Positions 1-64,000 of a DNA stretch of 64,000 bases are shown here, piece after piece (positions within the stretch are counted from its first letter, which is position 1; each line of letters begins with the position of its first letter). The position numbers and the translations under genes were made by a program. The notes beneath the pieces are model-generated. The model had not been told where the DNA came from. It did not search any database and worked only from the letters and a program-made list of their open reading frames with translations. The stretch lies in the IMG/VR virus record IMGVR_UViG_3300037400_006954, one strand, 5' to 3'. This DNA is from an uncultured virus (IMG/VR IMGVR_UViG_3300037400_006954) (taxonomy: Duplodnaviria > Heunggongvirae > Uroviricota > Caudoviricetes).

Positions 1-371
1 TCAGAGGTGGAGTCCGTGTTCAGGAACTCCCTGCCTCCGTGGCCTGAATAGTAGAAGATGAACAGCCCGGACTCGGGCGTGTTCGAGATCGCCTTCTCCA
101 GCGCAGACACAACCGCCGCCTTGGTGGCCGTCTCCGACTGCAGCAGGACGCCGCTGTAGCCAAAAGTCCTGCCGAGCAGCTTGTGCATCCTGTCTGAATC
201 GTACCTGCATCCGGGACAGCTTCCGAACCTCTGCGACGTCTCCATTCCTACGCATACGTATGATACGGACGACGTCTTGGCCGAGTCGACTGAAGAGCCA
301 TGGTCTGTAGAGTCTGTGCACCCGGCTAGGGATGCACAGACCGCGACCGACAATATAGCCAGAAACCTCAT
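1..371 (-). CDS. Metacaspase-like (peptidase C14) lipoprotein, partial (runs off left edge; absent from ORF track)
   Basis: Manual translation from ATG at 371: MRFLAILSVAVCASLAGC (lipobox) ... CPGCRYDSDRMHKLL ... ATKAAVVSAL ... LFIFYYSGHGG. YYSGHG is the caspase-fold His motif; no stop before the window edge. Confidence 0.8.
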   Translation of the reverse strand, partial: MRFLAILSVAVCASLAGCTDSTDHGSSVDSAKTSSVSYVCVGMETSQRFGSCPGCRYDSDRMHKLLGRTFGYSGVLLQSETATKAAVVSALEKAISNTPESGLFIFYYSGHGGREFLNTDSTS

Positions 372-372
372 G

Positions 373-717
373 TCAGCCCTCCGTTATTACGGTGTCTCCG
401 ACCTTCACGCTGTTGCCCGTTACAAGCTCAGGGGGGTCTGGCGTGACTATGGGGTTCGGGGTCTCGTCGTTGACGCTTACCTTTTCCCCGTCCGGGTCGC
501 TGAGCCTGCCGCCTATGAGCGCGGCTCTCATCGTAAGCACCCTTGCGTACGACTCCAGCATATGGTGCTGTGTGACGGCCAGCGTGGCCTCCAGATCGGA
601 AAGCTCCCTGAAGTCCTGGCTCCCGATGAACACCCTTAGCCTGGTAGAGACTTCGGTAAGGTCGGAGAGCTGCTTCTCGATGGCGTCGTACTGCGCCTTT
701 AGATTCTCTTTTGTCAT
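373..717 (-). CDS. Small phage protein resembling the crAss001_48-like family
   Basis: Pattern E..QL......L..FI.S..F..L......L...Q...M..Y..VL..R; GAGGAGG RBS upstream. Confidence 0.5.
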   Translation of the reverse strand: MTKENLKAQYDAIEKQLSDLTEVSTRLRVFIGSQDFRELSDLEATLAVTQHHMLESYARVLTMRAALIGGRLSDPDGEKVSVNDETPNPIVTPDPPELVTGNSVKVGDTVITEG

Positions 718-727
718 GTCGTCCTCC

Positions 728-1159
728 TCAGCACTTTGCCGTGCACTCCTTCTTGCACTTGCACTTCCCCTTGCACTTGCACTTCCCGTCGCAGGGGACC
801 TCCTTTACGACGAGCTTTCCGCCTCCGGCAAACTCGAAGAACGGAATGAAGTCCGTGTTCAGGAACTCGCCGGACTCGGTGCGGATCCTGACGGCCTCGA
901 ACTTGGTCTTCATGCACAGCGCGCTGTAGTATGTCCCCAGGGCACTGGCCATCACCTTGTACAGGTGCCTGTCGATAGGCGCCATCTTCTCGAACTTCTT
1001 GGAGGTCGCGACCTTCACAAGCGAATTGAACTTCCTGCGGGTGGCCTCCACCTCGGCCAGAAGGTTCCTCACCCTGGCCATCTGCCGCAGGTCTTCCCTG
1101 CTCCTGCGGATACCGCCGCAGCTCTTGGCCTGCTTGTCTTTCTTGCATCCTGGTTTCAT
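728..1159 (-). CDS. Hypothetical protein with Cys/Lys-rich C-terminal tail
   Basis: ORF ends CDGKCKCKGKCKCKKECTAKC; AAGGAG RBS before MKPG start. Confidence 0.7.
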   Translation of the reverse strand: MKPGCKKDKQAKSCGGIRRSREDLRQMARVRNLLAEVEATRRKFNSLVKVATSKKFEKMAPIDRHLYKVMASALGTYYSALCMKTKFEAVRIRTESGEFLNTDFIPFFEFAGGGKLVVKEVPCDGKCKCKGKCKCKKECTAKC

Positions 1160-1204
1160 CGTTTTTTTCTCCTTGTCTGCCTTTTGTAGACATCCCTTAT
1201 TGTA

Positions 1205-1233
1205 CATTATACCTCAAAGTCCGGTTCGCAGCA
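1205..1233 (-). promoter_or_regulatory. Sigma70-type promoter
   Basis: Minus strand TTGCTG-N17-TATAAT. Confidence 0.55.
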
Positions 1234-1539
1234 ATCCGCAAGGCTCTTGTCGAAGTAGCCTCCGTTCTCCGCAGTCACCCTGCACTTCCTATCCTGGCTG
1301 CCCGTGGTGCTGGTAGTGCAGTCAGCTACGGCCTTCCTGTGGCAGACAGGAGCCTCAACACCCCAGCCAGTGTGCCCCTCGTTGAACGCGATCCTGATTT
1401 CGGAGATAGCGTCCCTGACCTCCGGCATGAACTCCACGATCCTGAATACGTTCTTCAGGGTGTTGACCATCTCGGACTCCAGGCAGGTGTCTAGTACCGG
1501 TATCTCCCTGCCGTCCGAGCTCTTTACGTATGCCTTCAT
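1207..1539 (-). CDS. Hypothetical protein
   Basis: 110-aa ORF with RBS, co-oriented with neighbours. Confidence 0.65.
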   Translation of the reverse strand: MKAYVKSSDGREIPVLDTCLESEMVNTLKNVFRIVEFMPEVRDAISEIRIAFNEGHTGWGVEAPVCHRKAVADCTTSTTGSQDRKCRVTAENGGYFDKSLADCCEPDFEV

Positions 1540-1572
1540 TTTGTGTTCCTTGTTGTTTGTTTTTGTATATAG

Positions 1573-2256
1573 TCAGTCTTCAGATTGTCCAGAAAAATAG
1601 CCGAAGTCCCTGTCGCTCATCCTGGAATACCCTCCGGAATAGTGGTCTACGGCGTCTTGTCCGTCCTGCATGTCGTCATCGTCTCTTTCTCCGTCGTTGC
1701 CGTATTCGGCGGCTATTATCTCGTCGGCCAGCTTGTCCATCCTGGAGCGCCGCGGCTTGCGTGGCTTCCTGGGTTTTTTCGGCACGGCCGGCTTGTCCTT
1801 CTTCTCGGGCTCCTCCTTTACCTCCATGTCCGGAAAGAGCATCATCTGCTCCGCCACTACGGGCTTCTTGGCCTTGGACTTGCGATACCTGGTCCTGTGC
1901 CTTTTCTCTATCGGATTTGACAGCCTGTATATCAATTCAACCAATGAGTCCAGCTTCAGCGTCAGGTATTCCTTGAAGGGGCCCTCCGCGGCGTTGTCCC
2001 TGACAAACTCCAGTATCTCCCTGACGTTGTACAGCTTCACGTCGCATGCAAGCCATGCCTTGGCGAACTGCAGCCTGCAGTAGCTGGCCAGGCCCTTGCC
2101 GCCAATGTTCTCTATGATGTCGGTTATACCTTCTGCGGCCTCTGCGTCGCCGTACGCCATGGCGTCGAACGAGCCTTTGCCGTCCCACGTGACCTCCTTC
2201 AGCACGCGGTAGTGCTGGGACAGAGCCAGCGCGAATGCATCTACCCTGTAGAACAT
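1573..2256 (-). CDS. Hypothetical protein
   Basis: ORF from MFYRVD with GGAGG RBS; charged low-complexity C-terminus. Confidence 0.65.
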   Translation of the reverse strand: MFYRVDAFALALSQHYRVLKEVTWDGKGSFDAMAYGDAEAAEGITDIIENIGGKGLASYCRLQFAKAWLACDVKLYNVREILEFVRDNAAEGPFKEYLTLKLDSLVELIYRLSNPIEKRHRTRYRKSKAKKPVVAEQMMLFPDMEVKEEPEKKDKPAVPKKPRKPRKPRRSRMDKLADEIIAAEYGNDGERDDDDMQDGQDAVDHYSGGYSRMSDRDFGYFSGQSED

Positions 2257-2270
2257 GCTGGCCTCCGGCG

Positions 2271-3020
2271 TCACTTTCCGGACCCGTCGTCGTAGATGAA
2301 CCCCAGGAACTTCAGCCCCAGCTTCTCCACGGCGAAGCACATGCCGAAGTAGTACAAGGTCCCGCCGTCCTCCACGCCGTCGTACTTTACCTTCAGCTCC
2401 GACTGCAGCGGCGGCGTGAAGAAGGAATCGCCCTTGTCAGGAAACACGAATACCACGGTATGGAGCTCGGTGTCCTTTATCCTGTTCAGGCACTTTACCG
2501 TAAACTCCATGCCATTGATCATGAACGTTACGGAATGCTCGCTGGATTTGAACTCCGAAAGCGGGTCCGTGCGTTCCTTTACGGGTTCCGCCTTTTCCGG
2601 AGCGGGGACCGCCCCTACCTTCTTCTTGAGATCGGCCAGCCCGGCGCTTACGGCGGACAATGCGCCCATTATCTCTGACGTGGTGACCCGCCCCTTGTGG
2701 GAGGGCGCCTGCGCCTGCTTCTGTTCCGCGGGCTTGAACAGGTCGCCCTGCTCAACCTTCGCCTCGTCTGCAGCCGTAGGCTCGACAACTTCCTTTTTGG
2801 CGTTCTTTTTTACGGCGTCGGAGTTGTCGTCCAACCCGCCCTTTATGCGCAAGTCCGGATTCTTCTTGCGTTTCTGGAGCAGTGCCACGGCCTCTTCCAT
2901 AGATACCGTCGCACTTGTCTTCTTGTACGTTCTCTCGGCAGGCATAAGCCTGTTTTCGTCCGGGGCGGCGTTCTCTGCCAGCTTGAACAGGTCGCTGCTC
3001 CCTCCTGCACTCATAGCCAT
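2271..3020 (-). CDS. Hypothetical protein
   Basis: 249-aa ORF, AAGGAGG RBS. Confidence 0.7.
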   Translation of the reverse strand: MAMSAGGSSDLFKLAENAAPDENRLMPAERTYKKTSATVSMEEAVALLQKRKKNPDLRIKGGLDDNSDAVKKNAKKEVVEPTAADEAKVEQGDLFKPAEQKQAQAPSHKGRVTTSEIMGALSAVSAGLADLKKKVGAVPAPEKAEPVKERTDPLSEFKSSEHSVTFMINGMEFTVKCLNRIKDTELHTVVFVFPDKGDSFFTPPLQSELKVKYDGVEDGGTLYYFGMCFAVEKLGLKFLGFIYDDGSGK

Positions 3021-3057
3021 GTTGTAGGCCTCCTTGGTGTTTAGTTACAGTGTATAA

Positions 3058-3276
3058 CTACTCTGCTGCAGACGACTGCTGGCCGGAGTCCTTTTCTATG
3101 GCCTCCAGCCCTATCTTCAGCAGCCTGTCCAGCAGCCTTCCCATCCCGTAGAACTTCCCTGTCTCGAGTTCCAGGCGGGCTTTGGCGCGGTACAGGCGCT
3201 GATGGATGTCGGCGGACACCCTCAGCCCCATGAATACCGTGCCGTCCTCAGACTTGTTCTGGTTCTGGCGTCTCAT
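3058..3276 (-). CDS. Small protein, possibly ribbon-helix-helix DNA-binding
   Basis: VFMGLRVSADIHQRL strand-helix pattern followed by a second helix. Confidence 0.4.
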   Translation of the reverse strand: MRRQNQNKSEDGTVFMGLRVSADIHQRLYRAKARLELETGKFYGMGRLLDRLLKIGLEAIEKDSGQQSSAAE

Positions 3277-3982
3277 TGCTTACTCTCTTTTTTGCGCGAG
3301 CTGTCCTCTTGGACTTGGCCGCCTTGTCTGACTGTAGAGGCTTTTCGGCTTCCTGCACGGGTTCAGCCGCTGGCTCGGCCGCGGGAACGCTCTCCGCGGC
3401 CTGCGCCTTTGCCTCTCTTATCTTGTCCATGTCCCACCCGTCTTCGGAGGCCATGGCGGTCGCGATCTTCGAGTGCTTCATGCTCTCCTCTATGAACTTG
3501 TTGTCGCTCATGAGGTCTGACAGACTCGGGGCTTTGTCGGACTTGTCGAGCTTCTTGGCTTCGACGTCGCCCTTGATGATACCGGCCCTCTTCTTGGCGT
3601 CCTCCATGTCCTTGCGCGAAGTGTAGTTGGCTTCGTCGCGGATGCTTGCCTCCCTGCCCTGCGCGGCCTTTATGGACGCAATCCTGGCGGCATCAGCCTT
3701 TGCCTCGCGCCTCATGAGCTCGCGGAGCGGATTCGGAGCCTTGGGCTTAGCCACCACCTTTGTAGCCCTACCGATGACGTCGAGCTCGACTATCTTGTCC
3801 AGTAGCCTTCTCTCGGTCTCGTTCAGCCTGATGCAGAACGCGTTCCCGCACCCGTTCACGAGCTTGCTCATGGCTGCGGCAAGTCCTGCGGCGTCTATGT
3901 CCGCCGACCTTGAGCTGGGGCCTATGTCCCTGTCCGCGAGCCCGGAGTACTTTGTGCTGCTTGTCTTGTTTATGATTATCAC
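3248..3982 (-). CDS. Hypothetical protein
   Basis: 244-aa ORF, AAGGAG RBS, GTG start. Confidence 0.7.
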   Translation of the reverse strand: MIIINKTSSTKYSGLADRDIGPSSRSADIDAAGLAAAMSKLVNGCGNAFCIRLNETERRLLDKIVELDVIGRATKVVAKPKAPNPLRELMRREAKADAARIASIKAAQGREASIRDEANYTSRKDMEDAKKRAGIIKGDVEAKKLDKSDKAPSLSDLMSDNKFIEESMKHSKIATAMASEDGWDMDKIREAKAQAAESVPAAEPAAEPVQEAEKPLQSDKAAKSKRTARAKKRVSNETPEPEQV

Positions 3983-3995
3983 TTTTTCATCTCCT

Positions 3996-4283
3996 TTACA
4001 TCGCGGGAAGTACGTATATCTCCTTTATAGGATCCGCGCCTCCTATAGACCTGACAAGGTTCTCCGGAGTCCTCTGGAGACCGTTGCAGGAAATTCCCTC
4101 TGAACTAAGCCACTTTCCGCTTTCGCCTTCCCTGTAGACAAGGCGGCGCTGCCTGGTAGCAGCGCGCGCTATGTCGATGTACATGGACTGTATGATGGTG
4201 CCGTTATCGAACGTCGCCTCAAGTGCGAAGTTCATGGCGCCGGCACAGGCCGGCTTCCTGCCTATAAACCTGAATACCATCAT
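3996..4283 (-). CDS. Hypothetical protein
   Basis: ORF whose start overlaps the upstream stop (ATGA). Confidence 0.55.
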   Translation of the reverse strand: MMVFRFIGRKPACAGAMNFALEATFDNGTIIQSMYIDIARAATRQRRLVYREGESGKWLSSEGISCNGLQRTPENLVRSIGGADPIKEIYVLPAM

Positions 4284-4954
4284 GAGAAGCAGTAGGCTGT
4301 CATCTGCCTTAGACAATTGTCGAGATACTGCACGGCGCCGGATACCCCGTCCTCCCTAGGAAGCGCCAGTAGTTCCTGGCGCTGCTTGGAGGTCAGCAGC
4401 GGGGTGGCGCCGTGCTTGAAGTACAGACCCATGAGGGTATACGTTACAGAAGTCCTGTCCTTTCTCTGAAGTTCGTACAGGAACCTGCGCCTCTGCGCCT
4501 GGACCGACCATCCTATGAACTCTGGTATTCCGTAGCACTTCTCAAGGGCCGCCGTACATGCAGGCAGTACGTCGAACGCCTCCAGAGGCGTATTCGACAG
4601 CCTGACCTTCGCGATTGCGTTCTGGAGATCCACCAGGGCTGCGCATATGTCTATCGCATCGGGTTTTGAATCGGCGAGGTCGGCCACCAGCTCCGCGGCC
4701 TTGCGCGCCTCGTCTGTATCGAGCAGGTACCTGTCTCCGGTCTTCCACGCCTCCTTGACCGTTCTCGCGCACCCGAGGCAGTGGTTTCTCCTGTCGACGC
4801 TGTCCCAGAACGTGACGGCGGCCGCAACACCCACCAGGTGTCTCCTGGTGTCCATTGGGTTCCTACGCTTGTCCGTCACCGGGTCAGACGTAACCCTGTA
4901 TATGTCGCCCGACTGGACGTACATCACTCTCTTGGTTCTCTTCTCGAATCTCAT
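4280..4954 (-). CDS. Hypothetical protein
   Basis: 224-aa ORF. Confidence 0.65.
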   Translation of the reverse strand: MRFEKRTKRVMYVQSGDIYRVTSDPVTDKRRNPMDTRRHLVGVAAAVTFWDSVDRRNHCLGCARTVKEAWKTGDRYLLDTDEARKAAELVADLADSKPDAIDICAALVDLQNAIAKVRLSNTPLEAFDVLPACTAALEKCYGIPEFIGWSVQAQRRRFLYELQRKDRTSVTYTLMGLYFKHGATPLLTSKQRQELLALPREDGVSGAVQYLDNCLRQMTAYCFS

Positions 4955-5006
4955 GTCGTACCTGCCTGTGGTAAAAATTCGCTGTGGTGCGCCTAGGCCT
5001 AGGCCC

Positions 5007-5435
5007 TTACTTGTTCTCTTCCTGTGAGGCGTTGTCCTTGTCGCCTATCAGGTCGTTAAGGTCAACCGCCTGTCTTCTTAATGGAGCTTCGCTGAGCTCC
5101 ACCTTGCCAGGCTCGCATCTGTCGTCTGCAGCCCCGGACATCGTGGACCTGATGAGGTCTACGAATCCAGAAGGAGTGACTCCGTAGCTCTTCGCCTTTG
5201 CGACCAGGCGCTCTGCATCTGACTTGAGGTCGTTCCAGCGGCATGCAATCATGGCGGCTTGTTCCTGCGCTTCCTTCTCGCGTGCCTTGACCTCTTCCTG
5301 CTCCTTTGCCATCTTTTCGTTCATGGCAGTCTGCCGCTTGGCGGCAACTTCTTCCCTGAACTTGCTGTACTCCTCGAAGTTGTCGAAAGTTGCTTCGACA
5401 AGACCGAGACCGTCCTCGTATTGTATTTTGATCAT
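5007..5435 (-). CDS. Hypothetical coiled-coil protein
   Basis: 142-aa ORF directly downstream of a strong promoter. Confidence 0.7.
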   Translation of the reverse strand: MIKIQYEDGLGLVEATFDNFEEYSKFREEVAAKRQTAMNEKMAKEQEEVKAREKEAQEQAAMIACRWNDLKSDAERLVAKAKSYGVTPSGFVDLIRSTMSGAADDRCEPGKVELSEAPLRRQAVDLNDLIGDKDNASQEENK

Positions 5436-5460
5436 GGCAGTTTTCCTTTAAGATGACAAC

Positions 5461-5489
5461 ATTATAACATATATTTTTAATAAACGCAA
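5461..5489 (-). promoter_or_regulatory. Strong sigma70-type promoter with extended -10 and AT-rich UP element
   Basis: Minus strand TTGCGT-N17(ending TGT)-TATAAT, preceded by A-tracts at ~5500-5535. Confidence 0.75.
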
Positions 5490-5546
5490 TAGGGTGAATA
5501 AATATTTTTTTATTATTTTTATTTTTATACTTTTTATACAATAGCT

Positions 5547-5577
5547 AAAAAAAAAGCCGACTTAGACAAGCCGGCTC
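5547..5577 (-). terminator. Intrinsic terminator
   Basis: AGCCGGCTT-GTCT-AAGTCGGCT hairpin followed by a U-tract on the minus strand. Confidence 0.8.
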
Positions 5578-5582
5578 TTCGT

Positions 5583-6242
5583 TCAGTCCGCAAACTTCAG
5601 TATGTGGTACGCCCGCTCCACGTCTTCCTTGGTGAAGCCTTTCTTGTAGCTGGTGTGCACCACGTATCTTGGATCGAATACGGACAGTATGTCAGTGACC
5701 TCGTCGTCGATTATACAGAAGCTGTAGTCGACACCGCGTTTCCCGAATTTCTTCCTGTTGTTGTCCATCCAGGCCTTTATCTCGTGCCCCCTAAGCGTAT
5801 ATTCACTTATGCCATGGAGAATCATCTCCACGGTGGACAGCATCGGAGTCTGGCCTATGATCAGGTCTTCCGTCTTCTTGCCTACCCGCTCCGCCAGGAC
5901 GTCCCTCCACTTTGCCTGGAAGTCGAACGGCTCGTAGTCAACAAAATGCCTCCAGGAGGAAGATACCACTATCTTGGCGTCTGTCCTGTCTACGAGCTCC
6001 TTGAGGTTGGCCACGAGCTGAGGGTTCAGTCCGTATGCACGCTCATCCGAGCCTCCGCGGAAGTCCGGCCATACCTCGTGCCTGTTGTCGGGCATGCAGT
6101 TCATGACGCCGTCAATGTCGAGGAATATGATCGCCATCTTCTTCCTGGATTTGGTCTTTGCCGCCCTGGCGGTCCTGGACACCCTTGGTCTGGTTGCCGT
6201 CACAGGCTTTGCCTTGGCGCCTTTTGTCGCTTTGGTGCTCAT
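5583..6242 (-). CDS. HAD-family phosphatase of the type associated with RNA repair (HAD_SAK-like)
   Basis: Motifs IFLDIDGVMN, IVVSSSWR, RGHEIKAW, CIIDD, G(F)T. Confidence 0.8.
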   Translation of the reverse strand: MSTKATKGAKAKPVTATRPRVSRTARAAKTKSRKKMAIIFLDIDGVMNCMPDNRHEVWPDFRGGSDERAYGLNPQLVANLKELVDRTDAKIVVSSSWRHFVDYEPFDFQAKWRDVLAERVGKKTEDLIIGQTPMLSTVEMILHGISEYTLRGHEIKAWMDNNRKKFGKRGVDYSFCIIDDEVTDILSVFDPRYVVHTSYKKGFTKEDVERAYHILKFAD

Positions 6243-6298
6243 TGCGCCTCCTTTGAAAATAGCCCGCGGGCCGCAGCAGAGGCCCGCGGGCAAAACCT

Positions 6299-6838
6299 TT
6301 ACTTTACAGTGAACGCCTGCTTGATGTACACATAGGCGTCCCTGTCGTATTCGACCGTGGAACGTCTTGCGTCAGGCGCGCTATCCAAGTTGACGGGCTT
6401 GAACGTCGCCAGGAAGCCGTCCGAAAACCCGGAGACGGCAGCTGCGACAAGCTCCTCGTACTTCTTTGCCTTTGGATACCTTGTGAACAGATAGTCGACG
6501 CCTGTTGCGGCGACGGCGACGCCATTCACGATAAGGGCGGCCTGCCCCTGGTCGATCTTGCCGTCCTGGATGAGCTTGTCAGCGTACACCCTGGCGACAA
6601 CGGTCCACGCCTCCTGAAAGGTGTGTCCGTCTTCCGGAACAACGTCCTTGACGAGGGCGATGACCTCTATGATGGCGTTGCGCGACTTGTCGTCGATCTT
6701 GGTCTCGTTGGCGACGAGCCCGCTTGCACAGCCCACGGCGTATGCAGTGGACTTCATGACATCGACGGTTGGAACCGTCTTGCATCCAGAGAACGCGGCA
6801 ATAACGGCTGCCGCAGCCAGTGTCATTAGCTTCTTCAT
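6299..6838 (-). CDS. Putative lipoprotein
   Basis: MKKLMTLAAAAVIAAFSGC signal peptide/lipobox with its own AAGGA RBS; in frame with the upstream membrane ORF. Confidence 0.7.
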   Translation of the reverse strand: MKKLMTLAAAAVIAAFSGCKTVPTVDVMKSTAYAVGCASGLVANETKIDDKSRNAIIEVIALVKDVVPEDGHTFQEAWTVVARVYADKLIQDGKIDQGQAALIVNGVAVAATGVDYLFTRYPKAKKYEELVAAAVSGFSDGFLATFKPVNLDSAPDARRSTVEYDRDAYVYIKQAFTVK

Positions 6839-7126
6839 TTTGTTTTTTTCCTTTGTTTGTGTTGTACCGGATTTGACTCCGACATTGTCTGTCGCTGAAC
6901 CAGCCGTCCCGTCCTTTTTGTCTTTTCCGCAGCGCCTCCCTAATGCCACCGTCACGTATGCGGCGCATAGGTAGAACAGCGTGATAGGGACATAGAACGG
7001 TGACACGACCACCCACCAGCTGCAGTCGTCCGCAAGGCGAAGCAGCTTTAGGGCGATCAGTATGACTCCAAGCAGGACGAACCACAGATAGTTCGGTCCG
7101 CTTATAGTTGGACTGCCGTAGTACAT
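6839..7126 (-). CDS. Two-TM membrane segment (MYYGSPT...), open in frame into the downstream lipoprotein
   Basis: Hydrophobic LGVILIALKL...SWWVVVSPFY pattern; AGGAG RBS; no stop before 6838. Confidence 0.5.
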
Positions 7127-7134
7127 GTCTACTC

Positions 7135-8307
7135 CTACAGGAGTATGGACGCCCTGCTGTAGGCGTAGTCCCCGTTCCACGACCTGCTGGCCGTGAGCTC
7201 GACGATTGAAGGCGCTCCCGCTACGGGATTGTCCTCCGCGTCCTCCCCGGGCTCCTGTTCGAATACCGCTATCTTGTACACGCCGGTCTTGTCCGGGACT
7301 ATGTCGATGACGTTTACGCGGACGGTAGTCCACAACTCGTCCTTGCCGTTGAACTTCCTGGGGTCGATGGAGCGGCAGAACGTCATCTTCACCGTCCTGT
7401 CCCCCGGGTTCATCTGGACGTAGTTGCTGAAGCTCTCGCCGTCGCTGAACACGGCCGTGAACTTCAGCTTCTCGTATGAATGCACGTCGGTCCCTATGTT
7501 CAGGTCGTTGATGGTGTCGTCAACCGTCTCGCCGCTGTTGACCTCGCTGACCACCGCGGAGATGGAATCCCAGCTGACAGACCTAACGGCAAGCCTTGCC
7601 GTAAGCTTGTCCACGAAGTCCTCGTCGGCGGACATCTCGGGCTTGAGGTTGTCCATGAGGTACTCGTGTATCTCGTCCGGGGACGGCAGCGCCATCACGA
7701 AATGGTAGTATATCCTGCCGGGTCTGCCGAGCAGGTACTTGCTGAGGGAGTGGGAGTCGTTGACGGTGAGGAGTAGAAGCTTCTCCTGCTTGACCTCAAC
7801 CCCGTCGAAGAACGAAAGGGCCTTTTCCTGCTCCCTGATGTCGTTCTCCTCCGTTACGCCGACGTTTCCGTTTCCGTCGCTCTTGCCGCGGAACATCTTC
7901 TCGAACTCGTCGAACACAAGCACGCACCTTCCCTTGACGCTGGCCAATGTTGACAGCATCATTGGACCCAGGTTGCGCTTTATGATGATGACGGGGATGC
8001 TCTTGGAAAGGCTTACCGCCAGGTTCCGGACGAACAGGGACTTTCCGGTGCCCTTGTGCCCGGATACCAGGACGCCGAGGTTCCGCCCAACGGTCTCGTC
8101 GTACTTGCGGAGGACCTTCGCCGTCATGCGGGCCTGGTCTCCGTAGACCTTGCCGTTGAACGGCTCCAGGTCCGCGCTCTCGAACCATATGCCCCTCATC
8201 TCGGAGAACTTCATCTCGTAGACTCCGTTCGGCATGGTGTCCAGGACCTCCACGCCCTCGCCGTCTATCACCTGATAGGACGAGTCAAGTTTCAGTATTT
8301 TCTTCAT
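7135..8307 (-). CDS. AAA+ ATPase
   Basis: Walker A GHKGTGKS, Walker B LVFDEFEK, sensor TVN, RPGR arginine finger. Confidence 0.9.
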   Translation of the reverse strand: MKKILKLDSSYQVIDGEGVEVLDTMPNGVYEMKFSEMRGIWFESADLEPFNGKVYGDQARMTAKVLRKYDETVGRNLGVLVSGHKGTGKSLFVRNLAVSLSKSIPVIIIKRNLGPMMLSTLASVKGRCVLVFDEFEKMFRGKSDGNGNVGVTEENDIREQEKALSFFDGVEVKQEKLLLLTVNDSHSLSKYLLGRPGRIYYHFVMALPSPDEIHEYLMDNLKPEMSADEDFVDKLTARLAVRSVSWDSISAVVSEVNSGETVDDTINDLNIGTDVHSYEKLKFTAVFSDGESFSNYVQMNPGDRTVKMTFCRSIDPRKFNGKDELWTTVRVNVIDIVPDKTGVYKIAVFEQEPGEDAEDNPVAGAPSIVELTASRSWNGDYAYSRASILL

Positions 8308-8324
8308 TTTTGTTCCTTTCGTGT

Positions 8325-9075
8325 TGTTTGCCCTAAATGTCGTTCCACTTCACGCATGGTTGATTGCCATGCGCAACAGCAGGAACCTCTGCCCCGGAGC
8401 CGTTACATCCGCCTTGGCCCTCCGGGTGTGACTGGTGAACCGCGTCTCCGCGGCACGGGTGCCAGATTTCACAGCCATCCGCGCCAAATAGTACATGCGG
8501 ATCTGCTCACCGCATGAACCAGCATAGGTGGCGCTCCTCTCCCAGTCTGGGTTAACCTGCGTACATCCCTGCAATCATCCTGCACAAGCGGGGTCAAACC
8601 GAGGCGTATCGCAGCAGACGGGCAATAAGCGGTAAATTGAAACACTCCCTTTTGTACGCGGGGAAGGGAGATAACCCACTTGGCGGTCAATGCTTCTTAG
8701 CCGCGTTAGATCCAGGACCGTATGCTTCCCGGCCGCTAAGCCATTTATTTACAAGGTCGCGGAGCAACCGGAGACGACCTGCACCTTTTACATCCGTGCG
8801 GATGGGTTCCGGAGTTTAATGTTTGACGTCTCTCCGGTAAGACGCCCAGCGAATTCATCGCCATAAGCCACGCAGTTGTACCTCGGTGTGGTGCGTGGTC
8901 ACGATTTATCCGGATCAAGGACGTTTCCGCCCGAGCGAGGTCCTGACTCGTCATTTTACCCCGATCGCCGGGGCTGCGCTTGTACGTAGGCTTAAGGCCC
9001 CGATCGTCGGAACGGAGGAATCAAACCCCCAGCCACCAACATACAAGAGAATGCGATGCGAACCGGTCGGATCGC
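8325..9075 (-). ncRNA. Giant structured ncRNA, GOLLD-like candidate (boundaries approximate)
   Basis: ~700-750 nt with no credible ORF and many hairpins (e.g. ACCACGCA/UGCGUGG, AGGUCG/CGACCU, CUCCCUU/AAGGGAG, AUGCGG/CCGCAU, CGCAUGG/CCAUGCG). It lies at the end of a phage tRNA array, and its 3' part resembles my recollection of GOLLD. Not verified by covariance model. Confidence 0.55.
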
Positions 9076-9078
9076 ATC

Positions 9079-9378
9079 CTATATAGTGACGCTGTCGCCA
9101 ACCACCGCGGTTTCGTCGAAGCTGAACTGGATCTCCGTGAGAGCCTTGGCCACTGCAGCCGCAACGGCCTTCGCCAGCTTCTTGTCCCTGTCGTAGTGGT
9201 ATATGCTTGCGACATGGCAGACAGGGATCCCGTCCCTGTCGTATATGTTGTTCGTAGCCCTTCCGTACCAGAACGATCCAGGTCTGGAGTTTATGTTGGT
9301 GTACGGCCCCCTCAGGAGCCTGGGCACCATTGCGTACGGGTCTACGCGATCTGCAGGTTTTTCCGATCTTCCTTCCAT
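9079..9378 (-). CDS. Hypothetical protein
   Basis: ORF from MEGRSEK, immediately downstream of tRNA-Lys. Confidence 0.55.
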   Translation of the reverse strand: MEGRSEKPADRVDPYAMVPRLLRGPYTNINSRPGSFWYGRATNNIYDRDGIPVCHVASIYHYDRDKKLAKAVAAAVAKALTEIQFSFDETAVVGDSVTI

Positions 9379-9396
9379 GTGCTGCCCTTTCGTAGG

Positions 9397-9473
9397 TGGT
9401 AGACCGCCGGGGACTTGAACCCCGAACCCCGGGCTTAAGAGGCCCATGCTCTGACCAATTGAGCTAGCGGTCC
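9397..9473 (-). tRNA. tRNA-Lys(CTT)
   Basis: Cloverleaf, anticodon loop CTCTTAA, encoded CCA. Confidence 0.95.
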
Positions 9474-9672
9474 GTTTCATGTTAAATCCTTTCTGGCATG
9501 TCAATCCATCCCGTAGCCGTTCCACAGGGGATGATATATTCCGGTCTGGTTCTCCCTTTCGTAGTCGTCGGCGCGTTTCGCGTCTATTTCATCCTGCCAG
9601 GATGTATCCTCGGGCCTGCTGGGCCCGAACTTCTCCAGCTCCTCTACATTTCCCATAGCTCCTCCTTTCAGT

Positions 9673-9900
9673 CTAGTCGGTGTCTGTGAACATGACCCCT
9701 CTGCGCAGGGCCACGAATGCGTCTACCGCACGGTCCCTCTCGGAACCGCTTGTGCATGACATAAGCTTCACCAGGTAGTCCTCGAACTTGCGCTTGCTGC
9801 GGAAGCACAGCCAGGACCCGTAGGCCCTGAATCCGCATCTGCCTACCTTCTTGTCAGACATGATAGGCGTATTGTGCCCGTCTCCTTGCTGTTCGTTCAT
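9673..9900 (-). CDS. Hypothetical protein
   Basis: 75-aa ORF, AAAGGAG RBS. Confidence 0.6.
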   Translation of the reverse strand: MNEQQGDGHNTPIMSDKKVGRCGFRAYGSWLCFRSKRKFEDYLVKLMSCTSGSERDRAVDAFVALRRGVMFTDTD

Positions 9901-9916
9901 GTAAGGCTCCTTTCTT

Positions 9917-9993
9917 TGGTGGGGCTGCCGGGGATCGGACCCGGAACCTACAGTTTAGGAAACTGTCGCTCTGTCCAGTTGAGCTACAACCCC
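9917..9993 (-). tRNA. tRNA-Arg(CCT)
   Basis: Loop TTCCTAA, CCA; atypical T-loop TCCGATC. Confidence 0.9.
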
Positions 9994-9994
9994 G

Positions 9995-10070
9995 TGGTAG
10001 GGACGGAGGGATTCGAACCCTCATTGCTGGCTTCGTAGGCCATGAGTCTATCCAGTTAGCATACGCCCCC
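9995..10070 (-). tRNA. tRNA-Arg(ACG)
   Basis: Loop CTACGAA, CCA. Confidence 0.9.
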
Positions 10071-10072
10071 GT

Positions 10073-10151
10073 TGGGTCGCCGTGCAGGATTCGAACCTGC
10101 GGTTTCCTCGGTCACAACGAGGCGTCTTGACCTGGCTCGACTAACGGCAAC
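10073..10151 (-). tRNA. tRNA-His(GTG)
   Basis: Loop TTGTGAC, G-1:C73, CCA. Confidence 0.95.
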
Positions 10152-10161
10152 ACTGAAATCG

Positions 10162-10237
10162 TGGTGGCGACGGGTGGATTCGGACCACCGACCAACGCCT
10201 TATGAAGGCGCTGCACTAACCGCTGTGCTACGTCGCC
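10162..10237 (-). tRNA. tRNA-Met(CAT), elongator-like
   Basis: GGC acceptor start, loop TTCATAA, CCA; T-loop TCCGAAT. Confidence 0.85.
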
Positions 10238-10410
10238 TAAAATCTACCAGCGGTTCTCAGATGCTTTTAGCACATACTGTGCATCAACCGCAGCCACGGC
10301 ATCATAGGCTTTTGGATTCGACGTGCATATATCTCTTTCGAGCATCGCTTGCACCATTCATGCACGAAGTTTGGTTCTGCCTTACACGTTTCCTGCAAGG
10401 TGGAAAGTTA

Positions 10411-10486
10411 TGGTGGGCCGGAATGGGATCGAACCATTACCGTCGGATTTTCAGTCCGCTGTACACACCGTGTATACGACCGGCCC
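10411..10486 (-). tRNA. tRNA-Phe(GAA)
   Basis: Loop CTGAAAA, CCA. Confidence 0.9.
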
Positions 10487-10487
10487 T

Positions 10488-10565
10488 TGGTTGTCGTGGC
10501 TGGACTTGAACCAGCGAAATGCCGGTGTATCAGACCGGTGCGTTAACCAGCTTCGCCACACGACA
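10488..10565 (-). tRNA. tRNA-Ile(GAT)
   Basis: Loop CTGATAC, CCA. Confidence 0.9.
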
Positions 10566-10581
10566 ATGAAGATTGAAAAAT

Positions 10582-10822
10582 TGAGTCGGCCTGCGAGATC
10601 GCCTCGCAGTGCACACGGGTGCGCCGATCGCTAGAGGTGCGGCCCGTACCTAGGATAGTCCGCACTTATGACGCGCCTTAGCATACTGGCTTTCCCAGTC
10701 CTCCGTCGGGCTTCATCCGCCATCCTGGGTAGCCGTTTTCACTGGCATCCTGTGGCGTCTTGTATCCCGCGTGTGCAAGCTCCCGGCCATTTGCTTGGGC
10801 TTGCGGAACGTCTGCCGACTCG
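10582..10822 (-). ncRNA. Unidentified ~240-nt structured RNA
   Basis: Termini pair (GAGUCGGC/GCCGACUC); internal helices GCAAGC/GCUUGC, ACUGG/CCAGU, GUGCGG/CCGCAC, CUGCGAG/CUCGCAG; non-coding gap within the tRNA array. Confidence 0.55.
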
Positions 10823-10828
10823 AAACCG

Positions 10829-11197
10829 CTACTTCTTCCAGGTGACGAGAAAGTCCCAGAGATCGTCGATCGCGTCTATGCAGGCGTCGATGACGTGGAA
10901 CTTGCCGGTGTCGGTGAGCCTCTTCAGGGCCGCGAGGTAGTCCGACTCCTTGCCAGCGCCGTTGAGGCCGAGCGAGATGTGGGCGACGTAGCTTTCGTAT
11001 TTCTGCCCGTCGAACTTGCCCTTGACCTTCAGTACGCGGAAGGCGTACATCCTGTCCTTATTGGTGGATTTCGACTTTACCAGGGCCTTGATCTCCTTGG
11101 CCGCCGCCGACCTCGTGCTCACTACGGCATTGTCCACGTCGTCGAATTTCTTCTCGAGGTACGCGGCGCTGCCGAATACAATTCCTGTCTCTTTCAT
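10829..11197 (-). CDS. Hypothetical protein
   Basis: ORF from MKETG with AAGGA RBS. Confidence 0.7.
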   Translation of the reverse strand: MKETGIVFGSAAYLEKKFDDVDNAVVSTRSAAAKEIKALVKSKSTNKDRMYAFRVLKVKGKFDGQKYESYVAHISLGLNGAGKESDYLAALKRLTDTGKFHVIDACIDAIDDLWDFLVTWKK

Positions 11198-11235
11198 TGA
11201 ATTGTCCTTTTTTGTCTTTAGGTTACAGGTGACAG

Positions 11236-11311
11236 TGGCAGCCCCAACGGGATTCGAACCCATGTTACCCGGCTGAGAACCGGGTGTACTGGACCACTAT
11301 ACGATGAGGCC
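11236..11311 (-). tRNA. tRNA-Glu(CTC)
   Basis: Loop TTCTCAG, CCA. Confidence 0.9.
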
Positions 11312-11314
11312 ATT

Positions 11315-11392
11315 TGGCAGGGGCGAGGGGACTCGAACCCCCAGATTCCGCCTTGAAAGGGCAGTGACTGTAACCAGTTTGTCTACACCCCC
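11315..11392 (-). tRNA. tRNA-Glu(TTC)
   Basis: Loop CTTTCAA, CCA. Confidence 0.9.
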
Positions 11393-11428
11393 TGAAATCG
11401 TTGCTTTCCGTGCTTGTCCATAGCTATA

Positions 11429-11504
11429 TGGTTGGGGATTCAGGGCTCGAACCTGAAACCTTCTGGGTCAGAACCAGATGCTCTACCGATTGCGCTAATC
11501 CCCA
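11429..11504 (-). tRNA. tRNA-Gln(CTG)
   Basis: U1-A72, loop TTCTGAC, CCA. Confidence 0.9.
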
Positions 11505-11507
11505 GTA

Positions 11508-11589
11508 TGGTGCGCGATGAGGGACTCGAACCCCCACGCCGAAGCAGCGGAACCTAAATCCGCCGTGTCTGCCATTTCACCAATCGCGC
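11508..11589 (-). tRNA. tRNA-Leu(TAG)
   Basis: Long variable arm, loop TTTAGGT, CCA. Confidence 0.95.
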
Positions 11590-11622
11590 AGACGTACATA
11601 GTATAGCAAAGAGTTGCCTTAA

Positions 11623-11697
11623 TGGCGGGGTATGGCGGAGTCGAACCGCCCTGAGGAGATCGACAATCTCCCATACTAACCGATGTATGAATACCCC
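11623..11697 (-). tRNA. tRNA-Asp(GTC)
   Basis: Loop TTGTCGA, G73, CCA. Confidence 0.9.
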
Positions 11698-11772
11698 TGG
11701 TTGGGCCGGCGGGAATCGAACCCGCGTAGCCCCGATTAAAAGTCGGGTACATGGCCTCTCTGTCACGGCCCA
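11698..11772 (-). tRNA. tRNA-Lys(TTT)
   Basis: Loop CTTTTAA, CCA; abuts tRNA-Asp with no spacer. Confidence 0.85.
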
Positions 11773-11773
11773 A

Positions 11774-11865
11774 TGGCGGAAGGTACAGGATTTGAACCTG
11801 TGGGGGGATTGCTCCCCCGCCTCCTTAGCAAGGAGGTGCTTTAAGCCAAGCTCAGCCAACCTTCC
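11774..11865 (-). tRNA. tRNA-Ser(GCT)
   Basis: Long variable arm, loop TTGCTAA, CCA. Confidence 0.95.
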
Positions 11866-12614
11866 TACAGTTCGACTATGAAGTTGTGCCTGTATCCCGT
11901 TGTCTCCTTGTACGAGATGCTTTCGTACCCGTACGGATTCCTGACGTACCTGGTGTTGCCGAGCCGCATGTCCATGAAGTCATGGCAGTGCCCGTGTATC
12001 CACAGAGGCACGTCTATTGCGGCTATGTCGCCATGGGCCTTCTCCCCCATGACGTAGAACGCCTCGTTGACCTCGCTGTCCGCGTACTTCGGGTCGAGCA
12101 TCTCTATCCTTGGGGCGTGGTGCGTAACGACCACCGGAATCTCGCCGCGAGCCTTGCACGCGCCGACTTCGTCCTCGATCCACTTCAGGTTCTCCCAGAA
12201 GAGGTAGGTGCAGACATACGTGTCGAATCCGGGTATGTAGTTGTAGTCGTTGAGCGCCCTCCTGATCAGCTCGTTGTGCTGTATGGGCGTCCACATCGGA
12301 GAGCATATGAACGTCACGGTCCTGTCGCCGTCCTGCACCGACTCGACGAAGTTGTCCCTCTTGCAGGGCATCTCCAAGTCGTTGAAGTAGTGCATGGCGG
12401 TGTAGTAGTCGTGGTTCCCCTTTACTGCCACTATCCTCCCGAACTTGCCGCCCACGGCCTCTTCCAGGACCCTCCGTATCTCGTGCCAGTTGTCCCTGGT
12501 TCCCAGGTCGCCGGCCACGACCAGCACGTCCGCGGGCTCAAGGCTTCCGACGTCGAACGACTTAGGAAGCTCTCCGCCCGGGCAGTGCAGGTCGCTTACG
12601 ATGCTTATCTTCAT
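11865..12614 (-). CDS. Calcineurin-like metallophosphoesterase
   Basis: Motifs SDLH, AGD, GNHD, THHAP, HGHCH, NPYGY. Confidence 0.92.
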   Translation of the reverse strand: MKISIVSDLHCPGGELPKSFDVGSLEPADVLVVAGDLGTRDNWHEIRRVLEEAVGGKFGRIVAVKGNHDYYTAMHYFNDLEMPCKRDNFVESVQDGDRTVTFICSPMWTPIQHNELIRRALNDYNYIPGFDTYVCTYLFWENLKWIEDEVGACKARGEIPVVVTHHAPRIEMLDPKYADSEVNEAFYVMGEKAHGDIAAIDVPLWIHGHCHDFMDMRLGNTRYVRNPYGYESISYKETTGYRHNFIVEL

Positions 12615-12615
12615 G

Positions 12616-13797
12616 TCAGTCCTTCTGCTTGAGGAGGTATCTGTTGGACACCGCCTTGAAGCTTACGAACGGGCCGTCGTCGCAGGACTTGAACACAAGT
12701 CCCTCGCGCTCGTGGCCACGTGCGGTCTTACCCTCGGCGAACTTGAGCATCTCGTCCATGGACGTTATCTCGTCGAACACCTTCATGAACTTGTTGACTA
12801 CCGGGACATATGGGATGCCCAGGTCTTCGCACAGGTCCTGCGCGTGGCCTGGCATTAGGAACCACTGGTTCTTTATGTCCCATATCCTGAACACGTGCCA
12901 TTCGAACTCGGTGTACAGGTCGCGGTTGCCGTTGACTCCCGGACCGACCAGCTCTCCCTGGAACGCCAGTTCGGTGTGGCTCATCGCGTTTGCCTTGGCC
13001 AGCTTCTCACGAAGGCCGTACTTCTCGGCTACCTGCCAGGGCACCGGCGTCGCGCCGCTCTCCATCTTTGGCTTGAGCCTGAGATTGCGGGAGCAGACCC
13101 CGAACGGATTTTCCGGGTCCACTTCCGCGGACAGGAACACCGTTACGGAAGAGCCGTCGTTCTTCTCCGTCACCTCGAACGCCCTGCCCTTCATCTTCTC
13201 GAAGTAGTCCCCGAGGTTCTGGATGCGCTCCTCGTCGGTCTTAGGTATGAACTCCGACGGGAACTTGCCCATCGCGTCGGCGGAAACCGGATTGCCTCCC
13301 GACGCGGGCCTGAGGGCTTCGGCCACCTCGTCGTAGTGCTCAACCTTCAGAATCTTGGTGACGTCCGCCCCGACCAGGGGCTCAAGTGTGATGTCCATCC
13401 CCTCGCTCTCAGGGTCGCGCTTCAGGTACACGCCCTTGTCGTCCGACGTTATCCTGTCTGTGATCTCCTTGAACTGGTCTATCGGCATGAGCAGCCCCTG
13501 GGAGATGACTCCGCGGAGCTTGCATGTCTTTATCTTCAGGCCTTCCTTCAGCACCTGCCCGCTCTTCGAGACGAACTTCCTGAGGCACCTCTCCCTGAGG
13601 AACTCGTACCTGGGGTCGTCTGCCGGCAGGTAGCTGTCAATCTCGAAGTAGACGGCCCTGTCCCCGGGCTTGTACTCATCGCGTCCGGTGACTATCTTCC
13701 AGCCCTTGCCCACCATCGTAGCGACGGAGAGCCTGTCGGTATCCGGTATCGGATCGCACGTCGCGATCTCCACGACGCTTGCCAGCTTTCTTGACAT
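12616..13797 (-). CDS. ATP-dependent RNA ligase, DRB0094-type (N-terminal OB domain + nucleotidyltransferase)
   Basis: RKLASV...VYFEIDS...KLRGVISQGL OB domain; PKTDEERIQN, TEKNDGSS (motif I), QGELVGPG, REGLVFK, SFKAVSNRYLLK. Confidence 0.93.
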   Translation of the reverse strand: MSRKLASVVEIATCDPIPDTDRLSVATMVGKGWKIVTGRDEYKPGDRAVYFEIDSYLPADDPRYEFLRERCLRKFVSKSGQVLKEGLKIKTCKLRGVISQGLLMPIDQFKEITDRITSDDKGVYLKRDPESEGMDITLEPLVGADVTKILKVEHYDEVAEALRPASGGNPVSADAMGKFPSEFIPKTDEERIQNLGDYFEKMKGRAFEVTEKNDGSSVTVFLSAEVDPENPFGVCSRNLRLKPKMESGATPVPWQVAEKYGLREKLAKANAMSHTELAFQGELVGPGVNGNRDLYTEFEWHVFRIWDIKNQWFLMPGHAQDLCEDLGIPYVPVVNKFMKVFDEITSMDEMLKFAEGKTARGHEREGLVFKSCDDGPFVSFKAVSNRYLLKQKD

Positions 13798-13824
13798 TTT
13801 GTGTTTCCTTTCTTCTTTAAGTTA

Positions 13825-13898
13825 TGGCTGCGGCAGCTGGATTCGAACCAGCGCACACGACTTCAAGGGACGCCGTGCTACCACTACACCATGCCGCA
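13825..13898 (-). tRNA. tRNA-Gln(TTG), atypical
   Basis: Loop CCTTGAA (C at 33), U-U mismatch in anticodon stem, CCA. Confidence 0.75.
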
Positions 13899-13900
13899 AA

Positions 13901-13977
13901 TGGTGGACCTGGAGGGACTTGAACCCCCGACCAGATGATTATGAGTCATCAGCTCTAACCGACTGAGCTACAGGTCC
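13901..13977 (-). tRNA. tRNA-Ile2(CAT, lysidine type) or Met
   Basis: GGACC acceptor, loop CTCATAA, CCA. Confidence 0.85.
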
Positions 13978-13979
13978 AG

Positions 13980-14068
13980 TGGCGGAGAGTGAGGGACTCG
14001 AACCCCCGTGCCCTTTCGGACAAACGGTTTTCAAGACCGCCCCGGTATGACCACTTCGGTAACTCTCC
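13980..14068 (-). tRNA. tRNA-Ser(TGA)
   Basis: Long variable arm, loop CTTGAAA, CCA. Confidence 0.95.
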
Positions 14069-14074
14069 TTGAAA

Positions 14075-14149
14075 TGGCTGCCTAGGTAGGATTCGAACCT
14101 ACGACCTTGGAGTTAACAGCTCCCTGCACTACCGCTGTGCTACTAGGCA
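14075..14149 (-). tRNA. tRNA-Asn(GTT)
   Basis: Loop CTGTTAA, G73, CCA. Confidence 0.92.
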
Positions 14150-14728
14150 TCAAATCGTAACAAACAAATCGTCGTATTCCTTGGCACGGTCCGCCGCGCC
14201 GTCGGAAACTACGTACCCGCAGGGCTTGGACTCCGGGCACCTGCCCCTGTAGATGCAGTTTGGCACACAGTACTGAACCACTATGGGGTCTACCTTCGCC
14301 ACTGCGTCGAGGATCTCCTGCATGCGCTTCCTGGTCTCCGGGTGCGCCATCCCGCACAGCCTCCTCCGGGCCATGTAGATGAGCTCCAGGGCGTTTACCT
14401 GGCAGTCCAGCGGAACCGAAGTGCCCTGCGGCATCTCGTCCCTTGGAAGCGGGTTGTCGTGCCTGTCGTCCCTCGACGACCCCTGACCCCACGTGACCCC
14501 GAACTTGTGCCGCGTGAAATGCGCCGTCATCCAGTACTTTATGTCCGGCTGGTGTATGTAGTACTCTACCAAAGCCAGCGGGCCGTGCTCTGCCCTGCAC
14601 AAAGCGTGCTTAAACGCGTCGCTGGGCTCCTTGTCCGTAGAGCCCTTCCACATTGTGTTCCTGCACATCCTGAGAGCCCTCTCCCACGAACCTGGGACGA
14701 GCTCAGCCGTTATAGTCTTGTCGCTCAT
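14150..14728 (-). CDS. thyX: FAD-dependent thymidylate synthase-like protein (divergent)
   Basis: AEHGPL, HFTRHK-x7-SSR, NALEL...RRLC, C-terminal CxYRGxCPE. Confidence 0.7.
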   Translation of the reverse strand: MSDKTITAELVPGSWERALRMCRNTMWKGSTDKEPSDAFKHALCRAEHGPLALVEYYIHQPDIKYWMTAHFTRHKFGVTWGQGSSRDDRHDNPLPRDEMPQGTSVPLDCQVNALELIYMARRRLCGMAHPETRKRMQEILDAVAKVDPIVVQYCVPNCIYRGRCPESKPCGYVVSDGAADRAKEYDDLFVTI

Positions 14729-14740
14729 GTCATTCTCCTG

Positions 14741-14817
14741 TGGCGCGTCTGGAGGGACTCGAACCCACAACGAGCGGATTAGAAATCCGCTGGTCTATCC
14801 TGTTGACCTACAGACGC
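14741..14817 (-). tRNA. tRNA-Arg(TCT)
   Basis: Loop TTTCTAA, CCA. Confidence 0.93.
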
Positions 14818-14842
14818 ACGTTTTACATTTCAGTAAATCAAG

Positions 14843-15021
14843 TCCCGATGCCAAACAGAGGCCAACCAGCGGCCTCATGGCAAAGCCCGTCGGGAGCGGG
14901 TATGCTCTTATAGTTTAACGCCGCAAAGAGTCAGTCGTTCAGGCGCCGCCTTGTCCGGTGATCAGGCCGGAAAGGCAGTGAAGGTCACACGGAGGACGAA
15001 GGATCCGTGGTTGGACTCTGC
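14843..15021 (-). ncRNA. Unidentified ~180-nt structured intergenic RNA
   Basis: Helices AGAGUC/GACUCU, CACGGA/UCCGUG, GCCUUUCCGG/CCGGACAAGGC, UCCCGA/UCGGGA, GAGGCC/GGCCUC. Confidence 0.4.
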
Positions 15022-15079
15022 ATTATCCTTGGCCCGGGATGCCCCGGAGTCGCGATCTCGCCATGCAGTGGAAGTAGCG

Positions 15080-15619
15080 TCACTGGTACCGTCTGTCGCT
15101 CTGGATTATGCCGTACTTGTGGAAGTACGCGAGCGGCCTCATCTTCCTTACCTTGCCCGAAGGGTCGTTTGCCCTCGGCACGTAGAACCCCCACTTGTGG
15201 TACTTCTTCCCCTCTAGCAGTAGCGTCCACGCCCCCTCTTTTGGGATGTCCAGGAAGTGCTTCGCGGTGGCTTTCGAGAACCACACCGAGTTCTTCCAGT
15301 TAAGCAGGCAGTGCAGCGAATTGAACATGCCGGCGACGAATATCTTTCTGTTGTTGGACGCCGACGGCTTCTTGTCGGGGTCTATCGGGACCACGTTCCT
15401 GTAGTACCCCTTGAGAACTATGCTCAGCAGGTTGGCGCTGTGGTCGTGGAAGAACCTCCTGTCGTCGGACCTAAGCCAGTGGTGGAACCTTATGCTCCTG
15501 CCGAACAGGATGAACGTGTACCTGACCAGGTACGGGTTCCTTGGGTCGCCGAGCCTCTCGGCCCACCGGACCTGGAACCACTTCCCGAACGGTCTCGTGT
15601 CTGATGAACCTGTGCTCAT
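15080..15619 (-). CDS. Hypothetical phage protein, cupin-like
   Basis: PYLVRY...IRFHHWLRSDDRRFFHDH...IVLKGYY...H...AWTL...WGF. Confidence 0.6.
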   Translation of the reverse strand: MSTGSSDTRPFGKWFQVRWAERLGDPRNPYLVRYTFILFGRSIRFHHWLRSDDRRFFHDHSANLLSIVLKGYYRNVVPIDPDKKPSASNNRKIFVAGMFNSLHCLLNWKNSVWFSKATAKHFLDIPKEGAWTLLLEGKKYHKWGFYVPRANDPSGKVRKMRPLAYFHKYGIIQSDRRYQ

Positions 15620-15637
15620 TGCAACTCCTTTCGTAGA

Positions 15638-15817
15638 TGGTCGGCGTGGCGGGATTCGAACCTCGCGGAGACGTGGCCTACGCCCCCGTGTAGCCAGCGC
15701 GAATTAACGCATCTTAAAGCTATTCGCCATCCTCCCCTTGTTCAGGCACTTGCCGATTGTCAGCTGATCTCGGCGGTGAACCCTCGGGGCGTGCTATCCT
15801 GTTACACCATCACGCCG
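15638..15817 (-). ncRNA. tRNA-like RNA with ~100-nt insertion replacing the anticodon loop
   Basis: Acceptor CGGCGTG/CACGCCG-A-CCA, D-arm GGTGTAACAGGATAGCAC, T-loop TTCGAAT; GCCCC/GGGGC stem encloses a long insert. Confidence 0.7.
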
Positions 15818-15825
15818 TTTGAAAA

Positions 15826-15901
15826 TGGTCAGGCCGGGAGGACTCGAACCTCTCGATCGAGCACCGGCGCCTTAGCTGTCGGCACCGGCTACGGCAGCCT
15901 G
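15826..15901 (-). ncRNA. D-armless tRNA-like RNA
   Basis: Acceptor CAGGCTG/CGGCCTG-A-CCA, T-arm GAGG-TTCGAGT-CCTC, single 8-bp hairpin CCGGTGCC/GGCGCCGG with 9-nt loop; no D stem. Confidence 0.6.
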
Positions 15902-16024
15902 GTCAATTGCACCAGGTCCCCGTCGCTCTCCTTCTCCATGTAGTCCGTGCGGATACGATCGCTTTCCGCCCGTGTTTTAAGGAGATGTGCAAACCCTTAC
16001 ACCTCGGCCCGTTAATAAGATTCG

Positions 16025-16879
16025 CTAGAACGGAAACTCCTGTACCTGCAGTCCGGCTCTTGCAGCCGTATCCGCGGTAAGCGGCTGGCCTATGATTCGC
16101 ATGAGCTCCTCTCGCTGCTCGGGGGTTATCTCTATTGAACGCCCTCCGGGGCATGCCTGGCTTGGAATGTCGGCCGAGGCTCCGGCGGAAACCGGAGAAC
16201 CGGGATCCGCGCGCAAGTCAGTGTCCATGCCCATGCCGGCCGTGCATGCGCTTCCGCCCGCGTCTGGGCTTAGCGCGAAGTCTCCGCACACGTAGCGCGG
16301 CACGGCTTCGAACGGCGCGGCACCGAGATGCCATGGCGGCACGGCGCTGAACGGATTCCTCATGAAGTCCGTATCGTTTCCGATGCGGATTGATATGCCG
16401 TCCCAGAAGTCCGCCCTCTTTGGAACTATGTGGCTCGACGCGTCGCTGAAGAGCTTGTCCGAGTCGTACCTAACGTCACTCATGCTCATCTCTCCGCGCT
16501 TGTACGCTCTCATGGACATCCTGTCGAACACGTTGCCGCCGAACGGAACGTAGATGTGCACCGACCGGTCTAGCCCCACGTATGCACATGCCGCAACCGG
16601 GATCTCGTCATTGCCTCCCGCGCCAAACCACAGCACCGGCACCCCGTTGGACAGCCTGTAGTATCCGGTGATCAGGCCGCTAAGCCCGTCTACGTAGTTT
16701 CCTCCGCCGTCGGGGTCTATTACCCTGTCCCGCCCGAATTTTACGCTTCCCTCCAGGTCATACCTGATGCGTTCCAGGCAGAGTATGTCCTTGATTCCGA
16801 ACTCGTAGCCCTTTATGCTGGTGTCGAGCGTCTGCTCGCTGCACCCCTCCAGGGCAAAAAACCTACTTTCCGATTCCAT
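16025..16879 (-). CDS. Hypothetical protein
   Basis: ORF from MESESR with AAGGAG RBS. Confidence 0.7.
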   Translation of the reverse strand: MESESRFFALEGCSEQTLDTSIKGYEFGIKDILCLERIRYDLEGSVKFGRDRVIDPDGGGNYVDGLSGLITGYYRLSNGVPVLWFGAGGNDEIPVAACAYVGLDRSVHIYVPFGGNVFDRMSMRAYKRGEMSMSDVRYDSDKLFSDASSHIVPKRADFWDGISIRIGNDTDFMRNPFSAVPPWHLGAAPFEAVPRYVCGDFALSPDAGGSACTAGMGMDTDLRADPGSPVSAGASADIPSQACPGGRSIEITPEQREELMRIIGQPLTADTAARAGLQVQEFPF

Positions 16880-16896
16880 TGTTGATTCTCCTTTCA

Positions 16897-16985
16897 TGGT
16901 CGCCGGGGGTGGATTCGAACCACCGACGGTTTCGCAATGAGGGCAGATTTACAGTCTGCTGCAGTCGCCACTGTGCCACCCGGCG
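16897..16985 (-). tRNA. tRNA-Tyr(GTA) with C1-G72
   Basis: Loop CTGTAAA, long variable region, CCA. Confidence 0.9.
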
Positions 16986-16994
16986 TATTTGAAA

Positions 16995-17074
16995 TGGTGG
17001 ATCCGAAGGGAGTCGAACCCTCTGTGTGTCTGCTTGCAAAGCAGATGCCTTTGCCACGCTCGAGCCACGGACCC
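16995..17074 (-). tRNA. tRNA-Ala(TGC)
   Basis: G3-U70, loop TTTGCAA, CCA. Confidence 0.92.
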
Positions 17075-17082
17075 GTTGAAAA

Positions 17083-17158
17083 TGGAGCCTGGTGAGGGAT
17101 TCGAACCCCCGAGATACCTCATTACAAATGAGGCGCAGTGCCGCTGTGCCAACCAGGC
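17083..17158 (-). tRNA. tRNA-Thr(TGT)
   Basis: Loop TTTGTAA, CCA. Confidence 0.92.
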
Positions 17159-17178
17159 TAGTGACAAGCGGAATAGGT

Positions 17179-17248
17179 GAGCGGGGCGTACTGTGGTGGG
17201 GGACGAAGTCCTCCGGTTGTTGTGAGATTATAGGAACGCCCTGTGCTC
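17179..17248 (-). ncRNA. GUUCCUA-stem RNA, copy H (short payload)
   Basis: GAGC-ACA-GGGCG-UUCC-UA ... UA-CGCCC-C-GCUC. Confidence 0.75.
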
Positions 17249-17255
17249 GAAAGAG

Positions 17256-17342
17256 CTGCGCGGGGAGTATGTCTACCTTACCAAGGTGGGCTTCAGGGAT
17301 TTTGGCCCCGAAGTATCCATAATAGGAACTCCCTGTGCGCGG
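17256..17342 (-). ncRNA. GUUCCUA-stem RNA, copy G (hairpin payload)
   Basis: GCGC-ACA-GGGAG-UUCC-UAU ... AUA-CUCCC-C-GCGC. Confidence 0.75.
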
Positions 17343-17351
17343 AAATCGTGT

Positions 17352-17428
17352 TGGTCGGAGCGGAGGGATTTGAACCCCCGACGGTCTGCTCCCAAAGCAG
17401 ATGCACTACCAGGCTGTGCTACGCTCCG
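17352..17428 (-). tRNA. tRNA-Pro(TGG)
   Basis: Loop TTTGGGA, CCA. Confidence 0.95.
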
Positions 17429-17726
17429 ACTGCTTGAGCTCGGCTATTGCGTCTCCAAGCGACTCTATCGCCTTGTTCTGCTCCTTGGTATAGCCGTAGT
17501 CCCCTGACGGGAACGCAAATTCGAACATGCCGCACATGAGGACCAGGTTCACGTCCGAGAGGGACTCCAGGTCCGTGTGGCCTATGCGGTTGATCATCAT
17601 GTAGTGCGAGAGTATCGAGCTCCTCATGCTGGAGCCCCCGTAGGTCAGCGTGACGTGCGTACCCTCGAACACCCTAACCAGGGCCTTCATGCGCCTGATG
17701 ATCGTGTTTCTGAGCTTCTTTGTCAT
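17406..17726 (-). CDS. Hypothetical protein (3' end overlaps tRNA-Pro)
   Basis: 106-aa ORF, AAAGGAG RBS. Confidence 0.6.
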   Translation of the reverse strand: MTKKLRNTIIRRMKALVRVFEGTHVTLTYGGSSMRSSILSHYMMINRIGHTDLESLSDVNLVLMCGMFEFAFPSGDYGYTKEQNKAIESLGDAIAELKQSERSTAW

Positions 17727-17747
17727 GTCGTACTCCTTTCGCTAAGT

Positions 17748-17824
17748 TGGAGCATCAGAACGGACTCGAACCGTCAACCTTCTCCATGGCAAGGAGACGC
17801 TCTGGCCGATTGAGCTACTGACGC
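17748..17824 (-). tRNA. tRNA-Gly(GCC)
   Basis: Loop TTGCCAT, U73, CCA. Confidence 0.93.
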
Positions 17825-17832
17825 GCTGAAGA

Positions 17833-17907
17833 TGGAGCATCCAGCGGGAATCGAACCCGCATCACCAGCTTGGAAGGCTGAGACCCTGACCGTTGGATGA
17901 TGGATGC
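17833..17907 (-). tRNA. tRNA-Gly(TCC)
   Basis: Loop CTTCCAA, U73, CCA. Confidence 0.9.
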
Positions 17908-17915
17908 GGTGAAAT

Positions 17916-17992
17916 TGGTAGGCGATGAGGGACTCGAACCCCCGACCTTGACCGTGTAAAGGTCCTGCTCTGACCGACTGAGCTAACCGCCC
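17916..17992 (-). tRNA. tRNA-Val(TAC)
   Basis: Loop TTTACAC, CCA. Confidence 0.93.
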
Positions 17993-17993
17993 G

Positions 17994-18070
17994 TGGTAGC
18001 GGGGGCAGGATTCGAACCTGCGAATGCTGGCTTATGAGGCCAGTGACGTTGACCACTTGTCTACCCCGCA
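17994..18070 (-). tRNA. tRNA-fMet(CAT), initiator-like
   Basis: 1:72 mismatch, GCGGGG acceptor, loop CTCATAA, CCA. Confidence 0.85.
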
Positions 18071-18209
18071 GTCAGTAAATCGAATAAGCGCGGGATCTTA
18101 CCGCTCCAGGCCTAAGACACCGAACAACCTGGCCTGGCTTTTCTCGCTTTTTCGAAGCGATGCATGGACCGGACCCTGCGGGCGAATGCACAGGCCCGGT
18201 CCGGAGAGC

Positions 18210-20108
18210 CTACGAGAACAGCTTTATCAGCGTGTCCTTCTCGAGCTTCGTGAGGTCAAGCCCCGGCTCGACGACCTTCTCCGGATTCTCCGGATCGACC
18301 GCCTTCTCGGGATCCCACACGGTAAATCCCGCGCGGAGCAGGATCTCCTTGAGCGGGACGAACCCCTCGGCGCGGGCCTTGATGCCCTCGATCACGTTCT
18401 CAGCGTACTTGCCGCCGACCGACACGCGGCCGCGGGCCGTGCCGAGGTCCATGAGCGTGAACCTGTCGTTCAGTATCACCCCGATGGACTTCTCGCCCTG
18501 CCCCTGGAAGTCGACCATGACGTCGAACTTGATCTTGTCGGGGTCTACCATCCTGCCCTTCGGCCAGCTCCTGTCGAACTTGTCGTTCGCGAAGAAGAAC
18601 CGGAACTTGGAGTCGTCGTCGCCGTTGAACTTGTTGAGCTTCACGATTCCGTCGGGGCAGGACTTGGCGATGTACAGCAGCTCCACCGCCTCCGGGTTGG
18701 CATTCGTCATGTCCCCGGAGTACACTACCTTGCTGCCGTCGCCGCTGTAGCCCCTGCCGAAACCATAGTACGCTGCGTTCCAGCCGATCTTGCCTCCGTC
18801 GATGCTGACCATGCTCAGGTCGTAGTCCCTGGTGCCCCATTCGTTGCGCCAGTATACTCCGACGATGTTGTCGCTGGTGAGCCTGAAGGACGTTCCGTAC
18901 GGGAAGTTCCCGACGAAGTTCTTCTCTGACGTGGGAAGGGCTATCTCGTAGTTCTCCGGGAACCTGACCGTGCAGGCCTTGTTCCTGATGGAGTCCACGA
19001 GCGACTCCTCGAACGCGAAGTACAGCTGGGACAGGCGGTCCTGGTCGTACTTGGGGGCATAGCCCTTGCGCACGAACATCTTGCCGTTCCTTATGATGTA
19101 CATCGAGTCCTCGGGCTTCCTGGCCATCCTCGACTTGAGGAGCATCATGATCCTGATCTTGCGCCAGGGATCCAGCTCTGGGAGCCTGTCGCGCACCTCC
19201 GAGACCGTGGCCTTGGAGGAAAGCAGGTTTTCCCAGAACCCCGGCTTCATCGGCCTGTGGTTCTTCGCCGCCAGCCTCCTGAGCTTGTTGATGACCGACG
19301 CCGTTGAGGCCGTCTTCATCGCCAGGAAGATCGGCTTGAACCTCAGGAAGATCCTGGACAGCCTCTCGAGCTGCCTGTCGGTCAGCGAGAGGAGCGGGGA
19401 CTTGGCCTTGCGGCGCTCGTCCTCGAACAGGCTGGTGCCGTACTTTATGTCCTGGAGCGCCTTTCTGCTCTTGATCACCATCGGCGACCCGCTGTACTTG
19501 AAGACCAGCGTCCTGAGCATGCCGAACTCGTCCGCGGGAAGGACCCCGGCCTTGTCGCTCAGGTACACCGTCGCCTCCCTGTTCTTGATCTCGGAGATCA
19601 GGTTGGAGAGGTCGTCCTTTGAAAGCTTCGAACCCTTCTTCTCGTACCAGAAGTCCGTCATGTCCTTCATCGTCCTCTCCTTGAGGGCGATTCCGGACTT
19701 GACGACCTCCATGCACTTCTCCGCAAGCTCGTCCTCAGAAATGGGCTCGAGAACCTGCATCTTCCTGAACGCGTCCGGCATGGGGTCGGAGTTCGGAACG
19801 TAGCCGTTGCCTTCCGGCTCCCTGCCCTCCTCAAGCTCCCCGTACGTCGTGGCGTAGTGGAGCAGCTGGTCCAGGAGCAGCTCCAGCCTGCTCTTGCTGA
19901 CGACGTCCTGCCACTCCTTGTAGAACGTCGCGTTGTGGTTCCTCGTAAGCGTCCTGAGCCACGCCTCGACGGACTTGTTGCAGCAGTCGGGGTGGACGAT
20001 CCAGCCCAGGGGGGCGGACACGGAGTTTACCTCCGAGAAGTCGACCTTCTCCGATGCGTCCGAGACCGGGCCCCGGCGGAAGTAGTCGATGATTGACGCG
20101 CTTGTCAT
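18210..20108 (-). CDS. 632-aa protein: helical N-terminal region + C-terminal TerD-like domain; candidate divergent Ro/TROVE-like RNA-binding protein
   Basis: C-terminal IVGVYW...DYDLS...GWN...YSGDMTNA...ELLYI matches the TerD pattern; N-terminal NATFYK.W...DQLLHYATTYG and helical, basic segments; directly downstream of the RNA array. Confidence 0.6.
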   Translation of the reverse strand: MTSASIIDYFRRGPVSDASEKVDFSEVNSVSAPLGWIVHPDCCNKSVEAWLRTLTRNHNATFYKEWQDVVSKSRLELLLDQLLHYATTYGELEEGREPEGNGYVPNSDPMPDAFRKMQVLEPISEDELAEKCMEVVKSGIALKERTMKDMTDFWYEKKGSKLSKDDLSNLISEIKNREATVYLSDKAGVLPADEFGMLRTLVFKYSGSPMVIKSRKALQDIKYGTSLFEDERRKAKSPLLSLTDRQLERLSRIFLRFKPIFLAMKTASTASVINKLRRLAAKNHRPMKPGFWENLLSSKATVSEVRDRLPELDPWRKIRIMMLLKSRMARKPEDSMYIIRNGKMFVRKGYAPKYDQDRLSQLYFAFEESLVDSIRNKACTVRFPENYEIALPTSEKNFVGNFPYGTSFRLTSDNIVGVYWRNEWGTRDYDLSMVSIDGGKIGWNAAYYGFGRGYSGDGSKVVYSGDMTNANPEAVELLYIAKSCPDGIVKLNKFNGDDDSKFRFFFANDKFDRSWPKGRMVDPDKIKFDVMVDFQGQGEKSIGVILNDRFTLMDLGTARGRVSVGGKYAENVIEGIKARAEGFVPLKEILLRAGFTVWDPEKAVDPENPEKVVEPGLDLTKLEKDTLIKLFS

Positions 20109-20145
20109 TGTTTTTTCTCCTTTTTTGTTGTTGAAGACGTAAAAT

Positions 20146-20202
20146 GCCGCGGGCCGTATGGATTCTTGGTGAAGAAGTTTTCATAGGAACGGCGGATGCG
20201 GC
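20146..20202 (-). ncRNA. GUUCCUA-stem RNA, copy F (short payload)
   Basis: GCCGC-AUCC-GCCG-UUCC-UAUG ... CAUA-CGGC-CC-GCGGC. Confidence 0.75.
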
Positions 20203-20216
20203 GACGTAAAAGGAAA

Positions 20217-20338
20217 TGCGCGGGACGTATAAAGGCGCTCTACCATCTGAGCTACCTAGAGAGGCGAGCCTCCCCGGGGTGGGATTCGAACCCACGACTT
20301 CCTGGTTGCGAGCCATTGATAGGAACGTCCTGTGCGCA
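20217..20338 (-). ncRNA. GUUCCUA-stem RNA, copy E, carrying a circularly permuted tRNA-like domain (YrlA-like)
   Basis: GCGC-ACA-GGACG-UUCC-UAU; T-arm GUGGG-UUCGAAU-CCCAC, then loop-closed acceptor, then D-arm GCUC-AGAUGGUA-GAGC; AUA-CGUCC-C-GCGC. Confidence 0.85.
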
Positions 20339-20343
20339 AAGGG

Positions 20344-20426
20344 AATCGGCGAACGGTAGTATCGGGCCGGGCCTTTCACCCCGGCGTTGTTCTTGTTTGT
20401 CTGATAGGAACCGTATGTGCCGATTT
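20344..20426 (-). ncRNA. GUUCCUA-stem RNA, copy D
   Basis: AAUCGGC-ACAU-ACGG-UUCC-UAUC ... GAUA-CU-ACCGU-UC-GCCGAUU with internal GCCGGG/CCCGGC hairpin. Confidence 0.7.
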
Positions 20427-20435
20427 AAATCGAAC

Positions 20436-20561
20436 CTGCCTGCGGGCCGTATGCAGTGCTCTACCATTGAGCTACGCGGTCCAGCGGCCGCGGCGGGGGT
20501 CGAACCCGCGTCCATTCATGAACAGTGAATTTTTTGCATTAGGAACGGCGTGTGCAGACAG
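20436..20561 (-). ncRNA. GUUCCUA-stem RNA, copy C, carrying a circularly permuted tRNA-like domain (YrlA-like)
   Basis: CUGC-ACAC-GCCG-UUCC-UA; T-arm GCGGG-UUCGACC-CCCGC, then CGCGG/CCGCG closed acceptor, then D-arm GCUC-AAUGGUA-GAGC; UA-CGGC-CC-GCAG. Confidence 0.85.
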
Positions 20562-20575
20562 CTGCTGGAAAATGG

Positions 20576-20690
20576 CGAGGCGACGGGTATCGGTTGGGGA
20601 CGCGGGAGTCGAACCCGCTGCTTCCGGCCCTTCAGGCCGGCGGTCTGCCGGTGACCTAGTCCTCGGGAATTAGGAACCCGATGTGCCTCG
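20576..20690 (-). ncRNA. GUUCCUA-stem RNA, copy B, enclosing a non-permuted tRNA-like cloverleaf (GAA loop)
   Basis: CGAGGC-ACAU-CGGG-UUCC-UA; D-arm GGUC/GACC, arm CCGGC-CUGAAGG-GCCGG, T-arm GCGGG-UUCGACU-CCCGC; AUA-CCCG-UC-GCCUCG. Confidence 0.8.
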
Positions 20691-20707
20691 GTTTAAAGCG
20701 ACTAAAA

Positions 20708-20762
20708 GGCGGGCCGTATGGTTGATTTCCAGTCAAGCGTATGATAGGAACGGCCTGTGCCC
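20708..20762 (-). ncRNA. GUUCCUA-stem RNA, copy A (short payload)
   Basis: GGC-ACA-GGCCG-UUCC-UAU ... AUA-CGGCC-C-GCC. Confidence 0.75.
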
Positions 20763-20925
20763 GTGTAAATCTAGAAGGCTCCTTTCTGCGACACGAAAGG
20801 GTAAACAAACGCAGCTTTTACGGATCGTCTCGGTCAGGAGCCATGGATCCCGAGTGCGGGGGAATCGGAAACCCCGCAAGTTATTGTTTCAACCAAATCC
20901 AGTTTTCAAAGATCAACTGGCAGAT

Positions 20926-20954
20926 ATTATACGAAATCTGCTCCCGATTTGCAA
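20926..20954 (-). promoter_or_regulatory. Sigma70 promoter probably driving the RNA array, the TerD-like gene and the tRNA cluster
   Basis: TTGCAA-N17-TATAAT on the minus strand with AT-rich upstream region. Confidence 0.8.
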
Positions 20955-21002
20955 TGACAAAAAGTAAAATTTTTTACTGTTAAACTTTTTCAAATGTTTT
21001 AA

Positions 21003-21278
21003 CTAGTTTTTTACTGTTTTTTCATTTTCAACCGGAGGCAGTTCCCTTGCCGGACCGTCTCTTGTCACCTGGCGCGGACCGCCGGTGACCTTGTCGACCA
21101 CCGACGCTACCACGCCGTAGCACGTGTCCACGGTGTCCGACACGGTGTCTATGGCGTCCGACGCCAGCTTCTTCGCGACGTCGGGCGTGGTGCACCCCTT
21201 GTCGTACATGCCCTGGGCGTTCATCCCGAGCTTGAACGCGACCGCGCCCACGCCTATGGTTATCAGCATTCCTAGCAT
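21003..21278 (-). CDS. Small protein with N-terminal hydrophobic segment
   Basis: MLGMLITIGVGAVAFKLG. Confidence 0.55.
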   Translation of the reverse strand: MLGMLITIGVGAVAFKLGMNAQGMYDKGCTTPDVAKKLASDAIDTVSDTVDTCYGVVASVVDKVTGGPRQVTRDGPARELPPVENEKTVKN

Positions 21279-21334
21279 TTCCCCGTCCTGTCTTGTGCCG
21301 GGTTCCCGGCGCCCTTGGATCAGATGCACAGAAG

Positions 21335-21718
21335 TCAGAGGTTCTCGTCGACTATCGTGAACACCCTAGAGCCCCTGGAGACGCTGGTGTGCTTCGCGAT
21401 GGTGGCGGGCGGGATGTTGAGCTCGGCGATGATCCCGTCGTAGTCGATCGACTTCTTGTCGGAGCCGTTCTTCCAGGTGACCAGCACGTCGCCGTCTGCG
21501 TTGGCGAGCGTCTCGCTGTCCTGCATGACCCCCATGATCTTGCCCTTGAGCTCGGAGATCTTCAGGTCGATCTCGTCCTTCTGGCGGGTGAGCTCGATGA
21601 TCTGCCTGAGGTCCGCGACCTGGCTCTCCTCCGCCACGCGGGGGGTCTTGAGCCTCGCGACCTTGTACAGCTCCCTGTTGGCCTTCTCGGCCTTGGAGGT
21701 TGTCTGGATGTGTTTCAT
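21335..21718 (-). CDS. Hypothetical protein (coiled coil + DVLVTWK segment, reminiscent of YqaJ-type C-terminal domains)
   Basis: ORF from MKHIQT with AGGAG RBS. Confidence 0.55.
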   Translation of the reverse strand: MKHIQTTSKAEKANRELYKVARLKTPRVAEESQVADLRQIIELTRQKDEIDLKISELKGKIMGVMQDSETLANADGDVLVTWKNGSDKKSIDYDGIIAELNIPPATIAKHTSVSRGSRVFTIVDENL

Positions 21719-22254
21719 TTCAGTTTTCTCCTGTTTGGTGTTGTTTTTGTCCAGTTTAGCCCGTTGTAGCGCCCGCATACCGGTGGAAACTGGATAAAGC
21801 GTGGAAGAACGGACGCCCTGTCGATGCCGTCCAGAATCGCCGGAAAGGCGGTCTGGAGCCTCCAGGAGCGCTCCGCGCGAGCTACTCGATAAATCTATCG
21901 TCCCGAGCCTGGAATCGCTCCTAGGCCCCTTCTCGTGCGAAAAACGCAAGTGAGGGCCTTCAACCCTCCGGGAGACCGACCGTCTCGCTGGTTCTCGTGT
22001 GATGCCGTCACACTATTCCTCTCGGGCCGCTTCGTTACCTAGGCTGGGCACCCTGCTTCATTTGGGCTGTCTTTGTTTGGCAGGTCTACCGGACGACCCG
22101 CCCTGCGCCCATCAGAGCCTAGCGCAGTTTGAGGACCTAGCACCATTTGTCGGCCAGTGACGCCCTATCCTCGTTCGGGGAGCGGAAGGCCTCCGCCGCT
22201 CTCGGAAATCCTGCCTGGGCGCTAAACCGCGCGAAACCCCCTCAGCCTCCCCCA

Positions 22255-22430
22255 GACTGGAGACTTATAAATCCAGTCGATAATAATATATATACTAGAC
22301 GAGTTTTGAAATAAAGTAGCTAAAGCTACTTTACGATATACGCAACTAAAGTTGCTATCTATTTAAAAACTCTTACTAGTATATATAATATATATCTCCG
22401 TACGCGCGCGTGCGTACGCACGACGGCGCG
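22255..22430. other. AT-rich palindromic island, candidate replication origin
   Basis: TATATATACTAG/CTAGTATATATA inverted pair, AAAGTAGC-TAAA-GCTACTTT hairpin and GTACGC..GCGTAC palindrome in an otherwise GC-rich genome. Confidence 0.4.
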
Positions 22431-22455
22431 TCTAACTGGACGTTGGGCTACAAAG

Positions 22456-23484
22456 CTACTTGCCAAATCTACCCTTGACCTCAGACATGGTCCAGTCAGT
22501 CCTGACCTTCCCCCAGTCGGACGCGTCTATGGGCTCCGTGATCCCAGGTACGGACCCGAGCCCGTACCTGTCGAACATAGCCCTGCGCTTCAGCACTACG
22601 GGCTTCCTGCTGACCCTCAGCCCCTCCTCCCAGTCCGGGTCGGTGGGCCTCCTGTACCAGTTCGGAACGGCTGGGTCCATCAGCTTCCTGAGGTCAGTGA
22701 GTCCCCTCAGCAGGACGCTGAACCCTGCGTGGGCCAGTCTCCTGGACACTGTGCCGAACCACTCGGTGGGCTTCCTGTGGAACTTGCTCTTGCGCCTGGC
22801 CCTCCTCCTGTTCTTCAGGTCGTCGCTCCTGGCGGCCCTGTAGAACCTGCTCCGGCACTCCCTGAGGATCCCGGAGAGGCACTCAAGCCCTGACCAGGGG
22901 TCCCTGGAGGCGGCCTTGGCTACCCTGGACCGTATCGCGTCGCAGTGGCCGGCTATGTCCAGCAGCACCTGCGTGGACATGTTCCGCATCCTGACCTTTA
23001 TGGACTGCAGAAGCTCCTTTTTGTCAGATTTGACCGTATTCAGCGCGTCTTCCTGCACTTTTCTGGTTATCTCCGCGGACCTCTCGTCCATCCACGACCT
23101 CGGCGGAAAGTCGCCTGACCTCCCGGAGCGGTCTATGGCGTCGCACGTTCCGGCGACCACCGCCCTGAGTATCCTGTTGCACAGGTACCTCCTGCCGACG
23201 CCGAGGTACGCAAGCTCCTCGTATCCGACGTGGAGCACGTCCGTGAACAGTATGTCCGACATCAGGAAGCACTTGACGTAGCAGGACGAAAAGCCCCTGC
23301 GCTCCTCCTTCGGGCAGCCGCAGGGGTACCTGTCCCGGACCAGCTTCCTTACTTTTTCGGCAGACAGCCCGAGCCTTCCGGCCAGAAGCTTCATGCCGTC
23401 CTTCTGGGACATCTTGGAGTCTATCCTCCTGAAGTCCCTCATTGGAACGATTCCGTCTATTCCGTCTATTCCGTCTATCTCCAT
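22456..23484 (-). CDS. Hypothetical basic protein next to the candidate origin
   Basis: 342-aa Arg/Lys-rich ORF. Confidence 0.65.
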   Translation of the reverse strand: MEIDGIDGIDGIVPMRDFRRIDSKMSQKDGMKLLAGRLGLSAEKVRKLVRDRYPCGCPKEERRGFSSCYVKCFLMSDILFTDVLHVGYEELAYLGVGRRYLCNRILRAVVAGTCDAIDRSGRSGDFPPRSWMDERSAEITRKVQEDALNTVKSDKKELLQSIKVRMRNMSTQVLLDIAGHCDAIRSRVAKAASRDPWSGLECLSGILRECRSRFYRAARSDDLKNRRRARRKSKFHRKPTEWFGTVSRRLAHAGFSVLLRGLTDLRKLMDPAVPNWYRRPTDPDWEEGLRVSRKPVVLKRRAMFDRYGLGSVPGITEPIDASDWGKVRTDWTMSEVKGRFGK

Positions 23485-23488
23485 GGGA

Positions 23489-23944
23489 CTATCTTAGCAT
23501 ATTGTGCATGCGTTCGTACTCTGGAATTTCCACGTCGACCGACGAACTTGACTCGGTGTCGTCCGGAGCCACGTCCACCGACATTACGAAGGTACGTCCG
23601 TTCCAGGTAAACGCTATGTTGCCTTCCTGGGTGACGAATCCCCCTTCCAGCTCGTTCGCCAGATACGACGCCACCTCGGACTTTATTTCGCTGGATTCAT
23701 CATATGAGCCGGCTTTTTCAGAAGACTTGGGCCTTATGGAAATGGAATTCCTGTCCAGGGTCATGTCAGACCCCAGGTCTCTGTTCCTTACCATCCTTTC
23801 GGCAATTTCCAGGGCAGCCGCCGGGGACGACGCCCGTATGGGCGTCTCCTCGCTCAGCTGCGCCGTATACCTCGCAACGAACGTCTCAGTCCTCCTCCGG
23901 CTCTTCGGCTTTGTCGGTGGCTTCGTCCCCGCGGGCTTCTTCAT
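23489..23944 (-). CDS. Hypothetical protein
   Basis: 151-aa ORF with AAGGAG RBS. Confidence 0.6.
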   Translation of the reverse strand: MKKPAGTKPPTKPKSRRRTETFVARYTAQLSEETPIRASSPAAALEIAERMVRNRDLGSDMTLDRNSISIRPKSSEKAGSYDESSEIKSEVASYLANELEGGFVTQEGNIAFTWNGRTFVMSVDVAPDDTESSSSVDVEIPEYERMHNMLR

Positions 23945-24242
23945 TTACAGGCTCCTTTTTCCTTGTCTTTCTCCTTGGCTTGAACACCATGTCGAACGAC
24001 GGATGGTCTGACTCTAGCCTGAGGTAGTTGTCCATCGAGTCCTTCAGGACGAGGTCCGGAAACCTCCTGGTGAACTCGTAGTACGCGTCCCTCATCCACT
24101 TGTTTCTGTCGGACGACATGTCCACCGGCATCAGGTCTATCGCGGCCGGAGCGGGCTGCTCGAGGCCGTTTGAGCTGGTGGTCTCCACGAACAGTCGTGG
24201 CTGGCGGCGCACCTTTCGGAGAAAGAAATGCGCAATTATCAT
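23886..24242 (-). CDS. Hypothetical protein (MIIAH-type, similar to 59328-59636)
   Basis: 118-aa ORF, AAAGGAG RBS. Confidence 0.65.
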   Translation of the reverse strand: MIIAHFFLRKVRRQPRLFVETTSSNGLEQPAPAAIDLMPVDMSSDRNKWMRDAYYEFTRRFPDLVLKDSMDNYLRLESDHPSFDMVFKPRRKTRKKEPVNEEARGDEATDKAEEPEED

Positions 24243-24306
24243 GGCTGCTCTCCTTTCAAGGTGTATATGCCCCGGCCCGCTGCGGCAGGCCGGGGCTGCC
24301 GCCCGG

Positions 24307-24852
24307 TCAGAACGGGGCCGGGATGCAGGCCTCCTCCTTGCGGACGATGTTGCCGCCCTTGTCGATCTCCGCGATGAGGCGGATGATGACGCGCTTTCCG
24401 TTCACCGTGGGGTACCACTTGCCCATGGCGCGGCGTCCGAGTTCGGTGCTGGCCATCGCGTCGGCGATGCCCTTGATCTCGCGGAGGGCTTCGGTGTTGC
24501 TTCCGTCGTCCATCACGAAGATCTCGCTGAGCTCGGGGTTCTCCACCCCCTTTGCAGTCCATACGCCCTTGAGGATGGCGGAGGCGAGGCTCTTCGACCC
24601 CTCGATCGACTCGGCGTTGAGGAGCTGGATGAACACCTCGGCCTTGTCCATGGGCTCCACCTTGCGGATCGGGGTGTCGCGCCCGTCTCCGCGGATCGTC
24701 ATGCCCTCCTTGACGTCGTCGGTGGTGATGAACGTCTGCCCGGAGATGCGCTCGCGGCTCCCGACGTCACCGCTGTAGTAGACGCTGTTGAACGTCTTTC
24801 CGATGACGTCCACCTTGTTGTTGTTGATCTTTTCAATAACTACGGTTGTCAT
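24307..24852 (-). CDS. Hypothetical protein
   Basis: 181-aa ORF with strong GC3 codon bias, followed by a hairpin. Confidence 0.75.
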   Translation of the reverse strand: MTTVVIEKINNNKVDVIGKTFNSVYYSGDVGSRERISGQTFITTDDVKEGMTIRGDGRDTPIRKVEPMDKAEVFIQLLNAESIEGSKSLASAILKGVWTAKGVENPELSEIFVMDDGSNTEALREIKGIADAMASTELGRRAMGKWYPTVNGKRVIIRLIAEIDKGGNIVRKEEACIPAPF

Positions 24853-24949
24853 TTTCTATGACCTTTCGTTGATTTTTGCAAAATACAGAAACACAGAAAA
24901 ACAGATGTACCCGGCCGTTCCGCTAGCCGGGTCTATACAGGTTGCAGGG

Positions 24950-25630
24950 TCAGACGGTGGCCGCGGTGTCGCGGGCCTTGATCTGCTCGATGATGCCGTT
25001 CAGGTCTTCGGCGGTATATGGCGTTGCCTTGTAGAACCTGACCACGTGCTTTCCGTCCGCGCCCATCGAGATGACGAACGGATCCCTCTTGCCCTTCTTG
25101 AACTTGGCCCTGGCGTCGGACACCATCTTGGACAGCTTCTTCGACAGCTCGTCCACGCTCAGGTCCTTGTTTGCCGCGCTTACGACGCTGAGCACCGCGT
25201 CTACTTCGTCGGCGTTTACGAACTCCTCGAACTTCTTGTCGAGAATCCTGCCGTCCTTGCTGCGGACGCGGACGTAGCCGTTCTTGCTGGCTCCGAGCAG
25301 CTTGTACTGCCAGTCCAGCGAGTCGTCCATGTTCGCCAGTCCGGTCGTGAAGCGGTTGGAGCACATGGCGAACTGCGGCAGCAGACGGCCGCGGCCCACG
25401 AGCTCCAGGTTCCTCAGCGCATTGTCGGTCAGCGGGAAGCGTACCTTGAACGCCCTGCGGCCTTCCGCACCGTAGTAGTCTATGGCGGCGACATACGCCG
25501 TCCCCAGGCAGTAGTACTTCTTCGTTATCGAAGTGTACGCCTTGTCCGCGGCGTCCAGTATGTCCTGGAGCAACGGCTTGCTTGGCTTCTTCGAGGCTTT
25601 TGCCTTTACAGCCTTATTTGTATTACTCAT
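24950..25630 (-). CDS. Hypothetical protein
   Basis: ORF from MSNTNK. Confidence 0.7.
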   Translation of the reverse strand: MSNTNKAVKAKASKKPSKPLLQDILDAADKAYTSITKKYYCLGTAYVAAIDYYGAEGRRAFKVRFPLTDNALRNLELVGRGRLLPQFAMCSNRFTTGLANMDDSLDWQYKLLGASKNGYVRVRSKDGRILDKKFEEFVNADEVDAVLSVVSAANKDLSVDELSKKLSKMVSDARAKFKKGKRDPFVISMGADGKHVVRFYKATPYTAEDLNGIIEQIKARDTAATV

Positions 25631-25678
25631 TGTTGTGTTCTTCCTTTTGTTTCCGTACAACAGTTAAAATCGCGGGCT

Positions 25679-26026
25679 CTATCCCGCGATGATCTTGTCG
25701 GCATTGCTCGGCCGACACTTTGCGGGGTTACCTCTCAGATCACCCCATCTGTTCCATCTCAACAGTACCGCTTTTCTTGAGAGTTTCAGCTTCTTCGCCC
25801 ATTCCTCTGGGCTGTGGGACTCTCCCTCCCACTCTATTGGTTCTCCCTCGCGCCATTTGCGACGGCGCTTACTGTAGTGCCTCTTAGGTACATCAGAATC
25901 CCTGGCCGAGGATCCTATCTCAACTACCACCTCGTCCATTGAAACGCGGACGACAGTGGACTTGGCTCCAGCCTCCTTGATCATCTTTCCGAGCGCTGTA
26001 GCCATACTTTCTGATAGCATAATCAT
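25679..26026 (-). CDS. Hypothetical protein with C-terminal HTH-like module (IEWEGESHSPEEWAKKLKLSRKAVLLRW)
   Basis: C-terminal pattern typical of DNA-binding modules in phage homing endonucleases. Confidence 0.5.
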   Translation of the reverse strand: MIMLSESMATALGKMIKEAGAKSTVVRVSMDEVVVEIGSSARDSDVPKRHYSKRRRKWREGEPIEWEGESHSPEEWAKKLKLSRKAVLLRWNRWGDLRGNPAKCRPSNADKIIAG

Positions 26027-26184
26027 TTCTTGTTTCCTCCTGTTGCTGAATACAGCAACCCACCGACCACTAAACTAGCAAGCGGGTTGCTGATCGCCAT
26101 CCCAACTACTCCAAGTAACACAATCATCCTGGCCATAAACAGTTCTCCTTTAGTTATTATAACCACCGATAAGCCTGAATTAAG

Positions 26185-26214
26185 TTGACTTTTCGGAAAT
26201 AGACGTGGTATAAT
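26185..26214 (+). promoter_or_regulatory. Plus-strand sigma70 promoter
   Basis: TTGACT-N18-TATAAT with TG extended -10. Confidence 0.65.
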
Positions 26215-26267
26215 TACACGCCTATACGAAGGAGTCTGTTTCAGCCAAATAAACTAATGGAGCTTAC

Positions 26268-26495
26268 ATGAACGACATGGAAGACGAGACGAAGGAAAAA
26301 CCTTCCGAAAAGAGAAAGACCCGCAAGGAGCTGCAGGCCGAGGAAGACAGGAGAATACTCTACAACGCCGCGGTGCTGAGGGCGATGCCCGACAACATAG
26401 CGGAAGCTCTGGCCAAGTCCAAGTCCAAGCCCATCTGGTGCTCAGATATCAGATGGAAAATGGAACTTGCCAGGCGGAGAAGAAAGTATTTCTAG
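26268..26495 (+). CDS. Small hypothetical protein, the only credible plus-strand gene
   Basis: 75-aa ORF, GGAG RBS, own promoter, converges on the minus-strand gene ending at 26497. Confidence 0.65.
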   Translation: MNDMEDETKEKPSEKRKTRKELQAEEDRRILYNAAVLRAMPDNIAEALAKSKSKPIWCSDIRWKMELARRRRKYF

Positions 26496-26496
26496 C

Positions 26497-26856
26497 CTAC
26501 GGCCTTGTGTCGCCGTGCACGTCGAGCCTGCCGTCATGCGTAGGCAGACCTTCCATGACCTCCTGCGGAACCACTATTGGAGGAAGGTCGTTTTCAGCGG
26601 CCATTACACACGCGTTTATGTAGCGGTTCATGGCCTCGAACGGAATTACGTGGCTTCTGTCCTCTGTCCATGCCAGCCTGTGCTCCCTTATTACGTCTGC
26701 AAAATCCCTGTTTTCCTCCAGACATTCGTCTGCGGCGTGCTCGAGCTCCCCGATCACGAATATCTCGTAGTCGGGGTATCCCATCTTGGTTTCCTTTATG
26801 AAGACACCTGCGGAACCTAGGTGCTTCTTTACGCAGCTATAGCACGATTTCCTCAT
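26497..26856 (-). CDS. Hypothetical protein (N-terminal CxxCxxKH, GELEHAADE)
   Basis: 119-aa ORF with possible metal-binding residues. Confidence 0.65.
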   Translation of the reverse strand: MRKSCYSCVKKHLGSAGVFIKETKMGYPDYEIFVIGELEHAADECLEENRDFADVIREHRLAWTEDRSHVIPFEAMNRYINACVMAAENDLPPIVVPQEVMEGLPTHDGRLDVHGDTRP

Positions 26857-27119
26857 TTCCTTCTAAGCTCCTTCTCGCAGTACTCGCACCACAGCCTTCC
26901 CAGTTCCGTATACGGAACCATGGAAAGGCTCATCATGTCGTCAGGACCTTCGAACCTCGCCACCACCTTGTAGTCCCTCCCCTCGGTTGGAAGCATCCTC
27001 GCAAGCGTTGCGTACAGGACCCCGAGCTTGTACAGCTGTATGGGTGTGTAGCTGGACGCCTGGTCTGCTATTCGGCCTTTTTCCTGGGACTCCTGCACCT
27101 GCATCTCGTCGACTTGCAT
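26853..27119 (-). CDS. Hypothetical protein
   Basis: 88-aa ORF whose stop overlaps the next start. Confidence 0.55.
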   Translation of the reverse strand: MQVDEMQVQESQEKGRIADQASSYTPIQLYKLGVLYATLARMLPTEGRDYKVVARFEGPDDMMSLSMVPYTELGRLWCEYCEKELRRK

Positions 27120-27583
27120 TTGGCTACCTCCGCTGGCTTGCTTCCATCGGGCTTGTCCTCTTTCTTGCCGACGTCGGCCTTGGCCTCCGTGTTGGAACCG
27201 CCGTCTCCGGAACCGGCGGTGTCTACGTCTACGCCTCTCTGGCTTGCTACGTTCACAAGCGCCTCGTATGTGCTCTTAAGCGACTTGCGTTCCTCGTCGC
27301 TTGCCTGTATCTCTATCTTCACTATGCCGAAAAGCGACAGCATCTCGGCTAGCGGAGTCTGGGCCATTATGGAAAACGCCATCATGGCGGCAGGCATGTC
27401 GCAGAAATACGTAACCTCGGGAACGGTCTTGGTGGCGAGCGCCACCTCTACCTTCTTTATGGATATGGTCATTATCCCGGCGCGCTGCATAAGCGGCACG
27501 AATATGGTCTCGGCCGCGTTCTTGTACTCTGCCGACATTACCGACCTTATCGTGGCCGGATCCCTGTATACGTTTGCTGTCAT
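27068..27583 (-). CDS. Hypothetical protein
   Basis: ORF from MTANVY (ATGA overlap). Confidence 0.6.
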   Translation of the reverse strand: MTANVYRDPATIRSVMSAEYKNAAETIFVPLMQRAGIMTISIKKVEVALATKTVPEVTYFCDMPAAMMAFSIMAQTPLAEMLSLFGIVKIEIQASDEERKSLKSTYEALVNVASQRGVDVDTAGSGDGGSNTEAKADVGKKEDKPDGSKPAEVAKCKSTRCRCRSPRKKAE

Positions 27584-28023
27584 TGCGAATCCTCTTGTAA
27601 GAGCCTGTCCTCTACTGACTTCAGGTAGGCCCTGTCGTTTATGTTCACGACGTCGTCCCTGTGCAGCATGACGTAGTCGTACTGCCATTGCCTGTTCTTC
27701 ATCAGCCAGGTGATGAACCATATGGTTCCCTTGTGCGCCGAGTTCCTTCCGAACTTGTGGCACGACGGACACAGCAGTATGCCGTTCATCGGGTCGTACC
27801 TTAGCGCGGCGCACGTGGCCCTTGGCTCTATGTGGTGTGCGTTCATGTAGGAAGGCTTTCCGGTCTTGGGGTCTACCTCTCCGTGCACCTTCCCGCATAT
27901 TGCGCATCTACCGCCATGCATGGCGTGGACTTTCGCCGTCCACAGCTTCATGAGACGACGCCTTATCTTCGGCAGCGACTCAAGCTTGGCCTTCTTCGGC
28001 CTTGACTTAGTTTTCTTCCGCAT
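27580..28023 (-). CDS. HNH endonuclease (NinG-like)
   Basis: CAICG...NAHHIEPR...LRYDPMNGILLCPSCH...AH. Confidence 0.85.
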   Translation of the reverse strand: MRKKTKSRPKKAKLESLPKIRRRLMKLWTAKVHAMHGGRCAICGKVHGEVDPKTGKPSYMNAHHIEPRATCAALRYDPMNGILLCPSCHKFGRNSAHKGTIWFITWLMKNRQWQYDYVMLHRDDVVNINDRAYLKSVEDRLLQEDSQ

Positions 28024-28041
28024 GCCGATATTTTACCACAC

Positions 28042-28350
28042 TTACCTTTCGATTACAAGTGGGGTAAGCTTGGCAATCACGAGTTTCTCGCCCGGGTTCA
28101 GCTTGTACCCCGGCATGACTATCCCGCCGACCAGGGCGATGCTGTACATGTTCGCGTCGAGGATGCCTTCGGTCTTTGGCTCCGCGGTCTTGCGGCGCCT
28201 CTTCCTCTCCGGCTTTGCCTCCGGCGTCGCGGCCTCTGGCTTTGCCGGCGCTTCGGCTGGCGCCGGAGCCGCAGGTTCGGCCTTGCTCTTGCGCATCCTG
28301 ACGCCGGGGAACATCTCCTCTATGACGCTGTTCACTCCTTTGTTGCTCAT
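28042..28350 (-). CDS. Hypothetical protein
   Basis: ORF from MSNKGV. Confidence 0.6.
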   Translation of the reverse strand: MSNKGVNSVIEEMFPGVRMRKSKAEPAAPAPAEAPAKPEAATPEAKPERKRRRKTAEPKTEGILDANMYSIALVGGIVMPGYKLNPGEKLVIAKLTPLVIER

Positions 28351-29726
28351 TCTCTCAGCTCCTTTTCTATCTCCTCTATCTTTGCGTTTATAGCCTCGGC
28401 CTCGGATATGAAGCCGGACTCCATCTTCCTGCGGTACTTCCTTCTCAGGACCTCGGCCCTGCGCATGAGCGCGGCGCGCTTCTTGAAGGCGGCGTTGCGG
28501 CGTGCCGCGGAAGTCACAGACTTCAGCGCATAGGTAGTGGCCTGCCTGCCGACTTCTATGCACCTATTCATGAAGTGCACGTAGTCTACCCACTCCTTGA
28601 TCTCGGGAATGCCTGACTGCTCGGCGTCCCTGAGGCTCATCTTCGGCTTCCTGGACCTAGGCCGCCGTACGACCCCTTCGGCCTTGTCGTTCACCCTGAT
28701 GCAGCACGGACACGGAAGCTGCGGTGTCACGGACAGCCCCTTCAGGAAGTCGTCCGACCCCAGCCACTCCTCCACCAGCATTGTGCACGGCCCGGAGCCT
28801 ACCTCGCCCCTTGCAGACCTAGCGGCCTCGAGAAGCTTCCCGAAGTCGGACATGGGCTGCAGGTCCCCGCACGGAACCGCGCAGTGCAGCTCGCCGCGGA
28901 CCTCCGTGCGCTCGGCGTGGGCTATGTAGTCCACGCACTCCCATCCAGCCAGCGCCACCAGCGTGGGAAGGCACGACCACTTGTTGACCTCTTTCCATGT
29001 AGCGTGGCCGTCCTTGGCGGCATGCGCCGGATGGGCCTCTATGCCCACCGACCCAAGCACGACGGCCACGGTCTCGTTGAGTACCATCCCGGCGGAACCT
29101 ATGGGCTCGACCATCACGGGCGAGCGCAGGTCCGTCGACACGGCGACGTCTATACCGTACAGGGAGAACGAGTCGACGGCGCCGGAGCCAGGCCTCACGT
29201 TCACCTTGAGGCCGTACAGCCTCGCTATGAACAGCTTGACAAGGCAGTTCAGGAACGCGTCCGACAGCTGCCCGAACGTATATTCGTCGGACCTGTCGGA
29301 CATCTGGTACCTGTGGGCGAGTATGTGCGCGCCCTGCAGCATCCTTATGTCGTCGTTCATCATGTCCAGGATGTACCTGCCCTTCGGCCTCAGGTAGTGC
29401 ACCCCGTCGGGCTTGCCGACCATTCCAAGCGCCTCCTTGGTCTTCTCCCACTCGGCGTTTATCGACCTGAGCGGAGACAGGTCCTTGGGCCTCTTGGGAA
29501 CCAGCGACACGGACTTCGGCATGGCCAGGAACACCGAGTCCCAGATGGCCATGCCGGAATCCGCTATGCCGCTGCGCTCGTACGGGTCGTCTACTATCGG
29601 GCATTCGGCGTTGACCCTGGATATGTAACTTATGGACACGTCGGGGACGTCAGGAAAGAACTCTATGGACTCGGCCACGGAGACCCTGTCCTTCATGAAC
29701 TCCCTAAGGTCGTCTGCTCTTTTCAT
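28347..29726 (-). CDS. Hypothetical protein
   Basis: 459-aa ORF. Confidence 0.75.
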   Translation of the reverse strand: MKRADDLREFMKDRVSVAESIEFFPDVPDVSISYISRVNAECPIVDDPYERSGIADSGMAIWDSVFLAMPKSVSLVPKRPKDLSPLRSINAEWEKTKEALGMVGKPDGVHYLRPKGRYILDMMNDDIRMLQGAHILAHRYQMSDRSDEYTFGQLSDAFLNCLVKLFIARLYGLKVNVRPGSGAVDSFSLYGIDVAVSTDLRSPVMVEPIGSAGMVLNETVAVVLGSVGIEAHPAHAAKDGHATWKEVNKWSCLPTLVALAGWECVDYIAHAERTEVRGELHCAVPCGDLQPMSDFGKLLEAARSARGEVGSGPCTMLVEEWLGSDDFLKGLSVTPQLPCPCCIRVNDKAEGVVRRPRSRKPKMSLRDAEQSGIPEIKEWVDYVHFMNRCIEVGRQATTYALKSVTSAARRNAAFKKRAALMRRAEVLRRKYRRKMESGFISEAEAINAKIEEIEKELRE

Positions 29727-30267
29727 CTCTAAGCGCCTCCACCTCGACGGGTATCGACTTCACGATTCCCGGCGAACACGCGGGGCACTCCCTGACGTGC
29801 ACTACGTCGTACGGCTTTATCAGCATGCCCATCTGGAGCCCGGGAGGTATTCTCGTCACGATCGCCCTGCACTTGTTGCAGTACACGAACGCCATGCCGC
29901 CGTACTTCTTGCGGCATTCCGGGCACAGGTCGCTGTCGCGCGTCTTTATCGGCTCGTCGTCGAACACGTTCTGGCACATCGAGCATTTCACCTTCCCGGC
30001 CGGAACCGGCACGGCCAGGTCCTGGCTTTGCTGTTCACTCATTTTTGCGTCCTCCTTGCTGTTGTCCTCTTTCCTTACGTTAACCGCAATGCATACGGCT
30101 AACACTATTACCAGCACCAGCATGAGCAGAGACGCCACGATGCATCCCAGGCCGGTGTCTTCAGGATCGGCTGCGGAACCGCCTCCCTTCGGGAAATGGT
30201 GGAACAGCCATTCCTGTCCCTTTGGGCACGTAGCGTCGTGCGCCACCGCTATAGGTATGACGCTCAT
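29704..30267 (-). CDS. Membrane-anchored zinc-finger protein (four CxxC pairs); start uncertain
   Basis: CSMC, CPEC, CNKC, CPAC; hydrophobic segment upstream; alternative start at 30042. Confidence 0.6.
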   Translation of the reverse strand: MSVIPIAVAHDATCPKGQEWLFHHFPKGGGSAADPEDTGLGCIVASLLMLVLVIVLAVCIAVNVRKEDNSKEDAKMSEQQSQDLAVPVPAGKVKCSMCQNVFDDEPIKTRDSDLCPECRKKYGGMAFVYCNKCRAIVTRIPPGLQMGMLIKPYDVVHVRECPACSPGIVKSIPVEVEALRDEKSRRP

Positions 30268-30482
30268 TCCGCCTCCTTCTGCCCGTCCATGAGCATCATG
30301 GTCTCCTTGATCTCGAACTCTATGTCCTTGATCTCGTCGCCCATCTTCTTCATCATGGCCTTCCTGGACCTCTTGGCTTCGTCGAGCTTCCTGGTGAGCT
30401 CCACGAGCCTGTTCTTGAGCTCGTCTTCGCTCTGGCTTACGGAGTCCATTTCGGTCGCGTTGTCTCTTACGGCTATTGGCAT
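30264..30482 (-). CDS. Small coiled-coil protein
   Basis: ORF from MPIAV. Confidence 0.6.
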   Translation of the reverse strand: MPIAVRDNATEMDSVSQSEDELKNRLVELTRKLDEAKRSRKAMMKKMGDEIKDIEFEIKETMMLMDGQKEAE

Positions 30483-30976
30483 GTGCTTTCTCCTTGCTGC
30501 CTTCTTGAGAAGGACTTTACAAGCCTGACGGGGTCCTGCTCCCACAGTTCGACTCCGTCCTTGTTCGCTATGTACCTTATTCCAGGCCGGATGACCAGCT
30601 GCCCAAGCGGGGAGAACATCAGGCCGTTGCCCTTGATGTAGGCGGTCATGCCCTGCTTACCCTTGACCCTGCAGAACAGGATCCCGGACCTCTGGTCCTC
30701 CAGCAGCGAGTCCACGGCCTCCTTTTCGCCGGACACGGTCCTGGCGTCCACGAAGTCCAGCGCCTTTGCGTCTGAGTACGTCTCCCTGAAGATGTGCACG
30801 GCCCTGTCGAAGGTCGTCTCGTCCTCGTCGTAGTCTATCCCGTAGGACCGGCACAGCCTGCCTATGTCCTTTACGCACGCGTCGAGTCCCTTCATGATCC
30901 TCGACGCAGCCATGGACTCGGCGGACATGTCCTGCGCCTCCGCCGCGCCCATGGCTATCCTCTCCCTCCAGTTCAT
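30473..30976 (-). CDS. Hypothetical protein
   Basis: 167-aa ORF. Confidence 0.65.
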   Translation of the reverse strand: MNWRERIAMGAAEAQDMSAESMAASRIMKGLDACVKDIGRLCRSYGIDYDEDETTFDRAVHIFRETYSDAKALDFVDARTVSGEKEAVDSLLEDQRSGILFCRVKGKQGMTAYIKGNGLMFSPLGQLVIRPGIRYIANKDGVELWEQDPVRLVKSFSRRQQGESTCQ

Positions 30977-31305
30977 TCTGAATCTCCTTTCTCGGAAATT
31001 ATAACATAATCCTTGCTAAACATAGCCATGGTTGGATACCTGTATGCGAATCCGCTGTCCGCGACCAGTATGTCGCCCGGCATCGCGAACTTATGGGAAT
31101 ATCGGCCGTTATACCTCACCCGCCAGCTGAACGAGGATGTCCTGGAATCGTAGCAGATCTCCTCGATAGGCACGTTTCCCGCGGTAAGCACCTCGGTGGC
31201 TTCCGGAATGCTGTCCGCATCGTCCGTTACGAACGCACCGAGTATTCTCGGCTCCTCGAGGGTGTTCCCGAGCAGCATGCTCCTTCGCCTGAGGTTCATT
31301 ATCAT
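30973..31305 (-). CDS. Hypothetical protein
   Basis: 110-aa ORF. Confidence 0.6.
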   Translation of the reverse strand: MIMNLRRRSMLLGNTLEEPRILGAFVTDDADSIPEATEVLTAGNVPIEEICYDSRTSSFSWRVRYNGRYSHKFAMPGDILVADSGFAYRYPTMAMFSKDYVIISEKGDSE

Positions 31306-31308
31306 GGA

Positions 31309-31917
31309 TCACCTCAGCGACACGTTGTTGTACCTGTCGAGAAGTATGCTCATGGCGGACAGCCTGGACATGAGGACTGTATGCGTCTTCTTCTCGTTCG
31401 GCTCCGGCTCTCCGGCGATCTCGTCGAGCGTATTGCATCCGCATGCGGCCAGGGCGTCGTCCAGGCAAAGGCTCCTCGTGGCGTTGTCCACTTCCGGATA
31501 CCACCCCTGCAGGAACGCCCGCTCGAGCGAAAAGCCCACCGGCTTGGTCCACTTGTCGTTCAGCTTTCGCATCCATCTCGTGGGGCCCTTTATGCCCCTT
31601 CGGAAGGCGGTGGCGCATACCGAGGGCACCAGCACCTGGTCTATGTACCAGCCTACGCACGGCTCGTCGCCCCTGAGGTTCGGCTCGAGGTCGTTTGACG
31701 AGGTCGGAACCCCGTCTATGTACCTGCAGAACCTGTCCAGGTAATCGGGGTCGTCCTCTCCGTCGAACACCCTTGCCTCGCCGTCCGAGGTGATGGTCAT
31801 CAGCACCTGCGGCTCCAGCTTGAACGGAGGTACGTCCCTGATTCCCGTGCAGTCCGCCGACGCCGCGAAGAACAGTCCGTCCGTGGACCTGAACAGCGCG
31901 TCTACGTATACTAACAT
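31309..31917 (-). CDS. Hypothetical protein, possibly degenerate 3'-5' exonuclease fold
   Basis: MLVYVDA...VGWYIDQ...SLCLDDALAACG. Confidence 0.45.
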   Translation of the reverse strand: MLVYVDALFRSTDGLFFAASADCTGIRDVPPFKLEPQVLMTITSDGEARVFDGEDDPDYLDRFCRYIDGVPTSSNDLEPNLRGDEPCVGWYIDQVLVPSVCATAFRRGIKGPTRWMRKLNDKWTKPVGFSLERAFLQGWYPEVDNATRSLCLDDALAACGCNTLDEIAGEPEPNEKKTHTVLMSRLSAMSILLDRYNNVSLR

Positions 31918-32275
31918 ACGGCACTCCTTTCGTTTCTATTGCATTCACTCGTCCTGGTCTTCGACTTCTTCTTCTTCTTTGTCGTCGTCCATGGGGAGCC
32001 TTCTTTCGCAGGTGCAGTTGTCGCGGCACCTGCCGTGGTCGTTCCAGCGGCAGTGCCTCTCGTCGCACCTGTCGTAGCACGGCATGTCACCGTAGGCGTC
32101 ATACCCTCCCATTGCTGTCCTCCGGCATCGCCCTGGAGTCGATCCACGAGAATATGGCGAACGCGAACGGCACAAACGGCGCCACGACGCATCCGACCAC
32201 GAACGCGGCCGTGCAGTACGACACCCTCTTTACAATACGGCACATCTGTAACTCCTTTCTGTGTTTGAACTTCAT

Positions 32276-32827
32276 TTAGTGGCCGCCGCCGCACCCTGGA
32301 CCACATGATCCTGTGCAGCCCGGCTCAACAACGGACTCCGATACCGGCGGGATGCATCTGTCATCGTCGCGTTCTGCGTTTTCGCGCTGGTATGGTTCAG
32401 TAACGGCGTCGCACGCGGGTTCCCCGCACGCTCTGCCTACAGGTATTCCAAGGGCTTCGCTTATCTCGCGAAGTGCGTCCGCCAGCCTTGGCGCCTCGGA
32501 ATCCCCAGGATCGCATGCGGCCTCCGGATCGGATTCCCGTACGGAACCTGAAGACCTGCAGCACGGACTCTCCGCCTCTTCGCAGAGCGAGCTTGCCTCT
32601 TCGCGCGGAACCCTGACTATGACCGGATCTGCTCCAAGCGCGGCCTCTATGCCTCGGTTCCAGCCGGCGTCCGTAGGCGGCACCGGGTGTGCTGAGAACG
32701 TACGCGGGCGCGGCGTATACCACGGCATCCTACCCTGGTCGTTCACGCATTCTATGCATTTGCTGGAATATGCAAAACCGGATGGCCTGTAGTGTATGCA
32801 TTTCTTGCAATTTTCTAGGTTTATCAT
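32276..32827 (-). CDS. Cys-rich hypothetical protein
   Basis: CKKC, CIEC; AGGAG RBS. Confidence 0.6.
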   Translation of the reverse strand: MINLENCKKCIHYRPSGFAYSSKCIECVNDQGRMPWYTPRPRTFSAHPVPPTDAGWNRGIEAALGADPVIVRVPREEASSLCEEAESPCCRSSGSVRESDPEAACDPGDSEAPRLADALREISEALGIPVGRACGEPACDAVTEPYQRENAERDDDRCIPPVSESVVEPGCTGSCGPGCGGGH

Positions 32828-32845
32828 TGTTTTCGTTTCCTCCTG

Positions 32846-33286
32846 TTAGCAGTTGTCTGCAAATCCACCTGTGTACGGGTCAAGCCCATAGGCCTCCATC
32901 ATCATGACGTCCCCGTCAGGGTCAATCGGGTCGTAGTCTGGGTCTTCGCTGTGGTACGCGATGGACTCGACGCGCCTGTTGTGCATGAGGCAGTCGTACT
33001 TCGGCCTGTTGTCCCTTATGAACAGGAACAGCGACTGCCGTGTCTGCTCGTCGGGAAGCTTTATGCCCAGCTCGCGCGCTATGGCCGTTGCAAACTTTAT
33101 CTGCTTGTCCGTCGCGGGCCTCTTGGGCTTTGTGCGCAGGCCTCTGCCGCACACACGTACGGCGGGCTTGCCCTGCCTGGGCTTTGGCTGCTCTCCCTTG
33201 AGGTTGCCGAGATACGGGCCGAAGTCCCCGCACCTGATGTCGTCGGGATCGTCCTCGTCCCATGCCGCCGTAAACGGTACGCTCAT
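32846..33286 (-). CDS. Hypothetical protein
   Basis: PATDKQIKFATAIARELGI helical motif common in phage proteins. Confidence 0.6.
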   Translation of the reverse strand: MSVPFTAAWDEDDPDDIRCGDFGPYLGNLKGEQPKPRQGKPAVRVCGRGLRTKPKRPATDKQIKFATAIARELGIKLPDEQTRQSLFLFIRDNRPKYDCLMHNRRVESIAYHSEDPDYDPIDPDGDVMMMEAYGLDPYTGGFADNC

Positions 33287-33837
33287 TTCGCCTCCTCGTC
33301 CACCCTTGCGGCATACCAGTCTGCGGAGACCGTGGCCAGGATGAAGCTTCCTTGCGAACTCAGGGCGGAATCGAATTCCTTGTCGGTGTATTCCTTCCCT
33401 ACTCCGTATACGCCCATGTGGTATGTTATCGCGGCTATCTCCTCGGTCTTGAGTCGTATGCCCAGCTCAGTTGCCAGCGCCACGGAGCATGCCCCGTGTC
33501 CCGGGTAGATGGGCTGGACGTACTCCCAGATAGGGCCGTTGGTGTCGAAGTCCTTTAGCTTGTAGCACTTGCACTTCACGAGGTCGTGCAGCATTCCGAC
33601 AAGGTACGGGGACTCCTTTCGGGGCCACTTCACGCCAAGTGTCTTGGACAGGCTTACCAGCCTCTTGGTCACGTTTATGCTGTGCCTGGCCAGCCCTCCG
33701 AGGAACCTGAGATGGTGGCCTTTGCTGGCCGGATTGTCGAAATACTTTATCATGTCTAGGGACTTAACCTGGTTCCTGGTCAGTCCGGCCTTCTTGAGCA
33801 TGTCCATAGCCTCACGTGTTGTCTTGTCTTTTACCAT
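33283..33837 (-). CDS. HD-domain phosphohydrolase
   Basis: PAS..HH...GGLARHS.NV, LHDLVK, GHG, AITYHMG, AD. Confidence 0.9.
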   Translation of the reverse strand: MVKDKTTREAMDMLKKAGLTRNQVKSLDMIKYFDNPASKGHHLRFLGGLARHSINVTKRLVSLSKTLGVKWPRKESPYLVGMLHDLVKCKCYKLKDFDTNGPIWEYVQPIYPGHGACSVALATELGIRLKTEEIAAITYHMGVYGVGKEYTDKEFDSALSSQGSFILATVSADWYAARVDEEAK

Positions 33838-34015
33838 GCTGTCCTCCTTTCTTTTTGTGTCCTATGTGCCACCATCCGCAGTCCATGCAGAAGTATGGCT
33901 CTTGCCGGTCGTCGAACTTGCGGAGCACCCACTTCGCATATCTCTTTGCGTTCTTTTCGCTTCCGAACCTGCGTTTGCCGACGCAGCCGTTTACGTATCT
34001 CTTCAGGTTTGACAT
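33812..34015 (-). CDS. Small zinc-binding protein
   Basis: C.GKRRF....A...PYFCMDCGWWHIGH. Confidence 0.65.
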   Translation of the reverse strand: MSNLKRYVNGCVGKRRFGSEKNAKRYAKWVLRKFDDRQEPYFCMDCGWWHIGHKKKGGQHGKRQDNT

Positions 34016-34440
34016 GTATCGGCCCTCTTCGGAGCGTCAAGCCCCGGAAGCGTCATCTGGCGCAGTTCGGCTCCGTCCCTCTTCTCCAGGACGATGTCGA
34101 GGTTTGCCTTGAGCGCCTCGAGAAGCTCCCTCCTGGCGCCTCGGCTGTTTTCCCAGCCTTCCAGCATGTATATCGTGTCGCAGCTCCTGACCGCCGACTT
34201 GCACGCCTCCATGACGCACTCCGCGAGTTCCTTGGAGGGGTTCGGACCTCCGTACAGTACGTTGCCGTAGTACGTCCTGAACGACGCGTTCACGTCGCTC
34301 ATGCTGCCGAACGTCTTTGTGACCTCGAGGGGGTTTACGGCCGTGTGTCCCTCTTTTCTGAACTTTTCCGCAGCCGACTCGAAAGCCTTCGCGTTGTTGT
34401 CCTTGAATCCGGTCATTGGACCGCTTATGAATATCCTCAT
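34003..34440 (-). CDS. DUF4406-like (nucleoside deoxyribosyltransferase-like) protein
   Basis: MRIFISGPMTG...N...F...NP...CDTIYMLEGWENSRGARRE. Confidence 0.85.
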   Translation of the reverse strand: MRIFISGPMTGFKDNNAKAFESAAEKFRKEGHTAVNPLEVTKTFGSMSDVNASFRTYYGNVLYGGPNPSKELAECVMEACKSAVRSCDTIYMLEGWENSRGARRELLEALKANLDIVLEKRDGAELRQMTLPGLDAPKRADTCQT

Positions 34441-34448
34441 ATAACCTC

Positions 34449-34775
34449 CTAGCTTACTCTGAACGACTCTATTATCCCGTTTCCGTCCCCGCTGCACTCG
34501 TGCTCCAGCGACAAGCCGCGGTCTTCGAACCGGAGGCTGAGGTCGCCAAGGGCATTGCAGTACGCCTCCGTCTGGTCAAGCTGGCCTCCGGCCCTGTATT
34601 CGATCAGGACGTTAAGCCAGTTGTCTTCCGGCTCCTCTTCGTTTTCGTGAGGAACTATCTCTACGTGCACCCCGTAGGTACGGGACACGGTGTCGGCGAT
34701 CGTTTCGGCACGGTTTATCCCGGCCCTTATGCTTCCGCCGAGTTTCTTGTACGCTTCTTTGCAGTTCATCTCCAC
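34449..34775 (-). CDS. Hypothetical protein
   Basis: 108-aa ORF, AAGGAGG RBS. Confidence 0.6.
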   Translation of the reverse strand: MEMNCKEAYKKLGGSIRAGINRAETIADTVSRTYGVHVEIVPHENEEEPEDNWLNVLIEYRAGGQLDQTEAYCNALGDLSLRFEDRGLSLEHECSGDGNGIIESFRVS

Positions 34776-35563
34776 CTCCTTTGATGCTGCCTATAGGCGT
34801 CTACTCCTGCAGATCCATCCTCGAGCCACCAGTTCTCCAGCGCCACGAAGGCATATATGACCAGCGCGGAGAATATCGCCCACACCAACCAGAACACGGC
34901 AACGGCTACCGAGTGCGTGAAGTCCCTGTACAGGGACTCTATCGTCTCCCTGTCGTAGAGCACGGTCTTGTCGCTCAGGGTGTCGCGCTCCAGCTTGGTA
35001 TACGCGGCCGCCATGAACCTGGGCCTTATCATCTCGAAGTCTATCCGCCTGTGGTATCCGTTCGGCACTTCCCTGCACGCCCTGCTGACGCCGGAGTACG
35101 AGAACTTTCCGTACGCGAACTCCGTCCCGATGTAGTTCACCTTCTTCGAGTGCAGGGTCTCGGAGTCGTACCTGTCCCACGTCCAGTACACCTCCGTCCT
35201 GGTATGGTGGTGCGTATGCCCCTTTCCGTCGGTAGTGGTGTAGTGCACGACGCGCGTGTGCCTCGTGTACTTCCTGTACACGGCCTCTATGAACAGCCAC
35301 TCACCTCCCAGCTTGCCGTGCGTTACGGTGTCCACGGCGGAGAACTGCCCTTCTACGAACGCGTTTCCGACGTCCGTCTGCATTGCCGTTAAGAACTCGT
35401 CGGGCTCGGATATCTTCGCCGCCTGCCTGTACTGTAGGTTCCTCTGGTTGACCCCGTGCTCTATCCGCGTCGCTACGAGAAATCCGATAAGGAATAGAAC
35501 TGAGGCGATCGTCACTGAGAAGATCGCCTCGCGCGGGGTTATCTCGACGTTGCCTACGTACAT
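34766..35563 (-). CDS. Two-TM membrane protein adjacent to LemA
   Basis: N- and C-terminal hydrophobic helices; YTRHTRVV...TEVYWTWD. Confidence 0.75.
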   Translation of the reverse strand: MYVGNVEITPREAIFSVTIASVLFLIGFLVATRIEHGVNQRNLQYRQAAKISEPDEFLTAMQTDVGNAFVEGQFSAVDTVTHGKLGGEWLFIEAVYRKYTRHTRVVHYTTTDGKGHTHHHTRTEVYWTWDRYDSETLHSKKVNYIGTEFAYGKFSYSGVSRACREVPNGYHRRIDFEMIRPRFMAAAYTKLERDTLSDKTVLYDRETIESLYRDFTHSVAVAVFWLVWAIFSALVIYAFVALENWWLEDGSAGVDAYRQHQRRWR

Positions 35564-35564
35564 G

Positions 35565-36116
35565 TCACTCGAAGAGCTTCATGGGCTTGTTGTCGCGCAC
35601 GGTGTCGTCGGCCTCGTAGTACTCGAACTTCACCGTCTCGTAGCCCGTCCAGCCAAGGAATATGCTCGTCGGGAACTTCCTTACGTAGCGGTTGTAGTCC
35701 CTTACGAACTCGTTGTACGCCTTCTTCGTCTGCGCCAGGTGGTTCTCCATCAGCGAGATCTCCGTCATGAGCTTGCTGTAGTTGGCCTGGGACTTGAGGT
35801 CGGGATACCGCTCCTCTACGCGGCTGAACGCGGCGATGCACTGCTTGGCGTCCTTGGCGGACATGTTCTTGCCACGCGCCGTGATCACCTCAAGCAGCGT
35901 CTTGTATTCGTGCTCGTCGTACTTCTTGACGCACTCGGCCAGCTCGGTCAGCTTGTTGAAGCGGTTGGAGAGCTGCACATCTATCCCCGACTTGGCGGCG
36001 TTCACCGACTCCTCGAGCGAGATGGCCCCGTTCTTGGAGCTGAATACGCAGCATACGGTGATCAACGCGGCGCCGAGAATCGCGGACAGGATTATAAGTG
36101 TGAGTTTCATTTGCAT
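35565..36116 (-). CDS. lemA: LemA family protein
   Basis: N-terminal TM, IDVQL..R, ERYPDLKSQANYSKLMTEI...EN, YN..VR.FP. Confidence 0.9.
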   Translation of the reverse strand: MQMKLTLIILSAILGAALITVCCVFSSKNGAISLEESVNAAKSGIDVQLSNRFNKLTELAECVKKYDEHEYKTLLEVITARGKNMSAKDAKQCIAAFSRVEERYPDLKSQANYSKLMTEISLMENHLAQTKKAYNEFVRDYNRYVRKFPTSIFLGWTGYETVKFEYYEADDTVRDNKPMKLFE

Positions 36117-36164
36117 TTTCCCTTTCTTTGCATGTATTCAGGTCTTGCCGTTAGCAATGACCTG

Positions 36165-39100
36165 CTACTTGACTGCCGGGGCCTTCTGCCAGTGCGGCAT
36201 GCTGCTTCCCTGGATCATCGTCTCCTGGTAGCCCAGCTCCGCCATCTTCTGTTCATTCCAGTAGTTAAGGTACACCAAGCTCGTCAATGTGACGACGAAG
36301 CAGATGATTATCGTCAGCCAAAGCGAGAGCCAGAATTTGTTGTCGTTCATGTTGTCCTCCTTATTGTGTGTTTCGTGCGTATGCACGTTTGGTTTATGGT
36401 TTGTCTGTTATGACTGCAGTAGTCCTCAGTCTCTATCACGAGCTTCGCAGACTCGCATTCCGTACGCTCTACGTACGATACTTCGCTATCCCAGGCGCCG
36501 GACAGTTCGCATATGGAGTGCAGTGCGCACTCAAGCTTCTGCGCGGTGCACGGCAGCGACACTATTGTGCGCTTCTTCGTCGTCTTCTTCATCGTCTTCT
36601 CCTCCGTATGATGTCCGGTTTCCGGTTTTTCCCGGCCCTTCTCGTCAAGCAGAACACGTCAACCCGCTCGCGCATGGACTTTCCGCGCCACAGCGGGTGG
36701 GTGAACGCCTCGTCGCACTCCTCCCCGTCGTATGCACGGCATCCGTTGTCACGGTCGTAGTCAGGGCAGAACGTGCCGACGCAGTTTGTCTTTATGAATT
36801 CCCTCGTCGTCATGGGACGTCCTTTCTAGCCGCCTTTTCCGGCTACTGTGATTGAGATCGACACGGGCCTGCCGGTGAACGGCTCCGTATGCAGCGTAAG
36901 GCCGCGGTCTTCGAAGTTTTCCCGCATCCACCTGTAGTACTCATCGCGCCTTGCATCCCTCTCCCGGAACACCTCCGGGGCAACGGACGAGTCTGTCCTG
37001 TTCAGGTAGGCGTCGAGCTCCCCCCACTTGCGTATCGCCGCAAGAAGGAGGCTCTCGTAGTCTATGTTGGTGTTTATGTGCATGCGACTAGTCCTTTTCC
37101 TCCATTGCCCTTGCCATCTCCGCCTTTACGTTGAAAGGCACGGAGAACATCTTCCTCTTGCCGAGGTACACGGCCACCTCCATGTCTCCCTTGTCCATGT
37201 CCGTATACATGAACCTGGAAGATATGTCCTTCGCCGCCTCCACCCCGTACATGCCGCATCGCGTGCACGTGTCCAGCATCCGCATGAGCCTGTCCTTGGT
37301 GCGGAGCATGACCTTCCCGGCGGTCCAGTCAAAGCCCCCGCCTACCTCGGACACCGGCTCTGCCACGGCCGGAGAGACGCACTTGGCGACCTCGACGCAG
37401 ACCTCAGCGTCGGGATCGTGCTTCTGCAGCCTGTCAATCAGTTCGCGCACTTTCATCGAATTCCTCCTAGTCGTCTGGCCAGTTCTCGCGCTGTATGCTG
37501 GCTATGTCTATCTCGTGCTTCACTTCGTCCCTGATGGCGTCCATGCACTTCACGCGGGCAAGACAGTCGTTGCATGAACTGCCAGGCCCTACATGGCATC
37601 TGTTGAAGCACTGGTTCCTCTTGCGCACCATCCTGGTCATCACTATAGACATTATGTTGACGCCCTTGTAGTACGTATACGACACAATGCCTATGGCTAC
37701 CGCAACCAGCGTCAGCGCCATCAGGGCGGCGCCCGATACTACTATGTACTGTATGTAATCTTGCATTCGAGCCTCCTCTTGTACTTGTCACGCCTTTCCA
37801 CCGGCCGCCTCCTCATCCAGAAGCGAGATGATCTCGCCATGGCATGCTGTACCATTGCATGTTGAAACCGCAGTCATCCCTTGCTTCCTGCGCTTCCTTC
37901 CTTTACCTCTTTCCGCCGGCTTTCGATGCGGGCCGCAAGTTCCTTTATCCTGGCTACCATCTCCTCGCCTTTCTCCCAGAACTTCGACTGCATATCGTAG
38001 TATTCCGGCGAAAGTTCGGACAGGTTTCCGTCGTTGATCCTGTCGAAGTCCTTCTCCCATTTCGCAGGACACTTGAAGATGTACGTCCCGTAGGTCGTGT
38101 CCTCTTCCCAGTCCTCGAAGCGTAGATAGTTGGGGTCTTCGTAGAGTTTCTCTTCGCCGTAGCCGCTGTTCTGGTTCGCGGAGCCGACCCGCGTGAAGAT
38201 GTGAATCTCCCTTACGTCTCCGTTCCTGTCGAAGAGGCAGTCGCGGAAGCGAGGCCACTCGTTCTGCTTCCTGCCGAGCATCGGCATTACCAGTATGCAG
38301 GCTGGGCTGAATCCGTTTATCAGGTTGTACAAACTCATTTTCGTTTTCCTTTCTTTTTAGTGCGGATGGCATTGACATACGCCCGCGCCACCCTTGGATA
38401 GTATTTGAGGTCCTTGTCCTCCCATGTCTCCTCGATGTCATACAACACCCGATAGGTGACTCTCATGCGCTTGGCAACCTCCTGCATGGTGAGATTCGCC
38501 TTCGCACGTTCCGCCACGAGGGCATTTATTCTTTTGCGGCTGGCGAGTTTTTCCTTGACCTCGCGCTCGATATCCGGGTCGCCGAGCAGGTCTGCTACCA
38601 GTTTCGCCGCCGTGGTGTATTTCTTCTGGTCTTTCACTCCCCGCCTCCTTCCTTCTCGGCACAGGGCATCTGCGCCCATTTCATTATGCACTCCCTGAAC
38701 GTGTCCTTGCTTAGGGCACAACTTCCGCATCCGCCCTGGTCGTGCAGGCAGAAGTGGCGCATCCGGTCTGACTGTTCAGTTGCCGTACCGACGTCGCAGT
38801 TTCGCGGCGGCTCGGCAAGGGCGTCCTTTACGATGCGCTCGATTTCACCGGCCTTGCCCAGCGCGCCGTGGACCTCGCCGTCCGGACCGATGTACAACAG
38901 CTCGTCGAGACGCTTAAGCGCCTCGCGCAGTTTGTTGCTAGTCTGCATTGCCGCCCCCTTTAAGAAACGCTTTGGCCGTCCTGTATACAGTACCCAACTC
39001 GCTAAGTTCGTGGGCGTGCGACTCCGTCAGTACCTTGATGGCGATCAGCCCATTGCGCAGCTTCGCCTCGTCGCCGCGCTCCGCGCTCCTCCTTGACCTT

Positions 39101-39990
39101 AATTCCCTGAGCCAATCGGCAAGCTGCTTATGTTCGCGCTTGCAGGCCGTGCAGCAGTCGCCCGCCACCTCGTTGGCGTGGGCGATTGCCTCGTCTAGCG
39201 TCAAAGGCTTAGTCGCGCATTCAGGTGTTTCCACCGCCTTCATGTCATTTGCTTCCATTGGTCTTCCTCCTCCCTTTCTTTGTGCTGCCGTAATCGTCTG
39301 GTGCATTCGGGGCATTGATGAGGTCGAATGCCGTGTTTAGCAGAAGGAATCCAGTTAAGCAAACATAGAGGGAATTGCTCTTGTTGCCAGCCTTGAACTC
39401 CATGCCGCCGACGAAGCACAGGAACCCGAAGGCCAATATGCTGCCGAGCACCGTCAGAAAACGTCCCAATGACATATCAGCCTCCTTCCGAATTGTCCGC
39501 CCCGGTGTCTACCGCCAGGACACTCGCGCCTGTGATGGCGTCGCGCCAGAACGACGACTTGACCGCGTCGTCGTAGTGGTCGTCCAAAGCCATGCGCACG
39601 GAGTCGACCCTGTCGGCGTCGTCCTCTCCGCCGACAAGGAACTCCATGTCTACCGCGACCCTAGCCCGCACCACCCTGCGCGCCATGCCGCTCATGCAGT
39701 TTATTTCGAACATTTCAGTCCTTTCCGCTTCGTAGCGGCGGTCGTTTCCTGTTGCGAAGGCTTTTCGTTCTTGTGTTCGAGTCTCCACATAGCGACTATC
39801 CTGTCGGCTATGTTGTTCTCTATCTCGGCCATGAGCCTGTATTTTTCGCCAAGCGTGATGGCTATAGGCTTTTTAAGGTCGGCCATCTTGAGGTTGTCCC
39901 TTGCATCGCGCCTGATGCTCCTGACCAGCCTGACCAGCTCCCTGTATGTCTGCGCAAACTTGTCTGGAACTCTCATGTTTGCTCTCCTTT
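36165..39990 (-). other. Cluster of ~12 tightly packed small hypothetical phage genes
   Basis: Minus-strand ORFs of 60-155 aa with overlapping start/stop codons (e.g. 36589-36813, 36826-37083, 37088-37456, 37467-37766, 37874-38338, 38634-38948, 39245-39475). Confidence 0.6.
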
Positions 39991-39995
39991 CTTTG

Positions 39996-40376
39996 TCATG
40001 CAAGCACGATGTAGGTCGCTATTATCTGGCCTACGTGCAGCGTCTGGTCGTGCCACAGGTTGATCAGCTTCGCGTTCGCCTTGAGATGGTCTACGAGCGC
40101 ATGCAGTGCGGCGTTTGCCAGTACCGCCTCGGCCCATATAGGCGAACTGTACAGCGGGAGAAACGTCACAAGCGACCAGTACAGCGAATGGCACAGAAGC
40201 GCGCACAGCCAGTCGTACTTGTACAGCTCCTTGTCGTAGCAGGGCTTTCCATCCTCCGTCTTGACGTACTTGAATAAGTCGTCCCACCACATCTTCGTCT
40301 TCATCTTGCCGAGCAGCCCCTGCAGGGTGAAGTCTGCGAAGAAGTGGCAGAGAAGCATCAGCATCACTATCTTCAT
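39996..40376 (-). CDS. DUF3307-like membrane protein
   Basis: HFFADFTLQ, H, HALVDHLK, DQTLH. Confidence 0.8.
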   Translation of the reverse strand: MKIVMLMLLCHFFADFTLQGLLGKMKTKMWWDDLFKYVKTEDGKPCYDKELYKYDWLCALLCHSLYWSLVTFLPLYSSPIWAEAVLANAALHALVDHLKANAKLINLWHDQTLHVGQIIATYIVLA

Positions 40377-40394
40377 TTTTCCCTCCTTTGGTGT

Positions 40395-40679
40395 CTATTC
40401 ACACAGTCTGCATTCATAGAAGAGGTACGCCGTGTCAGTGCAGTCGTCGTAGTAGTAGACGTCCTCGTCGATCATCTCCCGTATCCTCTGGTAGTTGCGC
40501 GTCCTGCCTTCTACCTCGTGCTCCCGCATGTCGGCTACCGCAGCGTCGGAGGCACTCTCGAAGGTCCTGTGGACCTCCGGGAACGTCAACCCGTCGTGCG
40601 TTATCGAGAGAACCCATACCATTTCCTGGGGTTCTTTTGCGTTTCCGTCGTTGTCACTCATGGCTGCCTCCTTTTTCAT
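40395..40679 (-). CDS. Small acidic hypothetical protein
   Basis: 94-aa ORF. Confidence 0.55.
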   Translation of the reverse strand: MKKEAAMSDNDGNAKEPQEMVWVLSITHDGLTFPEVHRTFESASDAAVADMREHEVEGRTRNYQRIREMIDEDVYYYDDCTDTAYLFYECRLCE

Positions 40680-40801
40680 TAAAATGAAAAACAGGGTCCT
40701 GACGAACCCTGTTTTGGTGTTTTAACAGTGTAATTTTCACTATAGTGAAAACAAAGCCCCGGCGGTCTCCCGCCAGGGCCTGTTGTCGCATGGGGGCAGG
40801 C

Positions 40802-42103
40802 CTAGGCTTGCGCCGGAGCCTGCTCTTCCTGTGCTTCCTCTTCCTTGTCGTCCTGGTCCTCCGGGAACGCCCCTCCGAACTGCGTTTCGAACGGAAGTCC
40901 GTATCCGCGGATCCTGAGGCCGTCCATCATGGCCATGAACATGTCCTGGTTCGAGTGGAGGTCGTTCATGAACTCCTCCTTGGACTTGTACGCCTGCTGC
41001 CTGAGAAGCGGGCAGTGTATGCCGCCTGCGTCCCTGTACAGCGCCCTTCCGCCTCCGGGATTCAGGACCTGTCCGGGGGCGAACGGCGAGTCTGGGTGGG
41101 CGAGGAGGAAGTTGACATCGGTGTTGACGATGTTGTAGCCCCCCAGCTTCTCCCTGTACAGGTCTACCGTGCGCCACCTGGGCGCGAACTTGTTCTTGAA
41201 CGTCTTCAGGCTCTGGATGCTTCCCATGTCGGCCCCGGACTCCATCCACTTCCTGTCGGAAACGTCGAGTCCGAACGACATCGCCCCGGCAAGCGCCTCC
41301 TGTCCGAGCGCGCTCTTCTGGGGTCCCCCGTAGGACATCGGCCCTGTGGACACCTTGGCGGTCTCCAGCGACGTGACGAACAGGGTGGTGTCGGTCCTTG
41401 CGAACCTCTGCTGCCTGTCCCTGAGGTACCTCCTCAGTTCGCGCGAGACATACGCCATGGCCCCGGAGTTGCTTATGTCGAGGACGTCCTGGGACGCCTC
41501 CTTCTTGTCTCCAAGGGCCGAGAACGAGTCCACGCCGAGTATGATCGGGTACTTGTTGGTCGGATCCTGCGCGTTGGTGAACACGGTCTTGCGGACCCTT
41601 CCGGTGTCGCCTATGGAACCTCCGAACCCTCCCCTTACCTGGCACACGATGGTGTCGAGGACGGAGAACACCGCCCCGAGGGAGTTTGCGGAGATGTAGG
41701 CGAACGAGTCCGGGTTGAGCCCGAAGTACTGGATGTAGTCAGGCGGATTCGGAGCCCCCTCCGTCTCCACGTGGCCGACCCAGGCCTTTACGTCGTCGTC
41801 GGTCTGGCCCCTCAGCGCGCACGCATACATGTAGTACAGGAAAGAGGACTTTCCCGCAGAGTAGCTTGCGCGCAGCTGGGTTATCCTCCCGGTCGGGAAT
41901 CCCTTGCAGCCCAGCATGTAGGACAGGGCTATGCACGGGACGCCTGTCAGGGGGTCGATGAACGGGATCCACTTCAGCTCCTTGTAGAGCTTGGACGCCG
42001 TAGAGACGATCACCTCGTCCTGGTTCACGGAAGCCTGAAGGGAGGCAATAAGGGCCGAGAGACCCCTATTGCCGCCGTCGGCCTGCTTTTTCAGTCTAGG
42101 CAT
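40802..42103 (-). CDS. RecA/UvsX-like recombinase
   Basis: GFPTGRITQL, P-loop SYSAGKSS, ETEGA, LGVDSFSAL, KTFKNKFAP. Confidence 0.88.
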   Translation of the reverse strand: MPRLKKQADGGNRGLSALIASLQASVNQDEVIVSTASKLYKELKWIPFIDPLTGVPCIALSYMLGCKGFPTGRITQLRASYSAGKSSFLYYMYACALRGQTDDDVKAWVGHVETEGAPNPPDYIQYFGLNPDSFAYISANSLGAVFSVLDTIVCQVRGGFGGSIGDTGRVRKTVFTNAQDPTNKYPIILGVDSFSALGDKKEASQDVLDISNSGAMAYVSRELRRYLRDRQQRFARTDTTLFVTSLETAKVSTGPMSYGGPQKSALGQEALAGAMSFGLDVSDRKWMESGADMGSIQSLKTFKNKFAPRWRTVDLYREKLGGYNIVNTDVNFLLAHPDSPFAPGQVLNPGGGRALYRDAGGIHCPLLRQQAYKSKEEFMNDLHSNQDMFMAMMDGLRIRGYGLPFETQFGGAFPEDQDDKEEEAQEEQAPAQA

Positions 42104-42120
42104 GACAGCACCTCCCTAGG

Positions 42121-43431
42121 TCAGACGCCGGCTTTCCTGAGGTTGAGCTGCGTGCGCATGCGCGCGGCCAGGGAAGACGCGAGGTCTCCTCCGGTAGGCT
42201 CTCCAGGAATCGCGCCGACGCCCTGAGCGGTCTGAGCAGCCGCCGGGTTGGGGGCGAATCCAGTGGCAGGAGCCACGGGAACCGCACCGGCAGGCGCCGC
42301 TGGCGCCGTAGCGCCCTGGTACACCTGCTGGCTGCCGGGATAACCCTGCGGTGCAGGAGCAGGCGTCGGCATCACAGGAGGATTTCCCGCTGTCGGCGTA
42401 GGCATGATCGGAGCCTGGCTTGCCTGTGCCTGCATGGCCGGAGCAGCCGGCTGCGACCAGCCCTGGACGGCGTTTACGGCGCCCGGGGCAGGCGTAAGGT
42501 CCACGCGGTAGGTGTCGCCCACCGCCTCGGCGATTGCGCAGGTCTCGTCCACGCCCATTGCGTTCTTGTGGCCCTTGAGGAGCGTCACCAGGGTGTCGAC
42601 GATGTCCTGTCCGGTAGGGATGTTCAGGAAGCTCTCGGGGTCGTCGAGGTGGTACCTTGACGACAGCTCGATGTCCGAGGCCATCCTTCTCGTGACCTGG
42701 CCGCCTACGACCTCGATGCGTGCGGTGTACCCGGCACCGAACTGCCCCGCCTTGACGGGCGGAAGCTCGATGACGAACACTGGTGCGCGTCCGGGGTTGG
42801 TGATGTCTCCGTTTGCATACGCGAGCATCGGGTCCCTGGCGAGGGCCGCGGCCGCGTCGGGATAGTTCTCGAGCTGCAGGTTCCTCTGGAACACGATTCC
42901 GGTCTCCTCGTTGAGGAGCGTATTGGCCACGCTGTAGCTGGTCTCGAGGATCTGAACTCCCTTTCCGGGGTCGTCCACGTCCACGATATTGAGCAGCAGC
43001 ACGGACTTGATGGGCTTGAGCACCGCGTCCCTGAAGTCCGGGGCTCCGAACCTTCCGGACTTCGTCACCAGGTACTTCCAGTCCTGGTTGTGGTTGCAGT
43101 AGTCGAGCAGCCTCTTGTAGGGGCACGGCTCCGAGCCCTCGAACGACATGAGCGACAGGATCGGAAGCGTAGACTTCCATTCGCCGTGGCCCACGAACTT
43201 TGCGGACTGGATCATGCCGAACCACGAAGTCGGCTGGCCGTTCGACAGACACGGCACGAACCCCTGCCCGTTTGCCGGGTCGGCTGGGTTATATGCCGGC
43301 AGGATCTGGACGCGCAGAGGCGGGCTCTTCTTGGGGAATTTCACCCGCACCCCCTGCTTGTAGTAGGAGAAGTTCTTCACGTCCGTAAGCGACGTCTCAC
43401 GAGGAGACGTTATAAAGTTTCTGAATTGCAT
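42121..43431 (-). CDS. Putative ssDNA-binding protein with Pro/Ala-rich tail
   Basis: Lies between recombinase and polymerase; RVQILPA and PCP motifs as in gp32-like proteins; call is inferred. Confidence 0.45.
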   Translation of the reverse strand: MQFRNFITSPRETSLTDVKNFSYYKQGVRVKFPKKSPPLRVQILPAYNPADPANGQGFVPCLSNGQPTSWFGMIQSAKFVGHGEWKSTLPILSLMSFEGSEPCPYKRLLDYCNHNQDWKYLVTKSGRFGAPDFRDAVLKPIKSVLLLNIVDVDDPGKGVQILETSYSVANTLLNEETGIVFQRNLQLENYPDAAAALARDPMLAYANGDITNPGRAPVFVIELPPVKAGQFGAGYTARIEVVGGQVTRRMASDIELSSRYHLDDPESFLNIPTGQDIVDTLVTLLKGHKNAMGVDETCAIAEAVGDTYRVDLTPAPGAVNAVQGWSQPAAPAMQAQASQAPIMPTPTAGNPPVMPTPAPAPQGYPGSQQVYQGATAPAAPAGAVPVAPATGFAPNPAAAQTAQGVGAIPGEPTGGDLASSLAARMRTQLNLRKAGV

Positions 43432-43517
43432 GTTTTCTCTTTCTTTTTGACATTTTTCCAGACTCTCAGATAAACAGACCCACAGGTCTACAGTTCACAG
43501 TGTTGCAGATAAAATGA

Positions 43518-46500
43518 CTATTGTTCCTTTGACTTCTCGCCCCAGCGGTCGTAGCAGTCTATGTCGCATCCCAGCTGGAAGTACCGTCCTCCCCCAAGCG
43601 GTATCTTGACGGCACCCATCGTCTCCCTGAACATCTTCTTGCATTCTTCCTTTTCCTCTATAGGCAGTTCCAGCATTATCGCGTCGTGTATCTGGTTTTG
43701 TATCCTGAACTTCATGCCGTGTTCTCTCCGGTATTTCCTGATCATGTCCGCGGCGATGTTTACTGTCTGCGCCACCGTCGACTGAATCGGGAAGTTCCCG
43801 GCTTCACGCTCGAAGTCTTTGCGTATTATACCATTTCTGACGTGAAATGTCTTGCGGAACCCCCAGGGATTTACGATGTACCCGGGATCGTATACGGCCT
43901 GCTGGCACCCTTCCAGGTATGCCCAGGCGGTAGGGAACGTAACAGTCTTCCATGCGTCTATCATCTGCGAGCACTGCTGCTCTATCTCCTTGAGCGGCGT
44001 CTCCATCCCAGTTTCAGCCTTGATCATCAATGCGCAGGCCTTCGCTCCCCTTCCATACGGGATGCCGAAGTTCAAGCTCTTCGCGCTGATCCTAGGCCCG
44101 CTTTTGAACTGGGCTCTCGTTATTATCTTTCCGTCTACCTGAAGGTACCTCATGACCTTCATGTAGTGCTGGAACTCCTCGCTGCCGGCGCCTATTTCGG
44201 CGGCCAGCTTCACCAAGTCGTCTTCAGTCACCTCGTTGTCCTTCTCGTCAAGCATCTTCATGCCGAACGACGACAGGGTGGTCGAGTCGTGCAGGTCCAG
44301 GCCCGGGGTGGTCAGGAGCCTTATCATGTTCTTGTCGCCAGACACGTTCGCCATCGTGAACAGCTCGGCCTGGCAGAAGTCGCCCTCCATCATCATGAAC
44401 CCCGGAGGGGGCGCCACTATGGTCCTCAGAGGAGGCGGGACCTTTCCCTCCCCGAATATCTCGGCAAGGTATCCGTCCGCCTTTTTAGGGAAATTCTGGC
44501 TATTTCTGGTAAACGCCACCTTGCCGTTGTACCTGACTACCAGCGTGCCTTTCGGCATGGTAGCGCAGTACACCGGCCGCACCCCCTTAACATGCTCTAG
44601 GGTTCCGTTGGCAAGAGAGGAGAGTTGACGGTTGGATACGTCTATCTGGTAGCTTACGCTTCCAGACGAATTGACGTAGACTCGCTCCTGCGCCCTGTTG
44701 CCGGATAGCGCCTGAAGCGCCTGCACCAGATCAGTATTGATCGCCTTGGCGCTGCTGTAGTTGCGCCAGCCGGCTCTTACCGTACCGTCCCACAGGAACA
44801 CCTCGTCCGATATCCGCCTTATCGTATCGGCGTCGAACTCAAACAGCTTTGAGCTAAACTCCTTGAATCCGGGGAATACCATGTCTCTTGAATCCTTGCC
44901 TATGTAGAACCTTGTGCGTGGATTACCTATTGCGTTCAGGTCGTGTGACTCCCTGAATGCAACCCCGGCGTCGTTGAGCGCCTTGCGGATCCTGTCGATC
45001 TTGCGCTGTCTGGTGAACGCAAACTCTATGCCGTACGACGACTCCACCCCCTTGTACGAAGACTTGCATATATGCCCGTCAGCCTGCATGGCGCACAGCA
45101 ACGTAACCTGAGCGTCGGTCAGGTGGACTGTACCGGGACTGGAGACGATCCGTCCGGCCTGCGGAAGCATGTACTCTCCGCATTTCGGGAGATCAAGCGC
45201 TGTTACGCATTTTCTCCTGCCAGTCTTCCGGTTGTAGACCTCAAACCTGTGGTTTGGCGTGCAGACTATGTCGATGTGCTGCCTGGTGCGGAACCTCACC
45301 ACTTCGCTTGACGCCACGTGCCACTCGTCCGGAGTTGCGAACGTGACTTCGCGGTCAGGGGTTTCCGGATCCCACTGGGCCAGCTTGATGCTGCCCTGGC
45401 TGACATAGGCGTCATCCCAGTACATCCACCCTTCGGATGTCAGTACCTCCACGTCAGCCGGGAAGCAGTTCGGGTTGGACGTCTTGTACCGTCCGGTGCT
45501 CGTCGTGGGCAGGAACGACGCGTGGAGCTTGCCGTCGCTCCAGAGAAGCGACTCGAGCCCGCCTTCGCCGTCCCCGTCAGGGTGCCTCAGCCATGTCTTG
45601 CACGTCTGGTCGATTCGCCTGAACTGCAGCAGTTTCTTCACAAGTGGATGCGAATTCTGCAGCATTTCCAGGACTGACTTGTCCGTAGACGAGGCAGGCA
45701 TGTCCTCGGAGTCCATCTCGAAGCCCCCGACGGCGTCTCCCCAGCTCTGCCCTCCGGTGGTCTTCACCGGGGTCAGGCCCAGCTTGCCGAACAGGAGCAT
45801 CCGCATCTGCGGCTGCGAGTTCGGGTTGAAGTCGGGCATGCCGAGGGTCATCGCCATCAGCGTTATCTCCGAAAGCAGCTGCGCCCTCATGCCCTGGTAG
45901 GCGTCTATGAGGTCGGACAGCCTCTTCCTGTCGACGGGAAGGCCGTTTCTCTCCAGCTCGTCCGTCGCAAGCTCGTTCAGGAGCGTGCTGTCGAGCAGGC
46001 TGGGGTACTCGCCCTCGGGACCGCGGGGCTTCAGCATGCCGTACTCTTCGAGTATCGGCATCTGCGCCTTCATGATCAGCCTCGGGCATTCCACGTCCGC
46101 CCCGCCGTAAGGCATGAGAAGTGACGCAGGAACCGCGCCGTAGCCGTCCTTGCAGAACTCCTTGTGGTGGTGAACCCACAGGTCGACGTCCTTGCAGTAC
46201 CTTCCGAACGGAGTCCTCCTCATCGCAACCTCGTCCAGCCTGAACGGCCCGTCCGAGTTGATGAGGTGCTCCGCCAGCATGGTGTCGAAGACGACGTTGC
46301 CCCTTATGTCCACCCCGAACGTCAGGAGCCACTGCCAGTCGGCGATAACGTTGTGGCCTATGATCGGGTATCCGGCGTCCTGCAGAAGCCCCTTCAGGGC
46401 CTTCCACATCCTGTCCAGGTCGGGACACGTGCAGACGGGCCTTGCGAGCCTGTCCTCTATCTCCTTTCGCCTGTCGGCCGCCCTTTTCGGCCACTGGAAC

Positions 46501-47219
46501 GTCTCGTCGCCGAAATCCGGGTGCTCCCTGTAGAGCTCGACCGTTATCGCGGCCCCCGGGGCGTACCCTATCTGCACGGTCCTTATGTAGTGCCCAGGCT
46601 CAAGCCAGTTCCTGCCGTGCCATTCGCAGTCTACCACAAGGAACCTGTCCTCGGGCGGTAGCCTCGCCCATATACTGGGTATCGTCTCCCTTACGGCGTC
46701 TACCTCTTCGGCGGTGTGCACTACGATGTTGTCTACCTTGGGATCCTCCTCGGGAGTCCCGTTCATCAATGCGACAAGGTGCCTTATGTCCCTTCTGAAC
46801 AGGTCCTCGCACCCGGGGTCGCCCCATACCGAAAGAGGATCGAACATGCCGTACACCAGCGACCCCTTCGGATACGGCATTGCGTCTGTGACTGGAACCG
46901 GCTCCCCTCTCGTTATCGAGATAGGGTATTCGCCCTTGGTGAGAGGCGTCATTACCGACGCCCCCATCGCGACGAGTATCACCGGCTCCGTGCCTATGTC
47001 GGCGAGGAATGCCTCGGCGTTTCCTGATATGTCGGACGCCCCTGGCTTCTTCTTGCCGCCTTCGCACTTCGTCATGTACACGGACTTGCACCGTTTCAGG
47101 TCGCACCCCTCCTCCTTCAGTATGCTCGTCATGAGGTGCACCCCGGCAAGCCTGTCCGGCGTGTTTGCCGTAGGCTTGGTCAGATATACGAAACATGCGT
47201 TCATATCGCGTCCTTTCAC
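43518..47219 (-). CDS. polA: Family A DNA polymerase (UDG-like N-terminal domain, 3'-5' exonuclease, intein)
   Basis: VDCE, GHNV..D, FDTMLA, YGGAD; FNPNS, TGRYKTSNPN, GDFCQAE (motif A), RISAKSLNFGIPYG (motif B), QIHDA (motif C). Confidence 0.95.
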   Translation of the reverse strand: MKGRDMNACFVYLTKPTANTPDRLAGVHLMTSILKEEGCDLKRCKSVYMTKCEGGKKKPGASDISGNAEAFLADIGTEPVILVAMGASVMTPLTKGEYPISITRGEPVPVTDAMPYPKGSLVYGMFDPLSVWGDPGCEDLFRRDIRHLVALMNGTPEEDPKVDNIVVHTAEEVDAVRETIPSIWARLPPEDRFLVVDCEWHGRNWLEPGHYIRTVQIGYAPGAAITVELYREHPDFGDETFQWPKRAADRRKEIEDRLARPVCTCPDLDRMWKALKGLLQDAGYPIIGHNVIADWQWLLTFGVDIRGNVVFDTMLAEHLINSDGPFRLDEVAMRRTPFGRYCKDVDLWVHHHKEFCKDGYGAVPASLLMPYGGADVECPRLIMKAQMPILEEYGMLKPRGPEGEYPSLLDSTLLNELATDELERNGLPVDRKRLSDLIDAYQGMRAQLLSEITLMAMTLGMPDFNPNSQPQMRMLLFGKLGLTPVKTTGGQSWGDAVGGFEMDSEDMPASSTDKSVLEMLQNSHPLVKKLLQFRRIDQTCKTWLRHPDGDGEGGLESLLWSDGKLHASFLPTTSTGRYKTSNPNCFPADVEVLTSEGWMYWDDAYVSQGSIKLAQWDPETPDREVTFATPDEWHVASSEVVRFRTRQHIDIVCTPNHRFEVYNRKTGRRKCVTALDLPKCGEYMLPQAGRIVSSPGTVHLTDAQVTLLCAMQADGHICKSSYKGVESSYGIEFAFTRQRKIDRIRKALNDAGVAFRESHDLNAIGNPRTRFYIGKDSRDMVFPGFKEFSSKLFEFDADTIRRISDEVFLWDGTVRAGWRNYSSAKAINTDLVQALQALSGNRAQERVYVNSSGSVSYQIDVSNRQLSSLANGTLEHVKGVRPVYCATMPKGTLVVRYNGKVAFTRNSQNFPKKADGYLAEIFGEGKVPPPLRTIVAPPPGFMMMEGDFCQAELFTMANVSGDKNMIRLLTTPGLDLHDSTTLSSFGMKMLDEKDNEVTEDDLVKLAAEIGAGSEEFQHYMKVMRYLQVDGKIITRAQFKSGPRISAKSLNFGIPYGRGAKACALMIKAETGMETPLKEIEQQCSQMIDAWKTVTFPTAWAYLEGCQQAVYDPGYIVNPWGFRKTFHVRNGIIRKDFEREAGNFPIQSTVAQTVNIAADMIRKYRREHGMKFRIQNQIHDAIMLELPIEEKEECKKMFRETMGAVKIPLGGGRYFQLGCDIDCYDRWGEKSKEQ
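44502..45467 (-). mobile_element. Intein (322 aa) with LAGLIDADG-type endonuclease region in DNA polymerase
   Basis: Starts CFPADVEVLT, block B CTPNHRF, LCAMQADG / FLWDG, ends VYCATMPKGTLVVRYNGKVAFTRN|S; splits the conserved NPN-xQN motif. Confidence 0.92.
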
Positions 47220-47319
47220 TTACCTGCTAAAAAATGGCTGGCCTTTGTTTACCCTCCTGGCCAAAAGGAGACACGGAGAGGGAGAAGTGGCTCCCCTCCG
47301 CGTGCAGCGGCGCCTGTGA

Positions 47320-48087
47320 TCACAGCTGTTTATTATGCTTTTCCACATACTTGGCCATGCGGCCGAGCATGTGTGTGCATTCGCACTCAAGGTCCTTCTC
47401 AAGGTGCCGGAACCAGGCGTCAGTCGGGGCTTTCACCCAGGCCCTCTGGAAGAGGACCTTCTTGGAGTGTCCCCCGTCTCCGGAGTACTCGGCAATGATT
47501 CCTCCGGTGCCGCCAGCCTTTTCGGCCATCACCCGCCGAAGCGAGATCAGGTCCGTTGCGCTGTCAACTATGTCTGGCGCACGTTCGGACAGGGCTATTA
47601 TGCCCTCGTTTACGCGTCCGACAAGGTTGATCAGCGATTCGACCACCTCGTTGAGCTTGGCCTCGAGGGCCTCGCCCTCGTAGACCGCGGCCTTCGGGAT
47701 CTTGTTGATCCTGGCGAGGATGTCGTCCAGTGCCGACTTTCTGGTCGGCAGCTTGTTGACAAGCTTCGGCTTTGGCGCCTCCCCTTCTTTGTTAGCCTGG
47801 GCGTCGGCAGGGGCCGCCGGCGTCTCAGGACTGTTCTGATCGGATTGCTGCGCCGCCTCCGCCTCGTCCGCCGCGATAAGCTCTTCGAGCTTATCGTGGT
47901 TGATGATGAAGTGTGCGCGCTTTTCTCCGATTGGAGACACTGCCCCAAGTGTCTCCAGTTCCGCCACTGCCAGTGCAATGGTGGATTCATCCCACGACCC
48001 AAGCTCGGGGAAATGCTTGGTGAGACGCCGCGGGGTGAATGTCTCGGAGTCCCTCAACAGGACTCCGAGCTCGATTGCCCTTCCCAT
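47320..48087 (-). CDS. Hypothetical protein
   Basis: ORF from MGRAIE with AAGGA RBS. Confidence 0.65.
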   Translation of the reverse strand: MGRAIELGVLLRDSETFTPRRLTKHFPELGSWDESTIALAVAELETLGAVSPIGEKRAHFIINHDKLEELIAADEAEAAQQSDQNSPETPAAPADAQANKEGEAPKPKLVNKLPTRKSALDDILARINKIPKAAVYEGEALEAKLNEVVESLINLVGRVNEGIIALSERAPDIVDSATDLISLRRVMAEKAGGTGGIIAEYSGDGGHSKKVLFQRAWVKAPTDAWFRHLEKDLECECTHMLGRMAKYVEKHNKQL

Positions 48088-48176
48088 GTTTTTCCTTTCG
48101 TTTTTTTTTGGTTGTTGTTCGAACAAGGGTGGCAGAGATACCACCCTATATTATTATAACCTCGATTCAAGGCCTT

Positions 48177-49211
48177 TTAAGACTGCGCCAGCGCGGCGTT
48201 GATCTGCTTCCACAGCTCGTCCCTAGGGCAGTCCCCCGCGTCCTTGTATCCTTCCAGTGTGACGGGCACTATCCTCGGCCCGCCGGGTATCGTGAGCTCC
48301 TCCACGAGCTTCCTCTGCGTTTCAGACGCGTCGGGGTCGAGAAGCAGCACGATTGTCTTCCACAGGCTCAGCAGCATCTTCTTCTGGTAGTCCGACACGA
48401 GCTTTCCAAGCGTAGCCACGCCCTGTCTGCCTACCCTTATGCAGTCGAACACCCCCTCGGTGACGACCACCGTGTCGAACCTCTTCGCCCAGTCGACGTT
48501 GTACAGCATTTCCTTCTTGTTGAGGCCGGGGGACGTCAGGTACTTCGGCGGCCTCTTCAGGCCTCCGCTCTCCTTCCTGGCGGTGTAGCCCATGGCGAGC
48601 AGCACGTCTTCGGACACGCTCTTCGGGTCGTACAGGAGCCTTGCCTGCCAGCCCAGGAACTTGTCCTCGGAGTATATGGGTATGATCAGCGTGTTGCTTG
48701 CGTCGAACGGGACGTGCGGAAACGACCGCCCCTTGGCACAGTACCGGAACGCGAAGTCCCGGTCAAGCTCCACCGGGTCGAACCCCCTGCTCCTCAGGTA
48801 GATTATCGCCGGGTTGTCCTCGGGCAGGCACGACAGCGGCAGTATCTGTGAGGGGTCGAACGATGGCGGGTATACAGTCTTGTGCTCCTTGGGCTCCGGG
48901 GCTTCCGCCATCGGCCCCTCGGACACGGACACGTCCACCCCCAGCAGCTTCGACAGCGTGCCGGAGGAGTCGCAGTGCCAGCAGTGGTACACGCGCTTCC
49001 CGGGGTTTACGGACAGCTTCTCGGACCTACCGCAGAACGGGCACTTGGTCAGGAGCTCGGTTCCGTTGCATCCCCTCGACACCTTCACGTTGCCGAACCT
49101 GTTCTTGAGCGCGTTCACTATCTCGTCCGGCGACATCACGGTCTTGGCCAGCCTCGGCTTCTTTATGGCGGACGCCATCTGCTTCAGCCTGTCGTAGAAC
49201 ATGGTCCTCAT
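48177..49211 (-). CDS. DNA primase (Zn finger + TOPRIM)
   Basis: CPFC...CWHC, YLRSRG, VTEGVFD, LLDPDA, KDAGD. Confidence 0.9.
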   Translation of the reverse strand: MRTMFYDRLKQMASAIKKPRLAKTVMSPDEIVNALKNRFGNVKVSRGCNGTELLTKCPFCGRSEKLSVNPGKRVYHCWHCDSSGTLSKLLGVDVSVSEGPMAEAPEPKEHKTVYPPSFDPSQILPLSCLPEDNPAIIYLRSRGFDPVELDRDFAFRYCAKGRSFPHVPFDASNTLIIPIYSEDKFLGWQARLLYDPKSVSEDVLLAMGYTARKESGGLKRPPKYLTSPGLNKKEMLYNVDWAKRFDTVVVTEGVFDCIRVGRQGVATLGKLVSDYQKKMLLSLWKTIVLLLDPDASETQRKLVEELTIPGGPRIVPVTLEGYKDAGDCPRDELWKQINAALAQS

Positions 49212-50683
49212 GACACACCTCCGTTGTTTATCAGTTCAGCCCTCTGGCATTCCTTCTTCGACTCGTAGAACTTCAGGCTGGGGCCCTGGTAGAACTTTAT
49301 GCATGACCCTGTGGCGCCGGAGTTTCTGTCCTTCATTATGGACCAGACCATTTCGCGGTCGGGATCCATCTTGACGCGGCTCTTGCTGTCGTACATCTTG
49401 ACGGCCACCGCGCCCTTGTCCCCGACCTCCTTCTTTATGGCGAGGCCCATGGCTATGTCGACCGGGTTGAACGTTCCAGAGGAGTCTCGGCCGTCCTGCA
49501 TCGTCAGGACTTCCTTGTTCAGCGCGCTCCTCGCCGCCTGCTGGGCGGTCCACACCCTGGTCTCGGTTGCCGATCCCATCTGCCTCAGGGACTCCGTGAC
49601 CTTCTCCATTATGTACGCCTGGTTCTGGTTCTTGTTGACCATGGACAGCGTGGACGGGTCGATGTTGTTCAGCCAGTCGACCGCCACGAACCCGAGCTTG
49701 GATTCGGCGACGCCGGCCTTTATCCTGGCCTCCTTCCACTTCAGCACCTCCTGCTTTATGGTGTCGGGGGTTATGTGCCGGTCGGTGTACTCGAGTATCT
49801 TTATGGACTCGAGTATGTGCCTGTTCTTGCCGTCCTTGTCAACCAGGTCGTGGAACCTGCGCTTCTCCGACTCCGTCCACGACTCCATCGCCTTGGGCGA
49901 CGTGCCCTTTGACACGAGCGACGCCCGTATGCCGGTGAGCATGGCTATGATTCGGGCGAGCACTGTAGACTGCGACAGCTCCAGTGTGATGTACATCGAC
50001 TGGTTGCCGCGCAACGCGTTCTCGCACGCGAAGTTGAGCATCGCGTTCGACTTTCCCGTGCCGGATGGGGCCACTATCAGCCCTATCTCCCCTGGCGCCA
50101 GGCCTCCGTTGAGAGGCACGTCGACCGACGCAAGACCGGTACCTATCCTGTTGCGGATGTCCACGGTTTCGCTCATCTTTGCAAGCGCCTCGTCCAGGGT
50201 AAGCGCGTTCACGCTCTCCGTGGAGTCGTAGGACTGCATCTGGCTGTAGATCTGGCTGTACATCTCCAGGCGCTGGCTTGGAGTCGCCTCGGCCGGTATG
50301 GCGGCCATGTAGCACATCTGGAGGAAGTCCTTGAGCCTGCTTGACATGTACGCGGTCTGGTCCGTGCGCTTCAGCCACAGCCCCGCGCACGCCATGCCCA
50401 CGGTGTCCGCGTATTCGTCCAGCTCGCTGTCCGCCGGCTTCAGCTCGAACGGTATGTCCGGGTTGTGCAGGTCGTCCATGGCCGCTAGCTGGAGGACCTC
50501 CGCGCTGGGCAGCTGACCCTCCCTCTCGTAGCACCGCAGGATCACCGAGTACGCGAACTGTATCGGCCTCTCTATTATCATCTCCGGCCTCAGGAAGTCC
50601 ACCGCCTTCCGGAAGAAGTCCGGATCGGAGCAGAGCGCCATTATGAGGCGCTTCCTGAAGTCGGCGTCGAATCTGTCACTCAT
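49208..50683 (-). CDS. DnaB-like replicative helicase
   Basis: GGLAPGE...APSGTGKS, YITLE, VAVDW, WTAQQAAR, KDRN. Confidence 0.9.
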   Translation of the reverse strand: MSDRFDADFRKRLIMALCSDPDFFRKAVDFLRPEMIIERPIQFAYSVILRCYEREGQLPSAEVLQLAAMDDLHNPDIPFELKPADSELDEYADTVGMACAGLWLKRTDQTAYMSSRLKDFLQMCYMAAIPAEATPSQRLEMYSQIYSQMQSYDSTESVNALTLDEALAKMSETVDIRNRIGTGLASVDVPLNGGLAPGEIGLIVAPSGTGKSNAMLNFACENALRGNQSMYITLELSQSTVLARIIAMLTGIRASLVSKGTSPKAMESWTESEKRRFHDLVDKDGKNRHILESIKILEYTDRHITPDTIKQEVLKWKEARIKAGVAESKLGFVAVDWLNNIDPSTLSMVNKNQNQAYIMEKVTESLRQMGSATETRVWTAQQAARSALNKEVLTMQDGRDSSGTFNPVDIAMGLAIKKEVGDKGAVAVKMYDSKSRVKMDPDREMVWSIMKDRNSGATGSCIKFYQGPSLKFYESKKECQRAELINNGGVS

Positions 50684-50695
50684 AACAGATCTCCA

Positions 50696-51289
50696 TTAGA
50701 TTTTTCCGACGACAGATTTCAACAGATTGTATGTATCGGGCCTCTTTTTGACGAGGTATTCCTCGAGAGCCTTGTTGTCGGACAGCTCCTCGTACGCCAG
50801 GTCGCCCCAGTGCACGATTATGTCCTGCGGGGGCTTCTCCGGCGCAAACACCCTGAACCACGCCGGAAAGCCGTACATCGAGCTGTCCAGCAGCTCCAGC
50901 GAGTCCTTCACGCCGTCCAGCGCGAACCTCATGTCCAGCAGCTTGCACGACAGCATGTTCCACATGTCCTGCGGACACGGGCCCGTGCTGCCCTTCGGCT
51001 GCCTGAGGTTGTCAGCGTTGTACATGCAGATGTCGTTCGCTGTCACGAACGCATGGCGCTCCATGGCCCTGGTAAACGCCGCGGACACGAACACCTCCAC
51101 CGGTATCTTGTTGTTCAGGCATATCCTCGCGACCTGCATGAACTTCGACCAGTTCCTGCTGTTCCTGAACGACGTCCTGGGATACCGCATGATCCCGAAC
51201 TTGACCGCGTTCTCGTAGTACGTGGTGGCCGCAGTCATGGCCATCGCGTCAAGAGCGGCGGCTGTGTCGCTTATCTCCTCTACGCTCAT
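50696..51289 (-). CDS. Hypothetical protein
   Basis: 197-aa ORF in the replication operon. Confidence 0.7.
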   Translation of the reverse strand: MSVEEISDTAAALDAMAMTAATTYYENAVKFGIMRYPRTSFRNSRNWSKFMQVARICLNNKIPVEVFVSAAFTRAMERHAFVTANDICMYNADNLRQPKGSTGPCPQDMWNMLSCKLLDMRFALDGVKDSLELLDSSMYGFPAWFRVFAPEKPPQDIIVHWGDLAYEELSDNKALEEYLVKKRPDTYNLLKSVVGKI

Positions 51290-52761
51290 GCACCCTCCCT
51301 GATAAACGGTAGTTCCTCAACAGATTCAACAGTATGCTGGACGAACCCGAGGTCCCTGTAGCTCTTCCTCCTGGAATAGTCGGACGCAAGCAGCGGTCCG
51401 GGCTTCCTCGGGTTGTCGGGATCCACGTCCCATTCGTGTATGAAGTCTATCACGTACGCCCTGTCCTTTCCGTCGGCCTTCCTGGACGCACGCCCAGGTA
51501 TCTGCTTCGCCACTATGTCGGATCCCCCTCCGGACGCGTTTACCACGATGTCCAGTGCCGGGAAGTCGACCCCCTGCTTCCAGCAGTGTGTGGCGAGTAT
51601 CTTCCTTATTTCGCCGGATTCCATCCTGTCGTATATGTCCTTGCGCTGCTTTGCGGTGATAGGCCTGATCGTCCCCACGCCCTCCCTGGTCTGCGCGTGC
51701 ACGTACTCCACGTCCTGGCAGTTGGCGTGTATGTTCGCCATCTGCGCTATCCACTGCGTGAAGCACAGCACGCTCATGCTCTCCGGCACCCTCTTCACGA
51801 TGTCGGCCACGAGCTTGGAATACGGAGGGTTGTTGACTATCGCAGCCCGTATCTTGGCGTCGCGCGTCTTGTAGTGCCTGTAGTAGTCCATCCCGACGCT
51901 GGGAGACGGGGCCTTCACCCAGTACACCTCTATCGGGACGAGGGCCCCGAGCTTTACCGCGTCCTGGTAGGTTCTCCTGCACACCACCGGCCCGAACAGG
52001 CCCTCTATTACCATGTCTCCTCCGTCGAACCTCCCGCTCGGGGTGGCGCTTACGCCCCACCTAGCCGCGTTCATGAACTTGGAGATGCTGTCCGCCCTGG
52101 TAGCCGACGCGGACGTATGGACTTCGTCGACTATGAGTATGCCCACGTCGTCCGGGTCTATGAGGTGGAGGCTGTCCAGCGTTATGACTAGGACGTCGTC
52201 CGAGAACTTGCGCTTTCCGGACATCACAAGGCCCACCTCCCTGTCAGGGAGCAGCTTCTTGAGCGCCTCCCAGTTCTTGTAGTTGATGTCCTTGTCCGGA
52301 GCCGAAAACACCACCGTAGGGGTGCCCCGCAGGCGCAACGCATCGGGGTCGAATGCCCTTATTATGGCGGACGCCATCACGGTCTTGCCGAAGCCGGTTG
52401 CCGCCGACAGTATGCCTCCGCCGGACATGAGCGTCTCGATGACGGGTTCCAGCTGGTAGTCCCTCAGCCCTGTGCACGCCCTGTCATAGTCGGGCGGCGG
52501 CAGCGGAATGCGGCTGTCCACCACTGAATACGGCGTGCCCGTCTTCCTGAGGTGCTCGAGTATCCTGTGCCCGAAGCCTGGGAGCGTCGTGAGGACGTTT
52601 CCATCCCTGGCATACAGGTTCTCGTAGTGCCCCTTTACGGCACGCACGTGTCTTGCCTTGTCATACGTAAGCTCACGTTTCCAGTACGTGAGCTCGTCGT
52701 TCAGGCTGGGCGGAGGATCCGTCACGGCGATCGCTCCGCGGCCAAGTGTGACCGTCGTCAT
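51286..52761 (-). CDS. Superfamily 2 helicase (UvsW-like)
   Basis: LRDYQ, ATGFGKT, DEVH, SATP, GVDFP, QIPGRASR. Confidence 0.9.
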   Translation of the reverse strand: MTTVTLGRGAIAVTDPPPSLNDELTYWKRELTYDKARHVRAVKGHYENLYARDGNVLTTLPGFGHRILEHLRKTGTPYSVVDSRIPLPPPDYDRACTGLRDYQLEPVIETLMSGGGILSAATGFGKTVMASAIIRAFDPDALRLRGTPTVVFSAPDKDINYKNWEALKKLLPDREVGLVMSGKRKFSDDVLVITLDSLHLIDPDDVGILIVDEVHTSASATRADSISKFMNAARWGVSATPSGRFDGGDMVIEGLFGPVVCRRTYQDAVKLGALVPIEVYWVKAPSPSVGMDYYRHYKTRDAKIRAAIVNNPPYSKLVADIVKRVPESMSVLCFTQWIAQMANIHANCQDVEYVHAQTREGVGTIRPITAKQRKDIYDRMESGEIRKILATHCWKQGVDFPALDIVVNASGGGSDIVAKQIPGRASRKADGKDRAYVIDFIHEWDVDPDNPRKPGPLLASDYSRRKSYRDLGFVQHTVESVEELPFIREGA

Positions 52762-52880
52762 GTTAACTCCTTTCATGTGCAAGGCCGATAGTCTACCATT
52801 ATTGCCTTGTCGTTTTCAAGGGCAATTTTAGGCAGGCTACCGGCCTTGGCGGTCGAAAAATCAGAATGTACAGTCTATAT

Positions 52881-54761
52881 CTAGTCAAAATGAATCTCAG
52901 AGTCCATATACGGCAATATAGCCTTTTCGTGAGTAGGCATGACTATCTGCAGATTCATGTTCTTTGCAAGCGTGCTCACGGTCTGGAGCATGGTTCCGAA
53001 GTACTCCACGCCCGCCGGACTAAGGTGCGCGGTAGGCTCGTCGAGCACCATTATGCCTATCTTCTGGCCGAAGTACATGTAGTTAGCGAATATGAACGCG
53101 AGCGACAGCGATATCCTCTGGCCGCCGGACAGCTTTGCGGCGCTCGGCAGGGGGTCCGACACCTGCCTTCCGTCGACGTACCTGAACGCGAAGCTCAGGC
53201 CCTGGTTGTCGGGCTCTACCTCCACCTCGGAGTTCAGCTTCCTCAGGTAGTCGTTCACGAACGCCGTCATTCCCTTCATGGCGTTGAGCGACATCACCCT
53301 CGGTCCGTTGGAGTTGTGGAACCAGTCCCTTACGGCCTTGAGTATCTCCACCTTGGCCGCTATCGGGGCCTGGAGCTCCTTCTCCCTGACCTTCGCCTCC
53401 AGCATCTCGTTCGTCTGCTGCAGCTGCTGGCTCTTTGCGTTCTTCTCCCCCTGGAGCATGGCGACCTGCGAGCTCAGCTCGGCGACCCTGTCGGTCGTCT
53501 CGTTGTACTTTGCGAGCTCCGCGTCCACGGTGGCCTTCAGCTTCTCCATGTCGGACTGCTCGGGCGGTATGCCCAGCTTCGCGAAGTCCTCCAGGATCGC
53601 CTTCTCTCGGTTTATCTCGGCGTCAAGCGACGTAGTGGAGTTGTACAGGCTGGTCTTCACCTGGATGATCCTCCTGTCCAGATCCGCGATCTCGTTCTTG
53701 AGGGCGGTGTACTCCGCGTTGATGCTTTCGTATACCTGCCTTGCGTCCTTTTCGCCGGCCTCCAGCTTCCTCAGGCTTGCCTCCGTGTAGGACGATATCT
53801 GCCCCGGGGCGACCTTGGAGCCGCATATCGGGCACACGCCGTTCCTGTCGGAGGCCCCCGACATCTTCTTCATGTTGTTCAGTTCGGCAAGCGCCATGCT
53901 GTGGTCGGCCCTGAGGCTGTTTATCGACGCCTCCATTTCGGACGGCTCGCACCCCAGCTTGGCCATTGCGGCCTTCTTGTCGTTCTCCAGCTTGCCGTAT
54001 TCCGCCATGTTGCTCTGGTTTGCGCGCGTCAGCCTGTCTATGGACAGCCTGACGTCCCCCAGTACGGCGATCGTAAGCTGGATCTTGGACAGCCTCTCCA
54101 TGTCAGCCTTCATGTCGTCCCTGGATGGCAGCAGGTCCAGTGCCTTCCTGGCAGCTTCCAGCGTCCTGTCGGTGGCCGAAAGCTCCTCCTCCAGCCTGGA
54201 TATCGTCTGCCGCATCGAGGCTATCGACGCGTCGAAGTTCTCGGGCTTGGAGTAGCTCTGGATTATGGGCCCCAGCTCGGACCATATCTTGCTTGCGTCG
54301 CCTATGCCTATCAGCTTCTGGAACGCCTTCTCGCGCTTGGCGGGCTCGTCGAACAGTATCGTCTGTATCTCGCACTGCTGTATGAACCCAACCTGCTTGA
54401 GGACCTCCTTGTCGACCCCCACTCTCTCGTACAGGGCCCTCTCTATGTTCTTCACGCCTGTTACCGTCTCGTTCCCCAGCTTGAGGACCGCCTCGGTGCT
54501 GTGGAGCTTGCGCATCACGGAGCATTCCATCCCGTTGTGCGTGAAGTAGAGCTTTGCGCTCCCCTCGGTCTCCCCCCAGCTTACCAGGTCCTCCCTCCTC
54601 CACGGGGGATGCTCTCCGGTAAGGCAGAACTGTATGGCCCCCACGAACGTGCTCTTTCCGTGCCCCATCTCGCCGGTCAGGGCTATGAGGTTTCCGTTGA
54701 AGTCGGCCGCGAAGTCCCTGTGCACCATGTAGTTGTGCAGCTCTAGTCTGTTAAGCGTCAT
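52881..54761 (-). CDS. sbcC: SbcC/Rad50-like ATPase
   Basis: GEMGHGKST, coiled coils, CPIC zinc hook, LSGGQ, LDEPT, TH. Confidence 0.9.
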   Translation of the reverse strand: MTLNRLELHNYMVHRDFAADFNGNLIALTGEMGHGKSTFVGAIQFCLTGEHPPWRREDLVSWGETEGSAKLYFTHNGMECSVMRKLHSTEAVLKLGNETVTGVKNIERALYERVGVDKEVLKQVGFIQQCEIQTILFDEPAKREKAFQKLIGIGDASKIWSELGPIIQSYSKPENFDASIASMRQTISRLEEELSATDRTLEAARKALDLLPSRDDMKADMERLSKIQLTIAVLGDVRLSIDRLTRANQSNMAEYGKLENDKKAAMAKLGCEPSEMEASINSLRADHSMALAELNNMKKMSGASDRNGVCPICGSKVAPGQISSYTEASLRKLEAGEKDARQVYESINAEYTALKNEIADLDRRIIQVKTSLYNSTTSLDAEINREKAILEDFAKLGIPPEQSDMEKLKATVDAELAKYNETTDRVAELSSQVAMLQGEKNAKSQQLQQTNEMLEAKVREKELQAPIAAKVEILKAVRDWFHNSNGPRVMSLNAMKGMTAFVNDYLRKLNSEVEVEPDNQGLSFAFRYVDGRQVSDPLPSAAKLSGGQRISLSLAFIFANYMYFGQKIGIMVLDEPTAHLSPAGVEYFGTMLQTVSTLAKNMNLQIVMPTHEKAILPYMDSEIHFD

Positions 54762-54762
54762 T

Positions 54763-54981
54763 TCATGCCTCCCTCTCGCCGTGATAGTCGATGAAGTCAA
54801 CCCCGACCCTGCCTATGGGGAGGTGCTCGTCGAAGCGCCTCTTCTGTTCGGCAAGGTCGTATAGCCTGCTCGCCCTCCACTTGACGTGCTCCATGCTTAT
54901 CCGCCTGTGCTGTTTCCTGCATTTCCTGATGTAGTCCCGCAGGAACTCTATTTCGGTCTCTATCATCGTGATCTCAGGCAT
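54763..54981 (-). CDS. Small hypothetical protein between sbcD and sbcC
   Basis: 72-aa ORF overlapping the sbcD stop. Confidence 0.55.
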   Translation of the reverse strand: MPEITMIETEIEFLRDYIRKCRKQHRRISMEHVKWRASRLYDLAEQKRRFDEHLPIGRVGVDFIDYHGEREA

Positions 54982-56053
54982 GAGGGGCCTCCTCTCCGTC
55001 CATGAACTTACCGACAGTGACTTTCAGCGCTTCAGGGGCGCGAAGTATCGCGCGTATCAGTTCGGCCTCCACCGAGTCCGGCTTGAAGCTTAGCTCGAGC
55101 GCCTGCTCCAGCCCTATGACTCCAGCCGTCCGGTCTATCCTGTCCGTGTCGTCCTCGGCCACCTCCACCTGGTGCACCGTCTGCACCCTCATGAGGAGGT
55201 TCTTCGAGGCCGCCAGCGCCCTGAGGCGCGTGACTCCGTCCTTTATGTCGGACGATACGAACATGGAGTACAGCGTCTTGGAATTCTTCCTTGCAGACGA
55301 CTCGAACTTGGCGAACTCCTCTTCCGAGCCTATTACCACCGGCTCTATCTTCCTTGTCTTGATCGGCGTCCTGCCTATCGCGAACGTCTTGGGGTCCACC
55401 GTGACGAAGCTCTTGTCCTTCTGCTCGTTCATCGAGCACATCTCCGTCGATCCGCTGTACACGAACCTTATGCCGTCTATCTCCACGTCCTGGCTCATGT
55501 GTATGTGCCCCATGAGCACGAGCTTCACCCCCATCTCCTTAATGGAAGGCATTATCTCCGCCGCGGACACGTCGCTTGCCGAGCCCATCCTGTTGAGCTC
55601 GCCCAGGGCGATGTGAAGCACGAGGATGTCGCACTTGACGTCCCTTCCCGCCATGGAGTTGAGGCTCTCGACGAGATCGGCATGCCGCTGGTACCCCAGG
55701 CCGCATGCGGTGACTCCGTCGCACACCTCGACCGGCTCCTCGGTCAGCGGCGTGATGCCGCACACCCTCAGCCACCTGCCTCCGGATATGTCGTGGTTCC
55801 CGTCTATGCCGAACACGTGGTACTTCCCTCCTCTGGAAAGCCTGCGTATCTCCGACTGGACGAACTCAACCGCGAACGACGGGGGATACACCATGTCGAA
55901 CAGGTCTCCGCCTATTATCAGCGCTCCCCCCTCCTTTACCGCGTGCAGGCTGTCCACCATGTCGCCAAAAGACGCCATGAAGTCCTCGCCGCGCGACTTT
56001 ATCGACCACTGGGTGGTAACCCCTATGTGGTTGTCAGCCGTGAAAGCTATCAT
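54974..56053 (-). CDS. sbcD: SbcD/Mre11-like nuclease
   Basis: ADNHIG, GGDLFD, GNHD, GHIH, YSGS. Confidence 0.9.
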   Translation of the reverse strand: MIAFTADNHIGVTTQWSIKSRGEDFMASFGDMVDSLHAVKEGGALIIGGDLFDMVYPPSFAVEFVQSEIRRLSRGGKYHVFGIDGNHDISGGRWLRVCGITPLTEEPVEVCDGVTACGLGYQRHADLVESLNSMAGRDVKCDILVLHIALGELNRMGSASDVSAAEIMPSIKEMGVKLVLMGHIHMSQDVEIDGIRFVYSGSTEMCSMNEQKDKSFVTVDPKTFAIGRTPIKTRKIEPVVIGSEEEFAKFESSARKNSKTLYSMFVSSDIKDGVTRLRALAASKNLLMRVQTVHQVEVAEDDTDRIDRTAGVIGLEQALELSFKPDSVEAELIRAILRAPEALKVTVGKFMDGEEAPHA

Positions 56054-56233
56054 CTTTCATTCCTTTCATCTGCGAATATGCACTTTAACCCAGTTCCACG
56101 CCGACAGCACTGGAAGCGAAACCGCCAGCAGTGCCGCCAGCATGGCGAGCAGTACCCCCAGGGACATCTCCCTGAGGAACTTGTTCAGTAGTGACAAAGC
56201 ATCCATGATGCCTCCTTTTTCAAGTCACTCAGG

Positions 56234-56494
56234 TCAGAATAACAGATTCCAGAGGTCGCAAAGCGCATCCGCCGCGTTCCTGGCGTGGTATGCGCTCTTG
56301 TCAAACAGATAACCTATCTCTTCCTTCACCTGCCTGTTGAACTCCCCGTCGGAAAGCCTCTTGGTCTTGTTGGACTTTCCCCATGACGTGAACGCCTCGT
56401 GGACTTCGGACGGCTCGGCCTTGCTTGCCGGCACAGTGAAGCTCACGTTTCTCGTGGGAGGGCCTGGTTCTCTTCTCCGTCTGTTACTTGACAT
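56234..56494 (-). CDS. Hypothetical protein
   Basis: 86-aa ORF, GGAG RBS. Confidence 0.55.
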   Translation of the reverse strand: MSSNRRRREPGPPTRNVSFTVPASKAEPSEVHEAFTSWGKSNKTKRLSDGEFNRQVKEEIGYLFDKSAYHARNAADALCDLWNLLF

Positions 56495-56607
56495 GGCATC
56501 TCCGGTTTGTCGGTTGAAGATACAGCCGTCAGGTATGCGTGGAGAATCCTAGTCATCCACCTAGTCTACTATTTCCGTCTTTTCAATACAACAGATAAAA
56601 GTCTGTG

Positions 56608-56652
56608 AAAAATGGCCCCTGCGCCTCGGCTTGCGGAGGGCAGGGGCCTTTT
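56608..56652 (-). terminator. Intrinsic terminator (possibly bidirectional)
   Basis: GGCCCCTGC...GCAGGGGCC hairpin flanked by A and T tracts. Confidence 0.65.
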
Positions 56653-56658
56653 GAGCTG

Positions 56659-59331
56659 TCAGTTGAACACGTTCCGGCATCCAATGACCGTGGACCTGTT
56701 GAGATACCAGTTCCTGTCAGGCGACCTGAACGGCATCCCGCACATGGCCACGGTCTGCTTGAACAACGGACCCGAATCGCCGCTTACGCTGCTTATGGTC
56801 CTGATGTCCTCCATGCCGTGGTAGTCGGACGAACCGTTCGTCAGGTACCTGTTTATGATCTTGTCCGCGATATTCACGCTAGGCCATTCCTTGGCCGTGA
56901 CGCACAGCTCGTTGTCGCGGAACCCGGAGAACGTCTTCTCCTTCACGAACGCAGTCATGAGCGGGAATCCGCAGCGCATCCTGAACACGAGTCTCGAGTA
57001 CAGGGCGAGGTCTCCCGACATGTCTATGATGAACACAAGGCGCCCGAAGCTGTCCTGTCTCGTCGTCACGGACAGGCCTTCGTATCCGGCCTCGTACACT
57101 CCGCTAGGGAGCTTGTAGAAAGCCCGGTCGCCGAACAGATACTTCTTGTACTTCTTCGTGCACTCCACCAGGCTGTCGTGGTGGGCGTAGATCCTGCGGT
57201 CCTCGCACTCGGAGACGGAGCCGTCGTCCAGTATGCACGCCGGCGTGCCGTTGCCGAGCACGATGGTCTGCAGGAACACCGTTCCAACGTCCCTTTCGAG
57301 CGTGGACGCCGCGTTCAGCGCCTTCTCCGCGTCGATGTTGGTCTCGATCAGGAGGAGGTGTCTCCTGCCCGTACCGGGCTTCCTGTGCGCGAAGTTCAGC
57401 TGCTCCATGGTTTTGCCGCCGCTCAGGCGGTTGAGGAACGCCGTGAACTTGGCCTTGTCCTCCTCCGTGTCGCCAAGGGCGCACATGATTCCGCGCGACT
57501 CCCCGAGCGGGTCCGGGAACACCTCTCCGGTGTCCTCCGGCGAGCCGAGCGCGGGCGACAGCTGCGTCACGAGTCCCGAATACACGTTGGTTATCAGGCG
57601 GTCGGTCGGCCTCGACCCGTCGTCCCTTGTCTTGAGGAACTTCGTTATCTCGCTCCTCACGCCGCTTGGGCTGCACGTCTTCCTTATCGCGACGCACATT
57701 CCCTCCATGAACGCCGACAGAGGCGTGTACCTGTCGTACATCGACCTGTCGAACTTCTGCTTCGTGAGGAAGGGGCTCGTCGTGAGCGAGCTTACCTCCG
57801 CCAGGCTCGCCGGGGTGGCCGTGGCGAACATGGTCTTCAGCTTCTTTATGTTCTTGACGAGGTTGTCGTCCTCGTCTTCGTCCGACGTGTTGCGCGAGTA
57901 CACGTGGTAGTTGTTCGGATCGTCGCTGGCATCCTCGTCGAGGTGGGTCATCGCGAACCACTCGAAGCCCATCTCGTTCCTCACGAGATGCTTTTCCGAG
58001 AAGTCCGGAATGTTCTTGTCGTTGACCTGGATCAGCTTTATGGGCTTGCGGCAGGGGCTGATGAACGACTGCGTGTTCGAGAACGAGCAGTCGATGTCCG
58101 GCCCCAGGAAGCAGCCGTACATAGCCATGATCGGCGCATTCTCCGGAGGGCTGCCGTGCTCGGCAAGCCACGTCGTCTCGTATTCGTCCGTGGCCTGCGT
58201 GCATTCGGGCGTAGCGCCCCATACGGAGAGCTTCGAGGACACGCCTATCTTGCACTGGCACGACAGGCCCGCGTCCATGGCGTAGGCGGCGCGGTACACC
58301 TGCAGCACGTAGTCCCAGAACGGCTGGTGGTTGCTGATGCACAGAGCCGGGCTGAGGTTGTCGTCCACGCCGTCGTTGTCGTGGATGAGTTCCGCGTTTC
58401 CGCCTATGAACAGGCCGATCTTGTCGTCCAGCCTGCCCTTGAGAGCCGTGTCCATGTCCCTGAAGTAGTATCCGTGAAGCGGGTTCCCCGATCCGGATAC
58501 GCCCTTGGCGTCCCACAGGAACTTCAGCGGCGCGCTCAGGCATGCGTTCCACACCACGGCGTCGTCCTCGCGCACCAGCCGGAACAGGTCTATGGCCCGC
58601 TCCGTGGTCTTGAACAGCAGCGTGCCTCCACGTGCCGTGTTCATTGGATTCGCCTCAACCGTGCTCACGCCGGGCGCTGTCTTTACGAACAGCTCCAGCA
58701 CGGACAGCGGAAGCGCGTACGGGGCGCCCTCCAGCGGAGTTCCGTCCGGCTTGAAGCGCTTCGAGAGGTACTCCATCGCGGACTTGTACGCCACGTCGAT
58801 GTTCTTCAGCGTCGCGACCCTCTCGTCCGTGAACTTGAGGTTCATGACCTCCTTTGCGATGTGCTGCGTGCGGAGGGCGAGCTTTACGGCCAGCAGGTTC
58901 TTGTTGAGTCCGCCGTCCTTGCCCGGCTTCGCATGCGTCTCGCCCTTGTCGTGCAGGGCCTCTACCAGTTTCTCCGGATACTCGCCATGCGTCAGGGACA
59001 CGTATGCCATGTCCAGGAGCCGTGCGATCTTCGGAACCGCTGACAGCTCCGCCACGACCGTGCCTATGGCGGCGGACTTCGGGGTCCACCTTATCTGGTT
59101 GAACTTCTCGTCGAACGACGAAGCGGCCACGGAGAAGTCCGGGCCTTCCGCCATTCCCATGTCGGCCAGAAGCCTCTTTATGGCGTCTGTCGACTTGCCG
59201 ATGCACGAGTAGTGCGTGACGGGCCGCGTGGGGAGCGAGTACCGCCTTAGGAACGACACCACTTCCACCTTAGACCCGAGGCTGGTCCCCTTGTCGGAGA
59301 GCAGCGTCTTTACAGCTGTTTTCAGTTTCAT
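56659..59331 (-). CDS. Large hypothetical protein (890 aa)
   Basis: Long ORF with typical GC3 codon bias; no motif recognised. Confidence 0.8.
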   Translation of the reverse strand: MKLKTAVKTLLSDKGTSLGSKVEVVSFLRRYSLPTRPVTHYSCIGKSTDAIKRLLADMGMAEGPDFSVAASSFDEKFNQIRWTPKSAAIGTVVAELSAVPKIARLLDMAYVSLTHGEYPEKLVEALHDKGETHAKPGKDGGLNKNLLAVKLALRTQHIAKEVMNLKFTDERVATLKNIDVAYKSAMEYLSKRFKPDGTPLEGAPYALPLSVLELFVKTAPGVSTVEANPMNTARGGTLLFKTTERAIDLFRLVREDDAVVWNACLSAPLKFLWDAKGVSGSGNPLHGYYFRDMDTALKGRLDDKIGLFIGGNAELIHDNDGVDDNLSPALCISNHQPFWDYVLQVYRAAYAMDAGLSCQCKIGVSSKLSVWGATPECTQATDEYETTWLAEHGSPPENAPIMAMYGCFLGPDIDCSFSNTQSFISPCRKPIKLIQVNDKNIPDFSEKHLVRNEMGFEWFAMTHLDEDASDDPNNYHVYSRNTSDEDEDDNLVKNIKKLKTMFATATPASLAEVSSLTTSPFLTKQKFDRSMYDRYTPLSAFMEGMCVAIRKTCSPSGVRSEITKFLKTRDDGSRPTDRLITNVYSGLVTQLSPALGSPEDTGEVFPDPLGESRGIMCALGDTEEDKAKFTAFLNRLSGGKTMEQLNFAHRKPGTGRRHLLLIETNIDAEKALNAASTLERDVGTVFLQTIVLGNGTPACILDDGSVSECEDRRIYAHHDSLVECTKKYKKYLFGDRAFYKLPSGVYEAGYEGLSVTTRQDSFGRLVFIIDMSGDLALYSRLVFRMRCGFPLMTAFVKEKTFSGFRDNELCVTAKEWPSVNIADKIINRYLTNGSSDYHGMEDIRTISSVSGDSGPLFKQTVAMCGMPFRSPDRNWYLNRSTVIGCRNVFN

Positions 59332-59636
59332 TTTACTATCCCCAGTTTCCTCAGGAGTCCGGTTCTCTTTTTCCTGAATATCAGGTCGCTTGAATACGGG
59401 CGACTGTTCCGTGCGTCCTTGTTCCTGGAGGACTCCACGAACTCCAGGTCAGGACGCTCCGCCAGAATGCGCTTTCGCACCCTGGTCTCGCACTCGCCGA
59501 GGTCGTACCCCGGCTTTATCTCGAACATGTGCTCGGGCGTCGCGTACGGGGCTTTCATCCCGTGCGTGGCGGTGGTCTCGCACATGAGGTAGGTCTTGTG
59601 CTTTTCCTCTCTTGTGAACAGGTGAGCTATTATCAT
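59328..59636 (-). CDS. Hypothetical protein (MIIAH-type, similar to 23886-24242)
   Basis: 102-aa ORF with ATGA overlaps at both ends. Confidence 0.65.
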   Translation of the reverse strand: MIIAHLFTREEKHKTYLMCETTATHGMKAPYATPEHMFEIKPGYDLGECETRVRKRILAERPDLEFVESSRNKDARNSRPYSSDLIFRKKRTGLLRKLGIVK

Positions 59637-61336
59637 ACAGCCTCCTTGTCTCCGCCGTCCTTGTTGTCGTTGTTGTCCTTGTCGTCCTTGCCGCCCTGGA
59701 TGTCGATGGTGGTCGAGTCGTCGTCGATGACGACCATGCCGTCATCGTCGGTCTCGAAACCGTCCAGCGGGTTTACGTCGTCGCACGTCGCGACGTTGTC
59801 CAGCGCTCCGGCCGCATCCGTGTCGCCGATCGTCCCGGCTCCGGTGTCCGTGGCGCCATCAGCATCCGTGCTGGCGCCTCCGTCGTCTCCGGTGTCCTTT
59901 GCGGCGGCATACGAGTAGTACTCGCCTACGCAGTCGTTGATGTAGCACAGCAGCATCTGCAGTGCGTCTGCGGAGTCGTCGGGCGAGAGCGTGTCGAACC
60001 CGACCAGGTCCTCGACCATGAACTCGACCATCTCGTCCTCGTCTCTGCTTAGCACGAAGCACTTGGAGACCTTGTCCGTTTCGGTGGTCTTGAAGTCCAT
60101 CTTCAGGTTGAGCAGCCTGGCCAGCGCGTTGACGCGCTTGCACGTCTCCTTTATGCCGAGGTTGACGGCCCATTCCGTGGGCACTACCGCCCTCGGAGCC
60201 TGTTCGTGGCACATGGTGTACTCGTACAGCACGGCCACGTTGCTTGCGAACTTTTCGACGTAATTCGTGACGGCCTTCTCGTCGAATCCCTCGTCCTTGG
60301 ACTTGGCCAGTTCCTCAAACGCCTCGCACAGGCCTGCGGTCGCGACCTCGTCGAAGCACTTCGGAAGGATGCCGCGAATTATCTTCTCGACTTCCTTCTC
60401 CGTCTCCGTTTCCGAGTATATGTATCTCCCCGTGATCGCGTTCTCGAGGACCATATGCGCAAGAGCGAGCTGGCACACGCCTTTAGCACCCGCCAGCTTG
60501 AGTAGCATTTTCCCGTCAAAGTCCGAGAATTTTTGCATTTTTCCATCCTGCTTTGATTTTCTTGATTTTTTGCTTCCGGCTTGCTTTTTCCAGCCTTGTC
60601 CGCTGTAGTATCCTTCGTATCCGGCTCCGTAGAGCTCGCCGTCGTATCCGTCGTAGCCGCCGTACGATCCGCAGTACCCTCCGTATGAGCCGCCACGAAA
60701 CCCGGCGGCACCGGCCGCCCCACCTCCCTTCCAGGAAGTGACAGAGGTGACCTTGTATCCGGAGTTGGATGCGTAGAACGCGACCTCGCCGTTTTCCTTT
60801 CTGTCATATTCGCTCACCCATGTGCCGTACCGTATCACTCGGTTGTCGGGCATGATGAAGCAGAACTTGTTCGAATAACCGCAGAAGTGTTCGACCAGGT
60901 TGTCGAGATCCTCGTGGAACTTCCCGTCCTTGTACGCCTCTTTGCCGAGGCCCCTGTAGTACGGGATGAATATCTTCCTGAAGAAGAACTCGGAATCGGT
61001 CCCTTCCCACTTTACCCTCTTCATCATCGAGTCCAGGTCGGTCAGCGTCATGTTGTGCATGAACAGGATGTTGTCCGATTCCCAGCCGTGGACGTTTTCA
61101 AGGCTCTTGGGCCCCCTCGACGGAATCCTGGCGTGCATGACGAATGCGTCTTCGTCCTTCACCTTTTCGTCGAAGAATCCGATGGCCTCGTTGCTGTCCA
61201 GCGTCCTTATGGTGTCCCGCGTGCCATCAGGCCTCAGGGCCGCCATGAAGAATCCGGCAGAGTTTACCCGCATGGACTCAAGCACCTCTTCGCGCTTGAT
61301 GTGCCGCTTCTTCGCGGCCGTGCAGATTATACACAT
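59633..61336 (-). CDS. Class II (Ntn) glutamine amidotransferase-domain protein with long extension
   Basis: Start MCII (catalytic Cys2), N..G, HARI.S.G....NVH, MHN, TDSE; Gly/Tyr-rich linker and acidic tail. Confidence 0.8.
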   Translation of the reverse strand: MCIICTAAKKRHIKREEVLESMRVNSAGFFMAALRPDGTRDTIRTLDSNEAIGFFDEKVKDEDAFVMHARIPSRGPKSLENVHGWESDNILFMHNMTLTDLDSMMKRVKWEGTDSEFFFRKIFIPYYRGLGKEAYKDGKFHEDLDNLVEHFCGYSNKFCFIMPDNRVIRYGTWVSEYDRKENGEVAFYASNSGYKVTSVTSWKGGGAAGAAGFRGGSYGGYCGSYGGYDGYDGELYGAGYEGYYSGQGWKKQAGSKKSRKSKQDGKMQKFSDFDGKMLLKLAGAKGVCQLALAHMVLENAITGRYIYSETETEKEVEKIIRGILPKCFDEVATAGLCEAFEELAKSKDEGFDEKAVTNYVEKFASNVAVLYEYTMCHEQAPRAVVPTEWAVNLGIKETCKRVNALARLLNLKMDFKTTETDKVSKCFVLSRDEDEMVEFMVEDLVGFDTLSPDDSADALQMLLCYINDCVGEYYSYAAAKDTGDDGGASTDADGATDTGAGTIGDTDAAGALDNVATCDDVNPLDGFETDDDGMVVIDDDSTTIDIQGGKDDKDNNDNKDGGDKEAV

Positions 61337-61350
61337 TGTCAGGTCCTTTC

Positions 61351-62529
61351 TTACTTTGTCGCTATTGCCATTTCGACGAGCTTCTTGAGCGGCATGCTCG
61401 TCGTGTTGTCGTGGACGAACTCGTAGAACGCCTTCTTGGACACGGCGTCCTCCGGGTTCCGGCAGCACTTTCCGGCGTACCTGACGATCAGGGTCATGAG
61501 CTCGACGATCCTGTGGATCGACAGGGCGTGAAGCGTTCCCTTGGCCCGCCTGAACTCGATCGTGTACCTGTGCTCCGTGTTTATCTCGGTTCCGTGCGAC
61601 GTGGTGCCGCACATCGTCAGCTTGCAGTGCGGGGCCGGCTGCGTCGCGTCGCAGACGTGGTCCGTGGCCCACTGCGTGGCGCTGTTCCACGTGTTTACGT
61701 CCTGCCTGATCAGCTTGTCGATGGCCAGGTCGATGAACTCGTACCCGGACATCCCGCCGTCCGCCAGCCTTGCGGTTCCGTCGAACAGGGAGCTCCCGTT
61801 CGGGGTGCTGCAGTACCTGGTCTGCTTCCTGAGGCACACGCGGTCGATGAACGACGCGTCCGCTATCGAGAAGTACACCATCATGATCATCACCTTCGCG
61901 ATGTACATCCTGGCCTGGGTGTTCTTCACCGGGATGTTGTCGCATTCCATGAACTGGTTCAGCCCGACGTGGACATGCAGGCCGGTGCACGGATGGTCGA
62001 ACGACGTGAGCCACGGAGACAGGATGTTCTCCAGCCCCAGCCACGTCTTCGGATCCCTGTACACGCGCGGAGGCAGCGGATCGGTTATCAGCTCGAATCC
62101 GAACTCCCCTCCGTGGTCGCCGTCCAGCGAACCGTCCCTTTCGAAGTGGAACCAGTTCGAGACCAGGTCCTTAGTCATGTTGCTGACGTGCAGGCGTTCG
62201 TACGCGGACGTTATGGTCTCGAGCTCCACGCCTGCGGACGGCCACTGGCCTGCCACGAGGAACCTGTTGTGGGGGACGGTGGAATGGTATCCGGTCTTGC
62301 CCTGGTGGATTGCCTCGTTCATGCTCATCAGCGCCCCGGTGGCAGAGCTGCCGGGGGCCGTTACCTCGGCCAGCCTGGGGTTCCGCCTTATGATCGCCTC
62401 GGTGTCCTCCGTGCTGTGTCCCTTGCCCCTGAGAAGCAGGGGATCTCGTTCGTAGCCGTCTCGTGCGGCCGGGTCTCCCCCCTCTCCTCCCGCGAGGAAC
62501 CTGGGGTCTCCGTATAGGAAAAGTTCCAT
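61351..62529 (-). CDS. Putative amidoligase (COOH-NH2 ligase, Amidoligase_2-like)
   Basis: GVELE, ERDGSL, FELIT.P, TGLHVHVG, TIEFRR. Confidence 0.85.
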   Translation of the reverse strand: MELFLYGDPRFLAGGEGGDPAARDGYERDPLLLRGKGHSTEDTEAIIRRNPRLAEVTAPGSSATGALMSMNEAIHQGKTGYHSTVPHNRFLVAGQWPSAGVELETITSAYERLHVSNMTKDLVSNWFHFERDGSLDGDHGGEFGFELITDPLPPRVYRDPKTWLGLENILSPWLTSFDHPCTGLHVHVGLNQFMECDNIPVKNTQARMYIAKVMIMMVYFSIADASFIDRVCLRKQTRYCSTPNGSSLFDGTARLADGGMSGYEFIDLAIDKLIRQDVNTWNSATQWATDHVCDATQPAPHCKLTMCGTTSHGTEINTEHRYTIEFRRAKGTLHALSIHRIVELMTLIVRYAGKCCRNPEDAVSKKAFYEFVHDNTTSMPLKKLVEMAIATK

Positions 62530-62543
62530 TTGCGTATTCCTTT

Positions 62544-62999
62544 CTAGAATGCGTTTCGTATACCGTTTTCGTCAGTGAAGCTCGCGCTGCCAGAAGTGGC
62601 GCCCGGCCTTCCGTTGTCGGACATGTTGTCTATCTCGTCGGACGTCATCTTGGACGTCTCCACCGACAGTTCCCACCTGGACCTCGACGCCCCGTAGCAC
62701 ACTACCTTGCAGTCGTGCGTCATCGCCGAGTTGATGAACGACAGAAGCATCCCCAGCGAGTCGGTGATGCAGCTGCCGCGCCACCCGCTGAGGGGCACGG
62801 TCTGCCTTACGCTGCCGTCCTTGACGGCGTCGAAGTACACGACGTCTCCGTCGAGCATTCCGGCGATGGCCTGGACTATCCTCTGCTTGTAGTCACCGTA
62901 TTCCCTGAATACGGTGGACATCCTGTGCCCGCGGCCGAGCGGTTTGCCCACCGGGGTGAGGTGGAGCTTCACCACCTCGGAATCCCATTTCACAGTCAT
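62544..62999 (-). CDS. Hypothetical protein
   Basis: ORF from MTVKWD (ATGA overlap). Confidence 0.6.
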   Translation of the reverse strand: MTVKWDSEVVKLHLTPVGKPLGRGHRMSTVFREYGDYKQRIVQAIAGMLDGDVVYFDAVKDGSVRQTVPLSGWRGSCITDSLGMLLSFINSAMTHDCKVVCYGASRSRWELSVETSKMTSDEIDNMSDNGRPGATSGSASFTDENGIRNAF

Positions 63000-64000
63000 A
63001 TGCCTAACTCCTTGAGTTGTTTCTCTATTTCCTTGTTGCTTCCCCGCCTTGCGAGGTATGTCGAAAGCGCAGACGCCTGCTTGATCTTCGACTTGACTTC
63101 GGCGACACCCGCCTTGAGCCCGCCCTCGACGTACTTGACGGCCTCCAGGACCCTGCCGCAGTTCTCTATGTAGTCCTTGAACACCACGGCGAGCACGTTC
63201 GCCGCGACGGTGTCCAGGAACGCCTTCGAGGGCCTGTAGAACTTGGCGCCTCTCCTTGCGTACGCCACCAGGAACTTGCACTGTACCTTCACGTCGTGGT
63301 CGTAGCGCTCGCCGGAGCCGTCGAAGTGCTCCTTCCTGTACGGCTTCATGCTCAGGAACTCCTCGATGGAGACCGCCGGCATGTCCGCATCCAGGTCCAC
63401 GCCGGACACCGTGCACGGCAGGAACCCCGCCAGGTTCCTTGGGCGGCCCGCGTCGCTGGAATGCTCGCTGTTGTAGGCGCTTACGATGCATGCGTTTGCC
63501 GCGAGCCTAGCCGCCATGGGGCTGGACCTGTCGCCGCACCGTACGACCGGCCTGTTGCCGCGTATCACGGGGCCGTTCTCGCCGACGAAGAACATCGAGT
63601 TCTTGATGTTTCCGAACAGCACGTCCACTGCGTTCTTGTGCATGTGCTCCAGGAAGAACATCTGCCCGTACTTGCTCATGTCGTCACCGACCGGAAGCGG
63701 GTAGAACCTGCAGTACCGGACCTTGGGCAGGAGCGGTTCCTCGTCTATCCTGTTCCCCGTAAACTGGAGCAGGCCGGACGACGCGTCGAAGTCGCTCGAC
63801 ATGACGTCGTTCACGAACAGTATCCTGGTGTGCCCCGTGTCCTTAGTCAGCATGTCGCGCACCGTCTCGGGCCTGTTGTCGGCCCTACCCGTGTATCCGC
63901 ACGATATGCCGAGCTTGGACAGGGTGTTCACCGCCAGGTGAAGCCTGTTCGCCCCGCTCGAGACCTCCGAAGGAACGACTATCAGGTCGCCTACCTGAAG
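62996..64000 (-). CDS. Hypothetical protein, partial (probably begins beyond right edge)
   Basis: Frame of the 62996-63931 ORF stays open to the window edge. Confidence 0.6.
   Translation of the reverse strand, partial: LQVGDLIVVPSEVSSGANRLHLAVNTLSKLGISCGYTGRADNRPETVRDMLTKDTGHTRILFVNDVMSSDFDASSGLLQFTGNRIDEEPLLPKVRYCRFYPLPVGDDMSKYGQMFFLEHMHKNAVDVLFGNIKNSMFFVGENGPVIRGNRPVVRCGDRSSPMAARLAANACIVSAYNSEHSSDAGRPRNLAGFLPCTVSGVDLDADMPAVSIEEFLSMKPYRKEHFDGSGERYDHDVKVQCKFLVAYARRGAKFYRPSKAFLDTVAANVLAVVFKDYIENCGRVLEAVKYVEGGLKAGVAEVKSKIKQASALSTYLARRGSNKEIEKQLKELGI

Follow-up and report, generated by a model that had tools for sequence, protein, structure and literature searches.

Handle RNA units among the tRNA genes of large phages and a candidate protein partner

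Large phages often carry islands of tRNA genes, and the DNA between these tRNAs is usually ignored. The locus considered here raises the question of what such DNA may hold. In a 64,000-nucleotide stretch of DNA from an uncultured Caudoviricetes virus (IMG/VR IMGVR_UViG_3300037400_006954; hereafter the window), the initial annotation had pointed to two further copies of a structured "handle" RNA lying between tRNA-Pro and tRNA-Thr, some 3 kb from the main array of such copies. It had proposed that they are trans-acting RNAs released by tRNA processing rather than purely autoregulatory 5'-UTR elements. We ask here whether the two units, termed U7 and U8, are real, to what kind of RNA they belong and what role is consistent with their position. 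The features of the spacer and its borders, in minus-strand order, are as follows:

17352-17428, minus strand: tRNA-Pro(UGG), called by ARAGORN; Rfam tRNA model, 63.6 bits
17256-17342, minus strand: handle RNA unit U7, 87 nt; covariance model, 36.5 bits, E 4.4e-7; outside the training set
17177-17250, minus strand: handle RNA unit U8, 74 nt; covariance model, 40.5 bits, E 4e-8; inside the training set
17083-17158, minus strand: tRNA-Thr(UGU), called by ARAGORN; Rfam tRNA model, 54.4 bits

Two units and the RNA family to which they belong

Both copies are confirmed on the minus strand within 17177-17342, and the ACA and GUUCCUA motifs ascribed to them can be read directly in each. The ARAGORN calls on either side bear out the placement between tRNA-Pro and tRNA-Thr, and the measured sizes of 87 and 74 nt compare with the ~87 and ~70 nt given at the outset. 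U7 follows the plan GCGC-ACA-GGGAG-UUCCUAU...AUA-CUCCC-C-GCGC, in which an outer stem (GCGC/GCGC) leads through an ACA/C internal loop to an inner stem (GGGAG/CUCCC) and a UUCC-UAU...AUA core; U8 follows the plan GAGC-ACA-GGGCG-UUCCUAU...GUA-CGCCC-C-GCUC, with an outer stem GAGC/GCUC, an ACA/C loop, an inner stem GGGCG/CGCCC and a UUCC-UAU...GUA core. tRNA-Pro and U7 are separated by 9 nt, U7 and U8 by 5 nt, and U8 and tRNA-Thr by 18 nt. No tRNA call by ARAGORN or by the Rfam tRNA model (RF00005) overlaps 17177-17342, and neither unit has a YrlA (RF02553) match at E≤10.

U7 and U8 are real, beyond chance, and the observation is correct in coordinates, stems and motifs, since three results exclude chance: the excess of the motif, the covariance-model matches and the minimum-free-energy folds. 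GTTCCTAT occurs six times, always on the minus strand, against an expectation of 1.16, and none of 100 shuffles reaches six. The minimum-free-energy structure of each unit is the handle itself, with z of -3.39 for U7 and -3.22 for U8 (1/200 shuffles equally good). The covariance model, R1, was built from 24 short units, with U1, U6 and U8 included and U7 and U2-U5 left out. Run unfiltered over both strands of the whole 64 kb, it returned 12 matches at E≤10, eight of which correspond to U1-U8 (E 1.4e-9 to 4e-3), the remaining four having E≥0.98; there is thus no ninth unit in the window by this search. The other six form a tandem array at 20145-20764, in front of an ORF for a 632-aa protein, which is presumed to be the partner of the RNAs:

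20926-20954, minus strand: sigma-70-like promoter TTGCAA-17-TATAAT upstream of the six-unit array; consensus match only
20705-20764, minus strand: handle unit U1, short hairpin module; covariance model, 45.9 bits
20576-20690, minus strand: handle unit U2, cloverleaf module; 21.6 bits, E 0.004
20438-20559, minus strand: handle unit U3, permuted tRNA-like module; 27.6 bits
20345-20424, minus strand: handle unit U4, hairpin module; 35.8 bits
20216-20339, minus strand: handle unit U5, permuted tRNA-like module; 36.4 bits
20145-20203, minus strand: handle unit U6, gene-proximal copy; 40.6 bits
18210-20108, minus strand: 632-aa ORF P0001, presumed protein partner

U7 and U8 hence lie about 2.8 kb from the array, close to the distance first given, and downstream of the protein gene as had been stated. 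Under model R1 the family is defined by a closing C-G pair, an A-N-A/C loop, a G-C-closed 5-bp helix, a UUCC bulge and a U-A pair, together with a location on the strand of the partner gene; every defining letter is present in both U7 and U8.

To describe the family we used the covariance model to align 101 distinct units, drawn from the window and from 37 other loci. Every unit is built from a closing stem that ends in C-G, followed by the A-N-A/C internal loop, the 5-bp stem with its covarying pairs, a G-UUCC-UA...UA-C core and, at the apex, a variable module, with the consensus 5'-NNNRGC A-N-A RRNNG UUCC UA(U) ... apical module ... UA CNNYY C GCYNNN-3'. Eight letters (C6, A7, U16, C17, C18, U19, C161 and G162) are invariant in 101/101 units, with U15 and A155 present in 100/101, G14 and C156 in 99/101 and A9 in 97/101, and the first two pairs of the inner helix always have a purine on the 5' strand and a pyrimidine on the 3' strand. 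Neither the invariant unpaired letters nor the strand bias had any part in unit selection. In the 24-unit seed alignment 94.2% of cells are paired, a figure that is partly circular because the scanner that chose the seed units required pairing; 10 of its 13 pairs changed on both sides, and its covariation score is 0.721 against 0.195±0.023 in shuffles (0/500 as high; slid controls ≤0.174). The 101-unit alignment, which was fitted to the model and hence leans to its structure, has 92.5% of cells paired, double changes in 364 cells against 115±12 and a covariation score of 0.664 against 0.192 (slid controls ≤0.156); here both partners have changed in four of the five inner pairs and in five of the six outer ones. 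Since G-U pairs are present, only the given strand fits the structure.

These handle RNAs are an apparently undescribed structured RNA family. Searches of Rfam 15 with cmscan, at E≤10 for 17000-21000 and at E≤1 for 8000-23000, gave no family at its gathering score apart from tRNA, and in four relatives (L001, L002, L004 and L005) tRNA matches alone lay above threshold. Literature searches found no description of either the motif or the 632-aa protein. A published catalogue of 10,006 viral RNA candidates (PMC10690425) has no match to the core motif in the supplementary files searched, and the motif may be listed there unnamed.

Co-occurrence with a 632-aa protein family

Across viruses the units and homologues of the 632-aa ORF travel together. 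Among 28 IMG/VR loci that encode a homologue, 26 (duplicates included) have at least one unit, with none in L006 and L025 even by unfiltered model search, and every one of the 64 model matches at E≤1 (25 sources searched) shares the strand of the gene. An independent set of 38 contigs from metagenome-assembled genomes (MAGs), binned as Fibrobacter, Bacteroidales and others, agrees, with a unit in 34 of the loci and 43/43 matches on the gene strand. Altogether six of 66 homologue loci have no unit within ~4 kb (L006 and L025 in the viral set; L168 and L192-L194 in the MAG set). Distant homologues (25-29% identity) are also found in three sequenced phages, namely S-CRM01 (g174), S-CBWM1 (gp22) and Phass-1, all three of which have units with a slightly different core, GUUCCUU; in the cyanophage isolates S-CRM01 and S-CBWM1 the homologue gene lies inside a tRNA array. 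Units of the cyanophage loci L029 and L030 are located at 5348-5800 and 7660-7713 and at 3382-3438 and 5851-5905, respectively.

The association also holds from the RNA side. A loose pattern scan of viral contigs gave at least 118 stretches, of which 80 loci were run with the covariance model; eight of the 80 are model-positive, most stretches being chance matches. The protein was found by tblastn in six of all 118 stretches, each of them among the eight model-positive ones. The seventh model-positive record (G001) has the gene ~86 kb from its units and the eighth is a fragment judged to be 6% complete, such that seven of the eight hold the gene. Further, the 632-aa ORF is matched in 36/36 loci compared for conserved neighbours, any other ORF of the window being matched in at most one, and these loci accordingly have no other conserved protein-coding neighbour. 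A DNA search of INPHARED gave tRNA matches alone. It is only from this near-obligate co-occurrence that we infer the link between the units and the 632-aa protein.

The same data bear on the notion that the units have no function as RNA and represent tRNA genes in decay or a selfish repeat that spreads within tRNA arrays. This is extremely unlikely: their position inside tRNA arrays and the apparent resemblance of the core G-UUC to a T-loop would fit, but both helices are kept by compensatory changes across phages whose proteins are 25-40% identical, the stem sequences differ in almost every copy such that the copies are not mutual DNA repeats, and the strand is that of the gene in every match of both sets.

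The protein family is large and unannotated. At least 797 relatives were found at E≤1e-3 among 8000 candidates scored, and clustering at 50% identity gives 1260 representatives, of which 742 have E≤1e-30; the metagenomic contigs that encode these relatives reach 415 kb, and the family is found in huge phages of the rumen and gut as well as in cultured cyanophages. Sequence and profile searches of Pfam, NCBIfam and the PDB returned zero matches, and PHROGs a single weak one (E 0.024) to a family of unknown function; no RNA-binding domain is recognizable in these four resources, and the ESM Atlas gave unnamed viral clusters alone. The AlphaFold model (pLDDT 83.4) has ~400 mainly helical residues followed by a β-sandwich at residues ~409-576, and this modelled segment is a TerD fold by structural superposition: VIA-align gives Z 9.1 with 2qz7_B (rmsd 3.5 Å over 134 residues) and Z 8.3 with 2kxt (137 residues), and Foldseek matches it to 3ibz with probability 1.00 and a TM of 0.51 by target. 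The protein differs from the TerD proteins in its 400-residue unmatched N-terminal part, in the absence of a sequence match to the TerD family (PF02342; no Pfam family at E≤0.01) and in the absence of a ter operon context around the ORF. We know of no nucleic-acid or RNA role for the TerD family.

The N-terminal part (residues 1-400), modelled alone (pLDDT 79.5), gave no convincing match in fold searches, nor was it convincingly matched in those run with the whole model, and there was no Foldseek match at E≤1e-3; its best fold match, to ribosomal protein uL29 (Z 7.7), covers residues 297-376 only. The Ro60 chain 9nep_A ranks 46th among its Foldseek matches (E 0.39, probability 0.14), and homology of the 632-aa protein to Ro60 is rejected on the sequence, profile and fold searches. 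Clostridial neurotoxin chains head the Foldseek results for the whole model with TM<0.1, which we take as noise. The bacterial MXAN_6230/SCO0854 RING family is a structural neighbour with a TM of 0.70 by query and 0.47 by target; it too is uncharacterised.

Dispersal among tRNA genes and release of the units

In most loci one unit ends 17-60 nt ahead of the start codon (e.g., L013, L020, L023 and L010), the gap from the end of U6 to the ATG of the 632-aa ORF being 36 nt, and in MAG loci such units lie at 3820-4007. The bulge of U6 is an atypical AUC in place of ACA, with C at that position in 3/101 units, and this could represent a weakened operator. Such an arrangement is what would be expected if the handle were a purely cis-acting translational operator through which the protein represses its own mRNA and perhaps a small regulon, the copies among the tRNAs being operators on other transcripts or spare sites. 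We regard this explanation as unlikely, because the distribution of the remaining units does not fit it: U7 and U8 are followed by a tRNA and not by an ORF; tandem arrays of 6-10 units with tRNA-like modules (ten in L002) precede a single gene; and some units lie 3' of the gene (L007 5799-5856, L029 7660-7713, L164 and L158-L161). G001 has no unit within 1.5 kb upstream of a gene that is 86 kb from its units.

This dispersal recurs in whole records, with four units in G001, six in G003 (415 kb, complete), seven in G004 (424 kb, complete), six in G005 (501 kb) and three in S-CRM01, and those of G003, G004 and G005 are scattered across up to hundreds of kb on either strand. Of the 14 units examined at a distance from the gene, 11 lie within 400 nt of a tRNA gene on the same strand and three do not, and several fill the whole inter-tRNA spacer, a further point against the operator. 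Thus, tRNAs lie within 0-7 nt on both sides of units in L152 (1467-1529 and 9246-9316), L155 (2899-2970), L048 (641-703) and L005 (5983-6113), in arrangements such as tRNA-Asp, unit, tRNA-Asp (gaps of 1 and 5 nt), tRNA-Met, unit, tRNA-Leu in L005 (0 and 4 nt) and, in G001, tRNA-Gln, unit, tRNA-Ala (0 and 5 nt). The order tRNA-Pro, unit, tRNA-Thr is found in both G003 (gaps of 6 and 1 nt) and G004 (7 and 0 nt), whose proteins are ~38-41% identical to that of the window; the window's order of tRNA-Pro, units and tRNA-Thr is therefore conserved. The comparison with related phages that the initial annotation had called for thus turns out in favor of a conserved position. It likewise lends support to both of its proposals, namely that the role is not purely one of 5'-UTR autoregulation and, as a reading of the tRNA neighborhoods, that trans-acting RNAs may be released by tRNA processing.

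We posit that the units are probably trans-acting partner RNAs of the 632-aa protein that are freed by tRNA processing, a reading of moderate probability in which release, binding and function are all inferred from sequence comparison. The units would be transcribed together with the tRNA array, as suggested by the good promoter match at 20954-20926 and by the absence of any minus-strand terminator-like site from there down to 16500. A second promoter-like site (20769-20741) overlaps the core of U1 and is probably spurious. The enzymes that trim the neighboring tRNAs, RNase P and 3' end-processing nucleases, would then cut the units out; where tRNAs flank a unit within a few nucleotides, the product of these cleavages would be a discrete small RNA, and pairing between its 5' and 3' ends could stabilize it once freed. 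To separate U7 from U8, which are 5 nt apart, or the members of a tandem array, an additional endonuclease beyond those of tRNA processing is required. The 632-aa protein, encoded behind the other six units, would bind in trans to a platform made of the C-G pair and the A-N-A bulge opposite a single C and, beyond the covarying 5-bp helix, of G-UUCC-UA/UA-C, while the apical modules would confer specificity on each particle. Three metatranscriptome runs contain contigs that match parts of the gene, as well as 20222-20391, at 90-99% identity; their cover of 17177-17342 is thin, and as assembled contigs, possibly from DNA carry-over, they give neither RNA ends nor levels and do not bear on expression.

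An added autoregulatory role of the gene-proximal copy is possible and compatible with this trans-acting reading, being conceivable given the unit that precedes the start codon in most loci. Leaders that are bound by the product of their own gene, as in the case of ribosomal proteins and of gene 32 and regA of phage T4, contain a site that mimics the main RNA target of the protein. By analogy with ribosomal-protein feedback, the leader copy of the handle would mimic the trans ligand. The handles resemble these systems in having a copy in the 5' leader of the partner gene and differ from them in having many free-standing copies within tRNA arrays, at distances of up to hundreds of kb, and in bearing tRNA-like cargo.

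The tight interleaving of units with tRNA genes, together with the capacity of closed stems to block exonucleases, could alternatively mean that the units serve the processing or stability of polycistronic tRNA transcripts, for instance as punctuation marks read by an RNase of host or phage or as protectors of 3' ends, and act independently of the 632-aa protein, their co-occurrence with it merely reflecting shared tRNA islands. This is improbable in the light of nine loci (L008, L013, L016, L022, L027, L028, L098, L100 and L107) in which units occur with no tRNA in the fetched flanks and still adjoin the gene on its strand. Moreover, 16 near-invariant unpaired or closing nucleotides and the oriented purine-pyrimidine pairs are more suggestive of a platform for specific binding than of a generic hairpin. 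We accordingly retain, at the strength given above, the view that the units are partner RNAs of the protein. On either account the inter-tRNA DNA holds a conserved structured RNA, and under ours it is tied to an unannotated protein family of more than 1000 sequence clusters; U7 and U8 belong to a larger, apparently undescribed RNA-protein system of large phages.

Apical modules, tRNA mimicry and known RNA-protein systems

The apical modules are of three kinds: a hairpin, an anticodon-arm-like hairpin or a tRNA-like domain. Two hairpins make up the module of U7, of which one bears a 7-nt loop, UUGGUAA, and that of U8 is a single hairpin with a UUCG loop. The module of U2 is a whole cloverleaf, called as tRNA-Phe(GAA) at 20592-20665 by ARAGORN, and is the only unit insert called as a tRNA (47.3 bits); U3 and U5 have a permuted tRNA-like domain in the order T-arm, hairpin, D-arm. 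Across the units there is an excess of tRNA-like loops: a 5-bp hairpin with the 7-nt loop YU-NNN-R-N is present in 29 of 110 distinct scanner-found units against 11.4±3.4 in shuffled inserts, the maximum in 200 shuffles being 22. Of these, eleven belong to tRNA-like inserts as their T-arms, and the others are anticodon-arm-like, mostly YUGNNAA. The loop UUGGUAA is common to U7 and a unit of the 415-kb record G003, each of which lies between tRNA-Pro and tRNA-Thr. As judged from these sequences, the loop excess suggests tRNA mimicry even among the short units.

The window has 28 tRNA genes between 9397 and 20665 (ARAGORN), and the same region encodes proteins with potential roles in RNA repair:

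12616-13797: RNA ligase, in the same tRNA region as the units
11865-12614: metallophosphatase, in the same tRNA region as the units
5583-6242: HAD_SAK_2 RNA-repair domain, in the same region as the units

A tentative and rather doubtful extension of the trans-acting reading is that the 632-aa protein and the handle RNAs constitute a new phage ribonucleoprotein that displays tRNA mimics, as an anti-defense arm of tRNA islands. A constant protein-bound stem would present, as exchangeable parts, hairpins that resemble anticodon arms and tRNA-like bodies, either whole or permuted, and the particles could decoy or titrate host nucleases that target tRNAs or enzymes that modify them. Alternatively, they could steer the neighboring RNA ligase and phosphatase to damaged tRNAs. 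Such a particle would be convergent with the Ro60-Y RNA system while being built on an unrelated protein. Should the RNAs and the protein form a particle, this would supply a testable function for a large group of unannotated phage genes and add a new player to the contest between phages and host defenses over tRNAs. The idea is directly open to bench testing, as S-CRM01 and S-CBWM1 are isolates with known hosts.

Several known systems share parts of this architecture. CRISPR arrays with Cas6-type proteins likewise combine a tandem array beside a protein gene with a constant structured handle and a variable part, but in the handle RNAs the variable part lies inside the stem-loop and not between repeats, and the stems covary and are not identical repeats; no cas gene family is found among the Pfam matches of the 58 ORFs of the window. 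In mitochondrial tRNA punctuation and mascRNA a non-tRNA RNA is directly flanked by tRNA structures, and such direct flanks imply that RNase P and 3' processing would define the ends of the RNA. The handle units, for which this processing is our proposal, differ from these cases in that the piece so delimited has a conserved structure and a presumed protein partner of its own. In the Minerva preprint a phage ncRNA array goes with a reverse transcriptase, which makes it a different system.

The closest parallel is with the Y RNAs. In Chen et al. 2014 (PMC4201824), YrlA-like RNAs are described as adjoining Ro60 in more than 250 bacteria and phages, and the Ro60-binding stem sequence is given as GNCGAAN0-1G in bacteria and GGUCCGA in vertebrates. 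Both systems have a bulged conserved stem of paired ends under an exchangeable module, both have some modules that are permuted tRNA-like domains (T-arm, hairpin, D-arm), and in both several paralogues are encoded beside the partner gene with RNA-repair genes nearby. The Rfam YrlA model scores U3 at 34.9 bits and U5 at 30.8 bits, against a gathering score of 69, and the long units of the relatives L001, L002 and L004 at 33.8-40.4 bits, with two matches spanning the whole model. These sub-threshold matches in relatives, two of them full-length, strengthen the parallel, as do the RNA ligase, metallophosphatase and HAD_SAK_2 domain in the same region.

One could accordingly ask whether we are dealing with true YrlA-class Y RNAs, bound by a host or phage Ro60/Rsr, with the 632-aa ORF as a bystander. 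The permuted modules with their YrlA matches of 31-40 bits and the precedent of YrlA-like RNAs in phages speak for this; even so, it is very unlikely, as neither form of the Ro60-binding motif is present in any of the eight units of the window, the gathering score is never reached, no TROVE domain is encoded by the 58 ORFs of the window, a tRNA-like module is absent from U7, U8 and most of the other units, and the conserved neighbor is the 632-aa family and not Ro60. By membership, then, the handle RNAs are not Y RNAs, lacking the Ro60 motifs, the TROVE protein and threshold scores alike. They depart from the YrlA/Ro60 system in having a partner that is not a TROVE protein, in scoring only about half the YrlA gathering threshold, in carrying for the most part plain hairpins (U7 and U8 included) and in being interleaved with tRNA genes in arrays of up to ten. 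By analogy, the best reading is of a design like that of the Y RNAs but with a protein that is not homologous; should these RNAs and the 632-aa protein form a particle, it would represent a second, independently evolved Y-RNA-like system, with a stem as its handle and tRNA-like cargo.

Orientation and tRNA-like elements of the handle units

Across the 101 distinct units in alignment A5, a model-made alignment of the structured handle RNAs from the window and 37 other loci, in the inner helix the two pairs farthest from the apical module (columns 10-11 with 159-160) always place a purine on the 5′ strand and a pyrimidine on the 3′ strand, which is an orientation constraint on top of simple pairing. 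Units lying in the spacer between tRNA-Pro and tRNA-Thr display anticodon-arm-like hairpins in three phages, namely that of the window and the complete genomes G003 (415 kb) and G004 (424 kb), with the following loops:

17256-17342, window, minus strand (unit U7): UUGGUAA
9246-9316, locus L152 of G003: UUGGUAA
2899-2970, locus L155 of G004: UUGUUAA

Another unit of the window, U2, contains a tRNA-Phe(GAA) called by ARAGORN (20592-20665, minus strand), two acceptor pairs of which are mismatched in the Rfam alignment; this is probably a tRNA-like module, not a working tRNA, and a second, separate tRNA-Phe(GAA) is present at 10411-10486.

Handle units and related features at other loci

Phage Phass-1 (OQ749652.1) features six tandem units at 8984-9450 of its locus (L031), about 1.2 kb downstream of the gene for its homologue of the window's 632-aa ORF, the presumed protein partner of the handle RNAs. 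Since this array overlaps an annotated hypothetical CDS (WIC39680.1, locus 8992-9291), the latter may be a mis-call. A 170-kb contig that binning assigned to a Methanobacterium MAG (L166) also carries a homologue with two upstream units; this contig could represent either an archaeal virus or a phage placed in the wrong bin. The model search recovered no unit within the fetched flanks of six further homologue loci (L006, L025, L168 and L192-L194), and in L006 a sigma-70-like promoter stands in its place, directly 5′ of the homologue gene. In S-CBWM1, two annotated 'tRNA-pseudo' features following gp22 and gp23 (L030, 8117-8293) do not match the handle model and might represent a different type of tRNA-like module.

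As for the window's own region 16800-21000, 95% of its sampled words are contained in one bovine-gut DNA run and parts of it in about 20 other gut runs, and relatives at 90-95% identity are found among rumen metatranscriptome contigs.

Protein-coding genes of the tRNA region

Between tRNA-Gly and tRNA-Pro lies a 106-aa ORF (17406-17726, minus strand), for which a family search returned no match and whose 3′ end shares 23 nt with tRNA-Pro. Four further genes are found in the tRNA region of the window:

5583-6242, minus strand: HAD_SAK_2 'Swiss Army Knife' RNA-repair domain protein
7135-8307, minus strand: AAA ATPase
11865-12614, minus strand: calcineurin-like phosphoesterase
12616-13797, minus strand: RNA ligase with PHA02142 OB-fold

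Taken jointly, these four resemble a gene set for the repair of RNA or tRNA.

Follow-up and report, generated by a model that had tools for sequence, protein, structure and literature searches.

The locus analyzed here raises the question of whether a short word recurring upstream of the gene of a 632-aa protein marks a family of structured RNAs, and whether these RNAs and the protein constitute a ribonucleoprotein particle comparable to that of Ro60 and the Y RNAs. A preliminary description of the window (the whole stretch of DNA that was analyzed, 64,000 nucleotides in length) had listed eight plus-strand TAGGAAC sites, all of which were found; on the minus strand they read GTTCCTA (17231, 17323, 20184, 20320, 20405, 20540, 20671, and 20745). 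Eight minus-strand units of 56–126 nt were delimited around these sites, six in 20146–20762 and two in 17179–17340. Together with the protein gene and a promoter-like site, they are arranged along the minus strand as follows.

20926..20954, minus strand: sigma-70-like promoter TTGCAA-N17-TATAAT upstream of the array, a consensus match only (10 of 12 consensus positions)
20707..20762, minus strand: Unit 1, 56 nt, 27-nt payload, a hairpin with the 7-nt loop CUGGAAA
20576..20690, minus strand: Unit 2, 115 nt, handle stem around a whole tRNA-like body in ordinary order
20436..20561, minus strand: Unit 3, 126 nt, permuted tRNA-like payload
20344..20425, minus strand: Unit 4, 82 nt, 47-nt payload, a G+C-rich hairpin
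20217..20338, minus strand: Unit 5, 122 nt, permuted tRNA-like payload
20146..20202, minus strand: Unit 6, 57 nt, 26-nt payload, internal loop AUC and not ACA
18210..20108, minus strand: gene of the 632-aa partner protein, with an AAGGAG ribosome-binding site before the ATG
17258..17340, minus strand: Unit 7, 83 nt, between tRNA-Pro and tRNA-Thr genes
17179..17248, minus strand: Unit 8, 70 nt, within the tRNA array

Across the whole window and both strands GTTCCTA has 11 matches as compared to 5.27 ± 2.28 expected, and because 2 of 100 shuffled sequences also reach 11, the word count alone is weak evidence. The case for the units is carried by their clustering and by the paired 3′ half: all eight clustered copies possess the 3′ half (A/C/G)UAC-N4′-C-GC and an outer stem of 4–8 bp, which agrees with the earlier claim of differing but always pairing stems around an invariant word. 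The handle common to the eight units consists of the outer stem, A-N-A opposite C, a 5-bp stem, a bulged UUCC, and UA:UA. Seven units have ACA as the 5′ internal loop and the remaining unit has AUC, as in the previously described ACA-type loop with a single exception, and in four of the eight the inner stem begins with a mismatched pair, consistent with the stem length of 4–5 bp given before. Minimum-free-energy folds recovered both the outer and the inner stem in every unit. A covariance model, whose training sequences came mostly from other genomes, was run on the 64 kb with filters off and matched five units, all on the minus strand (E 1e-7 to 7e-5), and nothing further anywhere in the 64 kb. 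Units 1 (20702–20766, 38.2 bits, E 2e-7) and 6 (20142–20205, 39.3 bits, E 1e-7) belong to the training set, whereas Units 4 (20342–20426, 28.6 bits, E 7e-5), 7 (17253–17344, 33.4 bits, E 4e-6), and 8 (17174–17252, 37.3 bits, E 3.5e-7) are outside it. The three units with payloads of 82–91 nt were missed by the model, Unit 2 because of its long insertion.

In loci L001–L083 together with the window segment, 142 of the 191 exact GTTCCTA words have a complementary 3′ half. In an alignment of 71 units (A2), whose selection required three inner-stem pairs, 94.2% of the cells are paired versus 72.1% in shuffles (0 of 500 shuffles reach this value), double-change cells number 239 versus 71, and slid controls are 34–48% paired. 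The outer helix, which was no selection criterion, is 89% paired and displays CG to UA and GC to AU swaps. An independent alignment of 98 distinct matches from genome loci (A6), fitted to the covariance model, yielded 97.9% paired cells versus 78.0% in shuffles (again reached by 0 of 500), 264 versus 72 double-change cells, and compensatory changes at 9 of 12 pairs. The covariation that had been proposed as a check is strong in A2 and in the independent A6, and GUUCCU(A) is invariant in all eight units and in both alignments. The handle, which has the family form GCA-N-A / N4 / G-UUCC-UA ... UAC / N4′ / CGC, is a real RNA family tied to the neighboring 632-aa protein. Rfam 15 contains no family for it, and nothing in that collection reaches its gathering threshold. 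A bulge-helix-bulge splice motif was ruled out since both bulges lie on one strand, and a K-turn was ruled out by the lack of tandem G.A pairs. A T-loop reading of GUUC..., in which positions 57 and 58 misfit, is speculation.

The tie between RNA and protein was assessed in 80 viral and 80 genome loci, counted because they encode a relative of the 632-aa protein (on genome contigs, relatives were located by a profile scan with a 14-sequence alignment); the genome loci form an independent set, none being represented in the training of the covariance model. The covariance model gave 146 matches at E ≤ 0.01 in 60 of the 80 viral loci, and 125 matches were obtained in 74 of the 80 genome loci, locus counts that overstate independent events because many loci are near-duplicates or close relatives (L005/L006, L010–L012, L030/L060, L046/L047, and many Chryseobacterium species). 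Every one of these matches is on the strand of the gene. The linkage and co-orientation are strict, and the co-occurrence with homologues of 18210–20108 that the preliminary description had wanted examined was found. The RNA was not detected by the covariance model in 20 viral and 6 genome loci, 7 and 2 of which, respectively, have less than about 160 nt of upstream sequence. On the gene's strand, the 1 kb upstream contains the exact word at 1.78 per kb, as compared to a density of about 0.03 per kb on the other strand or at a distance from the gene. Loci often contain 1–3 RNAs and up to ten, and matches also adjoin homologues in the cultured Synechococcus phages S-CRM01 and S-CBWM1 and in phage Phass-1.

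The payloads enclosed by the handle are diverse: some are short hairpins rich in A/U or in G+C, others are hairpins resembling an anticodon arm, and still others are complete tRNA-like bodies whose parts are either permuted or in the ordinary order. In the window, Units 2, 3, and 5 bear out the earlier claim that payloads range up to tRNA-like domains. The body of Unit 2 was called as tRNA-Phe GAA (20592–20665; 47.3 bits with the tRNA model), Unit 3 combines a T arm, a closed acceptor stem, and a D arm with an additional hairpin whose loop has 7 nt, and Unit 5 contains a T arm, a 10-bp closed acceptor-like stem with a CUCG loop, and a D arm. Of 120 unique units compared across loci, 10 show this succession of T arm, closed acceptor, and D arm, and 99 contain neither a T arm nor a D arm motif. 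Payload length has a median of 26 nt, and many payloads are hairpins of 15–30 nt. Because 99 of the 120 are without a tRNA motif, tRNA mimicry is not the whole story.

The partner protein was modeled with high confidence (pLDDT 92.6, pTM 0.91). Its predicted structure comprises a helical N-terminal domain (about residues 1–378), a TerD-fold domain (about 409–576), and a short C-terminal helical part. Wide fold searches gave no clear match for the helical domain, and the C-terminal domain adopts in the model the TerD beta-sandwich fold known from 2qz7 and 2kxt. In contrast to the TerD family, the partner has no Pfam TerD (PF02342) match at E ≤ 1, its TerD-like domain is fused to a 380-residue helical domain, and it is encoded in the setting of RNA repair and tRNA arrays and not in a ter operon. 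Structure entry titles and PMC7824862 associate the TerD fold with Ca2+ binding and with stress or conflict systems, not with RNA binding. No usable match was obtained in Pfam, PHROGs, or NCBIfam (only PF08472 at E 0.18 and phrog_4105 at E 0.024), and neither the single protein nor a profile retrieved any sequence match from the PDB. Foldseek with the whole model returned only rows of TM ≤ 0.16, including neurotoxin and coat proteins, which were regarded as meaningless; the exception was a local TerD-like match to 2qng. In the Atlas, a neighboring protein cluster has TerD in 22% of its members, which is a lead only. Arg, Lys, Asn, and aromatic residues are frequent in the conserved columns of the partner family. 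Relatives form 1260 representative clusters at 50% identity (the Chryseobacterium protein has more than 2000 relatives) and occur in cyanophages, rumen and gut phages, and the chromosomes of cultured Flavobacteriia.

The genomic setting differs between bacteria and phages. In Flavobacteriia the gene order is rtcB, the RNAs, the partner gene, and rlaP; on the strand of the partner gene and at most 3 kb from it, RtcB is encoded in 17 of the 80 genome loci and RlaP in 10, both being detected only in Flavobacteriia-type loci. In the viral loci, tblastn with few queries detected neither RtcB nor RlaP within 3 kb; 27 of the 80 have one or more tRNA genes within that distance. The partner gene of the window is situated inside an array of 28 tRNA genes that also contains two enzyme genes.

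12616-13797, minus strand: RNA ligase with a PHA02142 OB domain (RNA_ligase E 1.5e-25; PHA02142 E 1.9e-27)
11865-12614, minus strand: calcineurin-like phosphoesterase in the tRNA array (Metallophos E 2.7e-12)

This pair looks like a tRNA repair kit and may be tied to the handle RNAs and their partner; 4 of the 80 viral loci have relatives of the ligase no more than 3 kb from the partner gene. The genes of Rsr, YrlA, and YrlB likewise adjoin RtcB (bioRxiv 10.1101/312249; PMC4201824), so that the rtcB-rlaP setting in Flavobacteriia lends independent support to a Ro-like reading. Adjacency to RtcB and other RNA ligases is shared with Ro60 and the Y RNAs, whose genes adjoin RtcB in bacteria and in some phages, and the system described here also occurs in phages. 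A further RtcB-associated system, a Band-7 (SPFH) protein with a b7a-tRNA, was predicted by Burroughs and Aravind (2016), as cited in bioRxiv 10.1101/312249. It resembles the present pair as a candidate non-Ro scaffold coupled to a tRNA-like RNA in RtcB operons, but the partner has no Pfam match to SPFH/Band_7, and the RNAs have a dedicated handle and are mostly not tRNA-like. Band_7 was detected in 1 of 160 loci (one tblastn query). The order in Pontimicrobium (L139) is partner gene, weak tRNA match, and Band_7 gene.

The reading that we consider fairly probable is that the handle RNAs and the partner form a Y-RNA-like particle without TROVE that acts in tRNA damage or repair. The eight units would be genes of small non-coding RNAs of 56–126 nt, processed into discrete molecules whose 5′ and 3′ ends pair into the conserved handle carrying a variable payload; this handle, whose 5-bp stem ends in G:C and is followed by the bulged UUCC and UA:UA, would be the binding site of the 632-aa protein. 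A single protein could in this way carry various RNAs, much as Ro60/Rsr carries YrlA and YrlB. The substrates of such a particle may be tRNAs that have been damaged or cleaved, as well as other RNA; it would cooperate in bacteria with the RtcB ligase and the RlaP nucleotidyltransferase and in phages with their own tRNA set and RNA ligase, and the tRNA-shaped payloads might serve as adaptors that recruit or position tRNA-recognizing enzymes. By analogy, the resemblance to Ro60 and the Y RNAs would lie in a protein gene beside several small RNAs and in paired RNA ends forming a conserved helix, the presumptive protein site, opposite a variable module. It also extends to YrlA, in which T arm, acceptor loop, and D arm succeed one another and the anticodon stem leads to the Rsr site (bioRxiv 10.1101/312249; PMC4201824): Units 3 and 5 show this succession with a closed acceptor, and loci often contain at least one such RNA. 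The differences from Ro60 and the Y RNAs include the up to ten RNAs per locus and the many 15–30 nt hairpin payloads. The preliminary reading of a Ro-like but distinct multi-RNA particle draws support from covariation, linkage, the Rfam comparison, the protein domains, and the difference of the handle from the Ro60 motifs, with the protein–RNA contact, the discrete transcripts, and the roles of the payloads as its conjectural parts.

A more specific proposal, which we regard as possible but doubtful, is that this is a third, independently evolved scaffold-plus-RNA particle of RNA-damage conflicts, besides Ro60 with Y RNAs and Band-7 with b7a-tRNA, displaying mimics of tRNAs and anticodon arms as decoys or tripwires for anticodon nucleases. 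It is suggested by the invariant G-UUCCUA(U) on a 5-bp stem, which fits the Y32-U33-NNN-R37 pattern of anticodon loops, and by the anticodon-type 7-nt hairpin loops of 50 among 300 payloads (most commonly CUUUUAA and CUGUUAA). If this were true, phages with large tRNA arrays could blunt tRNA-cleaving defenses of their hosts, bacteria could detect an attack by ribotoxins or soften it and supply repair by RtcB/RlaP, and the TerD domain might couple the particle to a metal or nucleotide signal.

Alternatively, the handles could be cis-acting operators in the 5′ leader of the partner mRNA, through which the protein controls its own translation or stability while the payloads are incidental. The 1 kb upstream indeed contains most copies, on the strand of the gene; in the window a single promoter-like site precedes the array, nothing resembling a terminator was detected on the minus strand from there to the partner gene, and about 37 nt separate the last unit from the start codon. 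Yet two units of the window are located about 1 kb past the far end of the gene, among tRNA genes, and units also follow the gene in L048 (5063–5289), L041/L056 (4761–5472), L001 (5658–5716), and L003 (7982–8388). Each unit furthermore has its own closed outer stem of different sequence, conserved tRNA-like bodies are found among the payloads, and the short units of Chryseobacterium come after a tRNA-bodied unit whose tRNA ends are ordinary, all of which makes leader operators improbable. Binding of the handle by the partner would be implied by this explanation as well.

It is still less probable that the partner is merely a very divergent Ro60/TROVE homologue with divergent Y RNAs, i.e., an ordinary member of a known family. 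Ro60 consists of TROVE and vWA, neither of which was detected in the partner: Pfam gave no TROVE (PF05731) match at E ≤ 1, hhalign of the family alignment (A1) with a TROVE alignment (A5) returned a probability of 0.2%, albeit with a narrow A5 (Neff 1.4), no Ro60 chain was among the top 50 in either of two wide fold searches, and the model agrees with the earlier claim of a helical and TerD protein rather than a vWA protein. As previously claimed, the handle with its invariant GUUCCU(A) differs from the Ro60 motifs, given in PMC4201824 as GNCGAAN0-1G in bacteria and GGUCCGA in vertebrates. The Rfam comparison with YrlA and Y RNAs that had been proposed gave only sub-threshold YrlA (RF02553) scores, 34.9 bits for Unit 3 (20457–20514) and 30.8 bits for Unit 5 (20232–20303) against a gathering score of 69 and over model positions 23–86 only, and no match to other families. 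Since junctions of tandem tRNAs score similarly (25.5 and 23.9 bits), this weak signal reflects the T-then-D order only. Moreover, Chryseobacterium gambrini (G006) has a normal TROVE gene elsewhere in addition to the partner family, and a match between record titles and source names suggests that several other Chryseobacterium species also carry both.

About equally improbable is the explanation of the handle as a processing signal in unusual pre-tRNAs, which the partner would excise before RtcB or the phage ligase rejoins the ends. Permuted tRNA genes occur in some algae and archaea, and the permuted payloads recall them; a ligase gene is adjacent, and the handle occupies the anticodon-loop or intron position in the tRNA-bodied units of L138 (2432–2540), L145 (2657–2756), L139 (2501–2614), L046, and L064. 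In L138, however, no ordinary 7-nt anticodon loop that would remain after removal of the handle was apparent, both bulges are on one strand, unlike in a bulge-helix-bulge splice site, and the partner had no nuclease match in fold searches, which are a weak test. The prevalence of short payloads without T or D arm motifs also speaks against this explanation. A type III toxin-antitoxin-like pair, in which the RNA array neutralizes a harmful protein as ToxI repeats do ToxN, would fit a structured array directly upstream of a protein gene on one strand and the phage and defense or conflict contexts, but is very unlikely given that stems and payloads all differ between units instead of being near-identical repeats, that copy number is often 1–3, that the partner has about 600 aa and no Pfam similarity to the small ToxN-type RNases, and that the system is conserved inside rtcB-rlaP operons.

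To our knowledge, Ro60 with its Y RNAs is the sole well-studied bacterial protein armed with interchangeable tRNA-like RNAs, and the role of the protein and its RNAs beside RtcB is still unsettled. The RNA–protein pair looks like an undescribed counterpart of that particle, present in many phages and, beside RNA-repair genes, in bacteria; a literature search retrieved no description of the pair, with a prior mention in Burroughs and Aravind (2016) being possible. A different protein fold and a different RNA handle in the same genomic niche suggest that RNA-loaded scaffolds have been adopted convergently in responses to tRNA damage. The RNA family, with its very clean covariation, is new to Rfam 15, and its linkage offers a first functional lead for a widespread hypothetical protein of phage tRNA arrays. 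Tractable hosts are available as isolates of Chryseobacterium, Flavobacterium, and Pedobacter and as the Synechococcus phages S-CRM01 and S-CBWM1.

In three metatranscriptome runs, short contigs (90–99% alike) were found on parts of the partner gene and on 20222–20391, in which DNA carry-over is possible and from which RNA ends, strand, and level cannot be read. The contig over 20222–20391 corresponds, as a weak observation, to the region of Unit 5. The stretch is also present in DNA runs from bovine and other gut metagenomes.

The eight minus-strand positions of the word GTTCCTA named in the preliminary description were all recovered exactly as given. Across the window the word occurs 11 times versus 5.27 ± 2.28 expected, and two of 100 shuffles reach 11; the count alone is not impressive. 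The case for an array comes instead from the clustering of eight of these 11 words within 3.5 kb on one strand, each with a matching 3' half. Extending the pairs outward by script delimited eight RNA units, each consisting of a conserved bulged helix formed by its paired ends (the handle) and an enclosed variable part (the payload), and a promoter-like site was located by sequence match:

20954..20926, minus strand, promoter-like TTGCAA-17-TATAAT
20707-20762, minus strand, unit 1
20576-20690, minus strand, unit 2
20436-20561, minus strand, unit 3
20344-20425, minus strand, unit 4
20217-20338, minus strand, unit 5
20146-20202, minus strand, unit 6
17258-17340, minus strand, unit 7
17179-17248, minus strand, unit 8

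The units have a length of 56–126 nt and payloads of 26–91 nt. Their handles comprise an outer stem of 4–8 bp, whose sequence is unique to each unit, an internal loop of ACA versus a single C (AUC in one unit), and an inner stem of four variable pairs and an invariant G:C, followed by a bulged UUCC and then UA:UA. Both stems were recovered in the minimum-free-energy folds of all eight units. In the interval separating the array from the gene of the partner protein (18210-20108, 632 amino acids), no terminator-like site was found on the minus strand; this gene has an AAGGAG before its ATG at 20108. The approximately 150 nt separating the promoter-like site from the first unit (20770-20925) contain a G+C-rich hairpin (GCGGGG...CCCCGC) without the handle motif and may serve as a leader or encode a further small RNA.

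The window is phage-like, with genes for a family A DNA polymerase, a DnaB-type helicase and SbcCD-like proteins located further along. Aragorn predicted 28 tRNA genes between 9397 and 20665, every one on the minus strand, and Rfam at gathering threshold reported 27 tRNAs and no other family in the window. The RNA-protein pair shares this tRNA array with an RNA ligase (12616-13797) and a calcineurin-like phosphoesterase (11865-12614). The tRNA genes cover most amino acids and are interleaved with these two genes and small ORFs, and the region resembles an island for tRNA supply and repair in a phage. The stretch is present in metagenome runs from bovine and other guts. Short metatranscriptome contigs from three runs (two studies), 90–99% alike, fall on parts of the gene and on 20222-20391; these contigs show no RNA ends and do not prove transcription.

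Relatives of the partner protein were located in 80 IMG/VR stretches. On the strand of the gene, the exact word has a density of 1.78 per kb within 1 kb upstream, compared to about 0.03 per kb elsewhere or on the other strand, and 45 of the 71 viral loci having 1 kb of upstream sequence contain it there. A complementary 3' half accompanies 142 of 191 words (L001-L083 and the window segment), giving the consensus outer stem - GCA(N)A - N4 - GUUCCUA - payload - (U/A)UAC - N4' - CGC - outer stem. For covariation analysis, 71 short-payload units were aligned, two from the window and 69 of 74 from the loci; L005:2840 (wrong partner), L034:4124 (within the partner gene), L050:7489 (far downstream), and L073:2790 and L073:2848 (near-copies of L067) were dropped. 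In this alignment 94.2% of cells were paired versus 72.1% in shuffles (0 of 500 reaching the observed value; slid controls 34–48%) and double changes numbered 239 versus 71, the fair tests being the outer helix and pair 13-67, since three inner pairs served as selection criterion. The outer helix was 89% paired, with pair 9-69 being CG in 64 and UA in 7 units, and pair 8-70 GC in 53 and AU in 16. A covariance model built from the alignment matched five window units, three of them outside the training set, with no further match in the 64 kb.

At E ≤ 0.01 the model yielded 146 matches in 60 of the 80 viral loci, all on the strand of the gene; seven of the 20 loci without a match have less than 100 nt upstream. 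Among species-representative genomes, 276 stretches with relatives were found, of which 80, none used in model training, were kept. These contained 125 matches in 74 loci, again exclusively on the strand of the gene, and almost all of them immediately precede it or follow it closely; many loci are near-duplicates or stem from related species, and the 134 loci with matches thus do not represent 134 independent events. The 98 distinct genome-locus matches with E ≤ 1e-5, aligned by fitting to the model, had 97.9% of cells paired versus 78.0% in shuffles (0 of 500), 264 double changes versus 72, and compensatory changes in 9 of 12 pairs. The RNAs also accompany the homologue in cultured phages:

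S-CRM01, three matches preceding g174 and one immediately following it
S-CBWM1, one match that stops 9 nt short of gp22
Phass-1, three matches downstream of the homologue

The proposed covariation of the handle and its linkage to homologues of 18210-20108 were thus both borne out. The handle RNA is almost certainly a real family, and a structured one absent from Rfam, which at gathering threshold gave 118 matches, tRNA-type only, in 11 loci of the partner family. Its genomic linkage ties it to a large protein family without a name, with which it very likely works; direct binding of the handle by the protein is probable. In Synechococcus phage S-CBWM1, the homologue gp22 and gp23 are followed closely by two annotated pseudo-tRNAs (L002 7117-7293); these are possibly not decayed tRNA genes but tRNA-like partner RNAs. 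A contig binned to a Methanobacterium MAG encodes the protein (36% identity) and has two strong RNA matches (L116 2834-2949; 61.3 and 41.1 bits), and could stem from a virus of archaea or from incorrect binning.

The partner protein has no sequence match in Pfam, PHROG, NCBIfam or PDB. Its family comprises 1260 representatives at E ≤ 1e-3, 742 of them at E ≤ 1e-30. The Chryseobacterium member has more than 2091 relatives, without any recorded Pfam domain, and the source names of the 120 listed are all 'hypothetical' or 'uncharacterized'. In the AlphaFold model, which is confident (pLDDT 92.6, pTM 0.91), residues 409-576 match TerD structures. No Pfam match to TROVE, the domain of Ro60, was obtained, and an hhalign comparison with a narrow TROVE alignment gave a probability of 0.2%. 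TROVE was not found in any of five whole phage records, nor in four of five bacterial genomes, carrying the partner family. Chryseobacterium gambrini encodes both a canonical TROVE/Ro60 protein (513 aa) and the helical+TerD protein at separate loci, and record names point to the same situation in further species of Chryseobacterium; the two systems can therefore coexist and are not mutually exclusive. In the ESM Atlas the whole protein is structurally similar over about 580 residues (TM 0.70 by query) to 'MXAN_6230/SCO0854 family RING domain-containing' proteins from Actinomycetota, which hints at a wider superfamily with a RING-fused branch.

Some payloads are tRNA-like. Units 3 and 5 run from a T arm through a closed acceptor-like stem to a D arm, an order also described for YrlA, in which the Rsr site is reached through the anticodon stem (bioRxiv 10.1101/312249). 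With the Rfam YrlA model they scored 34.9 and 30.8 bits (gathering score 69), confined to the tRNA-like core at model positions 23-86; as junctions between adjacent ordinary tRNA genes reached 25.5 and 23.9 bits, this signal reflects no more than a T arm preceding a D arm. In unit 2 the payload is an entire tRNA-like body whose parts stand in the usual order (tRNA-Phe (GAA) by Aragorn; 47.3 bits with the tRNA model), and the remaining five window units have hairpin payloads. Among 120 unique units, 10 have the permuted payload, four (in addition to window unit 2) a whole nested tRNA-like body, and 99 neither T nor D motif; the median payload is 26 nt. In a third arrangement, the handle hairpin caps the anticodon position of a tRNA body with ordinary ends, and the two halves of the handle are in reverse order, 3' before 5':

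L138 2432-2540, tRNA body with handle at anticodon position
L145 2657-2756, the same
L139 2501-2614, the same
L046, the same
L064, the same

In the permuted and anticodon-capped arrangements alike, it is the arm opposite the acceptor/T-arm end of the tRNA-like body that the handle prolongs. The Chryseobacterium/Pontimicrobium arrays (L138, L145, L139) open with such an RNA of 100–114 nt, which matches the whole tRNA model with the handle hairpin replacing the anticodon loop and is not called by Aragorn.

Anticodon-type seven-nucleotide loops (Y-U-NNN-R-A) occur in payload hairpins of 50 of 300 unique units (window and L001-L163), compared to 11 ± 3 (maximum 22 in 200) in mononucleotide shuffles; given this simple control and the A/U-rich payloads, the excess is a lead. 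The commonest loops, CUUUUAA (9) and CUGUUAA (5), are the anticodon loops of tRNA-Lys(UUU) and tRNA-Asn(GUU). Both tRNAs are targets of known anticodon nucleases, and the bolder reading of the RNAs as decoys or tripwires for such nucleases rests on this loop pattern.

In Flavobacteriia isolates the gene order is rtcB, RNAs, partner gene, rlaP, and further neighbours of the partner gene include a Pnkp-type ligase domain (Marivirga), an R2K ATP-grasp (Chryseobacterium) and a Band_7 gene (Pontimicrobium). A tblastn census detected RtcB on the same strand in 17 and RlaP in 10 of the 80 genome loci, and the window-type RNA ligase in 4 of the 80 viral loci; 27 viral and 13 genome loci contain one tRNA gene or more. 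Before cleaved tRNA halves are ligated, RlaP extends them by one or two nucleotides (bioRxiv 10.64898/2025.12.29.696909). Two pairs of scaffold protein and tRNA-like RNA beside RtcB have been proposed, Rsr with YrlA/YrlB and Band-7 with 'b7a-tRNA' (bioRxiv 10.1101/312249, citing Burroughs and Aravind 2016), and ROT/TROVE is carried by some jumbo phages (PMC7824862). The present pair occupies the same slot with different parts; its niche is that of Ro60/Y RNA, but protein architecture and RNA handle differ. We rate the system as belonging with the scaffold proteins and tRNA-like RNAs of RNA-repair systems, and its role may well concern tRNA/RNA damage and repair. The initial interpretation as a candidate Ro/Y-RNA-like multi-RNA RNP holds up. 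A search of the literature outside PMC5062991, the main comparative paper, and its supplementary files returned no published description of the protein-RNA pair. At the Pontimicrobium locus (L139), about 19 tRNA genes lie upstream, and a weak tRNA match (4821-4887, 33 bits) and the Band_7/SPFH gene (5430-6527) lie downstream of the partner gene; the latter two may constitute the predicted Band-7/b7a-tRNA pair adjoining the present system.

Follow-up and report, generated by a model that had tools for sequence, protein, structure and literature searches.

Y RNAs are small RNAs in which one end docks a protein and the other picks the target and, to our knowledge, Y RNAs with a tRNA-like part have until now been tied to the protein Ro60. 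In the YrlA RNAs, as set out by Wang et al. 2018 (10.1101/312249), the T-arm lies 5' of the D-arm, the acceptor is sealed, and the 5' and 3' ends together form a long stem. GNCGAAN0-1G is the proposed Rsr/Ro60 site on the 5' strand of YrlA, and YrlA-like RNAs have been reported in phages that encode Ro60 (excerpts of Chen et al. 2014, PMC4201824). Permuted pre-tRNAs that also have a closed acceptor and paired ends are recorded for Cyanidioschyzon merolae, some other algae, and an archaeon (cited in the same excerpts of 10.1101/312249).

We analysed a stretch of 64,000 nucleotides (the window) from an uncultured virus (IMG/VR record IMGVR_UViG_3300037400_006954). Its source is a large phage-like genome, with replication genes that include a family A DNA polymerase, a DnaB-like helicase, and a primase zinc finger. 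The record of one of its proteins, P0001, places this DNA on a contig of 136,079 bases of which the window is a part. ARAGORN returned 28 tRNA calls in the window, all on the minus strand, among them an ordinary tRNA-Phe(gaa) at 10411-10486 besides a second tRNA-Phe call that lies within the array described below. Three features make up an RNA-repair set:

5583-6293: HAD_SAK_2 domain
11865-12614: metallophosphoesterase
12616-13797: RNA ligase

In an intergenic region upstream of P0001, the initial annotation had noticed two circularly permuted tRNA mimics. Both were borne out on the minus strand, where each runs from a T-arm through a loop-closed acceptor without CCA and a UA to a D-arm, and the arm sequences and coordinates of both copies agree with those given before:

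20218..20337, minus strand: u2, handle with a permuted tRNA-like payload (sequence, YrlA core match, pattern scanner, MFE fold, RNA-library contigs)
20440..20557, minus strand: u4, handle with a permuted tRNA-like payload (sequence, YrlA core match, scanner, folds, consensus)

In u2, the T-arm GUGGG-UUCGAAU-CCCAC (20279-20295, minus strand) is followed by an acceptor-like hairpin of 7 positions, closed by a loop and without CCA (about 20255-20278), a UA linker, and the D-arm GCUC-AGAUGGUA-GAGC (20237-20252). The corresponding parts of u4 are the T-arm GCGGG-UUCGACC-CCCGC (20493-20509), a closed acceptor hairpin of 5 bp (20475-20492), the UA, and the D-arm GCUC-AAUGGUA-GAGC (20458-20472); this copy also carries a small anticodon-arm-like hairpin with the loop CUGUUCA. 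The elbow nucleotides can be read in both copies (GG in the D-loop, UUC and A58 in the T-loop, and a pyrimidine immediately 5' of the T-stem). When the window copies and their homologues at loci L009, L010, L012, and L013, eight permuted units in all, were folded together with RNAalifold, the consensus contained the T-arm, the acceptor hairpin, and the D-arm as well as the two helices of the closing stem (P1 and P2, see below), with compensatory changes at 14 of its 23 pairs. ARAGORN found no ordinary tRNA at u2 or u4, and the two copies are therefore not tRNA-tRNA junctions.

What the initial annotation had missed is that the two copies belong, as payloads, to a larger family of modules that has a handle and a neighbour gene of its own. 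The GUUCCUA that had been taken to replace the anticodon arm does occur in both copies, but it is no simple replacement; it is part of a bipartite closing stem that is common to eight modules in the window. Read along the RNA strand, a unit consists of P1, A-N-A, P2, UUCCUA, the payload, AUA, P2', C, and P1', so that the handle has a P1 of ~5 bp, an A-N-A opposite a single C, and a P2 of 5 bp whose last pair is G-C; its 5' strand reads GC-A-N-A-NNNNG-UUCCUA. Six such units stand in tandem in the intergenic stretch 20120-20800, each with two short conserved blocks. Of the eight modules in the window, two carry permuted tRNA heads, one a whole tRNA-like unit without anticodon, and five carry hairpins. 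Besides u2 and u4 these are (R1 is a covariance model built from A2, an alignment of short-payload modules):

17179..17248, minus strand: module with a 39-nt payload, between tRNA-Thr and tRNA-Pro (R1 28.1 bits; scanner)
17258..17340, minus strand: module with a 52-nt payload, between tRNA-Thr and tRNA-Pro (R1 28.2 bits; scanner)
20147..20201, minus strand: u1, handle with a 24-nt hairpin payload (R1 44.6 bits, E 1.5e-9; scanner)
20345..20424, minus strand: u3, handle with an irregular P2' and a GC-rich hairpin payload (R1 31.3 bits, E 6.5e-6; no call by the strict scanner)
20578..20688, minus strand: u5, handle around a whole, normally ordered tRNA-like unit (ARAGORN 'tRNA-Phe gaa' at 20592-20665; scanner; 47.3 bits in the Rfam search)
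20707..20762, minus strand: u6, handle with a 25-nt payload, an anticodon-arm-like hairpin UUGA-CUGGAAA-UCAA (R1 45.5 bits, E 8e-10)

The first of the six, u1, sits 38 nt upstream of the start codon of P0001. The u5 unit has two non-standard pairs in its acceptor, and P2 and P1 close around both of its ends. Calls of u2, u4, and u5, whose payloads are long, come from the pattern scanner; R1 misses all three even with its filters off. No Rfam family matched the handle at E-values up to 10 and, in the literature searched outside the phage YrlA candidate tables of Chen et al. 2014, we found no description of the handle or of the P0001 family. We rejected the handle as a tRNA T-arm or acceptor-T minihelix, given that the fourth loop base is an invariant C and not a purine, that P1 has only ~5 positions, and that bulges separate P1 from P2. 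T-arm-like traits of the handle are the 5-bp P2 closed by G-C and a loop that starts with UUC and ends with A-U-A.

The initial annotation had further taken the permuted topology as the hallmark of the YrlA class. The topology itself stands, with the T-arm 5' of the D-arm, the acceptor sealed, and the ends paired as in 10.1101/312249, but membership in the class is not supported. A cmsearch with the YrlA model (RF02553) matched the tRNA-like core only, at 20232-20303 in u2 with 30.8 bits (E 2e-4) and at 20457-20514 in u4 with 34.9 bits (E 1.4e-5); these E-values apply to the 1.2 kb searched, and the Rfam gathering score is 69, of which u2 reaches under half. The model aligned T-arm, closed stem, and D-arm in that order, over its positions 23-86 of 114 only. 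Among relatives, the best YrlA score was 40.4 bits, and the cut-off was passed in none of five whole records. Since 9 of the 14 control genomes, E. coli and B. subtilis among them, also give matches below the cut-off, such scores are no evidence of membership, and a place of u2 and u4 in the YrlA class is not supported.

These results make it quite improbable, in our judgement, that u2 and u4 are genuine Y RNAs of the YrlA type, acting by way of the Ro60/Rsr of the host. The scores fall far short of 69 and are non-specific below the cut-off, the stem part of the model stays unmatched, and in its place stands a different conserved handle, which also carries payloads unlike tRNA and is linked to P0001. 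The Rsr site, searched in its one-N form GNCGAANG only, is absent from the minus strand of 20120-20800, the RNA strand of the array. TROVE/Ro60 was found in none of the 98 frames scanned, which include all 83 open frames of the window of at least 220 aa, and in none of five whole related records (223-424 kb; four at least 98% complete), with D. radiodurans and B. thetaiotaomicron positive as controls. What such a reading has in its favour is the shared topology with conserved T and D arms, the TROVE gene of Bacteroides thetaiotaomicron, a relative of some likely hosts, and the YrlA-like RNAs of Ro60-encoding phages (excerpts of Chen et al. 2014, PMC4201824).

The likeness to the Ro60 and YrlA system is one of design. 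In both, a small RNA is built of modules: its two ends form a long stem in which some conserved nucleotides stay unpaired, and its distal module, in u2 and u4, is a permuted tRNA body with sealed acceptor, UA linker, and elbow nucleotides. In both, too, one RNA gene or sometimes several in a row adjoin the gene for the presumed protein partner. In contrast with YrlA, the stem of the handle modules bears another conserved motif (the A-N-A/C bulge and UUCCUA...AUA) and lacks the one-N Rsr-site form, and the handle also carries many payloads that are no elbows, in arrays of up to 10 and in slots of tRNA arrays. P0001, for its part, appears to differ from Ro60 in having a helical N-terminal part and a TerD-like domain, with no TROVE or vWA signal in the searches made. 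Because handle, partner, and payload range differ from those of Ro60 and YrlA, we would file the array as probably working like a Y RNA particle and not as a member of YrlA. Our preferred reading, to which we give a probability of about 0.5, is a Ro60-independent, Y-RNA-like ribonucleoprotein that displays parts of tRNAs, in which P0001 would bind the RNA.

The permuted tRNA genes of algae and archaea resemble the two copies in having the 3' half before the 5' half, a loop-closed acceptor, and paired ends. Were u2 and u4 true genes of this kind, a decoding tRNA would arise by excision of the handle, ligation of the ends (for which the RNA ligase of the phage, at 12616-13797, is one candidate), and opening of the acceptor loop. 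The precedents cited in the excerpts of 10.1101/312249, the RNA ligase, phosphoesterase, and HAD repair domain that the window encodes, and a hairpin with a 7-nt CUGUUNA loop upstream of the T-arm in u4 and in L012_3825 would all suit this account. We nonetheless hold it to be very improbable, considering that the acceptor hairpins of the homologous permuted units vary from ~5 to 9 bp with no fixed 7, that the joined ends would, by reading, leave ~10-20 extra nt between the D-arm and the anticodon hairpin, and that the same handle surrounds payloads that are not tRNA-like. The handle was also rejected as a 3-4-3 bulge-helix-bulge, since its central helix has 5 bp with an extra unpaired C and UUCCUA. 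Unlike permuted tRNA genes, the modules have no bulge-helix-bulge and no constant acceptor length, and no route leads from them to a canonical tRNA after joining. No joint occurred among the contigs, which are weak evidence on this point.

Covariation in two alignments indicates that the handle defines a real structured RNA family. In A2 (28 short-payload modules), 95.5% of cells were paired as compared with 38-53% when the 3' partner was slid, the covariation score was 0.855 against 0.232 after shuffling, and 10 of 11 pairs were altered on both sides; these modules were pre-selected by a scanner that required at least 4 of 5 P2 pairs and 3 of 4 P1 pairs, which leans the figures towards structure. 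Two flank pairs outside the selection of the scanner still pair in 19 and 26 of the 28 rows. R1 was then run on 38 MAG loci fetched independently via the protein and labelled Fibrobacter, Bacteroidales, Paludibacteraceae, Treponema, Muribaculaceae, and one Methanobacterium bin. The resulting alignment A5 (40 distinct rows, from MAG loci outside model building) was 98.0% paired versus 34-49% when slid, with a covariation score of 0.733 versus 0.192, values that also lean towards structure because its rows were fitted to R1. Of 17 modules folded by MFE without constraints, nearly all, u2 among them, recovered P1 and P2; u5 is an exception. Across 146 distinct modules, base pairs 3-5 of P1 are formed at 96%, 95%, and 82%, followed by 53% and 47% at the next two positions, and this drop beyond base pair 5 sets P1 at ~5 bp; a U-run often follows. 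Variant handles with UUCCUC and UUCUUA occur in L110 and L097. The loop nucleotides are invariant in genomes of 27% to 58% GC, which suggests a specific recognition partner.

It follows from the compensatory changes that pairing is what is kept, and G-U pairs occur only in the RNA sense. A role of the repeats at the DNA level, as recombination or protein-binding sites, or a resemblance by chance, would fit with their being short, direct, and intergenic, and we regard its likelihood as close to negligible: the strand of the gene holds all matches of the structure model and nearly all calls of the strict scanner, and RNA-library contigs lie over u2. These contigs come from three runs of two studies, each with one contig of 151-174 nt, and they are listed here with the promoter match upstream of the array:

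20926..20954, minus strand: sigma-70-like promoter match TTGCAA-17-TATAAT (consensus match only)
20200-20373: RNA-library contig X22 over u2
20222-20391: RNA-library contig X23 over u2
20208-20341: RNA-library contig X24 over u2

No terminator match was found on the minus strand between the promoter match and P0001. Among the array modules u1-u6, RNA contigs lie over u2 only, which does not speak against RNA from the other five, and a DNA run covers the array stretch evenly. Seventeen letters after the X24 contig look like sequencing adapter, which we take them to be, and the insert may therefore have ended 4 nt beyond u2. Considering that the contigs show no strand, ends, or level, and that DNA may be present, they hint only weakly at u2 as a discrete RNA of high abundance.

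The modules are linked to P0001 whether loci are collected through the protein or through the RNA. As a single sequence, P0001 found no relative in viral contigs; an alignment of 32 homologues (A1) retrieved 28 viral loci, 23 of them distinct. A same-strand module lies within 800 nt upstream of P0001 in 21 of the 23, with none in L014 and L033, and the 351 kb of control sequence from those loci gave two matches, each a true module next to tRNAs, with no match at all on the opposite strand. Viral relatives carry the same handle in GC-rich to AT-rich genomes, as single modules or in arrays of up to 10. R1 returned 44 matches in 35 of the 38 MAG loci, all flanking P0001 on the strand of the gene, and detected no module in the other three. 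The strict scanner placed a module upstream of P0001 in 27/38 of this set and immediately downstream of its stop codon in five more, L087-L090 and L093; the downstream module of L087 and L088 carries a permuted tRNA head and ends in a U-run.

Starting from the RNA, a handle-only pattern gave 50 stretches in viral contigs (not de-duplicated), 46 of which have P2 paired at 4/5 or better. A first motif scan of viral contigs with GTTCCTA...ATACGGCCCGC had yielded eight single sites without the upstream half of the handle (L001-L008), which were treated as chance. A P0001 homologue stands within 3 kb of 27 of the 46 P2-paired stretches. The 19 orphans divide into 14 in loci with at least three tRNA genes on the strand of the module and five with no tRNA nearby, and many are wedged between two tRNA genes (e.g., tRNA-Asp, module, tRNA-Asp) with spacers of ~6-15 nt. 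When five orphan records were searched whole, P0001 was present elsewhere in two and absent from one, a 35-kb record rated 97% complete; the other two are small fragments. The link between P0001 and the modules is independent of tRNA arrays, since 19 of the 33 loci scanned have both and no tRNA gene within the 6-10 kb examined. With regard to other genes, P0001 is shared by 38/38 loci and the next real family by 8. The whole records of five relatives hold 5-7 short-payload modules each by R1, some of them more than 100 kb from P0001. Based on these counts from both directions, the tRNA-free loci, and the lack of a second shared family, the conserved unit is P0001 with at least one module, and extra modules fill slots of tRNA arrays. 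Such modules explain why tRNA arrays of large phages have 'extra' slots the size of a tRNA.

The same linkage could arise if the handle were a cis-acting cassette, i.e., a clamp for processing or stability from which host tRNA-processing RNases release the payload and which, in the leader of P0001, serves as a translational or attenuation operator, with P0001 merely regulated. In 21 of the 23 viral loci, the nearest module does end a few tens of nt before the start codon, with no terminator match between the two in the window, UUCCU is by reading complementary to AGGAA-type ribosome-binding sites upstream of P0001, and a U-run often follows P1. Modules wedged among tRNA genes would be releasable by tRNA processing alone, and 14 of the 19 orphan loci have at least three such genes on the same strand. 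A 5' operator is impossible, however, for the modules just past the stop codon in L087-L090 and L093, and neither the tandem arrays of 4-10 modules nor the copies more than 100 kb from P0001 are leader elements. Together with loop nucleotides that stay invariant from 27% to 58% GC, as would be expected for a specific recognition partner, this leads us to consider a cis-acting cassette unlikely.

For the preferred reading, a ribonucleoprotein of the modules with P0001, the protein itself provides further indications:

18210..20108, minus strand: P0001, 632 aa, with a helical N-terminal part, a basic segment at 241-400, and a TerD-like beta-sandwich at 409-576 (AlphaFold2, fold search, homologue alignment)

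No Pfam domain and no informative name was found among the at least 797 homologues of P0001, whose family comprises 1,581 clusters at 50% identity (E up to 0.001), or 1,084 at E up to 1e-30. P0001 itself matched no Pfam, NCBIfam, or PHROG family and, as a single sequence or a profile, no PDB sequence. The AlphaFold2 model (pLDDT 81.8, pTM 0.81) indicates a TerD beta-sandwich fold for residues 409-576, which aligned with the TerD structures 2qz7_B (Z 10.1, 131 residues aligned) and 2kxt (Z 9.2, 134 residues), both at rmsd 3.3, before the score dropped to Z 5.6 for the next, unrelated structure; Pfam TerD is not matched at the sequence level. A Foldseek search of the PDB gave no row with E of 0.001 or lower, its top rows being noise (TM < 0.13), and nothing but unnamed viral clusters came from the ESM Atlas, pointing weakly to TerD and to one bacterial family with a RING domain. 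P0001 shares the beta-sandwich with TerD proteins but has it fused to a helical region of ~400 residues. Folded alone, this N-terminal region reached pLDDT 78.4 and pTM 0.56, and its best match in the fold search (Z 7.6) was a generic helical hairpin and uninformative. Compared with Ro60, in which a TROVE HEAT-repeat ring precedes a vWA domain, the C-terminal domain is TerD-like and not vWA, and no Ro60 appeared in the fold-search lists. We know of no RNA binding by TerD, nor of any other link to RNA. Residues 241-400 carry a net charge of +10 to +21 in 32 of 32 homologues, with the remaining segments neutral or acidic, and this basic segment would fit a nucleic-acid-binding surface. Counting against a ribonucleoprotein of P0001 and the modules, we note the module-bearing 35-kb record (97% complete) without P0001, the 2/23 viral and 3/38 MAG loci of P0001 in which no module was detected, the N-terminal part whose fold has no informative match, and a TerD domain of a kind not known to bind RNA.

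The payloads are diverse. A T-arm is present in 20 of the 146 distinct modules, 11 of which also have a D-arm, as permuted heads or as whole tRNA-like bodies. In L052, L059, L063, and L067, a GCAA tetraloop caps the anticodon stem of a whole tRNA-like body. An anticodon-arm-like hairpin (e.g., UUGA-CUGUUAA-UCAA) is the sole payload of 13/146 modules. Hairpins with a tRNA-like 7-nt loop occur in 29/146 payloads, as compared with 4.0 expected from shuffles. As they stand, the tRNA-like payloads can neither decode nor be charged. The remaining 113 of the 146 payloads are short and unclassified, without any scored tRNA-like signature, and tRNA mimicry may for this reason not be the general function of the family. 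Antisense guides were tried and rejected as an explanation, the longest complements of five payloads elsewhere in the window being 9-11 nt as compared with shuffled means of 9.7-11.1 nt.

Taken as a Y-RNA-like particle, the locus would encode an array of small modular RNAs that are probably co-transcribed with P0001, each with a constant bipartite handle and an exchangeable payload. Many payloads would be pieces or bodies of tRNAs, such as permuted elbows, capped-anticodon bodies, lone T-arms, and anticodon-arm-like hairpins. A P0001-family protein would bind the handle via its conserved basic segment and, with the handle so docked, a tRNA-like payload could engage host or phage proteins that recognise tRNA shape and sequester or recruit them. 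Candidate targets are modification or processing enzymes, or tRNA-cutting defence nucleases. We infer both the binding of P0001 to the handle and the role as decoy or adaptor; a decoy or recruiter role of the permuted RNAs, as the initial annotation had proposed, is plausible.

A broader version can be put forward tentatively, as a possibility on which we would not rely. The P0001 family (at least 1,500 clusters) would dock a universal handle and constitute a widespread, Ro60-independent counterpart of the Y RNA system in large phages of gut and rumen. Its arrays of interchangeable payloads (elbow, anticodon arm, T-arm, and whole anticodon-less tRNA) would trap or redirect readers of tRNA shape, notably tRNA-cutting defence nucleases, as a counter-defence array among the phage tRNA genes. 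If payloads do act on enzymes or nucleases that recognise tRNAs, they would represent a new phage countermeasure and a natural scaffold for the display of RNA shapes. The design of Y RNAs recurs at this locus on a different handle and, as synteny suggests, with a different and very common phage protein that has no Pfam, PHROG, or NCBIfam family, for which this is the first functional lead. For annotation, the automatic tRNA-Phe call at 20592-20665 is probably a mimic and a warning on such calls. No GenBank phage gave a blastn match to the module array, and matching DNA was found mainly in metagenome runs from the bovine gut.

The tRNA-Phe call inside module u5 (20578-20688, minus strand), one of the small RNA units built from a handle and an exchangeable payload, is probably a mimic rather than a decoding tRNA. 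Two pairs of its acceptor are non-standard, its anticodon-stem pairing is able to run on into the loop, and the module handle (a bipartite closing stem) surrounds the whole unit. An ordinary tRNA-Phe gene is found elsewhere in the window.
20592-20665, minus strand: tRNA-Phe(gaa) call within u5 (ARAGORN and Rfam, 47.3 bits)
10411-10486: ordinary tRNA-Phe(gaa)

With regard to the short payloads, those labelled "unclassified" are non-random, because in single-module relatives (L017, L027, L028 and L031, and L018, L019, L024 and L029) they contain UAGGAA or UAGG, able to pair with the UUCCUA or CCUA of the handle, and because many short payloads share a UGGAU...AAGAAAA pattern ahead of AUA. In the AT-rich relatives L017-L021 and L024-L031, a TTTACTATATTTAA-like box is conserved ~20-25 nt upstream of the single module. 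It is possible that this box is a phage promoter, in which case the transcript would begin at the foot of P1, the outer handle stem. In the window itself, the minus strand has an additional structured stretch that separates the promoter-like site from the first module.
20765-20920, minus strand: structured stretch
Within 20765-20920, minus strand: hairpin GCGGGG-UUUCCGAUU-CCCCCGC
20777-20792 with 20827-20842, minus strand: 16-nt inverted repeat

The top handle score overall was obtained in a locus (L095) that also carries a second module and a homologue of P0001, the 632-aa protein proposed as the handle partner. The 170-kb contig was assigned to a Methanobacterium MAG from a palsa. Either this is a phage contig placed in the wrong bin, or an archaeal virus carries the handle/P0001 system too.
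L095 2836-2946, plus strand: handle match, 59.8 bits

Genes of RNA repair are interspersed with tRNA genes in the window (5583-13797, minus strand).
12616-13797, minus strand: RNA ligase with PHA02142 OB domain
11865-12614, minus strand: metallophosphoesterase
5583-6293, minus strand: HAD_SAK_2 "Swiss Army Knife" repair domain
7135-8307, minus strand: AAA ATPase

Further RNA calls were made in related phage loci. A Hatchet ribozyme match lies ~1.1 kb upstream of the L022 modules, and the tRNA arrays of phage relatives have odd anticodon loops, with two-base anticodons (ca, tc) in ARAGORN tRNA-like genes of L052, L059, L066, L067, L080 and L082 and a four-base one in L022. Four further tRNA calls have A at the first anticodon position.
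L022 460-597, plus strand: Hatchet ribozyme, 81.4 bits (gathering score 51)
L022 5660-5751: tRNA-like gene, four-base anticodon tttt (ARAGORN)
L013 1024-1096: tRNA-Cys(aca)
L013 3780-3852: tRNA-Asn(att)
L031 9518-9600: tRNA-Ile(aat)
L062 2922-2995: tRNA-Thr(agt)
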